Source of the DNA: Caecitellus pseudoparvulus
Taxonomy: Eukaryota; Protista; Bigyra: Bicosoecida
Length of the DNA stretch: 64,000 nucleotides
Reading direction: 5' to 3'
Assembly: GCA_965644315.1 (NCBI GenBank)
Contig: CBFFRQ010000030.1
Span: forward strand, 62,001 to 126,000
Part shown: piece after piece, positions 1 to 64,000 of the stretch
How positions within the stretch are numbered: the first letter of the stretch is position 1
How the letters are laid out: the number at the start of each line of letters is the position of its first letter
The notes under the pieces: generated by a model
The model's input: the letters and a program-made list of their open reading frames with translations, nothing else
Databases searched by the model: none
What the model was told of the DNA's origin: nothing
Position numbers and translations under genes: made by a program

Positions 1-1356
1 TCCCCGAGTCTGCTGTAGTCCGTGGTTTGGTCATGATCCTTTGCAGAGGGCAGATTAACGGTGAAACAGAGCTGCTGCACCTGTTGGACAGCAACGCAGG
101 GACTGCTTTCCAATTCGAGGATGAGTGGCGTGACTTTATTGCGTTCTGTGGGAGTCAACGACAGCTTGCTCGCATTGAGTTCGGCAGCGACGGCAAACAG
201 CAAGCCGCACCCTGCAAGGATCTGGAGGCATGGTGGAGAGGGAGACAGCTGTTTGGCCCCTCCATTCTCGTGTAGCTCAGGCAGTGTTCTCAACACCGGT
301 CACAAGTGCAGGCGCTGCGCCCTTCTTCTCCGTGTTGACCGACTGGTGTGCCAGTGGTAAGAGGACCAGGGCACACACAACTGCTTGGCAGCCAACTCCT
401 GCTGCTTTCCAATCAGCAGTTTGTTGCTCGGCGCATCAAGGACTGGCTGAACCCACGCTTCAAAGTGTGCAACTCTTCAGTCGACCCTGGGCGTCAGGAG
501 CAGGGCCAGACACTCGTCAAGAGGCAGGATGGGCTAACTGTGAAGCTTGTTTTCTCTCGAGTTGCTCCTGCTGCACGTGCATGATCACTTGTTGGGGCTT
601 CAGCTGCTCCTTTGCGCCGGGCTGTTGGTGTCAAGAAAAGGGTACGAGCGGGAAGAGCGCCTCCCAGCGGTCCGAAGTAGGCGCCGAGGTTCGCTGGAGG
701 GAAGCAGGGGCCGCTTCTTGACGTGTGGGGAAGCTGATCGGGTCTTGAAGTGAGCTTTCCAATGCAGAGGCAACTTTGAGGCACTGTTCTTGACGGGCTT
801 TCTTTCGGGCCCAAGTCACTGCCTGCGGAGACAAGCTTCAAGGATGGACCGGGCGGGCGGATGCCTGGCGTCCATGAAGGCGCCCCTCCTGCGTGATACT
901 ACTTCCCTTTTGCGCGATTTGGGCAGTAATTCACCGCAAAGGGTGTCTGCATCCTATTTTCACCCCTCGTCGCTTTCGCTCCTTGTACAGGATTGTCTAC
1001 GCAAAGATCTGGGCATCCAGGCAAGCGACACCACACAGACCACAGATCACCACGCCAACCGAAACAGTGCCGTACAAGCAGTATCGCACACATTTTGCAC
1101 TATTTGGGGCTTGGTACCGTGTTGAGTAGGACAAGATTGCCTGCCCAGATGCAAAGCGGCAGGAATATCTGTACAAATAATCAAATGTGACCACAAAGTT
1201 GGTTGCGTGCTCTGCTAAGGATCCGAGATCTTACTTGAAGTGCATTACGAGGCGCAAAGATTCACAGAGGAGACACAAAAAGATACATTCTACCCATGAA
1301 GCGATGCTATGGAGTACAGGGTATCGTTTATTGAGGTCTTTGAGGGGGGGGTACAA

Positions 1357-1456
1357 GAACTGGCCTTCGGCCAGTTCCCGGACACCCGGGTGTCCGGCTG
1401 GAAGGGCCGAAGGCCCCCTTCAGCCGGACGCTCGGGGGGTGCGGAGCCGGACACCC
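1357..1456. repeat. Palindrome/hairpin cluster upstream of eIF4E
   Basis: 9-bp stem with TTC loop GAACTGGCC-TTC-GGCCAGTTC (1357-1377); perfect 20-bp palindrome CCGGACACCCGGGTGTCCGG (1378-1397); imperfect stem with GAA loop (1392-1429); AGCCGGACACCC (1445-1456) is complementary to 1388-1399. Confidence 0.85.
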
Positions 1457-1626
1457 TGACGATCCCTGTCACACAGCAAATGTCCCCTCCTTCAATCCAA
1501 TGTTGCAGCCCTGCCGAGCCCTGGCCCTCGCTTCTACTCAGCGCAGCAGCATCCACACACAGCGCCGCAAGCTACGCCAGCGTTTCACTGAAGACGCTTG
1601 CTGTGCCCACTGCGCCTCCCTCCAGC

Positions 1627-2786
1627 ATGGCCAGCACTGTCGACCACCCCCTGGCAGACAAATGGACCCTGTGGTACAAGCGCAAGCAAGGACACGGTGG
1701 AGCTCAGCCTGTGCGTGCCGCTCTGGCTGGCTTTCGCGCGTGAAACACCCGCGCAACTCCGAACCCCCCCTCGCCCCGCAGGCGCCTGGACGCTGGGCGG
1801 ACTCCCTGAAGCAGCTGCAGGACTTTGACACGGTGAGTGTTTTCAAAGCCCCTGACGCACCTCCGCTCCTCCCACGCCGAGCCCTGTTCACCCTGCAGGT
1901 TGGAGGCTTCTGGGACGCCTACTGCCACATCGTGCGCGCTGACAAGCTGCCGGCCCGCACGAGCGTGCACCTGTTTAAGGCAGGCGTGCAGCCCCTGTGG
2001 GAGGACCCCAAGAATGCCGATGGCGGCCGCTTGATCCTGTACACCCCCAAGACCGCCGCAGTGCACATTTGGGAGCGGGTGCTGCTGGCCCTGGTGGGCG
2101 GTGCCTTCGGCCCTTCGTCAGCCAGCATCATGGGCGCTGTGCTGCAGGTGCGGGAGGACTCTGACATCATTTCGGTGTGGGTGGACAACGCGAGCAACGA
2201 TGACGCCATCAGCAGCATTCGCAGCGCCTTCATCGGCGCCACGCAGCTGCCGCCCCACATCGCCGCCACCGTCTCCTTCAAGGCACACAACAGCAAGGCC
2301 AAGAAGGACGACGGCTTCTCACGTGGCTCCCGCTTCTCTGCAGCGCCGGGCTTCTCCCGTGGCCTGCCTCGTGAGTCCAGCGGCGGCAGCACTGGCAGTG
2401 GGCGTGGCGGCCGTGGCAACCCCGCCTTCTCCAAGTGGCGTGGCCGTGAAGACCGGGGCCGGGACTCACGCGGCGGGTACGACAAGCACGCCGCCAAGTC
2501 TGAAGTCAGTGTGGATGACCTGGGCTCCTGGCGCCGTGGACCCTCCCCTGCCCCCGCACCTGCGCCTGAGCGGGCATCAGCACCAGCCCCCGCAGCGGCA
2601 GCAGAGCCAGCCCCTGCGCCCACACCAGCCCCTGCCCCCGCGCCTGCGCCAGTGTCACGCCACATGCGTGCCTTGCAGCGTGCCTCCAGTGACCCGTCCG
2701 TGGCGGACGACAGTGGCGGCACCACACCCACCGGGCGGCGCCGCCGTCCCCAGGGTGGACCTGCCCGCCTTGGCGCAGACCAGTAA
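1627..2786 (+). CDS. EIF4E: eIF4E family cap-binding protein with long R/G-rich and Ala/Pro-rich C-terminal extension
   Basis: Motifs HPLADKWTLWY, WADSL..FDTVGGFW, LFKAGVQPLWEDPKNADGG and ISVW. Introns 1711-1781 and 1833-1898 (GT..CAG) restore the conserved frame. Confidence 0.93.
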
Positions 2787-3100
2787 TGCACCTCCGCAAG
2801 TTTCCTTCTTCGGTGTTGCCCATGCCTGTGTCCGGGGCGATTTCTCGTGCAGACTGGCTAGGCGCTCATGGAGGACGGAGGATGCGTTTTGCACGCCGGG
2901 TCCTTCCTTCCCAGCGTGTACACTCACCGTTTACCCACTCATTTGCCAACCAGGAACGCCACGCACGCACAATTGCCACCAAAACACTCCGACCTGGTCC
3001 CACACCACCCATTTCACCCCCGGCCGTTGTCTTGCACAGTCTGTCTGTGCACACCAGACTTACAGGCGGCTGGCTCTTCGGGGGGCGTGCGCTGCGAGCC

Positions 3101-5571
3101 ATGGCTGCCAGCATGCTTGCTCGGCGGGCGCTGAGCAGGTCCAGGTGGGCCCTTGTGCGGCACTTTGCAGTGGCAGCTGCAGATAGTGTAGCAGTTAAGT
3201 CCAGGCTTGCGGCTTGGGATGCGCTGGTGGCCGCTGGGCAGCAGCCACAGTCCATTCGCCAAGCTGCACGCGTTTCGAGCCGAAACGCTAGGGTGACCGT
3301 CTCCCTGTGCCGCAACGTGGCGCCAGGCTTCGTGGGCACGCAGGTCAGCGAGAGCGACCTGCATACTGCCTCTTCAGAGAAGGAGGTGGAGTTGGACTTG
3401 GGCTGCACCCTCATGCAGGTGCTGCAAGCCGTCCTTCCTGACGCGGCGAACGCGAGTGGCTTGCACAGCATTGTTGCTGCGCGTGTGAATGGCGAGGTGC
3501 TGGATTTGAGTTGCGCGCTGGAGGACGTGGCAGGCTCGCCCGAAGGCGCCCTGTACGTGGCCTTCCTCCCCGCATACACCGTGCAGGGGCAGGCAGTGTA
3601 CTGGCACTCGGCGGCGCACGTGCTGGGGTTTGGCCTGGAAGCCGCACACCGTGACGACATCCACCTGACAGACGGCCCTGCCGTGTCAGAGGGCGGCGGG
3701 GGCTTCTTCTACGAGGCCGCCCTGCCGCGAGGCCACCGCCTGCACGTGGACGACGCGGCGAGCAAGGCAGTGCTGAAGGCCGCCAAGGGGCTGGTGAAGG
3801 ACAAGGCCGTGTTCCAGCGCCTGACAGTGCCACGCGAGGTGGCCATGGAGGCCTTTGCAGACAACCCGTTTAAAGTGGCCCTGCTGCAGTCCCTGCCAGA
3901 TGCTGAGCCCATCACGCTGTACCGCTGTGGGCCGTTTGTGGACCTGTGCCGCGGACCACACGTGCCGCACACGGGGCTGTTCAAGGGACTCGCCGTGACA
4001 CGCGTGGCAGGGTCACACTGGCAGGGCGACCTGCCGCGCCTGCCCTCGTTTTCGAGCGGGGAGGGCGAGGCGGACGACCAAGGCGTGTTGCTGCAGCGTG
4101 CGTACGGTGTGGCGTTCCCAGATGCCGCCACGTTGGACAAGTGGCGAGAGTACATGGCCGAGGCGGCGAGACGCGACCACCGTGTGGTGGGCGCCAGCCA
4201 GGGCCTGTTCATGTTCCACCCGCACTCCCCTGGCTCCGCCTTCATGCTGCCACACGGCATGCGCGTGTACAACACGCTCGTGAACACTGTCAAGGCAGAG
4301 CTGTCTGCAGGCGGGTATGAGGAAGTCATGACCCCGCAGCTGTTCCGCCCAGAGCTGTGGCAGACGTCTGGGCACTGGCAGCACTACCAGGACGACATGT
4401 TCGGCGTCGCGGACGTGCAGCAGGTGGACGGCAGACGCCCACCCAGCGACAGCAGCGCTGACCTCTTTGGGCTGAAGCCCATGAACTGCCCTGCGCACTG
4501 CCTCATCTTCGGTGCCGCCGCACGCAGCTACCGCGACCTGCCCTTCCGCGTCGCCGACTTTTCCTCCCTGCATCGCAACGAGGCGTCAGGAGCCCTGGGC
4601 GGCTTGACGCGCCTGCGCCGCTTCCACCAAGACGACGCACACATCTTCTGCACGCCAGGACAAGTGCAGCAGGAGGTGCTGGGCTGCCTGGCCATGGTGG
4701 GCTACCTGTACGCCAAGTTCGGCCTCAAGTTCAAGCTGCGCTTGTCCACACGGTGAGGCGCGACGCGGAACACACACCCCGCATGCGCAACCTTCACACC
4801 CTGCCGCGCTCGCTTCGCAGCCCCGAGGAATTCCTAGGAGACGCAGAGACATGGGACGCCGCAGAGCAAGCCTTGCAGGATGCTTTGACGACGTTTCTTG
4901 CCTTGAAGTCTGCTGGCAGCATGCCCGAATGGTACTCTGGATCAGCCTACGAACCAGCCCAGCTGGCCAGCGTCCTGCCAGCGACGTTCGAGGTGGACGA
5001 GGGTGGCGGCGCCTTCTACGGGCCCAAGATCGACGTGGCCGCGCTGGATGCGCTGGGGCGCGAGCACCAGTGTGGCACGGTGCAGCTGGACTTCCAACTG
5101 CCCCGTCGCTTTGGGCTCAAGTACCGCACGGGTGAGGGGGATGACGCCACGCCCGTCATCATCCACCGCGCCCTGCTGGGCAGCGTGGAGCGCATGATGG
5201 CCATCCTCACGGAGCACTACGGAGGCCGCTGGCCCTTCTGGCTCTCTCCTCGCCAGGTCGCAGTGCTGCCTGTCGCTGACCGGCACACCGACGCTGCCCA
5301 CGCCCTGGCCCGAAGCCTCAAGGCGCGCGGCATTGCCGTGGAAGTGGATGCCAGCACCCGCAGTGTCCCCAAGAAGGTCCGTGCGGCGCAGGTGTCCCAG
5401 TTCAACGTCATGGCCGTCCTGGGTGACGCGGAAGTGCAGGACGGCACGCTGGCCCTGCGGTTCAGGGACCAAGACACCGCCAGCGCCGCTGGCGCTCAGC
5501 CCGGCAAACCCATGACCGTGCGACAGGGGGAGCTGGAGGGCGTGCTGGCTGCCTTGGCAGCTGCCTCGTAA
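3101..5571 (+). CDS. TARS2: Threonyl-tRNA synthetase, probably mitochondrial
   Basis: Arg-rich presequence MAASMLARRALSRSRW; motifs WHSAAH, DLCRGPH, LKPMNCPAHC, HRNE..LTRLRRFHQDDAHIFC, GAFYGPKID, QCGTVQLDF, IHRALLGSVER. Intron 4753-4820 joins LSTR|PEE. Confidence 0.95.
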
Positions 5572-5572
5572 A

Positions 5573-5584
5573 GCAATGCATTGC
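5573..5584. terminator. Palindromic GCAATGCATTGC between convergent stops; candidate bidirectional 3'-end signal
   Basis: Perfect 12-bp palindrome in the 22-nt gap between the ThrRS and CCR4 stop codons. The same GCAATGCA word recurs after many other stops in the window. Confidence 0.5.
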
Positions 5585-5593
5585 CGGTGTCCC

Positions 5594-8464
5594 TCAGCGG
5601 GTCATGCCACGGGGGAAGCCGCCGCCGCCGCTGCTGCCGCCCATGCCCATCGTCTGGCCGTAGCCGACTGACGTTGGCGGCGTGAAGCCTGCTGACGTGG
5701 CAGGCATGCCCATGCGCTGCTGCGCCGCGAGCCAGCTCTGCCCGGCCATGTCACCCCCTCCGCCCTGCTGCTGCTGCTGCTGTTGGAGGAAGGCCGTCGC
5801 GTGGGCCCAGTTGGGCGTCTGCATCATGCCCGTGGCCTGCATGGCGCCACTGTGCGGGGCAGACGTGGAGCGCACCATGGCTGGCATGCCGGCGCCGCCT
5901 GGCATCATGTGGCTGCCTTGCATGAGACTGGGCCCCGACAGGTTGCGCATGGGCCCCCCCGCACTGCCACTCTGCATGACCATGCCACCTGAACGCCCCG
6001 CCCCCAGCGCAGCCATGTGCCCTGCCAGGCCGGCTGTGGAGGCAAGGCCCGGCATTGGCATGCCAGCCTGGGAGGTGGTGCCCGTCGTGCCCACCATGGG
6101 GAAAGACACCGCCGCCATCATCTCCGCCATGGAGCCCGAGGTGGGCAGGGGCATGGGCGGCCGGCTGGTGGCGCGGGCGTGGGGCACACTGGCGTCAGGC
6201 GCCGTGCTGCGCACAGGTGGTGCGGCCGCGCCAAGGGAGGGGCGGCCGGCGCCAGCGCCTGAGGGCAGCAGCATGAAGTCTGTGCAGAGGCACAGGTGGT
6301 CCGACGGCCACTGCTCGTTGGGCAGGGGCTTGGAGGAGTACTCCTTTAGGGACTTGCCGCTGGGAATGTCCAGCGCCGCCACCGGCACCAGGCTGTCGGC
6401 GGTGTACCAGATGTAGTCCAGGGTGCCCTGGTAGCCCTCCGTGAAGTTGGTGAACTCGGGGTCCCGCCCCATGACACTGGCGTAGGAGGACGCCAGCATG
6501 AGGCTGTGGCACAGCTCCTCCCGTGGCGGCAGGACGCCCACCGGGTCGTGGGGCATGTCTTCCACCTGCAGCAGGCTGCGTGTCTGACCAGAGGCGGCGT
6601 TGCGCCCCAGCAGCTTGGACACGGCGGTGTGTGGCTCAGAGTTGAAGTCGCCGCAGAGGACGAGGGGCGTGCCGTTGGCTGCGCACATGCTCTCCAGCTC
6701 CCTTACCAGCATGTGCGTCTGCCACAGCTTCACGTCGCCGAACTCGGGGTCCCAGAACAAGTGCGTGTTGCACACCAGCAGCTCGGGCGGGGAGGAGCCC
6801 CCCTGCCGACCAGGCACCGGCGCGCCATGGGCGTCGGAGATGATCTGCAGGGACACGACCTGGGCGACGTTGTCACGCAGCAGGCGCTGCAGGGCACGCT
6901 TGCCCTCGCCGCTGGCGCCTGCCAGGATGCTCTGCTTCGAGTTCGCGGCGTAGGCGGGCCCCGTCGCTGGCTCGGCGATGTCTGGTGCTGGGGAGGAGAT
7001 GCTGCCGTGCCCGCCGCGCTTCATGGGCGTGCTCAGGCCGCCCGAGATGCCCCCAGTGGAGCCGCTGGCGCCGCCGAACTTCATGGAGGCTGCTTCGTTG
7101 AACTCCACCACGTGCTTGGACTGCAGGGCGAAGCGACTGGTCTTATAGAACAGCGCACAGCCGTCCACACGCCCCGCCTTGCCCATGCTATCACGGGTCT
7201 TCTGCTTGTACAGGCCAGTGTACCCGAGGCTCTTGAGGGCCGGACAGAGGAAGGAGTCAAAGTGGTCAGCCTGTACCTCCTGCAGGCAGAGAATGTCTGC
7301 GTCCAGACGGCGCAGCTCAGCCACCAGCAGCAGGCGGCGGTAGGACCAGGACAGCACCCACAGCGGCGCGTACGGGTACTGTGTCTTGGTGGCGTAGATT
7401 TCAGCCAGGGTGTTGTAGCTGACGACTCGGATGACGGCGGGGCTGAGGCGGGGGGGGGGTGGGTGCGTCGCCTGGTCAGGCAGGCGGCCGCCGTCCAGCC
7501 GCACTCTGGAGCCCTTGTCAGGCGGCATGAGGGCAGCCTGGGCCGCCTGGGCCGACGCCAGCGTGCCGGCGGTGATGCCGACGGCAGGGCAGGAGCGGAA
7601 GGTGAGGGAGCGGGGGGGGTGCGGCGGTGGCGCTGGGCACACCCACTCCGTGTCGATGCGGCGTGTCTCAGTGGCGCCGGGGCCCCCCTCGCTCCACCGC
7701 ACGGTGATGACGAGGCGCAGGCGGTGCCAGACATCTGCCACACGGGGCGTGTAGGCGCGTGCCGTGCTGACCAGGGTCCACTCTGGGGAGGGGCCGGAGG
7801 TGGTGGGCGGGGGTGTGTCGGGGCCCGGCGTCAGGCCAGTGCTCTTGACCCCGCCACGGAACGGCACGGCCGGGAAGCGCTGCAGGGCGCCCACCAGCAC
7901 CTCCTTCTTGTCGTCAGTTGGCGAAGGGGAGGGCCTGCCGCCAGTGGCCACTGCGCCCCCTGCGCTGCTGCCGGGAGCGTCAGCACCTGCGTCGGCATTC
8001 ATGGCAAAAGCCGCATGTGCAAAGGCTGGCGCGCCTGCGCGGAAGCACTCGGAGCTGCAGAAGTACGAGAACTCCTCAGGCAGCCCTGCTTCCAAGCACC
8101 CCATGCACTGCAGCTTGGGCGGTGCTTCCAGCTCCACGGCGCCGCGGGGGCAGCCAGCAAAGGCGCAGTGCCTGAAAGAAGTGGAGCGATACCACGCGAA
8201 TGTCAGCGCTGAGTCTGGCAGCGACTCCCCCTCCCCGTTGCGCGTGTGCACGAAGGGGTCACACACAGTGCCTTGCACGGGGTGCGACACTCGCGCGTTC
8301 AGCTTGTTGCGGCTGGTCTTCTCGGGGGAGCTGCTCCAGCGGGGCAGGGTGGCGGCCGTGGCAGGCGTTTCGGCTGCCTCACCAGCTGCGCGTCTCGGCG
8401 CGGCGGCGCTGCCACCGCCAGTGGTGGAGCGCCGCAAGCCGAGGCCAAGGCCACTGGAGGACAT
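5594..8464 (-). CDS. CCR4: CCR4-type EEP deadenylase with N-terminal Cys-rich (zf-MYND-like) domain, no LRR, and a low-complexity M/G/Q tail
   Basis: EEP motifs SYNTLA, CLQEVQ, DGCALFY, NTHLFWDP, CGDFNS, GTLDYIWY, PSDH. N-terminal WYRS..C..LQCMGC..SYFCSSECF resembles plant CCR4a/b. Confidence 0.92.
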   Translation of the reverse strand: MSSSGLGLGLRRSTTGGGSAAAPRRAAGEAAETPATAATLPRWSSSPEKTSRNKLNARVSHPVQGTVCDPFVHTRNGEGESLPDSALTFAWYRSTSFRHCAFAGCPRGAVELEAPPKLQCMGCLEAGLPEEFSYFCSSECFRAGAPAFAHAAFAMNADAGADAPGSSAGGAVATGGRPSPSPTDDKKEVLVGALQRFPAVPFRGGVKSTGLTPGPDTPPPTTSGPSPEWTLVSTARAYTPRVADVWHRLRLVITVRWSEGGPGATETRRIDTEWVCPAPPPHPPRSLTFRSCPAVGITAGTLASAQAAQAALMPPDKGSRVRLDGGRLPDQATHPPPPRLSPAVIRVVSYNTLAEIYATKTQYPYAPLWVLSWSYRRLLLVAELRRLDADILCLQEVQADHFDSFLCPALKSLGYTGLYKQKTRDSMGKAGRVDGCALFYKTSRFALQSKHVVEFNEAASMKFGGASGSTGGISGGLSTPMKRGGHGSISSPAPDIAEPATGPAYAANSKQSILAGASGEGKRALQRLLRDNVAQVVSLQIISDAHGAPVPGRQGGSSPPELLVCNTHLFWDPEFGDVKLWQTHMLVRELESMCAANGTPLVLCGDFNSEPHTAVSKLLGRNAASGQTRSLLQVEDMPHDPVGVLPPREELCHSLMLASSYASVMGRDPEFTNFTEGYQGTLDYIWYTADSLVPVAALDIPSGKSLKEYSSKPLPNEQWPSDHLCLCTDFMLLPSGAGAGRPSLGAAAPPVRSTAPDASVPHARATSRPPMPLPTSGSMAEMMAAVSFPMVGTTGTTSQAGMPMPGLASTAGLAGHMAALGAGRSGGMVMQSGSAGGPMRNLSGPSLMQGSHMMPGGAGMPAMVRSTSAPHSGAMQATGMMQTPNWAHATAFLQQQQQQQGGGGDMAGQSWLAAQQRMGMPATSAGFTPPTSVGYGQTMGMGGSSGGGGFPRGMTR

Positions 8465-9019
8465 ACTATGCGGTGGGCGGCAGTGCCTGGCGTTGCATGC
8501 GGCGGGGCGCTGTGCAGGCTCGGCGTGGCGTTCACTGCCTTCACCAGCGCTGGCCGCGCGTCAATCACGCTGGCCAGGGGGGGGCTTGCAGGGCACAGAG
8601 CACGTGCTGGGTCAAGCGTCAAGCTTCGGGATGTGCAGAGGCGCGTGCTCGTGCAGTGCCAGGCCACGCACGTCCCGCGCAGGGGGGCGCTGTGCCTTCG
8701 CGGAGGGGGGGTCGGCAGCGGAACTTCACCTCAGCCCGTCTCCCTGGCAGTGGAGGCATGGCAAGCCCCAGCTGCAAGAGCAGCGTGCACCCGCCTGCGA
8801 CAACACCCTCAACGGCTCGCTGCGCACACATTCCTGCCCAGCCCCCCACCGAAATCCCAGTGCTGCCCTCTCGTGTTAGCCCTGCCTGCTGCCAACCGAA
8901 GCCTGCGCGTGGAGTTCATTGCGTTTCGCCTGCCTTGGCTGCCAGCACCAGAGGCGCAACCAGCCTCGCGACGGGGCGAGTTGCCGCAGCGCCACCCGAC
9001 CAGCCTGTAACCCATAGCC

Positions 9020-12000
9020 ATGGCCTCTGCAGCGCCCGCTGAAGGAGTGCGTGCTGCTCGCCGCCACACGCTGCAGGCGCTTGCCGGCACATGCCAACGT
9101 GCACTGCACCTGCCCCACTCCGGCGGTTCACACAGACGCCTGCAGCGGCCGCGCACGGCGAGCCAGAGCCCACAGTGCCAGAGGAAGGCGTCCCCGACAT
9201 CGTGGAAGTGGTGCGCGTGCCTGAAGGTGACTCTGATTCCAGCGCCTCCGAGCTGGAGGTGTGGACGGAGCACCCCAACACTGCCAGCCAGCGCAGCATG
9301 CTGGCTGACAAGGAGCAGCTGAAGGTACGGGCAGGCCGTGGACCGTAGGCCGCAGGCCCCTCACCCCACCTGCATGCCCATCACGCCCCCTCCCCTTGCT
9401 GTGCCTACCCAGAAGAACCCCGAGCTCGCACGCCTGTTCCTGGACAACCTGCTGTCTGTGGACCAGCCCGAGTTCAGCCACGAAGTCATGGACTTCCTGC
9501 TGCTGCACGTGCGTTGGAGTTCGGTGTGCTGTCTCCACCCCTCCAGGGCAGGCCGCGGCCGCTGAACCACTCGGCTCCCCGCTGTGACCCCCCCCCCTCC
9601 TCGACCTGCACAGGATGCCCACTGGATGCAGCTGCTGTCCCTGCTCATTCGCGGCGAGGTGCAGGCAGACCTAGTGGCAGCCACCCAGCCCCCCAGCAAG
9701 CCCGAGGATGGTACGGCAGGCAGCACAGAAGCAGGCGAGAGCAGTGACGCCATGCCTGCTGCTGGCGACCCGTGGACGTGGTGGACGAGGCACGCAGAGG
9801 CCATGGCGACGCCCCGGCACGTCGCAGGCGACGCGGCCGAGGCGGAGGCTGCTCGCACGGCGTGGAAAGTCATGCACCTCCTCACGGACGCCGGGCACGA
9901 GAGCGAGCTGCTGAGGGCCAAGTCGGAGGGCATGGCGGAGGTGCTGCTACAGACGTACCTGCCCACGTCCAAGGGCTCCTTCCACCACGCAGGCGTCGTG
10001 CTGCAGTACCTGCAGCTGGGCCACCCGACAGAGGTGGCCAAGGCAGTGCAGCGCCACGCCCACTGGTTGGTGCCCGCCATGTTGCAGTTCTTCCACGAAG
10101 CCCCCGTGCCAGACACGCTCACGCAGCTGGTGACGCAGAAGCACACCATGACAGCACAGGGTGGCGCAGGTGCTGGGGCGGGGGCCGGCGCCGGTGGGCC
10201 CATGGGTGCCGGCATGTACACGCCACCCGGCGCAGGGGCCACCATCCCACATTCCTACTCCAGCTCAGCGCGCGACACCGTGACCGTCGAGCAGGCAAAG
10301 GCAGTGCTGGTGGCCCTCACGCAGGCGGGTGTGCTGGATGGCTTGGCGCGCCTGGTGTCGGACCCAGACTACTCCCCAGCACACGCCGACGCCGCCGCTG
10401 CCGCACTGTCCGCAGTGCTGGACTACCTCCGGCGGTACCCCGTCGTGGGCAGCATCTTTGCCCACGCATTCGGCACGGCGGGGAGCGCCACGCCCGACCT
10501 GCAGGCGGCAGCTGCCGCGTTGGAAGGCACTGCCAGCGATGCCGAAGCAGCCACCCTGCCACCTGCCCTGCGACCTGGCGCTGGCTTCGTGGCCCGCTTG
10601 GTGGAGTGCGGCACGGCCGTGTCCGCCGAAGCCAGCTCGTGCGACGCAGGCGTGGCGGGGAACTTCGACGGGCTGCTGGACCTGGCAGGCGCCCTGCCCC
10701 GTCGCACCACCCTGGCCCTCGTCACACTGCGCCGTATCCTGGCCATGGCGTTCCAGGCACAGTCCGTGGCACCCCCTGACCAGCCCCCCGGCGAGATGGG
10801 CCCTCAGGCCGGGCGGTTGCCGCCAGACAACACCATTCGGCAGCTAGGTGGCGCCGTGGCGGTGCGGGCAGCTCTGCCCGGCATCGTGAAGCGCCTGGCT
10901 CGCGCCATGGTGGTGGCCCACGCACGCCTCTCCAGCACCAGCATCGACCCGCCTAAACGCAAGGGGCGCAAGAAGTCCTCCTCTGCAGCCGTCGTCGTGC
11001 CGCCTGTGGACGTGGCAGCCGTGCCGACAGTGGAGATGCCCATGCCGCACCCTGGCCACCACGTCAAGGTGCCCCTCGGCACTTTCCGCCTGGAGGCCGT
11101 GCAGACGCTGGCGCAGCTGGCCAGCCTCGACGCCGACGCGCTGCCGGAGGGTGCACAGGGCGACCACCCAGCGGACGTGGCGCTGACTGCTCTGGCCGAG
11201 GTGCCGCATGCTTTTGGCGCCATCCTCGTGTGGACACAGGAGTACCCGCACAGCTCCATGCTGCAGGCGGCATTCCTGCAGCTGGTGCAGGCCGTCGCCA
11301 AGCGCAACCACCCCAGCATGCTGAAGGTGATCTTCTCCAAGTACAAGCTGCTGACCGTCTTCCTGAACAGGTTCGTGGACTCCTTCAAGCCAGCGCCAGT
11401 GGAGGCTGCCTCGCCCACCAAGCCGCCAGCCCTGAAGGCGTCCGCCGGCGGCACTGTGGGCGGGGACAAGGAGGGTGGCTCAGACAAGGAGCCGGAACAG
11501 GAGCAGGAACAAGCAGAACACCACTCCCCCGTCAAGCAGCCCGCGACGCCGCCGCCGCCCACCCCCCCCGACACCAGCTCCGGCGTGGCCAAGTCGCCCC
11601 TCACCGTGCCTGCTCCCACACCCCCCTCCCCCGCCGCCGCCGACACACCCTCTGTCGGGGCCATCGTCGCGTCGGCCACTGCAGCTGACCGCCATGCCAG
11701 CAGTCTCAACGGCACGGTGTTGCAAGTGCTCAACACCGTGCGGCTGGTGGCAGCAGCTCAACCTCCGTCCTCGTTCCTGGCAGCCCACCTGCGTGACCAC
11801 GCCAAGTGGTCGCACCTGCTGCCTCTCGTCCTGGATGCCACGACGCAGCAGGTGAGGCCGTTGGCGCAGGTGAGGCGGCAGACCGACACACACATGATGT
11901 TGCGGCGGATGCTGAGCGGGTCTGCGGGGGATGTTGAGCGCCTGCTGGCGTCCATGGGCCTGACCAAGGAGCAGATCAGCCCGTCTGAGGGGGAGGAGGA

Positions 12001-12265
12001 CGAGAAGTCGCCTTCCATCGAGCTGGGCTCCGACTTCGCCAAGCAGCTGGGGCTGGGTGACTTGACGCCGCATGAGCCAGCCGTGCCCAGTGCCGCCGCC
12101 GCAGGGGGCGGCGGCGGGCGCCCTTCCGACGCAGCTGCCAGCGCAAGTCCTAGGAGCGACGGCAAGGGCAAACGCCGCGGCAAGCAGCGTGGCGGCGGCG
12201 GCGGCAGCGTCAGTGACAGCAGCAGTGACACTGACTCGTCAGTGGATTTGGAGGGCATGGACTAG
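9020..12265 (+). CDS. Divergent SAPS (SIT4-associated/PP6 regulatory subunit)-like helical protein
   Basis: Inferred introns 9047-9135, 9325-9412 and 9509-9613. PLGTFRLEAVQTL, EYPHSSMLQ, LNGTVLQVLN and HAKW resemble SAPS-domain blocks as I recall them. Confidence 0.6.
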
Positions 12266-12388
12266 GTGCCAGCCCCCCCCCTTCCCCGCCACAGAGCCGC
12301 GAGGGAAGGCTTGCTTGCATATGCAATGCACTAGTGTGTGCTACCGCTGCTGTCGCTGCAGAGCCAGCTGGGTGGGGGATGTGCATTG

Positions 12389-13262
12389 TCACTCCAGTTC
12401 AATTTCCGCGCCCAGCTCCTTGAGCTTGGCAGCAATGCTCTCCGCCTCCTCCTTCTTGACGTCCTTCATGATGACGGCTGGGGCAGACTCCACCAGTTCC
12501 TTGGCCTGTGAGGGTGTGAGGCGGGGGGAGCGTGTGTGAGGGGGGGGCGATGCGTGTGCGTGCGAGGACTTGACCACCACGTACCTCCTTCAAGCCCAGG
12601 CCAGTCAAGCTGCGGACCTCCTTGATGATCTTGATCTTGGTCTTGGCGTCGAAGGCCGCCAGCTTCAGCTCAAAGTGCGTCTTCTCCTCGACAGCAGGGG
12701 CCTCCTCCTCGGCAGCACCGGCGCCGGCGCCTGGCCCAGCCACGGCCACGCCGCCCATGGGCATGATGAGCTGGTCATCCGTGACGCCCAGCTTCTCCTT
12801 CAGGTAGCCCATGAGCTCCGCGGCGTCCACCATGTTCAAGGCCAGCACCTGGTCGCCAATGGCCACCACGTGGGGGCTGTACGCTGTGGAGCCATCTGCT
12901 GACACCACCTGCACGTTGGGGTCCAGAGCGCTGAGGGCCTCTGCAATGCCACCAGCATCACCAGAGGGCGGGTGGTCCAGGACATTGGTGCTATCTGCCT
13001 GTCGACCGTCGGCAGGCGCCTCGCTGGCAGCTGCATCGCTGTGGGCAGGCACTGATGTGGAGATGGCACGAGCGGAATTGGGACTGCGCAGGGCCAGGCG
13101 GCAAGCGAGTGTTGCGGGCGCCTCTGCAGCTGCCAGGCGGCGCGGGCCGCCGTACCCAATGAACACGCTGGGGGAGTAGACTGTAGAAGCCACTGGGCGC
13201 AGTGCAGGCATGACGGCCCGTGCGGCCAGCACTGCGCGGCGGCTCAGCTGTGTCGCTGCCAT
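12389..13262 (-). CDS. MRPL12: Mitochondrial ribosomal protein L7/L12
   Basis: Presequence; EEKTHFELKL..KIKIIKEVRSLTGLGLKE|AKELVESAP..KEEAE..KLKELGAEIELE. Intron 12506-12584. Confidence 0.95.
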
Positions 13263-13436
13263 GCTGCTGCTGCGGGGAAACACGCGGAGAGCTGTTCTGG
13301 CAGTCACCTGCAGTGCGAAGTGCACGTGAGCAGGGCAGGAGCCAGGGGCATGGTGCAGATGCAGACAACGTGTGTGCATGCAAACTGTGAATTGCCCGTG
13401 CGCAGGCTCTGCGCCGGCCGGGCGGTGTGGTGTGGC

Positions 13437-16400
13437 TCAGCTCTGTGCCGCGGCGGCCCAAGCCGCCACGCCCACCTGCCGTGTGTTGCCGCAGACAGGC
13501 GCCGTGGCGGCGAACAACGCCGCTTCCCCCCGTCCATGCAGCTCCAAGATGGGCAGGGCAGGTGCAGGGGGCAGCGGCTCCGCGGCGCTGCCCTCGAACA
13601 CTGCTGCGATGCTGGGCGGCGCGGGGCCCACGCCAGCCAGCAGCGCCAGGCCGCCGTCAGCGATGCCAGACACCTGCTCTGTCACGGCAGGGGGTGCGGC
13701 GATGGGGGTGCCACCCTCTCCGCCGTCTGTCACCTCCCCCACATGAGCCCTGCTGTCCGACACGGCGTCCCCGCCGCCCCCCGCCGCAGCGCCGTCCCCC
13801 CCAAACACCAACACAGCCACCTTGCGCCGCAGGTCACCTCCCCGCACGACCGCCCGGCGCAGCACACGCACGACGCCCTCTGGCGAGCCCTTGTCCAGCA
13901 AGTACGCCGCCATGTCCCCCATGCGCCCGAAGGCGGCACTGCGCCGCAGCTCAGCCCACACGAAGGCAGCCTCGGAGCGCAGGGACTCACGCGCCTGCAG
14001 CTTGTCCTTCAGCAGGCTGGACACTTGCTGGGCAAATGCGTCGGGCGTCAGCGTCGCCTCCAGGTGCGCCGTGTGCGCGGCGAGGAAGGCCTCCATGCGC
14101 CCCTCCAGCACTCGGGCAGGCACCTTGTTGCTCTGCACCACCACCATCAGCGTCACGGCTCCGCCCTCCCGGGTCACCCCCACGTGCACGATGTACCCCA
14201 GTGACTCGCGCGTACGCAGCACGTCAAACGCTGGCTCCCGCAGCAACTGCGCCAGCAGCTCCCCGATGGCCCGTGTGGGCCCATCGTCTGGCCCCAGCTG
14301 CAGGGACAGGCGCACAGCACTGTTGGGTTCGTTGGGCGAGGGGTGCTGGTGGCAGTAGCGCACCTCAGCTCCCCACGGCATGACCAGTGTGCGGTGCTCC
14401 ACGATCTGCCGGGGCAGAGGGGGTGTTGCGGTGGGAAATGCGTCCAGCATTTGCTGGCCAAGTGCCTTGGCAGTCTCCGCGTCGGCATTGCCGTGCACGT
14501 GCACTTCCAGGGCCAGGCTGGACAGAAGTGGCGCCACGAAAGCCCGCAGGTCTCCCGGCTCCACACCAGCCGTGATGGCCTCCAGCTTGGCGCTCACATG
14601 CCACGTGGGCGCCACCTCCACCTGCCCGCTCTCGTACATGGCATGCCGCACAGCGTCCTGACTGGCACGGCTCTCCAGGCTGCGCTTGAAGGCGTCCAGC
14701 TGCACTGCGAACTGCTCGTCCGTGAAGCCAGCGTGGGGGGCGGGCGCCGTCCCTAGCGAGGCCATGCGCCCCAGCACCTTGTCCAGCAGCACGGGCAGCT
14801 TGTGGGAGAACCCGTACAGGGCCAGGTTGATGCCGTGGGTGGCGGAGCAGGAGTAACTCAAGTCTGCCAGCTCCGCCGCGTACGCGTACTCGTTCAGGGA
14901 CTCCTTCAACATGCGGCAGAACATCTCCGTCAGGACGCTGGACCGCGGGCTGGCATACGCGGCAGGCAGGTGCAGCATGGCGTCCAGGCGAATCTTGGGC
15001 TCCCCGAACCACCCGTCGCCGTGCCAGCTCAGGCGCATGGCAGGGCTGTTCACCAGCAGCACCGGCACGACGGGGCGCAGACCCATGCCTGAGCGCCCTG
15101 CATCCACCGCCAGGGCAGCAGCCTTGGTCATGGCGGGGTGGGCCCACAGCCCCTCTCGACTGGCCGCGCTGGCCGTGGCTGCAGCGAGTGCCGCTGCGCC
15201 TTCCTCCGGCGTTGGGCGGGCAGCCTTGCCATTGGCCAGGCTGAAGTCCGTGGCGATGAACTGGTTCGTGTCGGGCAGGCGCATGGCGGAGGGCTCTGGC
15301 CGCGGCACGCCTCTCCACTTGGCCTCCTGCTCAGCGCTGAACGGCACACTGCCGAACTGCGTCTTGTACCAGCGCTCGGACTGTTCGCACTTGTCCTGCA
15401 CCTCCTTCGCCACCACCCTCACACGCAAGTTGTCCAGGGTGAAGTGCTGCAGGAAGCTCTCCATGGCCGCCGCATCCCACTCGTAAAACAGCTGCCCAGC
15501 CAGCAGCATGCGGTGCGTCGGAATGCCAGGCGCCTGCTGCGCCACTGCCAGGTGCTGCGCCGTCCCGCCAGCACTGGCCTTGGCCATGAACTTCACATAG
15601 GCCACCTCGATGGCGGCCTGCTCCTGCCACAGCTCCACTTGGGGGCCCTCCTCCCGCAGCAGCTGGATGTATGCGAACACGGCCTGCACGATGTCATCCA
15701 CAGCATCCACCCCCGCTGGCGTCAGGGACACCTTCACGTTGAACTGGGTGAAGGTGAGGTCGGCAAAGCGAGCCCCTGCGCTGAGGCCTGCCGCCCACCC
15801 CTTGGCCTTGAGGTGCGACAGCAGGCTGCCTGGGCCCTCGTGCCCCAGGAGGTTGGCGTAGTACCGCTCCGGCTTGCTGGCGTACGTGTCGTGGATGCAG
15901 GGCAGTTGCCAGGACAGCGTCAGGGTGCGCTTCTCCGCCACAGGCACCATGTACTGCACCAGGCGCGTGTCCACGCCGACGCGCCAGGGCAGGGCGGGGG
16001 CGGGCGCAGTCGGCTGAGGCACGGGCGTGTCCTTGTTGGGCACTGCCGAGAACAGGGAGACGGCGAGTTCTTCCAGCTCGCCAAGGCTCTCCTTGCCCAC
16101 CAGGACCAGGGACATGATGTTGGCAGAGTAGTACTTGTCGTGGAACTTCAGCAGCTCGTCCCGCACGTCAATGCCCTGCTCAGCTGGCGTGTCTCGCAGC
16201 GTCACGCTGTCGCCCGTTGCGAACTTGTGGAAGGGGTGAGCCGGGTCGGACGTGGTCTTGTCCAGCTGGTACTCCCGCCAGTGGTCAGCCTGGATGTTCT
16301 TCGCGTGCTCTGCGTCCACTGCGTCCAGCTCGCGGCTCGTGGCGCTGGCGGTGAACTTGGGCGTCTTGAAGAACTCCGCAAACATGTCCAGGGCAGGGGG

Positions 16401-16922
16401 CAGGGAATCCGAGCCCACCTCAAAAAAGTACACTGTGCGCTCACGGTCCGTGTACGCGTTGCTCCACCCGGAATGTGCCGCCAAGAAGCGGCTGTACTCG
16501 TTCTCATCCGGGTACTTGTCCGTGCCCACTGTCGCAGGAGCGGCGCCGGTTCGTGGCAAACTGACGGGGCGAAACGCGGGGGCGAAACGCAGCTGCGCGC
16601 CACGCACGGAAACACATGTGCTCGCAGAAGTGGGCCAGGCCCGGCACCTCCTCAGGGTCGCTGTTGCTGCCCACGTTCACAGCCATGGCTGCTGCGGCCT
16701 GTGCAAGAATTCAGCGGCCGCAGGGGTGCTGCAGAACGCCGCGTCGGCGTGGTGGCTGTGCCTGAGCATTCTCACCTTGTCAGTGGAGTGGTCTGACACC
16801 AGCAGCACCCGCAGCTTGTTGTCCAGGACCAGGTGCTTGAACTCCCGGTCATCGTTCACAGACACCTGCAGGCCGTGGCTGTCCTTCACTGCCTCGGAGA
16901 TGTCCACAGGAACTGCGGCCAT
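13437..16922 (-). CDS. IDE: Insulin-degrading enzyme-like M16A metallopeptidase
   Basis: Inverted zinc motif [21 protein letters not shown] after removing introns 16699-16775 and 16529-16607; NAYT, FHDKYYSAN, LLGHEGPGSL, LRTRESLGYIV. Confidence 0.93.
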
Positions 16923-17157
16923 GACAGCGTGCGCAAGCAAAAGCGCGAAACACGCAAAGCAGAATGCACGTCGAAGTGCACTCGCCAGGGTGTCACAGAG
17001 CGACGTAATGTGGGTGAATAGAGCTGGTGTTGTAAATTCTTCCTCTAAATTCCGATTCGTGCCGTTGGTTTTGCCTGCGCGGCTCGGGTGACTTTGCTGC
17101 TTCTTTCGATTTCCGCACACTGCCTCCCGGCTCTGGACGCTCCACCTCCCTGCCACG

Positions 17158-18453
17158 ATGCCAGTCAAAGCCAGCGCCTTTGGCTGGCTGCTTGGCGTGG
17201 CAGTAGTTCTCTTGCACAACCCGCTGCACTGTCGCTGCCTGGCACCCCTGCCAGCGCCGCTCTCGGCTGACCAGCGCCTGGCCTTCCTGAAGGAATTCGA
17301 GGCAGTCGTGCAGCACCCAGTGTACGTTCTGGACATGGGACACAGCGCTAGGGGCCAGCACCGAGTTCTGGCCTCTGCCTTCATGGGGGATGCAGTGCTG
17401 GCGGTGCGGTACCCGCTCCCAGGAGCAGTGCAGTGGGGCGATGGTGCCGTCGATGCACGCAGGGTAAGTCTCTTTGCGGCAGGCGTGTACTGCCGTGGGA
17501 AGGTCAGCGAGGTGGCAGCCAGCGTGGCGAGGTCCATGGGCCTGCCACCGAGCCCAGTGTCCAGCGGCGCCCACGTCTGGGGCTCTGGGTGTGGCGTGGT
17601 GGACAGTCCGTGGGGCCTGGTGCAGGCTGGCGAGTGGGTGTACGTGTCCTCCTTTGGCGCAGACCAGGTCCTGCGCTTCCACAGCGAGACGGGGGCATAC
17701 GGGGGGTACTTGGGTGGGCCTGGCGTGCTGGACTGCCCTGAGGGCATGGCAGTGGACCCTGCCACCTCCACGCTGTACGTCGTGAACTACCTCGGCAACG
17801 ACATCGCAACCTTCGACCTTACATCGGGCGCGTACACTGGCAGCCTCGGCCAGGGCGGGGCTCTGGCAGGGCCTGAAGATTGTGCCCTGGACGGCTCTGG
17901 TCGCCTGCTGGTGACATCGCACTGGGACGACTCCGTGCATGCCTTCGACATTCGCACCGGGGCGTGGCTGGGGCGCCTCGTGGGCTCGGCAGCGGACCTG
18001 GCCCACAGCGAAGCCAACACGCCCTTGGCTGACGCCGACCCTGCCTTTCGTATGTGGCACAAGGGCCAAGACCAGGCGCCTGGTGCTGCAGCGCCGGCTG
18101 CGCAGCTGGGGCCAGCACCGGCTCCCGCTGACACCCCCGAGCAACGGGAGCTGCCTCTCAGCCCCGTCGGCATCCAGGTGCTGCCAGACGACACATTTCT
18201 CGTGGCGTCCTTCAGGCGGGATGCGGTGATGCGGTATGCGCCGGGTGGGCAGGCCATGGGGGTGTACGTTCGTGGGGGGGGTGTGCGCGGCCCGTCAGGT
18301 CTGGCCATAGGCAGTGCGGGGGAGGTGTTCGTGGCGTCGTATGACAACCACCGAGTCATGGTGTGGAATGCGACGCAGGGGCTGCCTGGGGCGACCCTGC
18401 ACCCCTCGCAGTGGACCGCCACCATCCTCGCAAGTGCAGCGCGCGCCCAGTGA
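17158..18453 (+). CDS. Secreted NHL/SMP-30-type beta-propeller repeat protein
   Basis: Hydrophobic N-terminus; repeats PWGLV..YVSSF, PEGMAVDP..LYVVN, PEDCALD..LLVTS, PVGIQV..LVAS, PSGLAIG..VFVAS. Confidence 0.75.
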   Translation: MPVKASAFGWLLGVAVVLLHNPLHCRCLAPLPAPLSADQRLAFLKEFEAVVQHPVYVLDMGHSARGQHRVLASAFMGDAVLAVRYPLPGAVQWGDGAVDARRVSLFAAGVYCRGKVSEVAASVARSMGLPPSPVSSGAHVWGSGCGVVDSPWGLVQAGEWVYVSSFGADQVLRFHSETGAYGGYLGGPGVLDCPEGMAVDPATSTLYVVNYLGNDIATFDLTSGAYTGSLGQGGALAGPEDCALDGSGRLLVTSHWDDSVHAFDIRTGAWLGRLVGSAADLAHSEANTPLADADPAFRMWHKGQDQAPGAAAPAAQLGPAPAPADTPEQRELPLSPVGIQVLPDDTFLVASFRRDAVMRYAPGGQAMGVYVRGGGVRGPSGLAIGSAGEVFVASYDNHRVMVWNATQGLPGATLHPSQWTATILASAARAQ

Positions 18454-18560
18454 CGAGACGGCCCTGTGTGCATTGCGTATAGGTCCAGCACGCTGCACTG
18501 GGGGGAACGCCAGACAGCCCCCTCTTCCACCCCTTGCAAAGGCAGAACAGCCCCAGCAGG

Positions 18561-20134
18561 CTACGGCAAATGCATCTTGGACAGGCGGCGCTGCATGGTG
18601 GCGGCGAGGAACAGAGCGCCCCCTCCCAGCAGCAGTGCGCCCACCGCCACCAGCCACAGCAGCCCATTGCCACCCCCAGCCACGGCTGCCTGCAGCTCAG
18701 CCACAGTGGTGGCCACCTCAGTCACTTTGGCGTTGGCGCGCTGCACCTCCCCCGCGTCAGCTGCGCGGCCGATGCGGGAAGAGATGCTCTCAACGGCAGA
18801 AGCCAGCTCCCCCATGCGGCGCCGCATATTGTCCAGCGCCGCCGTGTCCCCCGGTGCAGCCTTGCTCTGCCCCACCGCGGCGACCTTGTCGGCCAAGTCA
18901 GCGACACTGGCGGACAGGCGCTGGATGCCCTGCTGCATCTGCTGCACCGTGTCGCTGGCGACGAGGCGGTCATCCAGCTCCGCCAGCGTCAGTTCACGGG
19001 GTGGGCTGGGGGGGGGCGCCACCGGGTCCGCTGCCTTGGGCGTCTCGGGCGCGGCCATTGCAGGCTCCGCTTGCTTCACCGCCGGCACGCTGCGCCCTCC
19101 ACGCACAAAGGCGGGTTCAGGGGGCGTGGCAGGGGGCACCATGTCCTTCGATTTCCTGGCCTCCGCTTCCGCGTTGGGGTCTGGCGTGCCGTTGCGCACG
19201 TGGTCCGGCACCTGGCTCTCGTGGGCACCCTGTTGCCCGCGTGTCTCAATGCTCAGCACCTCGTGCGCGTCAGTCAACTGCCCCGTGGAGGCCGAAGCAG
19301 CCAGCCAGTACCCCGGCGGCAAGTCCACGGAGTGCAAGGTGAAGCAGTGCTGCCAGGCGTATTTCGCAGCAGAGCGGTACTGGTCCCGCCGCCGCCCCAG
19401 GAAGACACTGGCGCGCAGCTCCTTCACCTGCCAGTCATACTCCAGGCGCACCGTGACCACCTTGGGGTCCCTGCCGTACTGCCGAATACGGGCGTGGCAG
19501 CCAGCATGGGCGCGTGACGCGGCGTGTGACGGGTCTTGCAGCGCCTCGTCATCTGCCTCCAGCTCAGCGTAGCTGAAGGCGTGGGTGCCGGTGGACAGGA
19601 AGGCGGAGATGTACGGGTGCTTGTGCACGTGCTTGCCCGGGGCGTTGTCGTAGGTGTCCAGGAACAGCCCCAGGCCCGTCCACGACGCCTTGCGTGCGAA
19701 CACCTCGCCCTCCTCGAAGGGCTCCTTGGTCAGCCACACTGCCGCGCCATCGCCGTACAGTGACACGCCCTGCCCGCCAATGCGCAGCTGCACGTCGATG
19801 CGCCACTCCCGACCCATGAGGTTCCCTGGCTCGGTTGTCTGGATCCAGCCTCGCTGGCTCTGTGCCGGGAACGTGGCGTGAAGCGGAGTGCAGCGAGCAG
19901 GCTTCCCCAGCTCAGCCATGGCGCAGAGGAACGCACCTGCTTGTCAAGTGTGAGCATGACGGTGTCATCCTTGATCTCTGCGTCGCCCCCCAGCTGCCAC
20001 CGCTGCAAGGTGCTCTCAATGCCGTCGCCTGCCAAGTCCAGCGTCATGGCTGGCAGCGGCTCCTCCGAAACCAGACCCCAGGCGCCCCCTATTGCGGCGC
20101 AAAGCAGCGTCAAAGTGGCAGTGCGAGTCAACAT
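18561..20134 (-). CDS. L-type lectin cargo receptor (VIP36/ERGIC-53/Emp47 family)
   Basis: Signal peptide; LTLDKQ|SQRGW (intron 19860-19936); YGDGAAVW, GLGLFLDTYDN, HPYIS, SASTGQLTDAHEV; coiled coil, TM and a C-terminal KMHLP (KxHxx-type retrieval motif). Confidence 0.9.
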
Positions 20135-20333
20135 GATACCTGAATGCTTGAATCTGAGTCGCTTCTATCGAGAGGACTCCGGCGCAGTCGCTGTGGACGG
20201 CGGAGCGATGTGCCGCGTGGCAGGGGGCAATTTCCGCACCCCGCACTTCGCCACGCCAGCAGCGCGTGCACGTGCAAACAGCCAAGGCGCAGGACAAGCC
20301 CGGCACTGAGACAGTGATGTGGGTGTGTGCATT

Positions 20334-23300
20334 TTACTGCAACTCCCAGACATTGACACAGGCCCCAGCCGCAGCAAGGGCTCGGGGCACTTGCACGCTG
20401 TGGCCTTCGGCTCGGTACGCCGCCCGTCGCAACACGCCCTCCACACCACTGCCCACGCTGGTGGAGGCGGCGGCCGGCCCATCGTCAGGGTGCTCCTCCA
20501 GCACAGTCACCGCGGCGCTCACCTGCTCTGCATGCGCCGCACTGACCGCCAGGACTTGCCCCACGTGCCCTGGCGTGGCGGACAGCACTGCCAGTGACTT
20601 GCGTTGCTGCAGCGACACCAAGACTCGGTTGTGCACCTGGTTCGCCACATGGGCCACGCCTGTGAGGCCAGTGACTGCGTCCCCCACCAGGTCTTGCAAG
20701 GGCGGGCTGAAGCCCAGCACCGCGCCCCCCTCGCACTGCACGAGGGACAGGTGCTGTGTGGCACCCCCCCTCACGACCAACAGAGCAAGGTGGCGCCCCG
20801 CTGAGCCAGGCACCAGGGCGGCGCCCATGGCAGGGGCACCCTCTGCAGGCAGGTGCAGCAGTGGGGAGGCGTCCTCTGCCACGTGGCAGGAGGCGGTGCC
20901 GAGGAGGTCGCCGCCCACCCCCGACTGCAGCAGGGTCAGGCGCCAAGTGGACACTGCGCCATTCGCGGAGCCCACTGCCAGGACGCCGGGTGCGTCGGAG
21001 GCGGTGGACAGGTGCCGAATGGGCGTGGAGGCGTGTCGGGCCACGGCAGCCGTGGCGGCAGGGTCCCCTGCGAACAGCCAGCAAGTGGACAGGACCACCC
21101 CGTCCGCGCCCAGCACGGCACAGTGCACCCTGCCTCGCCCATCGCCAGAGGCTAGAATCGCGTCTCCCCCCACCAGCGGCACCCAGGCCATGGCGGTGAC
21201 GGGGGCACCCCCATGCACCGTCAGCTGGCACTGCCGTCTGACGTCCACGCCACACAGGCCCGCTGAGAGGGACGACTGCGACCCCCCCTTACCCCCCCTG
21301 CGCCCAACCGGCGCCACAGCTGGCCGCCCGGGGGATGCCGTCCCCCCTGTCGCGTCCTCGGCATCCTTCACCTGCTCGCCCTGCCCCAGCGCGAGACTGC
21401 GCCCGTCTCCTGCGCCGCCAGGTGGTGACTCAGGCACGCCCAGCGCAGTGACTCCGATGCTGCCGTTGCCATACCCGACGGCAATGCGCACAGGCAGTGT
21501 GCCGTCAGCGTCAGGCTGCCCCACACGCAGCGCGTGAGAGGTGGGCTGCAGCAGTCCCACAGCGCGGGGCTTGCGCGTCTGTGACGGCGCCACAGGCGGC
21601 GACAGAGAGCTGCCACACGACACGGGCACGCCAAAGTCGTACGCTTGCACCTTGGCGGCCAGACGCCAGCCCTGCACGCTGTACACTTGCACAGCGCCAG
21701 AGGTGCTGGTGGCCATGACGCTGCGGGTCAGGTCGGGGCTGGTCTCCGCGCAAATGCCCAGCACTTGCTCGGGGTGCCCCGACAGCACCCGCGCCGCGCG
21801 CCCCCCCAGCCCCACCTGCACGAGGGAGATCGCTGCGTCGGTGCTTGCGACGAGGCACTGCCCGCGACCCCACCGACCCACGATGCATGCCGCCGGAGCA
21901 GGCAGCGCCAACAGCGCCCTTGGCGACAGCTTGGCCCTGCTGCGTCCGTTGGCCTTGGTGCTGGCCGCTGGGCGCAGGAGCAAGCGGGCGTGGGCGGGAG
22001 GGGCATGTGGCGTGGTGCCTGCCGAGACGCCGCTGCCGCCCGTCACACTGCGTCGCGTAGTCTGAGAGGCGGCCGCAGAGCCAGGGGGAGGGGTGATGGC
22101 TCGCTTGCGACGCGACCTCGCGCCGCCCTTGCTGCGGCCAGAAACGGAGCTGCCACGGGTGGATGGTCGCCTGGAGGTGCCGGAGCCGCGCGAGCTGGTC
22201 GTGCCGGCACGTCGCACGCGCCGACGCTTGGCGCTGGCAGGTCGCACGTCAATGACCTTGCCCCCTCGCTGCACCTTGCGTGGTTTCTTGGCAGCTGCCT
22301 TGCCTCGGCTGCGAGGACGGAGGGGGGGGCGCCCCCGCACAGCTGCAGGCGGCTTGGCAGTGTCAGGGGTGGGTACTGTGCTGCTGCCGCTGCGCTGCAG
22401 CTTCCACCCCGCCACCACGCCATGCGCATGGCCGAGGGTGACACGACCACCACTGCTTAGTGCGAGGCACGTCACGCCTCGCCGCGTGAGCGCCTTGTGG
22501 GAGGGCAGCGGGGCGTACGGGCTGCGGGTGGGTGGGCACTTGAGCGCCTCTGAGCTGGGCGCACCCTTGGGGATGGCCGCTGCCGCGGACACGACGCCCT
22601 GCAACTCCCAAGTCAGGGCACCCTCGCCCTCCACGTGGCTCGTCCCCTGCAGCGTCCACACCCGCCCCTCGCCATCCCCCAGCAACAGCAGACGGGCCGC
22701 CTCCTCCACAGCGCCACCCCCTCCGCTGCCTGGGACAGCGACCACGCCGCAGTCAGCTGACGTGATCCACGGCCGGGCAGCCAACCACGCAGGCCCTTCG
22801 TGGTCGCCCTCTGGCGCCGCCCGCATGCTGAGTGTGTCGTCGTTCAGCACAGGCATGACGACCAGGCCTGAGGGGGGGGCGGGCGGCAAGGCGCCCAGCG
22901 TCGGGGCACGGCTGTGGTGTCCGCCCCCCTGGCTCTCGAGAAAGGCGTGCACGCCGCTCAAGTCGAAGGCGAAGGCGCCTGCTCGGCCACACCCAACGAA
23001 GGAGCCCGGCGACACCCACGCAAGCGTGTCCAGCGCAGCTGACCCCTGCACGCCAGTGTGGAAGGACCCAGGGAGTGCCAGCGTGCGCTGCACCAGGGGG
23101 GCAATCTCCACCACCACCCCCTCCTCAACGGCGCCACCCTGCCCGCTGCCAGCAGTCGTGCCGCTGATGCCCAGTGCCAGGCCAAAGAATCCCCGAATGT
23201 CCCACACTGCCGCTGTGACCAGCGCATCGCCGTCGTCCAGGCGAGCTGCCAAGGCGGCCACCTGGGAACCAGCAGGATCCACCGCCATAGCCACTAAGGC

Positions 23301-26300
23301 CACCCCCGCTTCCTGCCCCTCCAGCACCAGGCTACCCACACAGGCCCAGTGGTGGCCGCCCGTGGCCGCTGCACCGGGCAGCGTGTCACTGCTCTGTCGT
23401 TTCCACAGCAGCACCTCGCCGCCACGGTTTCCCGCCAGCGCCACAGCCAGCAACTGGCCGCCCGGACAGCTGCTGATGCCCACGATCCTGCGCCCAGCCT
23501 TGGCAGTCACAGCCTTGGAGTCGCCGGAGCTGGGCTGGTGCCCCAGCGCACTGCCCACAGTGGTGTCAAGCACCGGCGCTTCCTCCTCCTCCTCCTCATC
23601 CCCCACCTCCAGCACCGTCTGGCCTGCGGTTCGCAGATCCTCCACCACCACGCGCCCGCCCGCTGCGAACGCCAGCAAGCCAGACTCGGCGTCCCACGCG
23701 ACGCCCCGCCGGCAACCAATGTCCAGACCCAGCACCTTCATCTCCCGCATGAGGGTGGGCGCGGCGGCAGCAGTGTCTGTGGCGTCACCATGCACACCCT
23801 CATCGCACTGCTCTGTCGGCGGGTCAGGGGGAGCAGCAGCGTGGGGGGAGGGGGCGACCTTGGCCCAGGGCGAGGCCAGACTGGCCTCCTCGTCAGTGGT
23901 CATATCATCCTCATCATGCCCGTCGTCCCCGCCGTCCCAGTGAGATCCAGCCTCAGTGCTGACGTCGCTCACGCCCCTGGCGTGGCGCCCACGTGGCTTC
24001 AGCGGGGTGATGTCAAACTCCACCTCGCTGTCACCCTCCCCAAACTCCGCAGAGATGCCCACAGCGCCCCCCACTGAGCCGTCTCCGCCGACAGACGACT
24101 CCCCAGCCTCTGAGAATGCCCCCGCCTGCACGGACACGAAGCCGTGTGCTGCGGACTCCGCTGGCGCCACACGCGCCCAGCCACTGTCTGCCCGCCCGTC
24201 GAACGTGGAGGCCATGGATGCGTCCAAGTGCGCTGGAGTGCCTGCATCGTCCCGTGCCTGCATGCCAGCGGTGCTGCCCTCCCCGAAGGACATGTCTCGA
24301 GGGTGAACGGGGGGCAGGGCGGGGGGACGCACGGGGCCAATGTCGGGGGTGGGAGACGGCCCCACTGCAAAGCTGCCTTGGATGACGCCCCCTCGAGGAG
24401 GGGACACCCCCCCCTCCGTGCCTGGGCCAGTGCCAGACCACTCCTCTGACACTTCAGCCGTGGCCTCAGGCAGCCCGCCCCCTCCATTGCCGAGCAAGTG
24501 CGTGGTGCTGGGGGAGTGCGCCATGCGGCGTTCAGCTGGACTGGGGCTGCTGCTGGCGCCACCGCCACCAGGAGCACCCTCATGTGTCGCTGTGTTGAGC
24601 GGCGGGGCAGGGGCTGGGGTCGCCTCGTCGTCTGCCTGAGCCACAGAACTGCTGGCCCCACGCACAGCATGCACTTGCACTGCCACGGTGGAGGGCGCAA
24701 GGTACTCCCACACATACAGCGCACCTGCTCCAGTGCCAGCATCAGAAGGCATGCTCGAGCCCACTGCGCTTGCTGCTGCCGCTGCCGTGGTGGCGTGTGG
24801 CGCGTTGCCCGAGGGGGGTGGGACGGTCGTCATGACCACCCCTCGCCCGTCAGGCGTGAACAGGATGCTAGACAGCGCACCCAGGCCAGTGTGCAGTCTG
24901 TGGCCCAGGGGCACAGCACGTGGGGGACCCGCAAGCGTCGCGTCAAAGGCGCTGATCGTTCCGCTGCCGCCCCCAGCAAGCACCGTGCTGCCGTCACCCG
25001 TCACGTCCAACGCCGCCACACCACGCGTCTGGGCTGCGTGCAGTACACTTGCCGCTGCCCTGGCATTGTCGTGGGGTTGGGACAGGGCTTGTTTCAAGGC
25101 GCCCAGTTGCCGTGGTGGGTGTGCCCCCCGCACCTGCTGCAACACCTTGCGTGAAGCCACGTCCCACCGCACCAGGCGCCCATCCAGCGTCCCACCCACA
25201 ACACACCTCCCATCCGGAGAGAACACAAGGCGAGTGATGCCAAGGGGTGCACGTGCTTCTCGTGGCAAGCCTACACCGGTGACTGGCTGGCCGTGCAGTG
25301 CCGAGCGACCCCCTGCGGCGAGGTTGGCGGCGCGACCAGCCTGCGCTGCCGCAGCTGCCGCCGCTTCCCCAGCAGGCTGCCGAGGGGAGGGAATGGGCAA
25401 TTGACCGAGCAGGGACAAGGAATAGGGGTCCAACAAGTACACCGCAGCAGTGCTGTCCACGCCAGACGTGTTTAGCTCATCGCAGGCGCCAGAAAATGCG
25501 ACGGCAAGGGTCGAGCCATCGGGGGCCACCGCCAACGCACAGGCGAGGGCGAGGTGGGAGATGCCCACGCTGCTGCCGCTGCTGGGAAGCCGGGCTGGGG
25601 AGTGTGACGTCAGCATCTTCATGGGCAGGTAGCTGTGCGCCGCGTCGTACACGCAAACCGAGCCATCTCGTGCGGCAGAGAAGAGAAGTGGCGTGGTCGG
25701 GTCGGGAAGGAACGCAAGCTGAGCAACCGGTGCCGTGTGCTGGGAGTACTCTTCCAGAGTCGCTGCTGCAGCCACGTCAAAGACACGCAGGCAGCCAGTG
25801 GCAAAGCCCGCCACGAGCAGCTGCGGTGCGCTTCTCTGCTGTGCGGGCGGCAGGGCAGCCCCCCGCCCATCCACCCACACAAACGACGGCGCAAATGCCA
25901 GGCAAGTTGCCGTGTCGTCCACATTGCGCAGGCGGAACTCTGCCTGCTGCTCCCAGCCAGTCAGCCCCCACACCCGAATGGTGCCGTCAGTGCTCGCGGT
26001 AGCGACAGTCGGAGCTGGAGCTGCAGCAATGCTGGCAGCCGTCGCAGCGCTGCGAAAAACGTCCTCAGGAGTGCCATCTTGCACGCCAGAGGCTGGCGGC
26101 ACCACGACAGGCAGCGGGTTCACTGCCACAGCCAGCACCGGGGCGGTGTGGGAGCGCAGAATGACGCGGTGCTCGTGCGCCGCGACATCCAGGCGCCCGA
26201 CGCTTCCGTCCAACGCAGTGGTGACAAGGGTCAGCCCTGATGGGTGCAGAGCCACACCTGTGACGGGGCAGTCGTACCTGGCTTCCAGGAAAAAGGCGGA

Positions 26301-29063
26301 GAAGTCCAGCGGCCACATGCGCAGGAAGCCATCATTGGACGCGGTGACGCAGAATCCTTCGTTCACGGCAAGTGAGTGCACAGGTCCAGAGTGCAGCTGG
26401 AACACAGCCTCCAGTGCCTGCGTGTCGTAATTCACCTGCAGCACACTGCCAGCACTGCTGCCGACGTACATGCGGCGCTGGTGGGCGGCCGGCACGGGGT
26501 CTCGTCGCGTGAAGCGAGAAAGCGCGTTGCCCCTCCCGGCGCCACTGCTGGAGGCAAAGGGCGCGTCAAACGCGACGTCCAAGAACTCAGTCTCCCGAGC
26601 GTACTTGTTCAGAGCGATGGGGCAGCCTGGCAGGTGCCCTGCCTTGATGCGCCACAACCGCACGTTTTCCCGCCCCACGCTCACCAGGCGCCCCACGTCA
26701 AAGGGCGAGAATCGAATGCGTGAGATGGGAAAATCAGACACCTGCCGTCCAACAACACGCAGCTCCGGCAGTGACGCCGCCCTGGCCTTGGCGGCCGCTT
26801 CCACGGGTTTGAGAGCAGCGCGCCACCCGCGGCGCTGTGCGACCAGCTCCCGCACAGGGGTCACGTCCCAAACCAGGAGCACTTGGCGACCCCGCCCGTC
26901 CACTGCAGACGCACACAACAGGCACCCGTCGTCAGAAAAAGTCAGACTGCCCTCCCCCATGCGGCACGGCTGTTCCTTGCCGCTGCGCCGGCGCTGCGCC
27001 GGGTCAGTGCTCTGCACGAACCCGGTCAGCTGCCCCAGACACTCCGCCGTTTCAAAGTCCCACAGTCGAATGCAAGGGCCCTTGCCGCTTGCCGACTCGC
27101 CTTGAGCAGACGCCAGGGTGCCGCCATCAGGTGCCATCGCAAGTGCCACGACGTCGTGTGTGTGCCCGGGAAAATGCCGCTGGGTGTGCTGGGGAGACGG
27201 GGAGGGGGCGTTGGGTCCCGTCGCTTCCACAGAGCTGCCCGCCGCCCCGCCTGCAGTGCTGGACCCGGCACTGGCACAGTCAGATGGTGTGGGTTCGCTT
27301 GCCAGGACGTACTTGGGGCGGCTGCTCCCCGCACTTGAAGAGGCTGCCGAGTCTGTGGCGAGGTGGGGGAGCCCCCCCACTGCCGCTGCTGCGGGAGGAG
27401 GGGGTGCCACAGTCAGAGCCGTGAGCGTGTGCCCCACTGGGAACACCACCTCCTTGCCGTCTGGCGCAAACACCAGGCAGCCCTGGCGCCCAGCTGCCAC
27501 CCCCATCACGCCGCTCAGCCTCAGCACGGGGTCCGTGGACGGCATGCTGGAGCCCCGCACACCGCTGCCCAGGCCCGCCGCCACCATGTCAGGTGCAGAG
27601 CTCTCAGGCAGCACTGTCCCGTCTGCCCCCAGCATGCCGACGTGGGCACTGTCTGCGGACAAGTCCAGTTCACGCGGCACGGGGGGCACGTTGAAGGTGC
27701 CGATGGTGGTGGGCAGAGGCGGCGGCGGCGCTGTCGCGCCACGCCCCTCCACATCCTCCAGCCCCTCCACACCCACATCCTTCAAGATGCCCTGTGCTGC
27801 CTCCAGCACATCCTGCCGGGTGGCCATGGCGCCATCCCCCGTGTGCAGGAAGGAGCCGATGCCAGACGATTGCCCAGACTGTGTGCTGCCCATGACACCG
27901 CCGCCAGTCGACCCAGCAGCATCAGAGCCCCCAGCCGCCTGTCGCAGGGGGCGCAAGGCAGCCTGGGCGGCCGCGTACGCCCTACCAGCGGCTGTTGTCG
28001 GGAGGGGGGTCTCGTCGTGGGGCAGGGGGGGAGGAAGTGTCTGTGGTGCTGGAGCATGCGGCTTCGCCTCCTCGTGGTCTGCACTGCCCCCCACAGCTGG
28101 GGGAGGCGAGGCTGGCTGCTGCGGAGCTGCAGTGTGTTCCATCTCCACAGCAGACGCATTCAAAGCCTCTGCCGCAGCCGCCTGGGCTGCCTGCAGTGCC
28201 TGGCTGTCCAGGTGCAGCTGGGCGGACAGGGGCGCCACACCCGCCGCCTCAGCGCCCTCTGGCACGCTGGGCACCCACAGCTGGGCGTACAGGTCTTGAT
28301 ACCGCGCCCCTGTGGGGAGCGGCAGGGCCAGGTCCTTGTGCAGGGTGTTGGGTGTGTACACCGCATCTGAAGTCCACACCCCCTGCACGACCATTGAGCA
28401 GGCAAGTGTGAGAGCGCGGATGAACTGCACCTGCACAGGCCCGCCCTGGCCTGCCGTGACGAGCTGCAGCAGAGCATGTGTGTCCACACACACCAAGCTC
28501 CAGCGCCTGGGCAGGGTCAGTGGCACCTCCGCCACTTTGCCCAGGCGCATGCGCAGCTCCTTGTGGGCTGTGGAGAAGGACAGGCGGTACATGCGCTTGC
28601 CCTGGGCTTGCAGGTCGATGTGGAACGCCATGCCTCGGCGCCCCATCGGCTTCAGCTGCAGGTACACATAGCGACCAGTCAGGCGCAGGCCGGAGAAGTC
28701 CGTCGTGCCTCGCGGGAACCTGCGCCAGTTTGAAGGGGGGTGCCAGTGTGCACTGGCCGGCGGGCGCGAGCAGTGTGCTGAACACGCACCTTGGCACTGA
28801 AATGTGTGCATCGGTGGACACGTTTCCGTGGATGCGCCACACCAGTTTGCCGATGGAGTGGTCCTGCGAGCCGCCAACGGTGACGGGGTGCGGAAAACGG
28901 CAACGGCAGCGGCACTGCAGCGCAACGGCAGAGCACGCACTAGGAGCCTGGAGACCGAGCCCTTGCGCTCACAGTACTTGTCGTGTCCTTTGTGCACCTC
29001 CCACTCCTTCAGCACATCCACGTGTGGGTGCTGCCACGTCGGGCTGCGACTTGACGCCGCCAT
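20334..29063 (-). CDS. WDR90: WDR90/POC16-like centriolar protein (N-terminal CFA20/DUF667-like domain plus WD40 repeats)
   Basis: WQHPHVDV, LRLTGRYVYL, LVSVGRENVRLWRIK, FCVTASNDGFLRMWPLDFSAFFLEA, LRSHT. Introns 28864-28940 and 28720-28789. Confidence 0.88.
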   Translation of the reverse strand: MAASSRSPTWQHPHVDVLKEWEVHKGHDKYCERKGSVSRLLVRALPLRCSAAAVAVFRTPSPLAARRTTPSANWCGASTETCPPMHTFQCQGACSAHCSRPPASAHWHPPSNWRRFPRGTTDFSGLRLTGRYVYLQLKPMGRRGMAFHIDLQAQGKRMYRLSFSTAHKELRMRLGKVAEVPLTLPRRWSLVCVDTHALLQLVTAGQGGPVQVQFIRALTLACSMVVQGVWTSDAVYTPNTLHKDLALPLPTGARYQDLYAQLWVPSVPEGAEAAGVAPLSAQLHLDSQALQAAQAAAAEALNASAVEMEHTAAPQQPASPPPAVGGSADHEEAKPHAPAPQTLPPPLPHDETPLPTTAAGRAYAAAQAALRPLRQAAGGSDAAGSTGGGVMGSTQSGQSSGIGSFLHTGDGAMATRQDVLEAAQGILKDVGVEGLEDVEGRGATAPPPPLPTTIGTFNVPPVPRELDLSADSAHVGMLGADGTVLPESSAPDMVAAGLGSGVRGSSMPSTDPVLRLSGVMGVAAGRQGCLVFAPDGKEVVFPVGHTLTALTVAPPPPAAAAVGGLPHLATDSAASSSAGSSRPKYVLASEPTPSDCASAGSSTAGGAAGSSVEATGPNAPSPSPQHTQRHFPGHTHDVVALAMAPDGGTLASAQGESASGKGPCIRLWDFETAECLGQLTGFVQSTDPAQRRRSGKEQPCRMGEGSLTFSDDGCLLCASAVDGRGRQVLLVWDVTPVRELVAQRRGWRAALKPVEAAAKARAASLPELRVVGRQVSDFPISRIRFSPFDVGRLVSVGRENVRLWRIKAGHLPGCPIALNKYARETEFLDVAFDAPFASSSGAGRGNALSRFTRRDPVPAAHQRRMYVGSSAGSVLQVNYDTQALEAVFQLHSGPVHSLAVNEGFCVTASNDGFLRMWPLDFSAFFLEARYDCPVTGVALHPSGLTLVTTALDGSVGRLDVAAHEHRVILRSHTAPVLAVAVNPLPVVVPPASGVQDGTPEDVFRSAATAASIAAAPAPTVATASTDGTIRVWGLTGWEQQAEFRLRNVDDTATCLAFAPSFVWVDGRGAALPPAQQRSAPQLLVAGFATGCLRVFDVAAAATLEEYSQHTAPVAQLAFLPDPTTPLLFSAARDGSVCVYDAAHSYLPMKMLTSHSPARLPSSGSSVGISHLALACALAVAPDGSTLAVAFSGACDELNTSGVDSTAAVYLLDPYSLSLLGQLPIPSPRQPAGEAAAAAAAQAGRAANLAAGGRSALHGQPVTGVGLPREARAPLGITRLVFSPDGRCVVGGTLDGRLVRWDVASRKVLQQVRGAHPPRQLGALKQALSQPHDNARAAASVLHAAQTRGVAALDVTGDGSTVLAGGGSGTISAFDATLAGPPRAVPLGHRLHTGLGALSSILFTPDGRGVVMTTVPPPSGNAPHATTAAAAASAVGSSMPSDAGTGAGALYVWEYLAPSTVAVQVHAVRGASSSVAQADDEATPAPAPPLNTATHEGAPGGGGASSSPSPAERRMAHSPSTTHLLGNGGGGLPEATAEVSEEWSGTGPGTEGGVSPPRGGVIQGSFAVGPSPTPDIGPVRPPALPPVHPRDMSFGEGSTAGMQARDDAGTPAHLDASMASTFDGRADSGWARVAPAESAAHGFVSVQAGAFSEAGESSVGGDGSVGGAVGISAEFGEGDSEVEFDITPLKPRGRHARGVSDVSTEAGSHWDGGDDGHDEDDMTTDEEASLASPWAKVAPSPHAAAPPDPPTEQCDEGVHGDATDTAAAAPTLMREMKVLGLDIGCRRGVAWDAESGLLAFAAGGRVVVEDLRTAGQTVLEVGDEEEEEEAPVLDTTVGSALGHQPSSGDSKAVTAKAGRRIVGISSCPGGQLLAVALAGNRGGEVLLWKRQSSDTLPGAAATGGHHWACVGSLVLEGQEAGVALVAMAVDPAGSQVAALAARLDDGDALVTAAVWDIRGFFGLALGISGTTAGSGQGGAVEEGVVVEIAPLVQRTLALPGSFHTGVQGSAALDTLAWVSPGSFVGCGRAGAFAFDLSGVHAFLESQGGGHHSRAPTLGALPPAPPSGLVVMPVLNDDTLSMRAAPEGDHEGPAWLAARPWITSADCGVVAVPGSGGGGAVEEAARLLLLGDGEGRVWTLQGTSHVEGEGALTWELQGVVSAAAAIPKGAPSSEALKCPPTRSPYAPLPSHKALTRRGVTCLALSSGGRVTLGHAHGVVAGWKLQRSGSSTVPTPDTAKPPAAVRGRPPLRPRSRGKAAAKKPRKVQRGGKVIDVRPASAKRRRVRRAGTTSSRGSGTSRRPSTRGSSVSGRSKGGARSRRKRAITPPPGSAAASQTTRRSVTGGSGVSAGTTPHAPPAHARLLLRPAASTKANGRSRAKLSPRALLALPAPAACIVGRWGRGQCLVASTDAAISLVQVGLGGRAARVLSGHPEQVLGICAETSPDLTRSVMATSTSGAVQVYSVQGWRLAAKVQAYDFGVPVSCGSSLSPPVAPSQTRKPRAVGLLQPTSHALRVGQPDADGTLPVRIAVGYGNGSIGVTALGVPESPPGGAGDGRSLALGQGEQVKDAEDATGGTASPGRPAVAPVGRRGGKGGSQSSLSAGLCGVDVRRQCQLTVHGGAPVTAMAWVPLVGGDAILASGDGRGRVHCAVLGADGVVLSTCWLFAGDPAATAAVARHASTPIRHLSTASDAPGVLAVGSANGAVSTWRLTLLQSGVGGDLLGTASCHVAEDASPLLHLPAEGAPAMGAALVPGSAGRHLALLVVRGGATQHLSLVQCEGGAVLGFSPPLQDLVGDAVTGLTGVAHVANQVHNRVLVSLQQRKSLAVLSATPGHVGQVLAVSAAHAEQVSAAVTVLEEHPDDGPAAASTSVGSGVEGVLRRAAYRAEGHSVQVPRALAAAGACVNVWELQ

Positions 29064-29332
29064 GGTGCGTCTGGCGTCTCCTCGCAGCGGCCTCTGACTG
29101 GAGCCCGCACTGGGGCGCTGGCACTGAATTGGGAAGCGCTGAACGATATTTTTGACTACAACCAGCCTCGGGCTTTGAATGTATGTCGCCCTCGGCACTG
29201 ATCTTCTCCCCCTGCACCGCCCAAGCTGCCCCTGACCATGGCGCAGCCCACACTGCCCACGCAAGCCCAGCCACGCACCAGTGAGTGAAACCCGAGCCCA
29301 CACCCATCCATTCTTTCAAGTCTGAGCGTGCC

Positions 29333-30604
29333 TCACGATGAAAGGTCGTCCAGGGTCATGGGCCCCAGGCGGCCGAGCCGAAACATGGACACCAGCCTCT
29401 GCGCCGCCGCATCCGTATCCGGGACACCGCCCGCATCCACCAGCCCCCACTGCCCAGCCAGCTGACGCAGCACTTCCCATGAGTCGGGATGCAGGTGTGG
29501 CAGCGCCAGAGCCGCCCGAAACGCCTTGCTGCGTGTGTCCCGGGCGTGGCACAGGAGAAAATGTGCCAGTTCGTCAGCAGGCACACTTGCATCAGGCAGG
29601 GCGCCACACAGGGCCAGCTTCACGCCCTGTGCCGTGTCTTGGATGCGTGGGACGAGGATGCCAGGCGAGTCCATGAGGAACACGGCGGGGTCGGTGCTGA
29701 CGGGGAAGGCCGACGTGAAACGCGTCACGCCAGCCTTGCGCCCCGTCACAGGGCCCCGCCGCCGCTTGCCCCTTCGCTTGGACCCTTGTCCAGCCTGTGC
29801 CACCGCTTTGATCAAACTGCTCTTGCCAGCGTTGGGCACACCCAGAACGAGAAACACGGAGCCTGGAGCGGCGAACGCAGTAGGGCCGTGCAGCAGGCAG
29901 AAGCGGGGACTGGGCACATGACTTTGCCAAAATGGGCGCCGAGACTCACCTGCTGGCCGGTGTCCAGCACCTGCAACCTCCACCAAATGCTCCACAAACT
30001 GCGAATCAGCGGGCTGTGCATGAACCGCTGCCAGCCTTGCAGGGCTGCGAATCGAAACCGCACCCTTCGCACTGATCTCTGGGAGTGAGAGCTGACAAAC
30101 ATCGTTTCCTGCCCTTCTCTGGACAGCCGCTCCCGGATCACCTGCAAAGGGAGCGCGCATTCGCTGTGCGAGAGTGCGTCGCCCCCAAAGCAATTTCCGC
30201 AAACTCCGCACCGCTTGCATACGCGGGGCGGCGAGATCTGCCTTGTTGAACACCACCACGTGCTGCCGATCACCAATGACCTCTCGTACCACAGGGGTTG
30301 TTGATGACAGTGGCACCTGCACGCCGTCACAATGGTGTAAATGCAGTGCAGCGATGCTGGCTGGCTCATCCCCACTCACCCTTGCGTCCCGCACTTCCAC
30401 CACGCCGTCGCACTCTGCGATCTTCAGCTTCATGGAGTCGATGGCCTTGGCCATATGCCCTGGAAACCAAGATATGCTGCCCCCCAGGTGCGGCACGTAG
30501 GAAGACGCGAGGCGTCGCGGTGCCGGCTGCTGCGCCACTTGACCCGCAGCCCAACCTGGAAGCAAGCGCACAGCCCCCGACGCCGGGGCTGCCCAGCGCC
30601 ACAT
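29333..30604 (-). CDS. MTG1: Mitochondrial ribosome-assembly circularly permuted GTPase (MTG1/RbgA)
   Basis: SWFPGHMAKA, EVRDAR|VPLSS, NKADL, GVPNAGKSSLI, GVTR, DSPGIL, FRLGRLG. Introns 30317-30379, 30142-30211, 29999-30063 and 29863-29949. Confidence 0.92.
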   Translation of the reverse strand: MWRWAAPASGAVRLLPGWAAGQVAQQPAPRRLASSYVPHLGGSISWFPGHMAKAIDSMKLKIAECDGVVEVRDARVSGDEPASIAALHLHHCDGVQVPLSSTTPVVREVIGDRQHVVVFNKADLAAPRMQAVRSLRKLLWGRRTLAQRMRAPFAGDPGAAVQRRAGNDVCQLSLPEISAKGAVSIRSPARLAAVHAQPADSQFVEHLVEVAGAGHRPAGESRRPFWQSHVPSPRFCLLHGPTAFAAPGSVFLVLGVPNAGKSSLIKAVAQAGQGSKRRGKRRRGPVTGRKAGVTRFTSAFPVSTDPAVFLMDSPGILVPRIQDTAQGVKLALCGALPDASVPADELAHFLLCHARDTRSKAFRAALALPHLHPDSWEVLRQLAGQWGLVDAGGVPDTDAAAQRLVSMFRLGRLGPMTLDDLSS

Positions 30605-31415
30605 GCTGTAAACAGGAAGGGGTGCCTCAAAGGTGCTCTGTTTGCTCGTGGGCTTTCGTTGGTACGCGGAGCGTGGAGTCTGAATTGTGCCCAGCGCGCT
30701 TCTGACACAAAGAGACCGCGCTCATTCAACCAAGGCTGCTTGCATGCAAAGGCTGCAATGCCCCTTGGACTGTCAGTTGTGTCACAGTTTCGCACGACAA
30801 GAAATGCCAGTGTCGACCTCATGTGGGCGCCTACGCGGCTTGACAGGAAGCCTGGGGCATGCGGCCTGCAGGGAAGAAGGCTGTCGTTCGCCTGCGGAGT
30901 GGGTCGAGACCACTGCCAAAATATGGGTCAATAAACTGTCTATAGTGATCAGCTTAAGAGAGCGGCCTCGAATGCCTGCTGGAGAATGCAGCCAAGTCCC
31001 GACCTGGCCTGCAGAGCCCTGCTGCAAAGTGGTTGACCCCTTGAAAATGAAAGAAAGCAGTGCCAAATCACACCAGCACAAGGACCGTTGGTGCGGGGTT
31101 ATCAAGTCAAAATGTCATGATCGGTGAGTCTGAAGGGTCTGCTTCGCTCCGCTCAGACCGGGCCTGCTGTGACTCCGCAGAGCTTGCTACGCAAGCACAA
31201 AACACACCGTCCCAACCCATCGCCTGTGGACCGGTTATCCGTTTTCCGTATCCTGAACACCTCTATGCATCGGTTGGCATGTGAACCAGCCCCGTGTGTG
31301 CTTCAGTATTGATCCCCTGGAAACTGACCACCTGCAACTCCCGCACATTCCGCCCACGCTGTACCAGGGCACCGCTTTCGCTGCCAAAGACACGTGCATC
31401 TTCCCATTAGCCGCA

Positions 31416-34103
31416 ATGCCCATAAAAGAAGAGCTAAAAGGACCCGTTTTGAGGCAATGCGTGGCGTGTGGTACTCCGCGCGCTCTGCACTTCCTTCTCG
31501 GGGTGTGCCTGGCTCTGCTGCACTCCGCCAGATTCACACACGGCGAAGAAACTGAGCCAACAACGACTAGACCGCAAAATGAGCATGTTCTACCCACTGA
31601 CAAGACGTACCACACACTTGGTAGCCGAAAGTTGACAACTTGGAGCACCCCAACGGTTCCAAGAGGATTGGCTGCCGGTTTTGACCCGTGCGCGGCGTCA
31701 CACCCTATGGTCGAAGGGGAAAGCCATTCGTGCTGCATCGGCACTGACAGGCGGGCCTGGTGCAAAGGGAGCAACGAGTACCTTCAAACGCTTGGAGCTG
31801 AAGGAGAGACGCAGCTTGACTATGCACACGTTGAAGGCCTGCCGCCTGGCAACGTCACTCACATCGTCGCCGGGCTCAGGTTCTCTTGTGCGTACATGGC
31901 ACACGCTGAGCTGTACTGCTGGGGCGATGACACGCATGGGCAAATATCCCTTGTCCCCTCAACTTCTGGTCAAGTGAGTAGGCCAACAACCTTGGTCTTT
32001 GACGATCTGCCAGCCGCGTCCAAGCTGGTTGCAGGGAACACACACCTGTGCGCTTTGTTTGACATGGGTGAATTTGAAGGTTGGTTGAATTGCTGGGGGC
32101 GCCCAACTGACGAATGTGGATCCATGTATGAGTTGCCAGGAAGTTCCTCCACCTCAATTATGTCCTCTTTCTCAACCTTAGAGTCCCTAGCTCTTGTCGA
32201 AGGCGAGTTCGAAGCCCTGGACGTCTGCGCATTTGGGGGAACCACCTGTGCACTGCTAGTCATCTTAGACGAAGTTTGGGTTGTGTGCGGAGGGGGCATT
32301 CGGGGCGGTGTTGTCACGAGCTTGAACGTGACAGCCTCCCCACTGACAGGCTTGGAGCGACTGACCTGTGGCGGGGACGTGTGCGTTGAGCACAGCCCGC
32401 TGGCCGAATGCTGGACAGTGCCAGACTGCAAAGCGACGACTTCGCCAACGCCTTCCATGTCTCCGGCAAGCTCTCTTTCCCCTTCAGGCACACCAACGGC
32501 CTCCCTGTCTGTAGCCTCAACAGCTGCAACGATACTGTCCTCGTCGTTACCCCCAATGCCAAGTGCCTTTGCGACCCAGACCACAACAGCAAGTGTCTCA
32601 ACGTCTGCACAGATGGCACAAACTAAAACACCGAATTCCACAACATCGACTACTTTACTTCCGACTTCTACCGCACTCGTGTCCAGAACGCCAAGTGCCA
32701 CCCCAAGTGTATCAGCCAATTCGACCTTCCCGACCACGGTCAGCTCTTCACCAACGCCATCAGCAAGTGCTTTTCCGAGTGCCTCGCCAACAGCACCCAC
32801 GACACCCACAATCGCACCCACTTCATTCTCAACACCTACGGGCTCACCCTCGTCCACTGTATCCACGACGCCCACTGGCTCTTCCTCTCCCACTGCATCC
32901 ACCACACCCACTTCCTCGCCAACTACGTCTGCGACTTCGGCCATCGTTCCTCCAACACCATTCTCTACCACACCCACCATCCCACCTTCTCCAAGCACTG
33001 CGCCATCCTCCCCTCCCAGCCCCGACCCAACATCAACCTCCACGCCACAGCCCACCATCCACGCAACACAGCCCAACTCCACCCTCACCGATACAAACAA
33101 CCAGGTGCCCCCCTCCGACACAGACCAGTCGACATCCGGCGGCAACGCCACAGCTCCACCCCCCACATCCGACACACAGCCCGCCCCCTTCACACACGCC
33201 ATGGCCGTCCCCGGCACACCTGCATTCTACACACTCATCGGCGCCGCCCTCGCACTGGCCCTCCTCGCCGCTGTGGCCTTGACACTACTCAGACGGTACA
33301 GGCGCCGCCACCCGCCCTCAGCCATATCCCCCTCACACCGCCTGCAGCACTCACACAGCAAGCGCCACATCAAAGGCATCAACCCCATGCACACACCGCG
33401 CACAGGCACCAGCGCCCTGCGTGCTGACCAGTCCGCAGTGCGGCCACTCCCCCGTGCCCTGTCCCTGTCGTCGGACCTGCAGCTGCTGCCGGGGCACCGG
33501 GCCTCCATCATTGGCGACGCCACAGTGGCCATGCACGTGCTGGCAGCAAATGGCCACGCACAGCAGCACGATGCCAAGGCTGCACCCGGATCACGTGTCG
33601 CAGCAGGCACAGCCACCACCCCCACTGCCCTCAACGGCCGCCTCGTGGCCGGTGCACATGCCAGCGGGCAGCGGGCTGGCACAGCGACTGTTGCACGGGA
33701 AGCAGGACGAGCGGCCAACCGCCACCTGTCCATGGCCCGTGCGGCACATGTGCGGTCCCTGCTCACCCGGTACGATGACGGCCGCTCCTCGCCTGGCAAG
33801 GCCCGCCCCACGACAGCCAAGCGGGCCCAGCGCCGGCGCTTCTCCACACACACAGTGCGGCGGCAAGCCAGCGGGATCCACGAGCCGGCGCTCAACGCTG
33901 GCGACGTGTCTCGTGGCTATGCAGCGGTGCACATGGCGGGGACAGTGCAAGTGGTCACCTCACAACAGGGTAGTCTGGCGGGCACACGTCAAGGTGCACC
34001 GAGGGCACAGTCTGCTGTGCGCGGTGTGGTGCAGGGGCTGGGCTGGGCCCGTGCACAGCAGGCACGGTCACGTCGGCGTCAGAGGGGTGGACGGGGGACG
34101 TGA
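31416..34103 (+). CDS. RCC1-like-repeat, mucin-stalk type I membrane protein, paralog A
   Basis: First in-frame ATG at 31416; signal-like LHFLLGVCLALL; repeats GESHSCC..AWCKG, AGLRFSCA..LYCWGDD, AGNTHLCA..NCWG; S/T/P stalk; TM FYTLIGAALALALLAAVALTLL followed by RR. Confidence 0.8.
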   Translation: MPIKEELKGPVLRQCVACGTPRALHFLLGVCLALLHSARFTHGEETEPTTTRPQNEHVLPTDKTYHTLGSRKLTTWSTPTVPRGLAAGFDPCAASHPMVEGESHSCCIGTDRRAWCKGSNEYLQTLGAEGETQLDYAHVEGLPPGNVTHIVAGLRFSCAYMAHAELYCWGDDTHGQISLVPSTSGQVSRPTTLVFDDLPAASKLVAGNTHLCALFDMGEFEGWLNCWGRPTDECGSMYELPGSSSTSIMSSFSTLESLALVEGEFEALDVCAFGGTTCALLVILDEVWVVCGGGIRGGVVTSLNVTASPLTGLERLTCGGDVCVEHSPLAECWTVPDCKATTSPTPSMSPASSLSPSGTPTASLSVASTAATILSSSLPPMPSAFATQTTTASVSTSAQMAQTKTPNSTTSTTLLPTSTALVSRTPSATPSVSANSTFPTTVSSSPTPSASAFPSASPTAPTTPTIAPTSFSTPTGSPSSTVSTTPTGSSSPTASTTPTSSPTTSATSAIVPPTPFSTTPTIPPSPSTAPSSPPSPDPTSTSTPQPTIHATQPNSTLTDTNNQVPPSDTDQSTSGGNATAPPPTSDTQPAPFTHAMAVPGTPAFYTLIGAALALALLAAVALTLLRRYRRRHPPSAISPSHRLQHSHSKRHIKGINPMHTPRTGTSALRADQSAVRPLPRALSLSSDLQLLPGHRASIIGDATVAMHVLAANGHAQQHDAKAAPGSRVAAGTATTPTALNGRLVAGAHASGQRAGTATVAREAGRAANRHLSMARAAHVRSLLTRYDDGRSSPGKARPTTAKRAQRRRFSTHTVRRQASGIHEPALNAGDVSRGYAAVHMAGTVQVVTSQQGSLAGTRQGAPRAQSAVRGVVQGLGWARAQQARSRRRQRGGRGT

Positions 34104-34120
34104 TGACGGTCGCGAGCGTG

Positions 34121-34195
34121 CTACATGACTTTCCAGAAGCGTTGTTGTGCTTGGACGGAGATGGTGAGGGCGTGCATGAACTCTGGCTGGGGAGG
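34121..34195 (-). pseudogene. Duplicated 3' stub of the LRR gene (PQPEFMHALTISVQAQQRFWKVM*)
   Basis: Near-identical to 41574-41648, the end of the LRR gene. Confidence 0.75.
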
Positions 34196-34596
34196 CAATG
34201 CTTGAGAGAGTCGCGCACATCCATTGTTTGCTTGATGCATGGAAGTTGTTGAATGCTTGGTTTCCCTTGTTGTTGTGTGTTCTATTTCTGCACCCGGGTG
34301 AGGCGACAGTGGGGCTGAGGTAGGGCGTGCTGCGTGCCAGCACGTTTGTGACTCCAGCGAAACTTCAATGCAACGCCATCGCAAAATCTGACTCATCCTC
34401 AGATCTTCAGTCAAAGTGTAAGAAAACCACGCTGTATGGTGTCAAAAGAGTTCCCCGCCACTTGCTGCTATCATCTTGCTTGCATTCGCTGTGGCTCAAC
34501 TTCGCAGATTCCGCAAGTCCCGCAAGCACCAGCCCGGACAACGCCACGAGGAAAGTTTCCAAGTTGAGCGACTGGGTGGGCTTTCTACACTTGAAA

Positions 34597-37500
34597 ATGA
34601 CGTCCAAGTCTGCACAGTTGCTTCACCGCACCAGCCGTGGCAGGTCAGACGCGGTGCAGCTGCTGTTGTTGGTATGCCTCCTGCTTCAGGCTTCTGACAG
34701 CCTGGCCTTCCGTGACACAAACAGCTCAAACAAGCATGATGCACACATGACCCATACATACCTTGTATCAACTACAGCAGCGTCACGTGGGACTGATTCA
34801 TCTGGCTCTTGGGGCGCCCCCAGGGCTCTGGCTCCACTCAGCCCATGCTCACCCTCGCTTGACGTGGCTGCGGGGACGAGCCATGCGTGCTGTATCGGGA
34901 CTGATGAGCGTGCCTGGTGCAGAGGTGCGAACTCGTACTTCCAAAGTCTTGGTGAGGGGGGAGGCTGCAATGACACGTTCAGCAAAGTTCGCCACTTGCC
35001 GGCCATCGAAGTGACCTCCATCGCTGTGGGGAGCAAGCACTCCTGTGCTGTAGTGGTAGGTGAGGGTGTGTACTGCTGGGGCGACGATACCTTTGGCCAG
35101 ATTTCCTCCACACCTTCAACCACTGGCCAAGTGAGTAGGGAAACAGATCTTGCGCTGAGCACTTCGGACACAATCGAAAAGGTGGTCACTGGAAACTCGC
35201 ACACGTGCTTCATCTACGGGTTTAGCGGGCTGTTTAATGGTGTCAGATGCTGGGGACAACCGTCAAACGACTGTGGAACTGCGTTTGCAAAGCTTGGAAC
35301 AGCGTCAGACTCAGAACCACCAAGATTCATCGAGGAGGTAGAGCCATCACTTGCGGGGGTACCCATGATCCCGATCGACATCTGCGCCTTCGGAGCACAC
35401 ACATGTGTACTCTTGATTGAAACCAACACGTTGTGGACTGTTTGCGGTGGGGGGGGATTCGAACTCAGTGAAAGCGTTCCTCTTGGAACATCCTCAACGT
35501 ATTTCACCGGAGATGAAAAGCTCTCTTGCTCAACATCAGTGTGTCTTGAGAACAGCCCTTTCGGAAAGTGCTGGCCAGTCAGCGAATGTCCAATCCTTCC
35601 AAGCTCTGGCCCGATTGCCGCTTACTGTCCACCATCGCCCTCCCCAACTCCAACTTCTGGACCTTCGACAACACCATCAGCTACACCGTTGACAACGCAA
35701 ACAGCCTGGCCCTCCCCATCCACGACAACCACGGCATCAGGTCCAGCGTCACCCTCCACATCGCCTACTGCGTCTACAACAACCACGGCATCAGGTCCAG
35801 CGACGCCATCCACATCGCCTACTGCGTCTACAACAACCACGGCATCAGGTCCAGCGACGCCATCCACATCGCCTACTGCGTCTACAACAACCACGGCATC
35901 AGGTCCAGCGTCACCCTCCACATCGCCTACTGCGTCTACAACAACCACGGCATCAGGTCCAGCGTCACCCTCCACATCGCCTACTGCGTCTACAACAACC
36001 ACGGCATCAGGTCCAGCGACGCCATCCACATCGCCGACAGCGTCTACGACAACCACGGCATCAGGTCCAGCGACGCCATCCACATCGCCGACGGCGTCTA
36101 CAACAACCACGGCATCAGGTCCAGCGACGCCATCCACATCGCCGACGGCGTCTACGACAACCACAGGCTCGCTGTCGCCGACTACATCCACAACACCCAC
36201 AAGCTCGGCCTCGCCCACTGCATCCACGACGCCCACTGGCTCACCCTCGCCTACTGGCTCACCCTCGCCCACTGCATCCATCACGCCCACTGGCTCACCG
36301 TCACCCACTGCATCCATCACGCCCACTGGTACACCCTCGCCCACTGCATCTACCACGCCCACTGGATCACCCTCGCCCACTGCATCCAGCACGCCCACTG
36401 GCTCACCGTCGCCCTCTGCATCCAGTACGCCCACTGGTACACCCTCACCCACTGCATCCACTACGCCCACTGGCTCACCATCGCCCACTGCATCTACAAT
36501 ACTGACTGGTAAACTGTCGCCCACTGCATCTACAATACTGACTGGGTCACCGCTGCCCTCTGCATCCACGATGCCCACTGGCTCACCGTCACCCTCTGCA
36601 TCCACGACGCCCACTGAGGCGCCCTCGCCCACTGCATCCAGTACGCCCACTGGCTCGCCCTCACCCACTGCATCCACCACGCCCACTGGCTCACCGTCAC
36701 CCTCTGCATCTACCACGCTCACTGGCTCACCGTCGCCCACTGCATCCACGACGCCCACTGGCTCGCCCTCACCCACTGCATCCACGACGCCCACTGGCTC
36801 ACCGTCGCCCTCTGCATCTACCACGCTCACTGGCTCACCCTCGCCCACTTCATCCACCACGCCCACTGGATCACCCTCGCCCACTGCATCCACGACGCCC
36901 ACTGGCTCGCCCTCACCCACTGCATCCACCACGCCCACTGGCTCACCGTCGCCCTCTGCATCTACCACGCTCACTGGCTCACCCTCGCCCACTTCATCCA
37001 CCACGCCCACTGGATCACCCTCGCCCACTGCATCCACGACGCCCACTGGCTCACCGTCGCCCTCTGCATCCAGTACGCCCACTGGCTCACCCTCGCCCAC
37101 TGCATCTACCACGCCCACTGGCTCACCGTCGCCCTCTGCATCCACGACGCCCACTGGCTCACCCTCGCCCACTGCATCCACGACGCCCACTGGCTCACCG
37201 TCGCCCTCTGCATCTACCACGCTCACTGGCTCACCCTCGCCCACTTCATCCACCACGCCCACTGGCTCACCCTCGCCCACTGCATCTACCACGCCCACTG
37301 GCTCACCGTCGCCCACTGCATCCACGACGCCCACTGGATCACCGTCACCCACTGCATCCACGACTTCAACCATATCACCAACCACTTCATTTTCAGCCCC
37401 ACCCACTGGTACACCGTCACCCAGCACTGCACCGTCCACATCTCCCAGCTCAGGCCCCACATCACCACCCACCTCACAACCCAACTCCACACTCATCGAC

Positions 37501-38511
37501 ACAAGCCGCCAGGCCCCTCCCTCCGACAAGGAACAGTCGACTTCCGGCGGCAACGGCACAGCTCCACTCCCCACACCTGACAAACAGCCCGCCCCCTTCG
37601 CTCACGCCATGGCCGTCCCAGGCACACCTGCGTTCTACACACTCATCGGTGCCATCCTCGCACTGGCCCTCCTCGCCGCTGCGGCCCTAACCCTGCTCAG
37701 ACGACACAGGCGCCGCCATCTGCCTTCCGCAACACACACGCGCCGCCTGCAGCACTCACACAGCAAGCGCCACATCAAGGGCATCAACCCCATGCACACA
37801 CCGCGCACAGGCACCAGCGCCCTGCGTGCTGACCAGTCCGCAGTGCGGCCACTCCCCCGCGCCCTGTCCCTGTCGTCAGACCTGCAGCTGCTGCCGGGGC
37901 ACCGGGCCTCCATCATTGGCGACGCCACGGTGGCCATGCACGTGCTGGCAGCAGATGGCCACGCACAGCAGCACGACGCCAAGGCTGCACCCGGATCACG
38001 TGTCGCGGCAGGCACAGGCGCAGCACCCACTGCTCTCAGCGGCCGCTTCGTGGCTGGTGCACATGCCAGCGGGCAGCGGGCTGGCACAGCGACTGTTGCA
38101 CGGGAAGCAGGACGAGCGGCCAACCGCCACCTGTCCATGGCCCGTGCGGCACATGTGCGCTCCCTGCTCACTCGCTATGATGACGGCCGCTCCACGCCTG
38201 GCAGGGCCCGCCCCACGACAGCCAAGCGGGCCCAGCGCCGGCGCTTCTCCACCCACACAGTGCGGCGGCAAGCCAGCGGGATCCACGAGCCGGCGCTCAA
38301 CGCTGGTGATGTGTCTCGTGGCTATGCAGCGGTGCACATGGCGCTGCCAGCGCCAGAGGTCACCTCACAGCAGGGTAGTCTGGCGGGCACTCGCCGGGGT
38401 GCGCCAAGGGCACAGTCTGCTGTGCGCGGTGTGGTGCAGGGGCTGGGCTGGGCCCGTGCACAGCAGGCACGGTCACGTCGGCGTCAGAGGGGGGGACGGG
38501 GCATGTCATGA
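34597..38511 (+). CDS. RCC1-like-repeat, mucin-stalk type I membrane protein, paralog B (longest stalk)
   Basis: Signal-like QLLLLVCLLLQA; AGTSHACC..AWCRG, VGSKHSCA..VYCWGDD, TGNSHTC..RCWG; tandem-repeat stalk; same TM and tail as paralogs A and C. Confidence 0.82.
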   Translation: MTSKSAQLLHRTSRGRSDAVQLLLLVCLLLQASDSLAFRDTNSSNKHDAHMTHTYLVSTTAASRGTDSSGSWGAPRALAPLSPCSPSLDVAAGTSHACCIGTDERAWCRGANSYFQSLGEGGGCNDTFSKVRHLPAIEVTSIAVGSKHSCAVVVGEGVYCWGDDTFGQISSTPSTTGQVSRETDLALSTSDTIEKVVTGNSHTCFIYGFSGLFNGVRCWGQPSNDCGTAFAKLGTASDSEPPRFIEEVEPSLAGVPMIPIDICAFGAHTCVLLIETNTLWTVCGGGGFELSESVPLGTSSTYFTGDEKLSCSTSVCLENSPFGKCWPVSECPILPSSGPIAAYCPPSPSPTPTSGPSTTPSATPLTTQTAWPSPSTTTTASGPASPSTSPTASTTTTASGPATPSTSPTASTTTTASGPATPSTSPTASTTTTASGPASPSTSPTASTTTTASGPASPSTSPTASTTTTASGPATPSTSPTASTTTTASGPATPSTSPTASTTTTASGPATPSTSPTASTTTTGSLSPTTSTTPTSSASPTASTTPTGSPSPTGSPSPTASITPTGSPSPTASITPTGTPSPTASTTPTGSPSPTASSTPTGSPSPSASSTPTGTPSPTASTTPTGSPSPTASTILTGKLSPTASTILTGSPLPSASTMPTGSPSPSASTTPTEAPSPTASSTPTGSPSPTASTTPTGSPSPSASTTLTGSPSPTASTTPTGSPSPTASTTPTGSPSPSASTTLTGSPSPTSSTTPTGSPSPTASTTPTGSPSPTASTTPTGSPSPSASTTLTGSPSPTSSTTPTGSPSPTASTTPTGSPSPSASSTPTGSPSPTASTTPTGSPSPSASTTPTGSPSPTASTTPTGSPSPSASTTLTGSPSPTSSTTPTGSPSPTASTTPTGSPSPTASTTPTGSPSPTASTTSTISPTTSFSAPPTGTPSPSTAPSTSPSSGPTSPPTSQPNSTLIDTSRQAPPSDKEQSTSGGNGTAPLPTPDKQPAPFAHAMAVPGTPAFYTLIGAILALALLAAAALTLLRRHRRRHLPSATHTRRLQHSHSKRHIKGINPMHTPRTGTSALRADQSAVRPLPRALSLSSDLQLLPGHRASIIGDATVAMHVLAADGHAQQHDAKAAPGSRVAAGTGAAPTALSGRFVAGAHASGQRAGTATVAREAGRAANRHLSMARAAHVRSLLTRYDDGRSTPGRARPTTAKRAQRRRFSTHTVRRQASGIHEPALNAGDVSRGYAAVHMALPAPEVTSQQGSLAGTRRGAPRAQSAVRGVVQGLGWARAQQARSRRRQRGGRGMS
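35722..36153 (+). repeat. Coding minisatellite, 8 x 54 nt (TTTTASGPA[S/T]PSTSPTAS)
   Basis: Unit ACAACAACCACGGCATCAGGTCCAGCG...ACTGCGTCT is directly visible. Confidence 0.92.
36190..37359 (+). repeat. Coding minisatellite, about 32 x 36 nt (TTPTGSPSPTAS)
   Basis: Unit ACGACGCCCACTGGCTCACCCTCGCCCACTGCATCC with variants. Confidence 0.92.
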
Positions 38512-38525
38512 CGTGCGTGTGCGTG

Positions 38526-38600
38526 CTACATGACTTTCCAGAAGCGTCGTTGGGCTCGGACGGAGATGGTGAGGGCGTGCATGAACTCTGGCTGGGGAGG
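38526..38600 (-). pseudogene. Second duplicated 3' stub of the LRR gene
   Basis: Near-identical to 41574-41648, with two Q>R changes (VRAQRR). Confidence 0.75.
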
Positions 38601-39003
38601 CAATACTTGAAATTGTGGCGCACAACTAGTTTTTGTTTGATGCATGGATACGGTGTAAGGTTTGATTTACTTCGTTGCAGTACGTTCCTTTTTTTTACCC
38701 AGACCAGGCGAGGTTGATGCTCAGGGTGTAAAGGCTGCATGCCAGTCCGTTTGTGACTCCGTCTAAACTGCAATACAACGTTGTAGCCAAATCCGTCTCA
38801 TCCTCAATACTGCTGTCATGTCCCGAAAAAGGCATATTTAGCGATGTCAAGCAGCTTTCCTGTGGTTTTCTACTGCACTTCTTTCTTGGTTTTGTTGTGG
38901 CTCACCATCGCAGATTCCGCAAGACCCGCACACACCAGCTCCGACAACGCCACAACCATAGTCTCCCAGCTGAGCACCCAAACGGGCATTCCACGCTTGT
39001 CCA

Positions 39004-41559
39004 ATGGAGTCCAAGTCTACACAGCTGGCTCACTGCTCCAACCGTGCAAGCCCAGACGCGGTGAAGCGGCTGCTGCTGGCATGCCTTCTTCTGCAGGCTT
39101 TTGAGAGTCCCGCCTTCGGTGACACGGACAGCTCAAACAACCATGGCACACCCATGAAACTCAAACCGCCTGTGCCAACTACGGCAGCGTCGACTGGAAG
39201 TGATTCATCAAGCTACTGGGGTGCCCCCATGGCGCCCAGGGGCCTGGCTCCGCTTAGCCCTTGCTCACCCTCGTTTGACGTTGCTGTGGGGACGAGCCAT
39301 GCCTGTTGCATAGGGACTGATGGGCGTGCCTGGTGCAGAGGCGCGAACTCGTACTTTCAAAGTCTTGGTGAGGGAGGAGGCTGCAATGATACTTTCAACA
39401 CAGTCCACAACTTGCCGTCTTCCGAGGTAACCTCCATTGCTGTGGGCAGTAGGCATTCTTGTGCAGTGGTGCACAGCGAGGGGGTGTACTGCTGGGGCGA
39501 CGATACCTTTGGACAGGTTTCCTCCGTGCCATCAACTTCAGGCCAAGAAAGTCGAGAGACAACTTTTCTGCTGGGCACCACGGACACGATTGATAAGGTC
39601 GCCACCGGAAACTCGCACACGTGCTTCATGTACGGGGCTTCTCCGCCACCACATGGTGTCGTATGCTGGGGGCACCCAACGGATGCTTGCGGAGGCGAGT
39701 TTGATAATCTTCTACATGGGTCAATACTTGAACCAATACTTGAACCTTCGACATTCATTCTGGAAGCGGAGCCTTTGCTAGAAGGGGTCGATGTGGTACC
39801 GATTGACATCTGTGCCTTTGGATCACACACATGTGTGCTGATGAGAGAGGAGACAAAGTTGTGGATAGTATGCGGTGGAGGTGGGTTCAACTTCAGTCAA
39901 ACCGTGCCCCTTGGGGAATCCTCCACCTACTCCACTGGCAATGAGACGATCTCATGCTCAACGTCAGTGTGTCTTGAAAACAGCCCAGTTGCAAAGTGCT
40001 GGGCAGTGGACGGGTGCGCACCTCCGACCAATCCTGCCACAGGTACCCTGTACTGCTCTACATCGCCCTCGGTAACTCCTACATCTTCGACGTCAGCCAC
40101 TGCAAGAGTAACAGCGTCCACGACGCCCACTGGCTCACCCTCGCCCACTGCATCCACCACGCCCACTGGTACACCGTCGCCCTCTGCATCCACCACGCCC
40201 ACTGGCTCACCCTCGCCCACTGCATCCACGACGCCCACTGGCTCACCCTCGCCCACTGCATCCACGACGCCCACTGGCTCACCGTCACCCACTGCATCCA
40301 CCACGCCCACTGGCTCACCCTCGCCCACTGCATCTACCACGCCCACTGGCTCACCGTCGCCCACTGCATCCACCACGCCCACTGGCTCACCGTCACCCAC
40401 TGCATCCACGACTTCAACCATATCACCAACCACTTCATTTTCAGCCCCACCCACTGGTACACCGTCACCCAGCACTGCACCGTCCACATCTCCCAGCTCA
40501 GGCCCCACATCACCACCCACCTCACAACCCAACTCCACACTCATCGACACAAGCCGCCAGGCCCCTCCCTCCGACAAGGAACAGTCGACTTCCGGCGGCA
40601 ACGGCACAGCTCCACTCCCCACACCTGACAAACAGCCCGCCCCCTTCGCTCACGCCATGGCCGTCCCAGGCACACCTGCGTTCTACACACTCATCGGTGC
40701 CATCCTCGCACTGGCCCTTCTCGCCGCTGCGGCCCTAACCCTGCTCAGACGACACAGGCGCCGCCATCTGCCTTCCGCAACACACACGCGCCGCCTGCAG
40801 CACTCACACAGCAAGCGCCACACCAAGGGCATCAACCCCATGCACACACCACACGCCGGCACCAGCGCCCTGCGTGCTGACCAGTCTGCCTTGCGGCCAC
40901 TCCCCCGTGCCCTGTCCCTGTCGTCAGACCTGCAGGTGCTGCCGGGGCACCGGGCCTCCATCATTGGCGACGCCACCGTAGCCATGCACGTGCTGGCAGC
41001 AGATGGCCACGCACAGCAGCATGATGTCAAGGCCGCCCCCGGCTCACGTGTCGCAACAGGCACAGGCGCAGCACCCACTGCACACAGCGGCCGCTTCGTG
41101 GCTGGTGCACATGCCAGCGGGCAGCGGGCTGGCACAGCGACTGTTGCACGGGAAGCAGGGCGGGCGGCCAACCGCCGACTGACCTTGGCCCGTGCGGCAA
41201 ACGTGCGCTCCCTGATCACTCGCTTCAATGGTGGCTGCCCCGCGTCTGGCAGGGCCCGCCCCACGACAGCCAAGCGGGCCCAGCGCCGGCGCTTCTCCAC
41301 ACACACGGTGCGGCGGCAAGCCAGCGGGATCCACGAGCCGGCGCTCAACGCTGGTGATGTGTCTCGTGGCTATGCAGCGGTGCACATGGCGGGGACAGTG
41401 CAAGTGGTCACCTCACAGCAGGGTAGTCTGGCGGGCACTCGCCGGGGTGCGCCAAGGGCACAGTCTGCTGTGCGCGGTGTGGTGCAGGGGCTGGGCTGGG
41501 CCCGTGCACAGCAGGCACGGTCACGTCGGCGTCAGAGGGGTGGACGGGGCATGTCATGA
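39004..41559 (+). CDS. RCC1-like-repeat, mucin-stalk type I membrane protein, paralog C
   Basis: Same architecture. Head is closest to paralog B; juxtamembrane DNA appears identical to paralog B. Confidence 0.85.
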   Translation: MESKSTQLAHCSNRASPDAVKRLLLACLLLQAFESPAFGDTDSSNNHGTPMKLKPPVPTTAASTGSDSSSYWGAPMAPRGLAPLSPCSPSFDVAVGTSHACCIGTDGRAWCRGANSYFQSLGEGGGCNDTFNTVHNLPSSEVTSIAVGSRHSCAVVHSEGVYCWGDDTFGQVSSVPSTSGQESRETTFLLGTTDTIDKVATGNSHTCFMYGASPPPHGVVCWGHPTDACGGEFDNLLHGSILEPILEPSTFILEAEPLLEGVDVVPIDICAFGSHTCVLMREETKLWIVCGGGGFNFSQTVPLGESSTYSTGNETISCSTSVCLENSPVAKCWAVDGCAPPTNPATGTLYCSTSPSVTPTSSTSATARVTASTTPTGSPSPTASTTPTGTPSPSASTTPTGSPSPTASTTPTGSPSPTASTTPTGSPSPTASTTPTGSPSPTASTTPTGSPSPTASTTPTGSPSPTASTTSTISPTTSFSAPPTGTPSPSTAPSTSPSSGPTSPPTSQPNSTLIDTSRQAPPSDKEQSTSGGNGTAPLPTPDKQPAPFAHAMAVPGTPAFYTLIGAILALALLAAAALTLLRRHRRRHLPSATHTRRLQHSHSKRHTKGINPMHTPHAGTSALRADQSALRPLPRALSLSSDLQVLPGHRASIIGDATVAMHVLAADGHAQQHDVKAAPGSRVATGTGAAPTAHSGRFVAGAHASGQRAGTATVAREAGRAANRRLTLARAANVRSLITRFNGGCPASGRARPTTAKRAQRRRFSTHTVRRQASGIHEPALNAGDVSRGYAAVHMAGTVQVVTSQQGSLAGTRRGAPRAQSAVRGVVQGLGWARAQQARSRRRQRGGRGMS
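40120..40407 (+). repeat. Coding minisatellite, 8 x 36 nt (TTPTGSPSPTAS)
   Basis: Same unit as in paralog B. Confidence 0.92.
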
Positions 41560-41573
41560 CGTGAGCGAGCGTG

Positions 41574-42797
41574 CTACATGACTTTCCAGAAGCGTTGTTG
41601 GGCTTGGACGGAGATGGTGAGGGCGTGCATGAACTCTGGTTGAGGAGGAGAGCAGCGAACAGTTTCCGGCGCTGCTCCGCCACTGGCTGCGGCTACAGCA
41701 ACAGTGTGCCTGACTGCAGGCTCAGTCGCCCCCGTATTTGCAATGGAGAGCATTTGCAATGCAAACTGACCTTTCTCGCTTTCAACCGACGCAGCGAGAA
41801 GTGCCACGCCAAGATCAGCTGAAGTGAGATCAGCGTTGTCACTGACGTCCAAAGACTCCAAGCAAGGAAAGGCAGCGAGGATGTCTCCAACTCCCAGCCC
41901 ATTCATCTCAGTGTCGCTGACGTTCAAGCTTGCCAAGTGCGGCAGAGCGGACTCCGCACCTTCGGGCAGGGCACCAAGCGCCCGGCATCCGCTCAGGTCA
42001 AGCTCAGACACTGCCGAAGCCAGACACTCAAACAGGCACTTCCACGTCACACATGTACCTTGCAGGTTGACGCTACGCAGTTGTGGTGCTGCTCCCAGCA
42101 CAGCCGCAACGTCTGAGAGGCTCAGCTCACTTGCTCCGCCCAGCGACAGCTCGGTCAGGCAAGGCAGGGCCGTTGGGCAGCAGGGCAGTTCCGTCAAACG
42201 GGAACCTGACAGGTCCAGGGCTTGCAGGCCAGGCCAGGGGAGCGTGAGGTCCAGGGGGGGCGATGCCCACGAGTCATTGTCCAGCAACGCCACTTGCAGC
42301 GTTGCCCGACACGCTTCCAGCGCACCCCGAAGCTGAGCAGTTGCAAGCGGATCGGCGTGCATGCCCAGGTGCGGCATACAGCAGCCCGACAAAACAAGGT
42401 GCTGCAAGGTGGGGGCGCCTTCTCCGCCGGCTAAGTCGCTCGGCGGTGTCCGAACCACTGATGGGCACTTGACGCATCGCAGGCTCCGCACGCCAAGCTG
42501 GATCAGTGTCGCCACTGCGGACATGGTGACTTGGGTGAGTGAAGAGAGGGCCACTGCAGGCTGTGCGTGTTCCATGTCCGCTGCTTGCAGGAGAGTCAGC
42601 AGCGTGACGTCATCCACCTCGCCACCCTCGTCGCTGGCACTTTGCCAGATGCTCTGCAGCTGTGGGAGGGGAATGTTGCTGCTCTTGGCCACGATGTCTT
42701 CCACACGCCCGTCAAGGACTGCGTCAACCAGAACCTCCATGCATAGCTCATGCAGGGTGGGCACCACCTCAATGTCTTCAGCAACTGCCTCCTGCAT
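41574..42797 (-). CDS. Leucine-rich repeat protein with N-terminal BC-box-like motif
   Basis: VPTLHELCMEVL at the N-terminus; LRRs LQHLVLSGC, LQALDLSGS, LTELSLGG, LRSVNLQGT, ELDLSGC, LASLNVSDT, LESLDVSDN. Start could be 42887. Confidence 0.8.
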   Translation of the reverse strand: MQEAVAEDIEVVPTLHELCMEVLVDAVLDGRVEDIVAKSSNIPLPQLQSIWQSASDEGGEVDDVTLLTLLQAADMEHAQPAVALSSLTQVTMSAVATLIQLGVRSLRCVKCPSVVRTPPSDLAGGEGAPTLQHLVLSGCCMPHLGMHADPLATAQLRGALEACRATLQVALLDNDSWASPPLDLTLPWPGLQALDLSGSRLTELPCCPTALPCLTELSLGGASELSLSDVAAVLGAAPQLRSVNLQGTCVTWKCLFECLASAVSELDLSGCRALGALPEGAESALPHLASLNVSDTEMNGLGVGDILAAFPCLESLDVSDNADLTSADLGVALLAASVESEKGQFALQMLSIANTGATEPAVRHTVAVAAASGGAAPETVRCSPPQPEFMHALTISVQAQQRFWKVM

Positions 42798-42955
42798 GGT
42801 GAAGGCGTGGTCGGCGGTGCGGCACGAAATTCCGCACTCCAAGCCGCAAGCAGGATCCTGATGCTGGGCTTTCACAACACATCCCATGCACGGTCCCGCA
42901 CCACAGACCTTCCACGACCTTTCCGCTTCTGTGGGTGAAGTTTTCTAAATTGAAT

Positions 42956-44049
42956 TCACTGCGCTGCGGCTGGGGCAGCAGGCCCGGCCGTTGTGGGCTT
43001 TGAGTCCGCCATGCCCATCAACTCCAGCGCGATGCGCTTGCGCCGGCTCTTCTCTGCCTTGAGCATGGCTTTGTACTCTTGCACCTTGCGTTCCGCCTCC
43101 TTGTCTGCCCTGGCCGCCAGGCGGAGGAACTTGGCGGACGACGCCAGCTCAGCCTGCAGTGCCGCAGCTAGAGGGCTGGCCTCCGCCCCCGGCCCCTCTG
43201 CCTGCAGCAGGGCATCCCGCTGGCCCTGCAGGGCGAGGGTCCAGTAGTGCGCCAGCGTCTCGCTGGGGAGGGTCATGAGGTACGCCTTGCTGGGGCAGGG
43301 CTTGACGGGGCGCATGTCCAGCACTTTCTGCGGAGGGCGGTGGCGGAGGCGGTGGGGCGGTGGGGGGGCCAGGGGACTACACTGCAGCACGCACCCCCAC
43401 ATGCTCGCTTTCTCCAATGCCAATGAACACGCCGGGAAACCCGTCCAGTGCCTTGAAGTCGGGCCCCACTGGAAACGCAGCAGCCTTGACTGGAGGCCAG
43501 GCGGCCGCCAGGTCTGGCACGTACTGCCACCGCACCAGGATGGCCTCCACCGCTTGCTCTTTCAAGGGCTGGGACTTGTCCAGCTTCCGAGCGCCTCCCT
43601 CGCTGCGCTTGGCGGGTGTGCGCGCCCGTTTCGTGGCCGTGTCGTCACTTTCCGTTGGCGTGCTGGAGCGCGGGCGCTTGGTCTTGCCGACCTGCTTCGG
43701 CGACTTGGGCGTCTTCACCTTGGGCGCCTTCACTTTGTGTTCCTTTGGCTTGTGTTCCTTCGCCTTTGGCTGGGCCAAGGCTGCCAGGGGCACGTCGTCG
43801 TCGTCACTGCCAGCTGCCGTCGCGGCCGCCGCTTGCTCCCTGCCCAGGCGCCCCATTGGCTGAGCGACATCGCTGTCCGAATCCGAGACTGCAAAAGGAA
43901 GGAACGGTACGATGAGTTCACCAACTGCGCAGCTCAGTACCGCCGCTACAAGCTGCGGTGGGGCGCCTCTCCGAGACCACGCTGTGCGGTCTTTGAAGTG
44001 CCGCTGCCGTTTCAGCAGAGCCCGCCCAGCAGCCTCGCTCACCTGCCAT
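42956..44049 (-). CDS. Conserved hypothetical protein (K-rich N-terminus plus RWQY..WP..FPGVF..LDMR..CPS domain)
   Basis: Inferred introns 43889-44042 and 43328-43394. The C-terminal motif pattern resembles an uncharacterised family I recall from stramenopiles and alveolates. Confidence 0.65.
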
Positions 44050-44369
44050 GGCTGCGAGCAACGAAAGAAAGGTGAAACCGAAGACCAAGAACGATGGTTC
44101 CCCAATTCACGCAGATGATGAATGCCTTCAGCCACGCAGGTGCTGGAGGATGGCTGGCCCGGCGCACTCGCCGTTTGGCAGTGGCTCGTGTGCTGGCAGC
44201 ACGCTCACCCTGGCCGCAAAGGCTCAGAGAGGGTGACTGGTCGAATGCCTTGAATGTCCACAAGTCTCATGATTTATTTCTCCAGCCCGCCTGCCCACCC
44301 CTGGGGCTATGCCCCTGCCACAGGCGCTGCATTGCTGGGTCGACACGCTCACACACAAGCCAGCAGTGG

Positions 44370-45589
44370 TCAAGAGGCCAGAGGCACAGCTCCCCGCAGC
44401 GCGGCACTGGAGCAGGAATTCGTGCCGGAGATGGCCTTGTTGAAGGTGGCCCACAGCGTGACGTGGTTGAAGCACACGGTGCCGCCCCCCCGCTTGTACT
44501 GGGACGTCATGCGGTTGATGTCCCCGATGCACAGAACGGTCTTGCCGCTGTCAGGCGTCGTCACGGCCCACTGCGCAGAGATAGGGAGGGTGCAAGTGAG
44601 GGGCACGCGCTGGCTGGTCAACGCAGGGCTTCACGGAGTGGCGCTCTGCGGCACGCCTCACCTTGGAGTGGTCCTGCGTTTCCGTCCACGCGACACCGTC
44701 AAACGCGACGCCGGAGACGTCCAGCACAGTGTACGGCACGGCAGGGGCGCAAGAGGGACCGATGGCATAGCCCCGGATCCAGCTCTCCACGTACAGCCCG
44801 CCCTGCAGCGTAGGCGCCACAAGATTCGAGTACAGGTCTTGCCCCCACTTCCCAGTCTTAGCAAAGACGGTGAAGGACTGGCTGGAGCCAGGGGAGGCGA
44901 CAGAAGAGCTGAAGCTGGCAGCGGTGTGGTTGTAGTTGCCGTCCAAGGCGGCAGCCAGGTTCCCCAGCAGGCGCTGTTGCCCAGGCAGCACCTCGTTCAC
45001 GTAGACAGCTGGGCGGTTCATGAGGATGGCTGTGCCAACGGTGTCGTTCAGGTCTTCCAGGCTCAGCGTGAAGCACAGCATGCTCTGCGCATACGTCGTC
45101 TCCTCATCTGGGAGACCGCCATAGGACGTCCCTTCCACGATGGGCCAGTTCGGAATGCTGCGGGGTGGGAAGCGAGGACGCAACGAAGCGTGGACAAACC
45201 AATTTCCGCAGGCCGCTCCAGGGCGCTCCGTACCTGTGCACCATGTACACCCCGGCGCTGTCGCCGGCGAGGACAAACCCCTTGGTGTGGCCATACTTGC
45301 TGGAAGCCTTGTACCCTGGCTCGTCGTTCCACGCGCCACGTGTGAAGGACGAATCCCACAGCTGCGAGACGGTCTTGGACACGCCGCCCACACTGCCATT
45401 CTGCATGTCGTACTGGCTCTGCTTGAGGTTGCCATCTTCCGACGTGGCCATGGCGTAGTTACCGCCGTTGTTGTCCTTGATGGCGACGAACCATGCCACA
45501 GGGCTGCCTGAGTCGTCGTAGCATGAGGGGTTGCTGGCGGTGGCAGCCAGAGCTGCTGCCGCCAGCAGCACAGTCGCGAGTCCACGCAT
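44370..45589 (-). CDS. DNASE2: Deoxyribonuclease II (acid DNase, PLD superfamily)
   Basis: Signal peptide; SC.D.SG.PV.WF, GHTKG, HS|IPNWP, QSMLC, FAKT, DLY, DHSK|WAV, CIGDINRM.SQYKRGGGTVC. Introns 45158-45233 and 44571-44661. Confidence 0.95.
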
Positions 45590-45674
45590 GGCGATGGGCT
45601 GGGGGGTAGAGGGCGCAGTGGCAGCGCCAGCGAAATCAGTAGAAGAACGTGTTGACATTGTATTTGTTCCGGCC

Positions 45675-47613
45675 TCACTCCTGTGCTGAGGCGCTTGGCG
45701 GGGCGCCAGCGGGCTGCAGTGAGGCAGCTGCAGCGGCCACGACGCTCTTCTGATCGGCGAGGAAGGCAGCCACCATCTCAGCGGCGGTGTCCTGGTAGTC
45801 AGACCAGCATTTTTGGGGTTTAGACTCGACTGGAGCCGGGCTTGCCTCGCTGCCCTGGTGTGGCAGGAGGAACGCGGAAGTGTCGGCACCTGCCCAACCC
45901 GCCAACGCAGCACACAAACCCGCCACACCAGCCGCCTCTGCTGCAGCTGCCTCGCCAGCCTGTGCAGGGGGGGCAATTTCGGACAAAGGCGGGTATGCCT
46001 GCAGGCCTTTGCCCGCCTTGAGGAGGCTCTGCAGCAGCGGCTTCGTCGCGTGTGTGACGCGGCTCCAAGATGCAAGCTGCAGCGACAGCACGCCCCGCCC
46101 AAACTCCGCCACAGGCGCCCAGAGCGGCACCACGTACACCTCGCTCTCACCATCCACGACGCTTGTTGTGCTGTGCATGCCAACGTTTTTCAGCAAGAGT
46201 TTCCGGATTTTCGCGAGCGGGTCGGTCGCCGCCGGCACCTCGACCAGCGGAACATCGTGACTTTGCCCATCCGCCACGAAGCCGCAGAAATGCAGCAACT
46301 CACGATTCGGACGCGGGCCGTAGTACATGCACAGTTCTTCGCCTGCGGCAAAGGCCCTTGGCGTGCGGTACACCAGGCGGTGCTGGCCGTCTTCCGCCGC
46401 TTCGAAGGCTGTGGGAATGCTGCCGCTAGGGCTGTCTTCGTAGTTCAACAAGTCCCACCCTGGCACCAGCGCCAGTTCCTGCCCAGGCCCGTGCGTGCAC
46501 GGCACCATGTTTTGTCGAGACATGACCATGGACAGCGCCCACTTGAAGCCTGCCCACGTGAACGTTTCCGAGTTCAGCCCGGGCAGCGTCGGCTTGGAGC
46601 GTGCTTCCAGCACGTGTTTTGAGTACAGGGCTGAGTACATCTTGACAACATTCCTGAGGAACTTCAAACTGTACTGCAGCTGCAACGCTCCCGCGCCGCC
46701 CCCCTGTGCCAGCTGGTGGAACCGGTGCCAATTCCAGAACAAAACGTTCGACGAGGTCCACGGCAGCAAAGCGAGAAACGGCCGCCACGCGCTGCCCTGA
46801 GTCAGGTTGCTCACTTGCACGCACACTGGCGCTGCAGCACCCTGGACTTCAACTGTAGCACAGCCGTCCCTGCGGTCCAAGACGTGCGTGAAGCCAGATG
46901 CCGCCCAGCCTTCAGGCACTCGAGCTTGACCTGCAACTTCAACTGCCGCGACAGCTTCGTCGGCGTGCAGGCCTGTGGCGTTGCAGGCAGCCACTTCCGT
47001 CAAGAGAAACAGCGCCAGCGGGAACATGGGCATGCTTTGCAGCACTGGGTCGGCCGCCGCTGCCTGGCCCAAGGGTGACTCCGCCACGCTCTGAAACGTC
47101 AGCATGGTGCTGCGAGGAACGATGAGCACTGCTTTGCCTGGCGGCAGCTCCTTGGCGCAGAACACCCCAAGGCCCTTGAAGGGCCCTGCACTGCCAATAG
47201 ACAGCCCACTGCCTTCCATGTCCACGCCGCTGTCCTGCAGCCACACATGCATCCGGGCGAGCCGTTCGTCCGGTGTCAACTGTGGTGAAGCGAGTCGAGC
47301 GGGGCGTGAGCTTCCCCGCGCACGCTGAGGCGGATAGGCGTGCAAACCAGCGAAGCACACGCACAGGTGCATCTACAGGCAGCAGTGCGGGCTGCAGCTT
47401 CTCGAGTTCTGTCAGTTGGCCCAGCAGAGTCCGGGCCTGCTGCAGCGCAGATGGCAGGCTGGACCAGGCGGCGCTGTCCTCCACGTTGGCCTGCACAGCT
47501 TGCAGGTTGTCCAGCAGGGCCGTCCCTTTGCTGCGCCCATACCCCACACTGGCAGGAATGCGCTGCTTCTCGCTCTTGGGCTGCTTCGCCGCGCCACTAG
47601 GACTCTCTGCCAT
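45675..47613 (-). CDS. SETD3/Rubisco-LSMT-type SET-domain methyltransferase
   Basis: GLGVF, SAWRPFLALLP, FTWAGFKWALSMVMSRQN, LALVPGWDLLNY, YYGPRPNRELL..GFV, DPL. Intron 47280-47364. Confidence 0.85.
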
Positions 47614-47641
47614 GGCCGGCAAAGCAAGCAGCGACAGCCTC

Positions 47642-47652
47642 CAATTTCCGCA
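47642..47652. promoter_or_regulatory. CAATTTCCGCA motif in the SET/COX16 divergent promoter
   Basis: The exact 11-mer also occurs at 20228, 30191, 45200 and, as reverse complement, 50688. All are non-coding and near 5' ends. Confidence 0.55.
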
Positions 47653-47769
47653 ACTCGAGCAGGAGCGCAGTACGCTGCAAACTCAACTTGCAGCTGTGAA
47701 CGGACCTTCATGGAGACGCCCTTTCCATCTTCTAGTTGATTTTGGCGTAACCACACACCCGCCTGCAGT

Positions 47770-48151
47770 ATGCGGCCCTCTTTCCCTGCCCTGGCACGGG
47801 CTGATCCCATCCGGCGCAGGCAAGGCGGCTGGATGCGGAGTTTCCGTTTCGGGGCGCCCTTTGTCCTCTTCCTCATCGCGGGATCGTATGGCATGGCTGA
47901 GGTGCTGGGTCTAAAGTACGAGCGCATGGACCAGCGCGTCGTCAAGCAGTCTGAGCGCCAGTACGAGCTGCAGCAAGAGCACAAGGTGAGTTGCCAGGCA
48001 CGCGTGATTCGATTTCCGTCCCCGCAGCAGCTGACCACTGCACCCCCCTGCCCACCCGCAGGAAATGATGGAGCGTCTGTCCCTGCATGACTATGACTTG
48101 AAGCCCATTCCTCGCCCAGACGAAGGTGAAGGCGACCAGGAGCCTCGCTGA
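47770..48151 (+). CDS. COX16: Cytochrome c oxidase assembly factor COX16
   Basis: FGAPFVLFLIAGSYGM TM, KYE, LQQEHK|EMM..DYDLKPIPRP. Intron 47986-48061. Confidence 0.82.
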
Positions 48152-48361
48152 AGTCCTCAGTCCCAGAGGTCTGGTTCTGAAGCTCGTCCTGTCTGATGCA
48201 CAGCTGCCGGCCAATCCCCCGCTGCGTGCTCTGTGTGGCGCTAGAAGGCCCTTCCTCATCACGTTATGTCTATTTCCACGTCTATGAGTGCCAGGCAGAG
48301 CCTGCTGGCCATTGACAGCTCACACGCCGCAGTCCGAGCGCGCGTGGTGCAGGCACACAGC

Positions 48362-50555
48362 TCACTGGCCCGGCGACTGCATCCACGGCTGTTCTGCAAG
48401 CACTGCCTTGGCCTGAGCCTGCCATGCTTCAACGTGGCTTTGTTGAATGGTGGTGAGGGCGCCACCGTGTGCCGCTAGCACGCGCACACCCGACGCCCCC
48501 AGCTGGTCAGCCAGCAGGTCGGCGTCAAAGGCACACAACTCTGGGAGGGAGTGAATGCCAAAAGCTTGCAGGGTGTGCAAGGCGTGCCGTGTTGCTGCTT
48601 TGGCCGTCACGGGGGTATCAGTGCCAGTGTCACGCCCCCCACACACCACCCTGTGCAGCGCAGCCTGCGTTTCAGCGGCACGCGCACGCCCAATCCACAC
48701 AGTCGCCAGTTTCGTCACCAGCACCCACACACCATGCAGCAGCGCATGCTGCCCTGCTTCGCTGCACTCAAGTACTTCTTGTGCTGCCACTGGCGTTGAC
48801 AGGGGCCATCCCGCTTCAAGGCTCGCCCAAATGGCACCCACCAAGTCGCCGTGATCACGCAGCCAGCCTAACAAGGAATCCCACGGACCATCCAATTCCT
48901 CTGGCGTGCCCAAGACTGGCGGGATGGTTGTGGACGCCAAGCCTTTCCCAGTCACGCCCTGCGCGGCCGCTGCCTGGGCGCCTGCATGGCCAATCAGCTC
49001 CGCCAAATCACCTGATGGCGCCTCGTCCGCCCCCACGCCACTGGCGTCCAGTGCAGCATCCCACGCATCTGCACTCATCTTTAACCATTTCTGCAGAGCC
49101 TGGCACTGGCCTGCCGACAAAGCCAGCCCGCCTGCCACCCCACCTGCGCTGTCAGGTATGCTAGCCACCCCTGGCTGCCCAGCTTGAGACTTGCCCGTGT
49201 ACGCCTGCCACTGGGCCTCGCTCTCTGCAGATGCAATACCTTTGGCTGACTGTTTGCGTGCACGGGCTTCCAGGAAGCCCCAGTCCAGCTTGGGCAGGAA
49301 GCGCTGCAGCGCTGTGCTGGCGGGCGCGCCCACTGCCAGCAGCAAACTCCAGAACATATTCGGAGAGACAAGGCTCATGATGTGCGGCTTGAGGTTCTCT
49401 CGTGCAGCACTGCCCTGTCCTATGCTGTGCACTTGCTTCAGTGTCGCAGCCAAGAGCGGTGCCGGCACACAGGACACTTCCTCCTCCTCCCACTTGCAGT
49501 TCTGGCTTGCGTTGGACGTGGCAAACGACACCCGGTACCGCTGCATACTTGCGAAGGCGCCTCCACCACTGCCCCCGATTGGGTCAGCCTTGAACCAGCC
49601 TGTGAGCCCCGCAGCAAAGCGCTGGTTGGCCTTCCTGCGTTCCCACGCAAGAGCAGTGGCGTTGCGAAACGCAGCGCGGAAGAACCGCCCGGCAAGCGAA
49701 GCACCGTCCCCGCCACCAAGCACTGCGCCCTCTGCCCCCTGCATGAGACTCAGCATAGCGTCATCCAGCGTGCCCAAGCGGATACTGTGGCGGGGCATGT
49801 CGGGCGGCACCACGTGCACTGCTCCGTCTGCAGCAGTGTGAAGTGCGCCTGTGTCCCCCGCCGCAGAAACTGCTCTACGCTGCACTGCCGCCAGCCGAGC
49901 GGCGCGTTTCTGAGCGGCATCCTCCACACCTGCACCCCCCTTCTCGCCACCCGACCTTCTGCGCTTGGTACCTTGCGATGGTTTGGGTTTTGAGCGCGCT
50001 GGCGCAGCTTGGCGGTCCGCTGCTGCCAGCTCAGCCCGAATGCTGGCCACGGCAGCAAGCTTCGCTGAACGAGGCTGTCGAGCAGGCGCTTCACTTCGCT
50101 GTTTCTGTGTTCTCGGTTCGGGGGCTGGCGCCGGGGCGGAGGCTGGCGCCTTTCGCAGTGAGAGTGTTTCAGACGCAGCCACATGGTCGGACAGTGGCTG
50201 GGAAGACGTGACGTCCAACGGACGAGGCGGGAAGCCCCCGCACACTGAAAAGGGTAGCAAACGTTAACAGTGCGGTGTGTCACGGTGCGGGAGCTGTGCT
50301 CTTTGGCCGCTACATTGCGCTCGAGCTCTTGCTCCGAGCACTTACGCTGGTGGGTGGCTGGGCGCACAGCGACGGCAGCGCAGATGTTGGCAAAGACAGC
50401 AGACAACGGCAGGGAGCCCTGCACTTGGAATTGTCGCATGCCTGCGAACAACGCACCGAAGGTTGGCGTGCAGCTGGGAAATGGGAGCAAGTGCCGTGCG
50501 AGATCAGCGCACCAGTTGGCGTGCGCACTCGAAGTTGAATGGTGGGGTTCGCCAT
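48362..50555 (-). CDS. Hypothetical protein with N-terminal ubiquitin-like (OTU1/UBX-type) domain and possible C-terminal HhH-like motif
   Basis: Removing introns 50442-50512 and 50245-50345 gives MANPTIQLRVRTPTGMRQF...LCGGFPPRPL. Central block RENLKP..VSPNMFWSL..LPKLDWGFL. Confidence 0.7.
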
Positions 50556-50930
50556 CCTGGACTCCCAAACGGAACATCTACAGCCCCCACATCCCCACCA
50601 CTTGCCTATGCATCAGAGTTTCACATACTCAGCTGCACAGCTGCTTCGCAAAAGTGCGGGAGACATTGAAATGGCGCAAATGCAGTGTGCGGAAATTGAA
50701 TTCGCCTCGCATGCCCAAACGTCTTGGCCGCAACCACGCAGAATCACAGGGGCACACAAAATCCACGCAAGCTCACTATGAAACATGCGTTGGGTGTGCA
50801 GTCACCCAGTCCATGCACGTCATACCCACCTGGCGGCAGGCCAGGCGGCTTGAACGTTGAGCAGGGCGCGGTTCAGGAAACGGTGCCCAGGCAGCTTCCC
50901 GCTGCCGAACGCGACCTGCCGAGCGCTAAC

Positions 50931-53612
50931 ATGTCTCGGCAGTACCCGAAAAGCGATGATGGGGGCAGTTCCAGCTCCCTCGCCGTGCGCCTGATGCAGG
51001 TGGCCGGCGAGTTCGAGCTGCAGCGGCGGCAAGAGAGGGAGGCGTTGGAGGGACGCTTGGCAGACGCGCTCATGGAGCAGCGCGCGGCAGACCAGGAGAA
51101 CCACAGCTTGCACAGGAAGATGGATTCCATGTCCAGGGAGCTGGCAGCTGCGAACGCGGAACTGTCGGACGTGGCGCGCAGTCACGACGACGCTGTGGAG
51201 GACTACAAACGCGAGGTGTTGAGGTTGCGTTTCGAGCTGGCCAACCGGTCCAACTCGCTGAAACGCCTGTCCGACGCAGTGCGTGCCGGGGCTCACGGAG
51301 ACGCGCTGGCCATCGTGCAGGGCTCCTTTGTGGACAACGACGACAACGCAGCGTGGGCCTCCGCTGCCCGATGCGTTGCCTCAGCCCAAGCGTCCCTTGA
51401 ACGCCACGGCAGCCTGGTGCTGGCTGATCCCGAGGCGGCCGAAGGCATGTACACGCCCGAGGCGCTGTGCCTGGCCGCGGAGAAGGGCCTGTCCCACGTC
51501 GTGCAGTCCATCTTGAGCCCAGAGCCGCTGGCAGACGACGGCAGCGATGTGCTGGGTGCCTGCCTGACAGATGCGTTGCGCGCGGCAGCTCGCGGCGGAC
51601 ACGCCACTATCGCCAAGAACCTGCTGAGTCTGGGCGCTGACCCCGCCGCACCCAGCGAGGCAGACTGCATGGGACACACGGCCATGCACTGCGCCGCCAT
51701 GGGGGGCAGCGAGGAGCTCGTGCGGTGCCTGCACGACAAGCACGCCGTGCCACTAGACACCGCCGACACGCTGGGCAACACGCCCCTCATGCTGGCTGCT
51801 GCGCAGGACAGGGGCCCCGTCGTGAAGTACTTCCTCCTGCACGGTGCTGACCCCATGGCCGTGAATGAGGACGGTTTAGGGGCGGAGGCTGTGGCAAGCG
51901 AGGCGGGGTGCCACGCGGCACTCCGTGTTCTGCGTGACGCCAGCGTGGTGTTCTGGAACGCCTCTGTGTGCGCCAACCGGCAGTACAATGAGAAGCGCTT
52001 TGACCTTGCCATCGTGAACTATGGCCGCGCCCTGGAGGTGGCGACCGCGGGCCGAGTGTCCACGTCGCCACGCGACCTGGCCACTCTGCACTACAACCGA
52101 GCCCGTGCCGCGTACCGCCTGGGCCGCCACACCGACGCCATTGACGACTGTGCCGCAGCACTGCAGGCGGATGAAGGCTACCGCAACGCGCTGGCTCAGC
52201 GTGCCGAGTGCCACATGTCTCTGTTTGAGTTCGCCCGGGCGGCGGAGGATTTCCAGGCACTGCTGGACAACGACCCAGCGGACCGGCAGTGGGAGCGGCG
52301 GCGACGTGACGCCGTGACCATGCGGGACATGTCGCACTACGCCGTGCTGGGCGTGCCGCGGGAGGCCGCCGGCGCGGTGGTGAAGAAGGGCTACCGCAAA
52401 GCCTGCCTGCGGTGGCACCCCGACAAGCACACCGCCACGGCGGAGGCCAAGCGCCGCGCCAACACGGCCTTCCAGCGCATCGCCGAGGCCTACGAGGTGC
52501 TCACGGACTCCTACAAGCGCATGGTGTACGACATGGAGCTGCGCTCTCGCTCCCTGGGTCTGGGAGCAGCAGGCTTCGGCGGCTCTGAGCGGGACGGCAT
52601 GGGCTTCGACAGGTGGCACGCCAAGGAGTCTGAGCGGGAGGCAGAGCGCGCAAGGGAGCGCAACCTGGCAGTGGCTGCCGCCCAGCAGGCCTGTGCCGCC
52701 GAGGATGAGGCCCGGGCCGCACGCCGGCAGCGGCTGCGTGCTCGGGAGGTGGCGGCAGCGGAGGCTGCGAAGGCGGCAGAGGCTGCGGCCACAGCGGCCG
52801 CCCCCCCTCCCAAGGCCAGCGTGCCACCCCCTGCAGACATGCCAGGCGATGCGTCGCCGTCTCCTGCCACCTCCTCTGCACCGGGAAGTGGCGGGAAGGC
52901 GGTTGTCGCCCCAACACGAGTATCCCGCGCACCGCCCACGCTGCCCACCACCACTTCACCCATCCAGCCCTCAAAACCCAAAGCCTCCCGCGCAGTGCCC
53001 GAGAGCAAGTCGCCAGGGCAAGACGCTGGTCTGGCTAGCATGCCCCCCGCCCCAGCAGCCTCGGCTCCACCTGCACCCCCCGGCATCTCCCGGCGCCGGG
53101 CCAGTGCGCCCTCCCCCACCAAGTCCCCCGCCCCAGGCATGCACAAGGGCCGACGCAACACCACCGTGCACAGCGCAGGTGTAGAAGATGCTGCCACCGG
53201 GCGGGCTGGTCTTCCAGTGCACACGGCAGCAGGCGCCTTCGCCGCGCCACCCACGGACTTCGGCGACAGTGACTCCAGCAGCGTCGTGTCCGGGGGTGAC
53301 TCCGTGGGCGGCGGGCGTGGCGCGTTCGACTTCGACGCCCTGCGTGAGGAGGGCGTCGCTGACGAGGACCTGCAAGAGCTCATCGACGAAGCCATGGCAG
53401 CCACCGAGGCGCAGTTGGAGAGCGCCGGCATCGAGCTGAGGCGAGGTGCGGATGGCGGCATCGAGTGGGCCACGCCAAGCACGTCCCCGCTAGCAGCTGG
53501 GGCAGACCCCAAGGCTGCAGGGGGCGTGTTCATGGCCTCCGACGACGAAGAGTCGGACGTGGACTCGGCTGCCATGGCGGCAGTGGAGGCCGAGCTGCGC
53601 CAGCCAGTGTGA
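50931..53612 (+). CDS. Coiled-coil + ankyrin + TPR + J-domain co-chaperone
   Basis: Ankyrin GHTAMHCAA and GNTPLMLAA; TPR LHYNRARA and ALAQRAEC; J domain HYAVLGV..WHPDKH..FQRIAEAYEVLTD; acidic/Pro-rich tail. Confidence 0.9.
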   Translation: MSRQYPKSDDGGSSSSLAVRLMQVAGEFELQRRQEREALEGRLADALMEQRAADQENHSLHRKMDSMSRELAAANAELSDVARSHDDAVEDYKREVLRLRFELANRSNSLKRLSDAVRAGAHGDALAIVQGSFVDNDDNAAWASAARCVASAQASLERHGSLVLADPEAAEGMYTPEALCLAAEKGLSHVVQSILSPEPLADDGSDVLGACLTDALRAAARGGHATIAKNLLSLGADPAAPSEADCMGHTAMHCAAMGGSEELVRCLHDKHAVPLDTADTLGNTPLMLAAAQDRGPVVKYFLLHGADPMAVNEDGLGAEAVASEAGCHAALRVLRDASVVFWNASVCANRQYNEKRFDLAIVNYGRALEVATAGRVSTSPRDLATLHYNRARAAYRLGRHTDAIDDCAAALQADEGYRNALAQRAECHMSLFEFARAAEDFQALLDNDPADRQWERRRRDAVTMRDMSHYAVLGVPREAAGAVVKKGYRKACLRWHPDKHTATAEAKRRANTAFQRIAEAYEVLTDSYKRMVYDMELRSRSLGLGAAGFGGSERDGMGFDRWHAKESEREAERARERNLAVAAAQQACAAEDEARAARRQRLRAREVAAAEAAKAAEAAATAAAPPPKASVPPPADMPGDASPSPATSSAPGSGGKAVVAPTRVSRAPPTLPTTTSPIQPSKPKASRAVPESKSPGQDAGLASMPPAPAASAPPAPPGISRRRASAPSPTKSPAPGMHKGRRNTTVHSAGVEDAATGRAGLPVHTAAGAFAAPPTDFGDSDSSSVVSGGDSVGGGRGAFDFDALREEGVADEDLQELIDEAMAATEAQLESAGIELRRGADGGIEWATPSTSPLAAGADPKAAGGVFMASDDEESDVDSAAMAAVEAELRQPV

Positions 53613-53792
53613 GCGGGACATGCCCACGCTCACAGACCCTGGCATGCATTGCTGCGTGCCAGGCACAATCCATACACACCAGCGAGAAGGCGCATGATTA
53701 GCTTGCTGCACGCACCTGGACCTCGGGATGTGCCGTGCAGAAGCCCCACACACCACCACGAGCAGCGCCACAAGCACACCACACCAGCAGGC

Positions 53793-54136
53793 ATGATCGG
53801 CAAGTACGGTGGGTTCAACCCGCCCAGGTACAGCTTCCAGCTGCGAGCTGCCTCAATTGCACTTGGTGCTGTGGCATGGCTGTACTACTTCGGCATGGCC
53901 ACTGAGCACGGCTCGTATCAGTTTGTATGTGTGGCGGCGTTTCGGTAGTGCCGCCCACATTCCGCACCTCGCCCCGCGCTCCCCCCGGCGCCCCACAGGG
54001 CTTCCGCACCCCTTGGGTGGACCACCCCCCTAGCGATGAGTTTGTCAAGTTTCACGAGCAGGCCTGGCTGCGTGACAGGCAAGAGCCGGAAGCTGTCTTC
54101 CACGCAGCAGCAGGGCACGGCGAGGACAGGCACTGA
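53793..54136 (+). CDS. NDUFB2: Complex I subunit NDUFB2-like
   Basis: Single TM ALGAVAWLYYF followed by HGSYQF|GFRTPW (intron 53925-53998), comparable to the plant/fungal GWRHPW motif. Confidence 0.65.
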
Positions 54137-54205
54137 CCGGCAGGCAACACAACAATGCAGCGACCCATGTCCCCAGCGCCCACCAACCTTGCATGCATTG
54201 CGGCG

Positions 54206-57200
54206 TCAGTCAAAGTCACCTTCGTACATGTTCAGGGTGCTGATGGCCACAGACAGCCCAGGCCCGTCCTGCTTATGTGCCACAGCTGAAGCGGCGTAGC
54301 CCTTCTTGAGCAAGTCAGCCGGACTGCTCCCGAGCAGCACGCCGCGACTGGCAGCCAGCAGTGCATCCCACGCCACGTTGTCGGTGAGTAGGTAGGTGGG
54401 GGCGTCTTCCTCCAGTGCGCCGGCGGGAGCATCCCGCAACGCCAGAGCCAGCTCCCCGTAAATGTGTGGGAAGTACATCCACTTGGTGACGTCCAGCGGG
54501 TACGGCACCACGGCAGCCTGGTACGCTTGCGTCACTGCCTGCAGCGCCCCCTGGGCCGCCTCGCTTGTCCTGCACTGCTCTGGCACAGCCGCCACCGCAG
54601 CCCCCGGGCCCAGCAACAAGCACTCGCACAGCAACACCGCGGCAGCGCCGACAACGGCAGCCTCAGCAGGCCGGCCCTGCTTGCGCAGCAGCAGGCTCAG
54701 CAGGCAGAGGGGATTGACACACTGCGTGTTGAGGTACAGCAGCTGCCACGGGACCTCTGCCGCCCAGCCGCCGACACTGGCCTGCAGAGCAGCAATGGCT
54801 GTGTCCGTGTCACCGCTGGCATTGTAGATGCGAGCGGACGGAAACATAACCGCCGCACACAGTGGGTGGCCTTCCCCGGCCTCCTGCTCCACGGCAGATG
54901 CCAGGGCTCCCAGCAGGCCAGGGGTGTGGTCTGCACCTACAGGGGCCAGCATCTGCACGACCGTTGCGAGCCACTCAACCACCTGGTGACGCAGAGTGTG
55001 GTTGGGGTTCAACGCCACCCACCGCCGAACAGAGTCAGCCACGGAGCCATCCACTGACGACCCCTGCAGTGGCGCACCCCACCACTTCATGTGATGCTCG
55101 GCATCGCATGCCAGTGTCGTGGTCGGGTCACTGCTGCCTTGCACGATCATGCTCGCCAGACTGGCGTGTGTGGCGGTCGCCTCGTTGTATGCGCGGGCCA
55201 GCCATGCCAGGCCTTGCAAGATGTTGGGCAGACCCCCCCGCATGCTGTTGTACACACCTGCCATGCCCACAGCACGCACAGACTCCAAGGCGCCTGAACC
55301 CAGCACCACCGCTGCATGTTGTGCGAACTGCGTCAGGCGCCCGACTGCCTGGTCGTAATCCCCTTGCAGCGACCAGCCATGGCCCTCTTCCCGAAGACTC
55401 AGCGTGTGCACTGGAGACAGGATATTCTTGTTCAGCGTGTCAGTCATCTGCCGCAAGTCCAGGGCAAGCGACACTGTCGCAGGTCCGTCTTTCAAGGCAA
55501 GCGCAGACGAGAGCAGGAACGGCAGCAGCTCCGAGGATTGCACGGAGTACATGCCGTACAGCGCCTGCATCTGCGGCAGCAGCATGTCCCGCAGCTGTTT
55601 GGGGTCTTGTTGGCAGTACAGCCGCTCGGTTTGGCCCTGCACGTCGCCCGAGGACAGCGCGGTGGAGGCCAAGCTTGTCAGCACGCCCAAACTCTCCGCC
55701 CCGGCACTGGTCTGCAATGTTTCGTAACCTTTGGACAGCAGCACCCGCAGGCCTTCGATGACGCTGTCCACGATGCGCGGTTCGGACGTGACAGGGGCAA
55801 TGTCCTGAATATCGTCAGGCCACAGGGCCCAGTCTGCCAAGCTGGCGGGGCTGCTTTCCCCGCCCTCGGACGCCACCAACGGCTGCAGGCCGGCCATGTT
55901 CCGCCACACTTCATGTAGACGGAGCCACGCAGCATCCGTGAGGGAAATGCCCGTGTCCCGGCAAACGTCCAGGAGCACGGTGAGGGGTTGCCCCAAGCTC
56001 AGGCGCAGGTCGCGGTCCACTGCCCTCTCTGCCGCAGTCAAACTGCGCGGGAACTTGCTCGACACGGCCGGAGCCACCGCCAGTGGGCCCTTGCCGCGCC
56101 AGAGGGAGTGATTCTCCACGACGCCTCTGGTGGCTGCATCAGCTACCTCGACCCCCAGAATCAAATTCAGCTGGTGCAGGGCGACCGCCTTGGCCTGCTT
56201 CTGCATGGCCGCCGCCGCCGCCTCCTCATTGGCACAGGATTGGGGGATGGCCATGCCCCGCCAAGCACGACGCATGCGCTGCTTCAACACCCTGCTCACC
56301 ATGTCAGACAAGAGGCACCGACTGAGGGAGAGCAGGCCGTGCACCCGTGCAATGTTTACAGGGCCTGCTGCTGCGGCTATGCTCGGGAGCTCTCCGTGCA
56401 CAGCTGTGCGCAGCAACCCCTGCAGCTGCATGTTCACGCCGCACTGCTTGATGAACCGGCGACGGACGAGGGTGTTCAAAATGAAGAACGGCAGGTTGGT
56501 GGACGTTTCCACGAGCTGCTTGGCGATCGCTGGGATGACCTTGTCCACAAGTCGCTGCGCCGCAGACAACGCGATGGAGTTGTGCTTCTCGCAGTCATGC
56601 CGCCCAAAGCCGCTGAAGGCGTCGGAGGAAATGGGCAGGTTGTGTGACTTCACCAACTCCGGACGCAGCATGCGAGTCAAGTGTCCCCCCTTGATTCTGC
56701 CGTCCGGGGGCAAGGGGGGCATGAGCCGGGCAGTGTCGCACAGGTAGAAGCGGCCATCCTCTGCTGACCTGTGGCCTTCAATGTCAGCCGGGCCGTGCAG
56801 CAGCACCTGCCGGGGCAGTCCTCGCTGACCCTGCTCCGCAGACCGCGCAATGACGTAGTGCGGAGCAATGTTCAACTTGCGTGCCAGCGTGGCCATGAGA
56901 GCGTTCGCCTCAGGGTCGTGAGCCGCCACTGTGCGAGCAGCGTCAGCCGTGCCGTACACCAGTGTCTTGCCGCTGATGGGCAGCAGCGTGCTGACGAGGC
57001 AACGCTTCCCCCACAAGTCAACAAGCACTGCGAGGGCACTGTACACGCCGTGCACCTGTGCTTGTTGGATCGCCTCCAGTCCGCGCTGCTCTCGCCGCGC
57101 AGCTTTGCAAGCTTCATCGTAGTCGGCGTACAACCCCGCCTCATTCTCCACACACTTCACAAACACGCCTGACTCAATGAACTTGCTACCTCCTGCCACA

Positions 57201-60200
57201 CCGCCAGCATCCACGCTGCGGATGGTCCGAGCTTCTGCTGGCAGGCAGTCGTTGGCGAAGATGCGGCGCACCACTTTCCGCGCGACGGCAGTGAAGCCGT
57301 CCACGATGCTTCGCAGCCGCTGCTGCACAGCAAGCCTGTGCGGGGCTGCCGTTGCTGTCGCCAACTCCTCCAAGGCAGCCTGGTACGCGGCATTCCAGCC
57401 TTCTTCTGGCTCAGTCATGGAGGAGTTGTTGGGCTCTGCCTCTTCCGCAACGGGTGGGTACGCAGATGGAACCTCCTGCGTCTCGGAAGACTCTTGCGAT
57501 GTCAAGGCGCCGACGGTGCTAGCCCGCGCTGCCTTGAGTGCTTGCGCGTCCAGTGGCTCCTGCACGTCGGGGGGGGCTTCGTGCAGTGTCCAAAACGACT
57601 CGGCCAGCTCTTCGTACGCCCCTGCGTCGTCGCCCCCCCCCTCCGGGCCGGCCACGTGTGGAAGCGAGTCACTCTCTCCTGCGGCAGAACCTGCCGTCAC
57701 AGGCTCCGCAAGCACCAAGCCAGAAGGCAAGTCGTATGCTGAAGAGTCCCCTTCCGGCTGAGGCTCGCTGGTCAGTAAGCCAGTGAAGTCAACGGCATAG
57801 CCACAGCCACCATCATCCGTCTGTGATTCGCTCGTCACAAGGCTGGAGAAGTCGGCAGCGTAGCCAGCGCTGCCTGTCCCTGGACCTTCAGGCTCGGAAA
57901 CAGCCACATCCACATCGCTCGGTGCCACTGTTGGCCCAGCTTCATCGAAGGAAGGAGCAGACTCCAATGTCGCAGAGGCAGGGCGCTTGTCGAGCTCCAT
58001 CGCTCGCGGTGGCTTCTTCAACCCCAGCTGCTCAAGCAAGGCCATGGCGCGGTCAGCCAACATGCCTCCACTTGTAGCCGTGGCCAGAGCGCGCAAGCTT
58101 CCCGAGAAAGAATTCACAAGCCACCCCCTCGCCTCGCTGCCTGCGAGTTGACCAGGCCGCAACGCTGCCACCAGGCTCTGGACGCAGTGCACTCCCTGCA
58201 ATGCCACGGACGGCTCCAGGGCCACGAGCAGGGTGGAGATCAAGGCCAGTGATCGGTGACTGGCCAGTACCTCTGTGGGAAACGCCTCCACCACTGCAAC
58301 GATGCCGTGTGCGATGACCATGGAGCAGCTGGCGGAGCTACTGGAGGAGCGCTTGTCGCCAGCGTTGGGGTCCGTCCGCATTCCAGAGGCAACTGCACTG
58401 CCTGCATCTGCTCTCGTTGGGACTTCGAAATGTATGGAGCCAATTTGCAGAATGCCTTCCTCAAGTGCAGTGTCCAGCATGTGCCCAAGGGCGGTCAGGC
58501 AGCCAAAAACCAGCTCTGTGGCTGCATATTCAGCCGTCATGGTGGACTCACCTGCGCCACTTCGCGCACGCTCCAACGCCAGCGTCGCGGCCGCACACTG
58601 AAGTGGGGGAGCAGATGGCCCGATGTGGTTCAGAGTGTGGCATGAAGCTCCGATGCTACGAATCGCCTGCTGGCGGCAGGGGCCCTTCACGAGTGCCAGC
58701 AGGATTTCGCACAGGACGTGGACGCCAGTGGACCCTGACGCTCGACGGTGCTGGGACACCTGCAATGAAGTCCCCCTCCCACACAAGTTCAGAAGGGACA
58801 TGTTGACCTCCCCCATGGAGGTTGGCAGTGCCCCTCCCGTTCTGAGCGGGATGCTGAGCATGATGTCGGCAAGCGCCGCGGGCTGCTGCTGCTCCACCGC
58901 AGCCGCATGCAGCTCATGCCACGCCGTGGCTGCTCCCAGAATCCAGCCACAGTCTGCCGCGTGCAGGAATGCAGAGTGTGCCTGCTGCAAAGCGCCCTCC
59001 AGCTCCATGGCGCCGAGCCTACCTTCGGTCTCCTCCAATCTCGCGGACTCGGAGCCGCTCAGTTCGGAACTGCCCTTCCACCCGACGGGAAGCAGGGCCG
59101 CTGACAGCAGCATCATGGCCAGCATTTGCACAGCTCGGTGCCGATTGCCTAACAGGTGCAACAGCATGGCAAATCCCTCCCCCGCCCCGCTGCCCGACAG
59201 CAACAAGCGGAGAGACTGCTGCTTTGCCGTGCTCATCCAAGACAACACTGCAGAGAGCAGGCAGTCTTGTGCGAGGGGGACATACTCACCAGGCAGGCGG
59301 CTGAGAATCGCTGCAACTTGGGGGGGGGCACCCTCGGCAATGCTGCCAGAGACCCAGCGGCAAACCAAGCGAACCAGCGTGCTGAGCGGTATGCCCGTCA
59401 CCCCGCCGTCCAGCGTCAGCAGCGCCAGACAGGGGTCGCGCGCCCCATGCCCAGCTGCATCCACGGCAACAAAGGCAGGTAAGGGGTAGGTGTCCCCTGT
59501 GGCGTGTGAATCCGCTGCTGCTGGGCGCTGTGACACATCCAACCTTTCGCAAGCAGCGGACAGCTCTGCCACTACTGCGGCAAAGGCCAGAGCCTCGAAA
59601 TCCTCGCTGGCTTCGGGAAGGGGTGATGCAGCTGGCCCCAAGCAGATGCGACTCACAGCGGCACCTGAGCGCAGCATGCAAGACAGGCTGGTTGTGCCAT
59701 GGCTGTGTGCAAGTGGGTGCGAGAGAATGTCACGAGTGGCTTCATACAGGGCTGGACGCAACGCCCAGTGGGCTGAGAAGGTAGGAACACAGAGGCTGGA
59801 GACAAAGGCCTGGAACAGATCTCCTTCGTCCTTTGATAGCGACAGCGGGCCCTCCCCACCCTGCGCTGATCGCCACGCCAAACGCAGCCGGAAGGCGCGA
59901 ACAGCTGCCGCAAAGGCTGCGCTTTCTAGCCACGGACCAAGAGCAGCGGCGTCCCACGACAGAGCGTAGCAAATGTGAACAAGGCATGCATGCACACGAG
60001 GGTGCAGGTGTGGTGCGTTGAACGCCTTCTCCATGACAGCCAAGAACGGGGGATAGCGCGCCAGGGCGGGCGCCACAAGGTCGCCCGTGCGCGCTCCAGC
60101 GCAGAGCAGGTGGGATACATCTTCAACCGCCCCCACCACCTCCTCGCTGACCCGTGCAACTGCAGGCATGGTGCCGCTCTCAGACGCGGGCAGGGGCTCC

Positions 60201-60872
60201 CCAATGGACGGGTGCAGGCGCGAGTCTTCGCTGGTGCGGCTGCCCTCCCAAGCACGCACTTCTGGCCCTCCCCAGGCGCTGCCGGGCGCCGTGGCAGCCG
60301 CGTCCCACACCCCGACGCAGCCGTCTAGGCCTGCATGCTGCAGCAGTTGTGCCAGGCGCAGTACGATGTGCGGGATGATGGTCAGTGACAGGGCGTGGTC
60401 GTCGGCTGGTGCGACGCCGTTCAGGGGGGGCGCTGCGCGGAGCTCATCCACCAGCCATGGGCTGGGTTTCTCGCCAGTGATGACGCTCGGCAACGCGTGG
60501 GAGGATAGGCAGCTGGACAGTGCAGTGATGTTGCGCAGTGCGCGCAAGGCCCAAATGTAGGCCATGGTGTCCGCATCCTGCCGCAGCACATACCGCACGA
60601 GCTGTCGCAGGTCGGCTTGGCCAGACGGTGTGTCCTGTGCGAGGGCAGCGGCTTGGCGGCTTGCGGCGCAAAGCGGGTAACCCTGATCTAACGTAAGCAC
60701 TCACGAGTCGCTTCGTCTGCTGAGACTGCAGGCAGGTGTTCGTCATCACGCACTCCAGCGCCTGGGGAGTGGGTGGCGTGGTGGTGCAAGTCTCCGCAAT
60801 TTCCGCGGCTCCTCAGCGTGGCCCAACACTCACGAACGCCTCCTGCACGGACGGGCTCCATTCCCGCTCCAT
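54206..60872 (-). CDS. Large Clu-domain protein (helical/ARM-like N-terminus, Clu domain, TPR-like C-terminus)
   Basis: WNAAYQ, GGVAGGSKF, LLPI..TLVYGTAD, GPADIEGH..DGRFYLCDTARLMPP, MLRPELV, PISSDAFSGF. 5' introns 60762-60833 and 60635-60704. Confidence 0.82.
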
Positions 60873-61013
60873 GCAATCCATTTTTCCTGCACAGAGTGTA
60901 TTCCGAAGCCTTGGGCGCAATGCTCCGCTCCAGGACTCAGCGCTGGCGTTTTGTGGTGGGTCTGAAGGATGTCGCTGAAGGTAAAAATTGCCAGGCAGGC
61001 ACAGCCTGGTCCC

Positions 61014-63937
61014 TCACACACCACCCTCCCGGACATGGTCCGACGACGAAGCGGCAACCTGCGCAGCCAGGTCCCATGCTGCCGTGAGGGAGTCACACAC
61101 CTTGTCGGGGAAGTGGTCCCGCACCATGTGGCGTGACACAGCCACACCCGTCAACGCGAAGTCGCGACTGTCCGCCCAAACACACGTGTACACCGTGCGG
61201 GCAGCCTTGCTGCAGCAATCGCCGGTGTGTGTGAGGGGTGTGGTCAGTGGCTCCTGCCCCAGCAAGCCAAGGCCTGCTGTCGCCTCCTCAGCCACGTGCG
61301 GCTGGGCGTGCTGCTGCCGCCCCACGGGCACAATGTGCAAGGTGCGGCCGCCCATGAGCAGCGGCATGGCCATGGGGTCTGCCTCTTGGTCATGCTGAAC
61401 GTGTGGGTCCCTGGCGTGGTGGTGCATGTCCTCCAGCACCAGCTCCCGAGCGGCGTCCCACTGCCCCCCAAACACCCGGCTCGCGTCCGTGGCGGCGATG
61501 TCACAGCCACACACCCGGCCGGCTGGGGGCTCCTCTGTCGGGACTGACCGCACAACGCCCCACCCCGCCTGCACCTCCTCCTCCTCCTCAGGCGTACACC
61601 AGTGCAGACCACACCACCGGGCGCCAATGCGGCGCAGTGCTGCCGCCAAGTTGGACCGCAGCAGCACAGTCTTGGAGACGGTGGCCAGGGGCAGCAGCTG
61701 CCGCACCATGCCAAAGGTGCGGCGCATGCTGGTCAGGGACATGCGGGAGACGAGGTCGCGGCCGAGGGTGAGGGATGTCAGGACGGGCCGCAGGGCCTGC
61801 GCCAGGGGGGGTGACACCAGGGCGAGGGGGGGGGAGTACGCCAGCGCCTGCAGCTCGGGGAAAGAGGGCTTCAACATGAGGGACAGCAGGGTGGCCACGC
61901 CAGCGCCCAGGGAGTGCCCCACCACCATGATGCGAGGGCTCCCGCTGGGCCCGCCGCCCACTGTGCTGCCTGTCAACGCCGCCGCCACTCCGACAGGGAT
62001 GTGGCTGGACAGTGCGTACCCGCCCGTGGTTGTGCTGCGCAGCACTTGCACATGGAGCAAGTGCTCCAGCACAGACTTTGCAGCCGTCCACATGCCCTCA
62101 TGGGCCCACCAGTGGGCAGTGACTCGAGCCTCCGCAGGCACCCCCACGCCACGAGGGGACGCTCCGCCCTCAGCCTCTGGCACGTGCTCTTGCAGCCATG
62201 CAGCATACCTCTCTGCTGCAACCTCGCGTTCCAGGCACTTCGGCACGGCAGCTGCGTCTGTGATGCAGTCCTCTACGCTGAGTGTGCCGCGCACAGAGAT
62301 GACCAGCGCATTCGTGGTGGCGTCGTACACACACACGAAGGCGGGGTGCAGCCACTGCAGCGACCAGCTGGCATGCACCAACTTCCACGGCTGGGAGGAC
62401 GAGCTGGGCTGGTTAGACACCAGGCCCAGCAGCTCGCTCTTCACAGCCCGGTGGAACGCGCCTGGGCGGTGGAGGGGGGAGGCCCCCAGCTCCCCCATGC
62501 GCAGGCGCAGAGCAGCCCGGTGCAAACCCGTGCTATCCCCCTGCACTCTGTGCGACGGCAGGCAGCCACAGGCCTCGCAGGCACCGCAGGCGCAGCAGCT
62601 GCACAGGGGCGCAGGAGGCACACCGCCTGGCGCCGCCCCCCCAGCACAGTGAGCCGACAGCTCACTGCCTTGCAGTGCACAGCACCCCCCGGCGATGTGC
62701 TCGAACGTGTACAGGTGCCAGCCGTACGCCGCCAGCATGTGCGCCGCGAAGTGCCGCGCCAGGGCCAGCACCTGCAGGTCGCTCCACGGCGTCCCCTGCC
62801 ACCCAGGCCTGTCCAGTACCGCAACTGCCCGTGCCCCTTGCGGCTCTCGGACGTACTGCAGCGAAACAGACCGTGGGAGCACGACGTCTGACCACCACAG
62901 CTGGGCGTGCACGGAGGCGTCATCTGCGACATCAGAGCCGTGCCTGGGCCCAGACAGCTCCTCGCTGGCCACGGAGCCACTGGCACCTTCACCGCCCTCC
63001 CTGCCCAGCCCTAGCTCGCGGGGCAGCAGACCCTGCAGGGCGCCTGACTGCTCCAGACTGCGCTGCACGGATCGCAGCAGGAGCATGCCGGCGATGACGT
63101 CAGACAGCGTCAGCCGAGCAGCCTCCACATCCGCGAGGGTGCTGGCCATGACCCGGCTGACGATGCTGAGCGTGTCCACAGTGCTCAGCACGCCCCCGCC
63201 GCCTTGCTGCTGGCCGTTGCCGTACGCTGTCGCCCGCCGCGTCAGGCAGCGTGTGCACACGTCACAGCGTCGGGTCCACTTCTCAGCGTTGTAGGTCAGC
63301 CCCTGCACTCCCGACTGTGCTGAGCGGCCGGAGCCGGCCAGGCACAGGATGGGCAGCAGCACCAGCCACTCGCCCAGCACGTGCAGGGCAGTGATCCAGC
63401 AAAACACCTGCAGCAGCACCCACTGAGGATTCCCACGTCCCAACACGGCAGCACAAGCGCCGGTCGGGGCTGTGAACAGCTGTGGAGCGGGGGGGAGGAG
63501 GCATGTGCAGCAGCCGAGAGAAGCAGTGCAGTAAGGGGCCAATGCAAGAGGGGGTAAAGGGGGGCACTCACGGCGACAGCGCCGCCGATGGCGAGGCAGG
63601 TGAGCAGGCCAGCTGAAACGAGGTGCGTCACAAACAGTCCTGGCACCAGGCGTCGAGGGGCTGGGTTCCCCAACGTGCCCCGTGCTGAGTTGCAGGAGAG
63701 TGCTGTGTCCACAAAGACGCCTAGCAGCATGACTGCCAGCGCGGTGTAGAGCACGGCCGACACTGTGGCAGTGCAGTGCGCCGTGCCAGAGTGCGACTCG
63801 GACAGACCCTGCAACACCACGACCACCACCAGCGTCAACCCCGACAGCAGGCGCCACGCGGCATTGCAGGAGCCAGTGGTGACAAAATCGTCCGAGGCAA
63901 ACGCCGTGTAACGGCCGCAAAGCTGCATTTGCGGCAT
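61014..63937 (-). CDS. sn1-diacylglycerol lipase-like protein (about 4 TM plus class 3 lipase domain)
   Basis: MPQMQLCGR..ASDD N-terminus as in DAGL; VISVRGTLS..D, AHEGM, GHSLGAG nucleophile, DLVSRMS, DHFPD. Intron 63480-63571. Confidence 0.88.
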
Positions 63938-64000
63938 GGCGCTTCGTAGCAAGTCCTTGCGGCAAGGCAGCCAAGCCCTGGCACGCCGCTGAGGGACGCA

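Follow-up and report, generated by a model that had tools for sequence, protein, structure and literature searches.

The three intronless genes A, B and C, which lie in tandem in Caecitellus pseudoparvulus within the 64,000-nucleotide stretch of DNA analysed here (the window, ~64% GC), are best read as encoding lineage-restricted, mucin-like type I transmembrane surface glycoproteins. In these proteins an RCC1-type head would be carried on an O-glycosylatable stalk and joined through the membrane to an orphan basic tail, the 3′ halves of the genes having been converted and the heads being old. Taken as a whole, and with the proteins acting as ligand-binding receptors, this reading is given a probability of about 0.6. 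The proteins most likely serve as receptors in adhesion or recognition, their tail being a scaffold without enzymatic activity, and in this regard we infer surface location, glycosylation, ligand binding and signalling for all three.

The genes are three uninterrupted open reading frames of 2.6–3.9 kb on the forward strand (Table 1), with start codons placed at the first signal-peptide-compatible ATG (31416, 34597 and 39004). Each frame encodes, in order, a signal peptide, the head, an S/T/P-rich stalk, one membrane helix and the basic tail, such that the layout given in the preliminary description is present in full; its start of the feature at 31168 is, however, the position of an upstream 9-mer and not of a gene. 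Contigs from another sample of the organism show no differences in the unique parts of the heads, and contigs from marine metagenomes also cover the genes. The genome assembly examined comprises 30.6 Mb in 215 contigs; no chlorophyll a/b-binding-protein genes were found in it, and the organism is therefore apparently heterotrophic.

Table 1. Features of the A/B/C array and its flanks, in positions of the window.
Feature	Position	Strand	Basis
9-mer TGTGACTCC, 248 nt before ATG of A	31168..31176	+	motif count
Paralog A, 895 aa	31416..34103	+	ORF, Pfam, repeat count, composition
A, signal peptide	~aa 1-38	+	
A, head	31659-32429	+	
A, degenerate S/T/P stalk	32430-33185	+	
A, juxtamembrane + TM helix	33186-33290	+	
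A, tail	33300-34100	+	
Copy of LRR gene 3′ end (last ~24 codons + stop), 17 nt past A stop	34121..34205	-	
9-mer TGTGACTCC, 250 nt before ATG of B	34347..34355	+	motif count
Paralog B, 1304 aa	34597..38511	+	ORF, Pfam, repeat count, composition
B, head	34819-35589	+	
B, stalk	35590-37593	+	
B, in-frame stalk minisatellites	35725..37361	+	repeat detection
B, TM	37633-37698	+	
B, tail	to 38508	+	
Second copy of LRR gene 3′ end, 14 nt past B stop	38526..38610	-	
9-mer TGTGACTCC, 252 nt before ATG of C	38752..38760	+	motif count
Paralog C, 851 aa	39004..41559	+	ORF, Pfam, minisatellite, repeat count, composition
C, head	39235-40017	+	
C, stalk	40018-40641	+	
C, stalk minisatellite, 36 bp x 8.1	40117-40409	+	repeat detection
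Conversion tract (B and C 98-100% identical; A and L028 of another sequence type)	40269..40830	+	
C, juxtamembrane + TM	40642-40746	+	
C, tail	40747-41556	+	
Convergent LRR gene, 437 aa, cytosolic-type, starts MGC...	41574..42887	-	ORF, 3′-end match

The head is 257–261 amino acids long, with 16 Cys invariant among A, B and C, and contains G..HxC...CWG-type repeats spaced by 52, 54, 71 and 44 amino acids. About four Cys-paired RCC1-like repeats had been noted previously; the count here is five, the two cysteines of HxC...C(W/G)G, putative disulfide partners, being invariant in every one of the five, and the blade number is not seven. Pfam RCC1_2 (PF13540) matches all three heads at 45.4–48.9 bits (cut-off 22), and Pfam RCC1 (PF00415) scores 23.8–24.4 bits in B and C, above its cut-off of 21.7, but 17.8 in A. 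A full seven-bladed RLD domain was not found, WD40_RLD reaching only 51–60 bits against a cut-off of 150, with partial profile ranges. A sequence profile search of the PDB with the head returned HERC2 (4e-19), UVR8 (1e-16), ACR4 (8e-8) and BLIP-II (3e-4), and also matched RCC1. Moreover, an AF2 model of the head, built on a three-sequence alignment and of moderate confidence (pTM 0.63, mean pLDDT 60.5, below 50 for residues 1–6), gives RCC1-type blades. Foldseek places this model with UVR8, HERC and RCC1 (E from 2e-10 to 4e-7), and VIA gives Z 15.1 to RCC2 (215 of 261 residues aligned), 11.0 to ACR4 (rmsd 3.3 over 164 residues) and 10.8 to BLIP-II (rmsd 2.9), the model aligning to spans of ~240–260 residues of its targets, or ~5 of 7 blades. 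In other words, Pfam, the PDB profile and the predicted fold all agree with the RCC1/CRINKLY4/BLIP-II-like head proposed earlier.

Pfam, with E allowed up to 1, gave no TNFR or other Cys-rich domain, and the head abuts the stalk. Likewise, no ortholog of the head was found in a set of 5.8 billion proteins, searched with full-length and head-length windows, or in JGI metagenome contigs; these searches returned nothing closer than general RCC1-repeat proteins, for the most part bacterial, of at most 42% identity, and the database matches span only positions ~10–150 of the head. Peculiar to the A/B/C family are its pattern of 16 Cys and its final two repeats.

Beyond the stalk, one strong hydrophobic segment (Kyte–Doolittle 2.7) precedes a tail of 267 amino acids with a pI of 12, in which 43–45 Arg and Lys stand against 8–11 Asp and Glu. 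The NPMH, RALSLS, RASI and RRRFS motifs are invariant in the three tails, the conserved short motifs including KGxNPMH ~25 residues past the helix, an RxS site and RRRFSTHTVRRQ, together with one conserved helix-prone block at positions 150–196 of the tail alignment; a docking or phospho-site role for them would be guesswork. The tail is predicted to be mostly disordered, pLDDT being 77–86 in the helix and 31–48 in the remainder. Its frame is coding, since third-position differences exceed those at the first and second positions, and dN/dS is 0.25–0.5 both against LRR-type tails and against L028, the syntenic copy in a strain ~9% diverged. The tail has no match in Pfam, Pkinase included, none in the PDB up to an E of 1 and no usable one in an ESM Atlas feature search; in an exhaustive profile search of 1.84 billion representative proteins, the only matches were two metagenome fragments, both from close relatives. 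The earlier statements that it holds no kinase and belongs to no described family accordingly stand.

A genome-wide search gave five copies of the tail in 30.6 Mb, of which only three have RCC1-type heads. Because the other two, at two further loci, sit behind LRR heads, the juxtamembrane segment, membrane helix and tail make up a cassette common to RCC1- and LRR-headed proteins. The LRR-headed members carry long LRR_8/LRR_5 (BspA-type) arrays and a Cys-rich module before the stalk, the helix and the tail, and a further copy of this kind is present on a metagenome contig (L029). The signature of the cassette (juxtamembrane F.HA...PGT..FY, the helix, KG.NPMH and the block GQ.AGTA.VAR.AG.AAN..L..ARAA.VRS) is invariant in all seven sequences compared (A, B, C, L028, L004, L026 and L029), and the family appears to be confined to this lineage. 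A more far-reaching proposal treats the cassette as a novel signalling module without enzymatic activity, which in a bacterivorous flagellate would be grafted by recombination and gene conversion onto interchangeable RCC1 and LRR heads. Its tail might then engage the machinery of phagocytosis or the cytoskeleton by way of NPxH-type and basophilic-kinase motifs; alternatively, cleavage within the membrane might release the tail as a fragment of pI 12 whose end is NLS-like. This proposal is tentative, and somewhat doubtful as it stands.

The stalks measure 253 (A), 669 (B) and 209 (C) amino acids, with 67–77% Ser, Thr and Pro. They are made of 36-bp and 54-bp minisatellites with which their length varies; in B, 8.1 units of 54 bp (35725–36164, 96% matches) are followed by 31.4 units of 36 bp (36230–37361, 85% matches). 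At an assumed ~0.25 nm per residue, a rough estimate, the predicted reach would be roughly ~50 nm for C, ~60 nm for A and ~165 nm for B. The combination of a tandem-repeat P/T/S domain, one membrane helix and a cytoplasmic tail is that of MUC1-type proteins, which form an architectural class and not a homologous family; no SEA module beside the membrane was matched in Pfam.

Such stalks, which make up 25–51% of each protein and are varied in length by their minisatellites, would also suit a passive glycocalyx or coat, in which the mucin stalk itself is the functional part (in protection, anti-adhesion or as a barrier against grazers or viruses), the head serves as a folded cap and the tail as an anchor in the membrane or cortex, with no ligand-specific sensing. 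Indeed, a disordered tail so rich in basic residues would adhere to acidic lipids. For a mere cap, however, the purifying selection and the 16 Cys kept across paralogs with dS >2 are hard to explain; moreover, the cassette is joined also to LRR heads, a typical binding domain, and the tail motifs are kept between RCC1-type and LRR-type copies at 54–57% identity. A coat without sensing is, on this evidence, unlikely.

Divergence is not uniform across the domains. As first described, the heads differ strongly, at 71% identity between C and B and 43% between C and A, whereas helix and tail are nearly identical (92% and 88%, respectively). The question is what this contrast represents. For the heads, dN/dS is 0.21–0.26 with dS of 0.87 (B–C) and >2 (A–B, A–C), and for the tails dS is only 0.10–0.20 with dN/dS of 0.24–0.45, above that of the heads; these Nei–Gojobori values are to be read with dS above ~1 as saturated and as distorted by a GC3 of 0.56–0.61 in heads against 0.70–0.72 in tails. 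Since head dS is 4 to >10 times tail dS, the contrast is one of age and homogenisation, not of the rate of protein change, and the heads are evidently old, conserved paralogs under purifying selection. Identity between the copies is also mosaic: B equals C at 40368–40840, and then A equals B at 40844–41240, with a sharp breakpoint near 40830, past which all copies converge downstream. Of the 102 informative sites that set B and C apart from A and L028, 87 fall within 40269–40827, and in L028 the stalk base and helix are A-type, not C-type. The low tail dS and the mosaic blocks together show gene conversion, by which the tails have recently been homogenised, and which, in repeated events, keeps the 3′ halves of the trio alike. 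In the same regard, tail dS between RCC1-type and LRR-type copies (0.66–0.82) lies below head dS between A and B or C (>2), which suggests a transfer of the cassette from one class of head to another later than the divergence of the heads, in a comparison weakened by saturation and by the GC3 bias.

The preliminary description had instead explained the contrast by a diversifying recognition system directed at prey, viruses or self/non-self, with variable sensing and a constant signalling tail; in such a system the heads would evolve fast under positive selection, and the tail would be held by function. Besides the head–tail difference itself, this explanation could draw on the loop and blade-3 region, where pN/pS is highest (0.73–0.76), and on a marine-metagenome variant in which 112 nt of the B head (35318–35431) are replaced, the B head being ~9% different, the A head ~5% and the flanks 2–5%. 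No window rises above 1, however, the maximum in the B–C head comparison being 0.76 in 25-codon windows. Low dN/dS over whole heads, the higher dN/dS of the tails and the excess of synonymous divergence in the heads all speak against it, and three RCC1-type heads would be a small repertoire for a system based on diversity. Diversification of heads over a functionally fixed tail is, in consequence, not borne out, and positive selection is quite improbable as the explanation.

The flanks of the genes bear on the origin of the array. The 9-mer TGTGACTCC occurs four times in the window against 0.91 expected, and three of the four matches lie upstream of the three ATGs, where the upstream region of A is otherwise unalignable with those of B and C; it is a candidate shared cis element, of the promoter or 5′ leader, and is absent upstream of the LRR-headed relatives. 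Downstream of C lies a convergent LRR gene, and an exact 21-mer of its 3′ end recurs at 34121, 38526 and 41574, with none expected by chance. This gene evidently flanks the array as the source of the 3′-end fragments after A and B, and is not itself a family member; the same convergent gene follows the tail on metagenome contig L028. The trio thus appears to stem from tandem duplication of a unit beside the LRR gene, whose 3′ end was carried along. Kinship of the LRR gene with the tail family was considered from its C-terminal PEFMHALTIS, which is similar to PSFMHALTIPG in the juxtamembrane segment of the LRR-headed members, and was set aside, the DNA match (21 nt, 90%, E 0.08) being possibly due to chance.

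That the genes are decaying duplicates, or frames left open by high G+C, is largely refuted and extremely improbable: GC-rich DNA does yield long antisense frames over the same stretch, no RNA run containing the locus was found, and in one LRR-headed relative (contig C40) the last ~45 residues of the tail are lost to a TAA in frame, but three frames of 851–1304 codons are open from signal peptide through tail, all domains have a dN/dS far under 1 with a third-position excess in the forward frame, the domain matches are significant and the L028 ortholog keeps its frame.

Among known systems, the best sequence and fold matches to the head are RCC1, RCC2, HERC1/2, UVR8, RPGR and bacterial RCC1-repeat surface proteins, which share the signature G..H.C/A...G.v..WG; these are, however, seven-bladed, and the eukaryotic ones cytosolic or nuclear. 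In ACR4 the propeller is seven-bladed, with an N-terminal strand that fills its pore, and the protein also carries a TNFR-like Cys-rich domain and, in the cytoplasm, a kinase (PDB 7A0J, 7A0K; bioRxiv 10.1101/2020.08.10.245050). With CRINKLY4/ACR4 the A/B/C proteins have in common the predicted extracellular RCC1/BLIP-II-like propeller, the Cys pair in each repeat and the single-pass type I topology, but five repeats are recognisable in them, a TNFR-like domain and a kinase are both lacking, a mucin stalk of 209–669 amino acids is added, and general RCC1 proteins outscore ACR4 against their heads. BLIP-II, the Streptomyces beta-lactamase inhibitor protein II (PDB 1JTD/3QHY), similarly offers a compact secreted RCC1-like propeller as a protein-binding surface, but is bacterial, soluble and seven-bladed, without stalk, helix or tail, and its sequence relation is weak. 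BspA-like and other protist LRR surface proteins are alike only through the two LRR_8/LRR_5-bearing members of the tail family, the part common with A/B/C being the cassette and not the head.

In design logic, and with no sequence relation, A/B/C resemble the fungal surface sensors Wsc1/Mid2, the fungal signalling mucins Msb2/Hkr1 and the animal membrane mucins MUC1/CD43. In those proteins a head that is folded or rich in Cys sits on an S/T-rich, O-glycosylated rod, tandem repeats determining how long the rod is, and a single membrane helix leads to a tail that has no enzymatic activity but recruits cytosolic partners. The head of A/B/C is, by contrast, an RCC1-type propeller and not a WSC or SEA domain, and the tail is far longer, with no known partner. 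In the proposed mechanism, the disulfide-rich head of five repeats would form a beta-propeller-type binding surface, the heads of A, B and C binding distinct extracellular ligands, for example surface molecules of prey or substrate. Binding or clustering of heads would then be transmitted to the tail, which may recruit cytosolic partners via its motifs and phosphorylatable sites, after the model of fungal Wsc/Mid2 sensors and animal membrane mucins and with no catalytic domain of its own.

The means by which free-living flagellates that feed on bacteria recognise prey or surfaces, and hold on to them, are little understood, and the locus provides a compact, testable set in this regard: three heads of one predicted fold and differing sequence, on stalks of very different length, with the same tail. 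These genes would extend the range of disulfide-braced extracellular propellers of RCC1 type beyond the CRINKLY4 kinases of plants, here in combination with an orphan tail that LRR-headed proteins also carry. More generally, where a tandem family presents a variable head and a constant tail, synonymous sites should be checked before diversifying selection is inferred; here the pattern is one of concerted evolution. If the cassette reading is true, the family would amount to a small modular system for the recognition of prey or surfaces.

Three uninterrupted open frames, the start of each being taken as the first ATG that is followed by a hydrophobic signal-like segment, encode the tandem paralogs A, B and C, whose products align end to end on one common plan: signal peptide, Cys-rich head (257-261 aa), S/T/P stalk, conserved juxtamembrane segment, a single hydrophobic helix (Kyte-Doolittle mean 2.7) and a tail of 267 aa. 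The stalks, of which S, T and P make up 67-77%, measure 253, 669 and 209 aa in A, B and C, respectively; in B (54 bp x 8 and 36 bp x 31) and in C (36 bp x 8) they consist of in-frame minisatellites. The tails are basic (pI 12; 43-45 R+K versus 8-11 D+E), and the NPMH, RALSLS, RASI and RRRFS motifs picked out in the preliminary description are indeed invariant in the alignment of the three. The unique parts of the heads recur with 0 differences in contigs from a second sample of this organism, which rules out an assembly error as the source of the three copies.

Coordinates of the paralogs and of associated features
Feature	Positions	Strand	Remark
Paralog A	31416-34103	+	895 aa
Paralog B	34597-38511	+	1304 aa
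Paralog C	39004-41559	+	851 aa
TGTGACTCC	31168-31176, 34347-34355, 38752-38760		upstream of A, B, C
Convergent LRR gene	41574-42887	-	flank of array
LRR gene 3' end, original	41574-41658		
LRR gene 3' end, copies	34121-34205, 38526-38610		past stops of A and B
PEFMHALTIS	41574-41660	-	LRR gene C-terminus
Hypervariable patch	35318-35431		head of B
2989-codon open frame	20334-29303	-	directly upstream of array
MMR_HSR1-type GTPase gene	29333-30604	-	423 aa

By sequence and by fold, the head is a member of the RCC1-repeat superfamily. Pfam RCC1_2 matches all three heads at 45-49 bits against a cut-off of 22, and a three-head profile finds, among solved structures, HERC2 (4e-19), UVR8 (1e-16) and RCC1, as well as ACR4 (8e-8, entry 7A0J) and BLIP-II (3e-4). 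The AlphaFold2 model, of moderate confidence from three input sequences only (pLDDT 60.5, pTM 0.63), is all-beta; Foldseek matches it to RCC1-type propellers (E 2e-10), and an independent structural search matches it to RCC2 (Z 15.1, 215 of 261 residues), ACR4 (Z 11.0) and BLIP-II (Z 10.8). Each head contains, by eye and by spacing, five G..HxC ... C(W/G)G repeats at intervals of 52, 54, 71 and 44 residues, every one with an invariant cysteine pair, the invariant cysteines numbering 16 in all. The structural alignments span ~240-260 residues of seven-bladed targets, in other words roughly five of seven blades, and the head falls short of the whole seven-bladed domain, the Pfam WD40_RLD whole-domain model matching only in part (51-60 bits against a cut-off of 150). 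In the ectodomain of ACR4/CRINKLY4, to which the head had been likened, an extracellular propeller carries one Cys pair in each blade, and the present head would work alike; membership of that family is rejected, however, since the head has five repeats, is accompanied by neither a TNFR-like domain nor a kinase, and scores better with general RCC1 proteins than with ACR4.

Between repeats 3 and 4 lies a variable insert of ~40 residues (model residues 147-185, pLDDT <50), the least conserved stretch of the head. A local patch that is hypervariable between strains covers this insert together with the beginning of repeat 4, 112 nt of the B head being replaced by 118 unalignable letters in marine-metagenome contigs (sequencing runs X5 and X10). 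The head's database relatives, most of them from bacteria, are RCC1-repeat proteins of a generic sort that reach at most 42% identity and align with head positions ~10-150 only; a search of JGI metagenome contigs yielded no head ortholog.

The tail cassette is without known relative. The tail has no Pfam match, no PDB sequence match at E up to 1 and no usable neighbour in the Atlas; in an AlphaFold2 model of TM and tail the membrane helix alone is confident (pLDDT 77-86, the remainder 31-48), and a low-confidence long helix at tail alignment positions 150-196 coincides with the most conserved tail block. Five copies of the tail occur in the organism's 30.6-Mb assembly, in A, B and C and on contigs C40 and C155, where the tails come after long arrays of LRRs (17 stretches matching LRR_8, and an LRR_5 match of BspA type), followed by a Cys-rich module and then a mucin stalk. 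Homology between the RCC1-headed and LRR-headed classes sets in ~25 residues outside the membrane, at GN.TAP ... F.HA...PGT..FY, and continues to the C-terminus at 54-57% identity; the same cassette thus occurs with binding heads of another class as well. When a tail profile was run exhaustively against 1.84 billion representative proteins, two true matches emerged, both fragments from one ENA metagenome series: a syntenic copy beside the same convergent LRR gene in a related strain (L028, DNA identity ~90.6%), and an LRR-headed member (L029/L030). From the genome copies behind two head classes and from this search, therefore, the cassette is real and modular and, as far as databases go, confined to the present lineage. 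The tail frame is coding, since third-position differences dominate all tail comparisons and dN/dS is 0.25-0.5.

The stalk of the LRR-headed metagenome member contains a run of N (scaffold gap, L029 ~3790-3900). The LRR-headed relative on C40 has an in-frame TAA (L026 ~4560-4692 (-), G000:C40 ~244560-244690), past which read-through still matches the family C-terminal GWAR...RRRR end; either the last ~45 tail residues of this copy are cut off or the assembly is in error at the TAA.

The tandem-duplication unit is marked by copies of the 3' end of the convergent LRR gene (last ~24 codons and stop) 14-17 nt past the stops of A and B, the reverse complement of which encodes ...PEFMHALTISVQAQQRFWKVM followed by a stop. 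At the other end of the genes, TGTGACTCC stands 248, 250 and 252 nt upstream of the ATGs of A, B and C, and since its position is conserved despite an otherwise unalignable region upstream of A relative to B and C, it suggests a candidate shared cis element; the LRR-headed relatives lack TGTGACTCC upstream. The PEFMHALTIS of the LRR gene resembles PSFMHALTIPG, the extracellular juxtamembrane motif of the LRR-headed L026 and L004, a likeness that may be chance because the DNA match is just 21 nt at 90% (E 0.08). The 2989-codon frame has WD40-like repeats and long low-complexity stretches, and the GTPase gene comes next after it. In one contig of run X8, which is labelled as another organism, the start of this gene (30604) is joined to 34485 upstream of B with only 40 nt on one side, a joint that would skip paralog A; another X8 contig spans A, and the joint may reflect copy-number variation or a chimera.

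The 3' half of the array has undergone repeated gene conversion, as is evident from three observations. In 100-bp blocks over 40368-40840, identity is 98-100% between B and C and 66-88% between A and either of them, and from 40844 to 41240 it is A and B that agree (95-98%), C being the odd one out. With L028 as fourth sequence, 87 of 102 sites supporting B with C against A with L028 lie within 40269-40827, where the signal ends. Moreover, in the related strain, compared by contigs and not reads, the stalk base and TM of the copy adjoining the LRR gene are of A type and not of C type. GC3 is 0.56-0.61 in heads, 0.53-0.57 in stalks and 0.70-0.72 in TM and tail parts (31659-41556), neighbouring genes having 0.64-0.74; GC-biased gene conversion in the 3' halves that have been homogenised would fit this contrast.

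Nei-Gojobori estimates, saturated at dS >1 and distorted by this same GC3 contrast, give for the head a dS of 0.87 (dN/dS 0.22) between B and C and above 2 (dN/dS 0.21-0.26) for A-B and A-C, for the B-C TM segment a dS of 0.03, and for the tail a dS of 0.10-0.20 (dN/dS 0.24-0.45). Accordingly, the heads are old and their protein sequence is under tighter constraint than that of the tails, which at silent sites are young. The proposal that the heads diversify on a tail frozen by function is therefore not supported: between B and C, pN/pS in the head stays at or below 0.76 in every 25-codon window, and the tails are homogenised by conversion. Every part of A, B and C is under purifying selection, and a few positively selected loop sites may yet exist in the heads, three sequences having been compared.

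With a secretory signal, a predicted folded, disulfide-rich RCC1-type head, a mucin-type stalk, a single TM and a disordered basic tail, A, B and C are most likely cell-surface adhesion or recognition receptors. The stalk would hold a binding propeller tens to >100 nm off the membrane, and the non-enzymatic tail, through its conserved short motifs, would serve in signalling or anchoring, a design like that of fungal Wsc/Mid2 sensors, signalling mucins and animal membrane mucins. No RNA run contains the locus. It is present in marine metagenomes at 5-9% divergence, no chlorophyll a/b-binding-protein gene was found, and the organism is apparently a marine heterotroph, for which recognition of prey or substrate is an obvious candidate role. 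In kind, the three would belong with the mucin-like membrane receptors that bear a propeller as head, here with an orphan tail.
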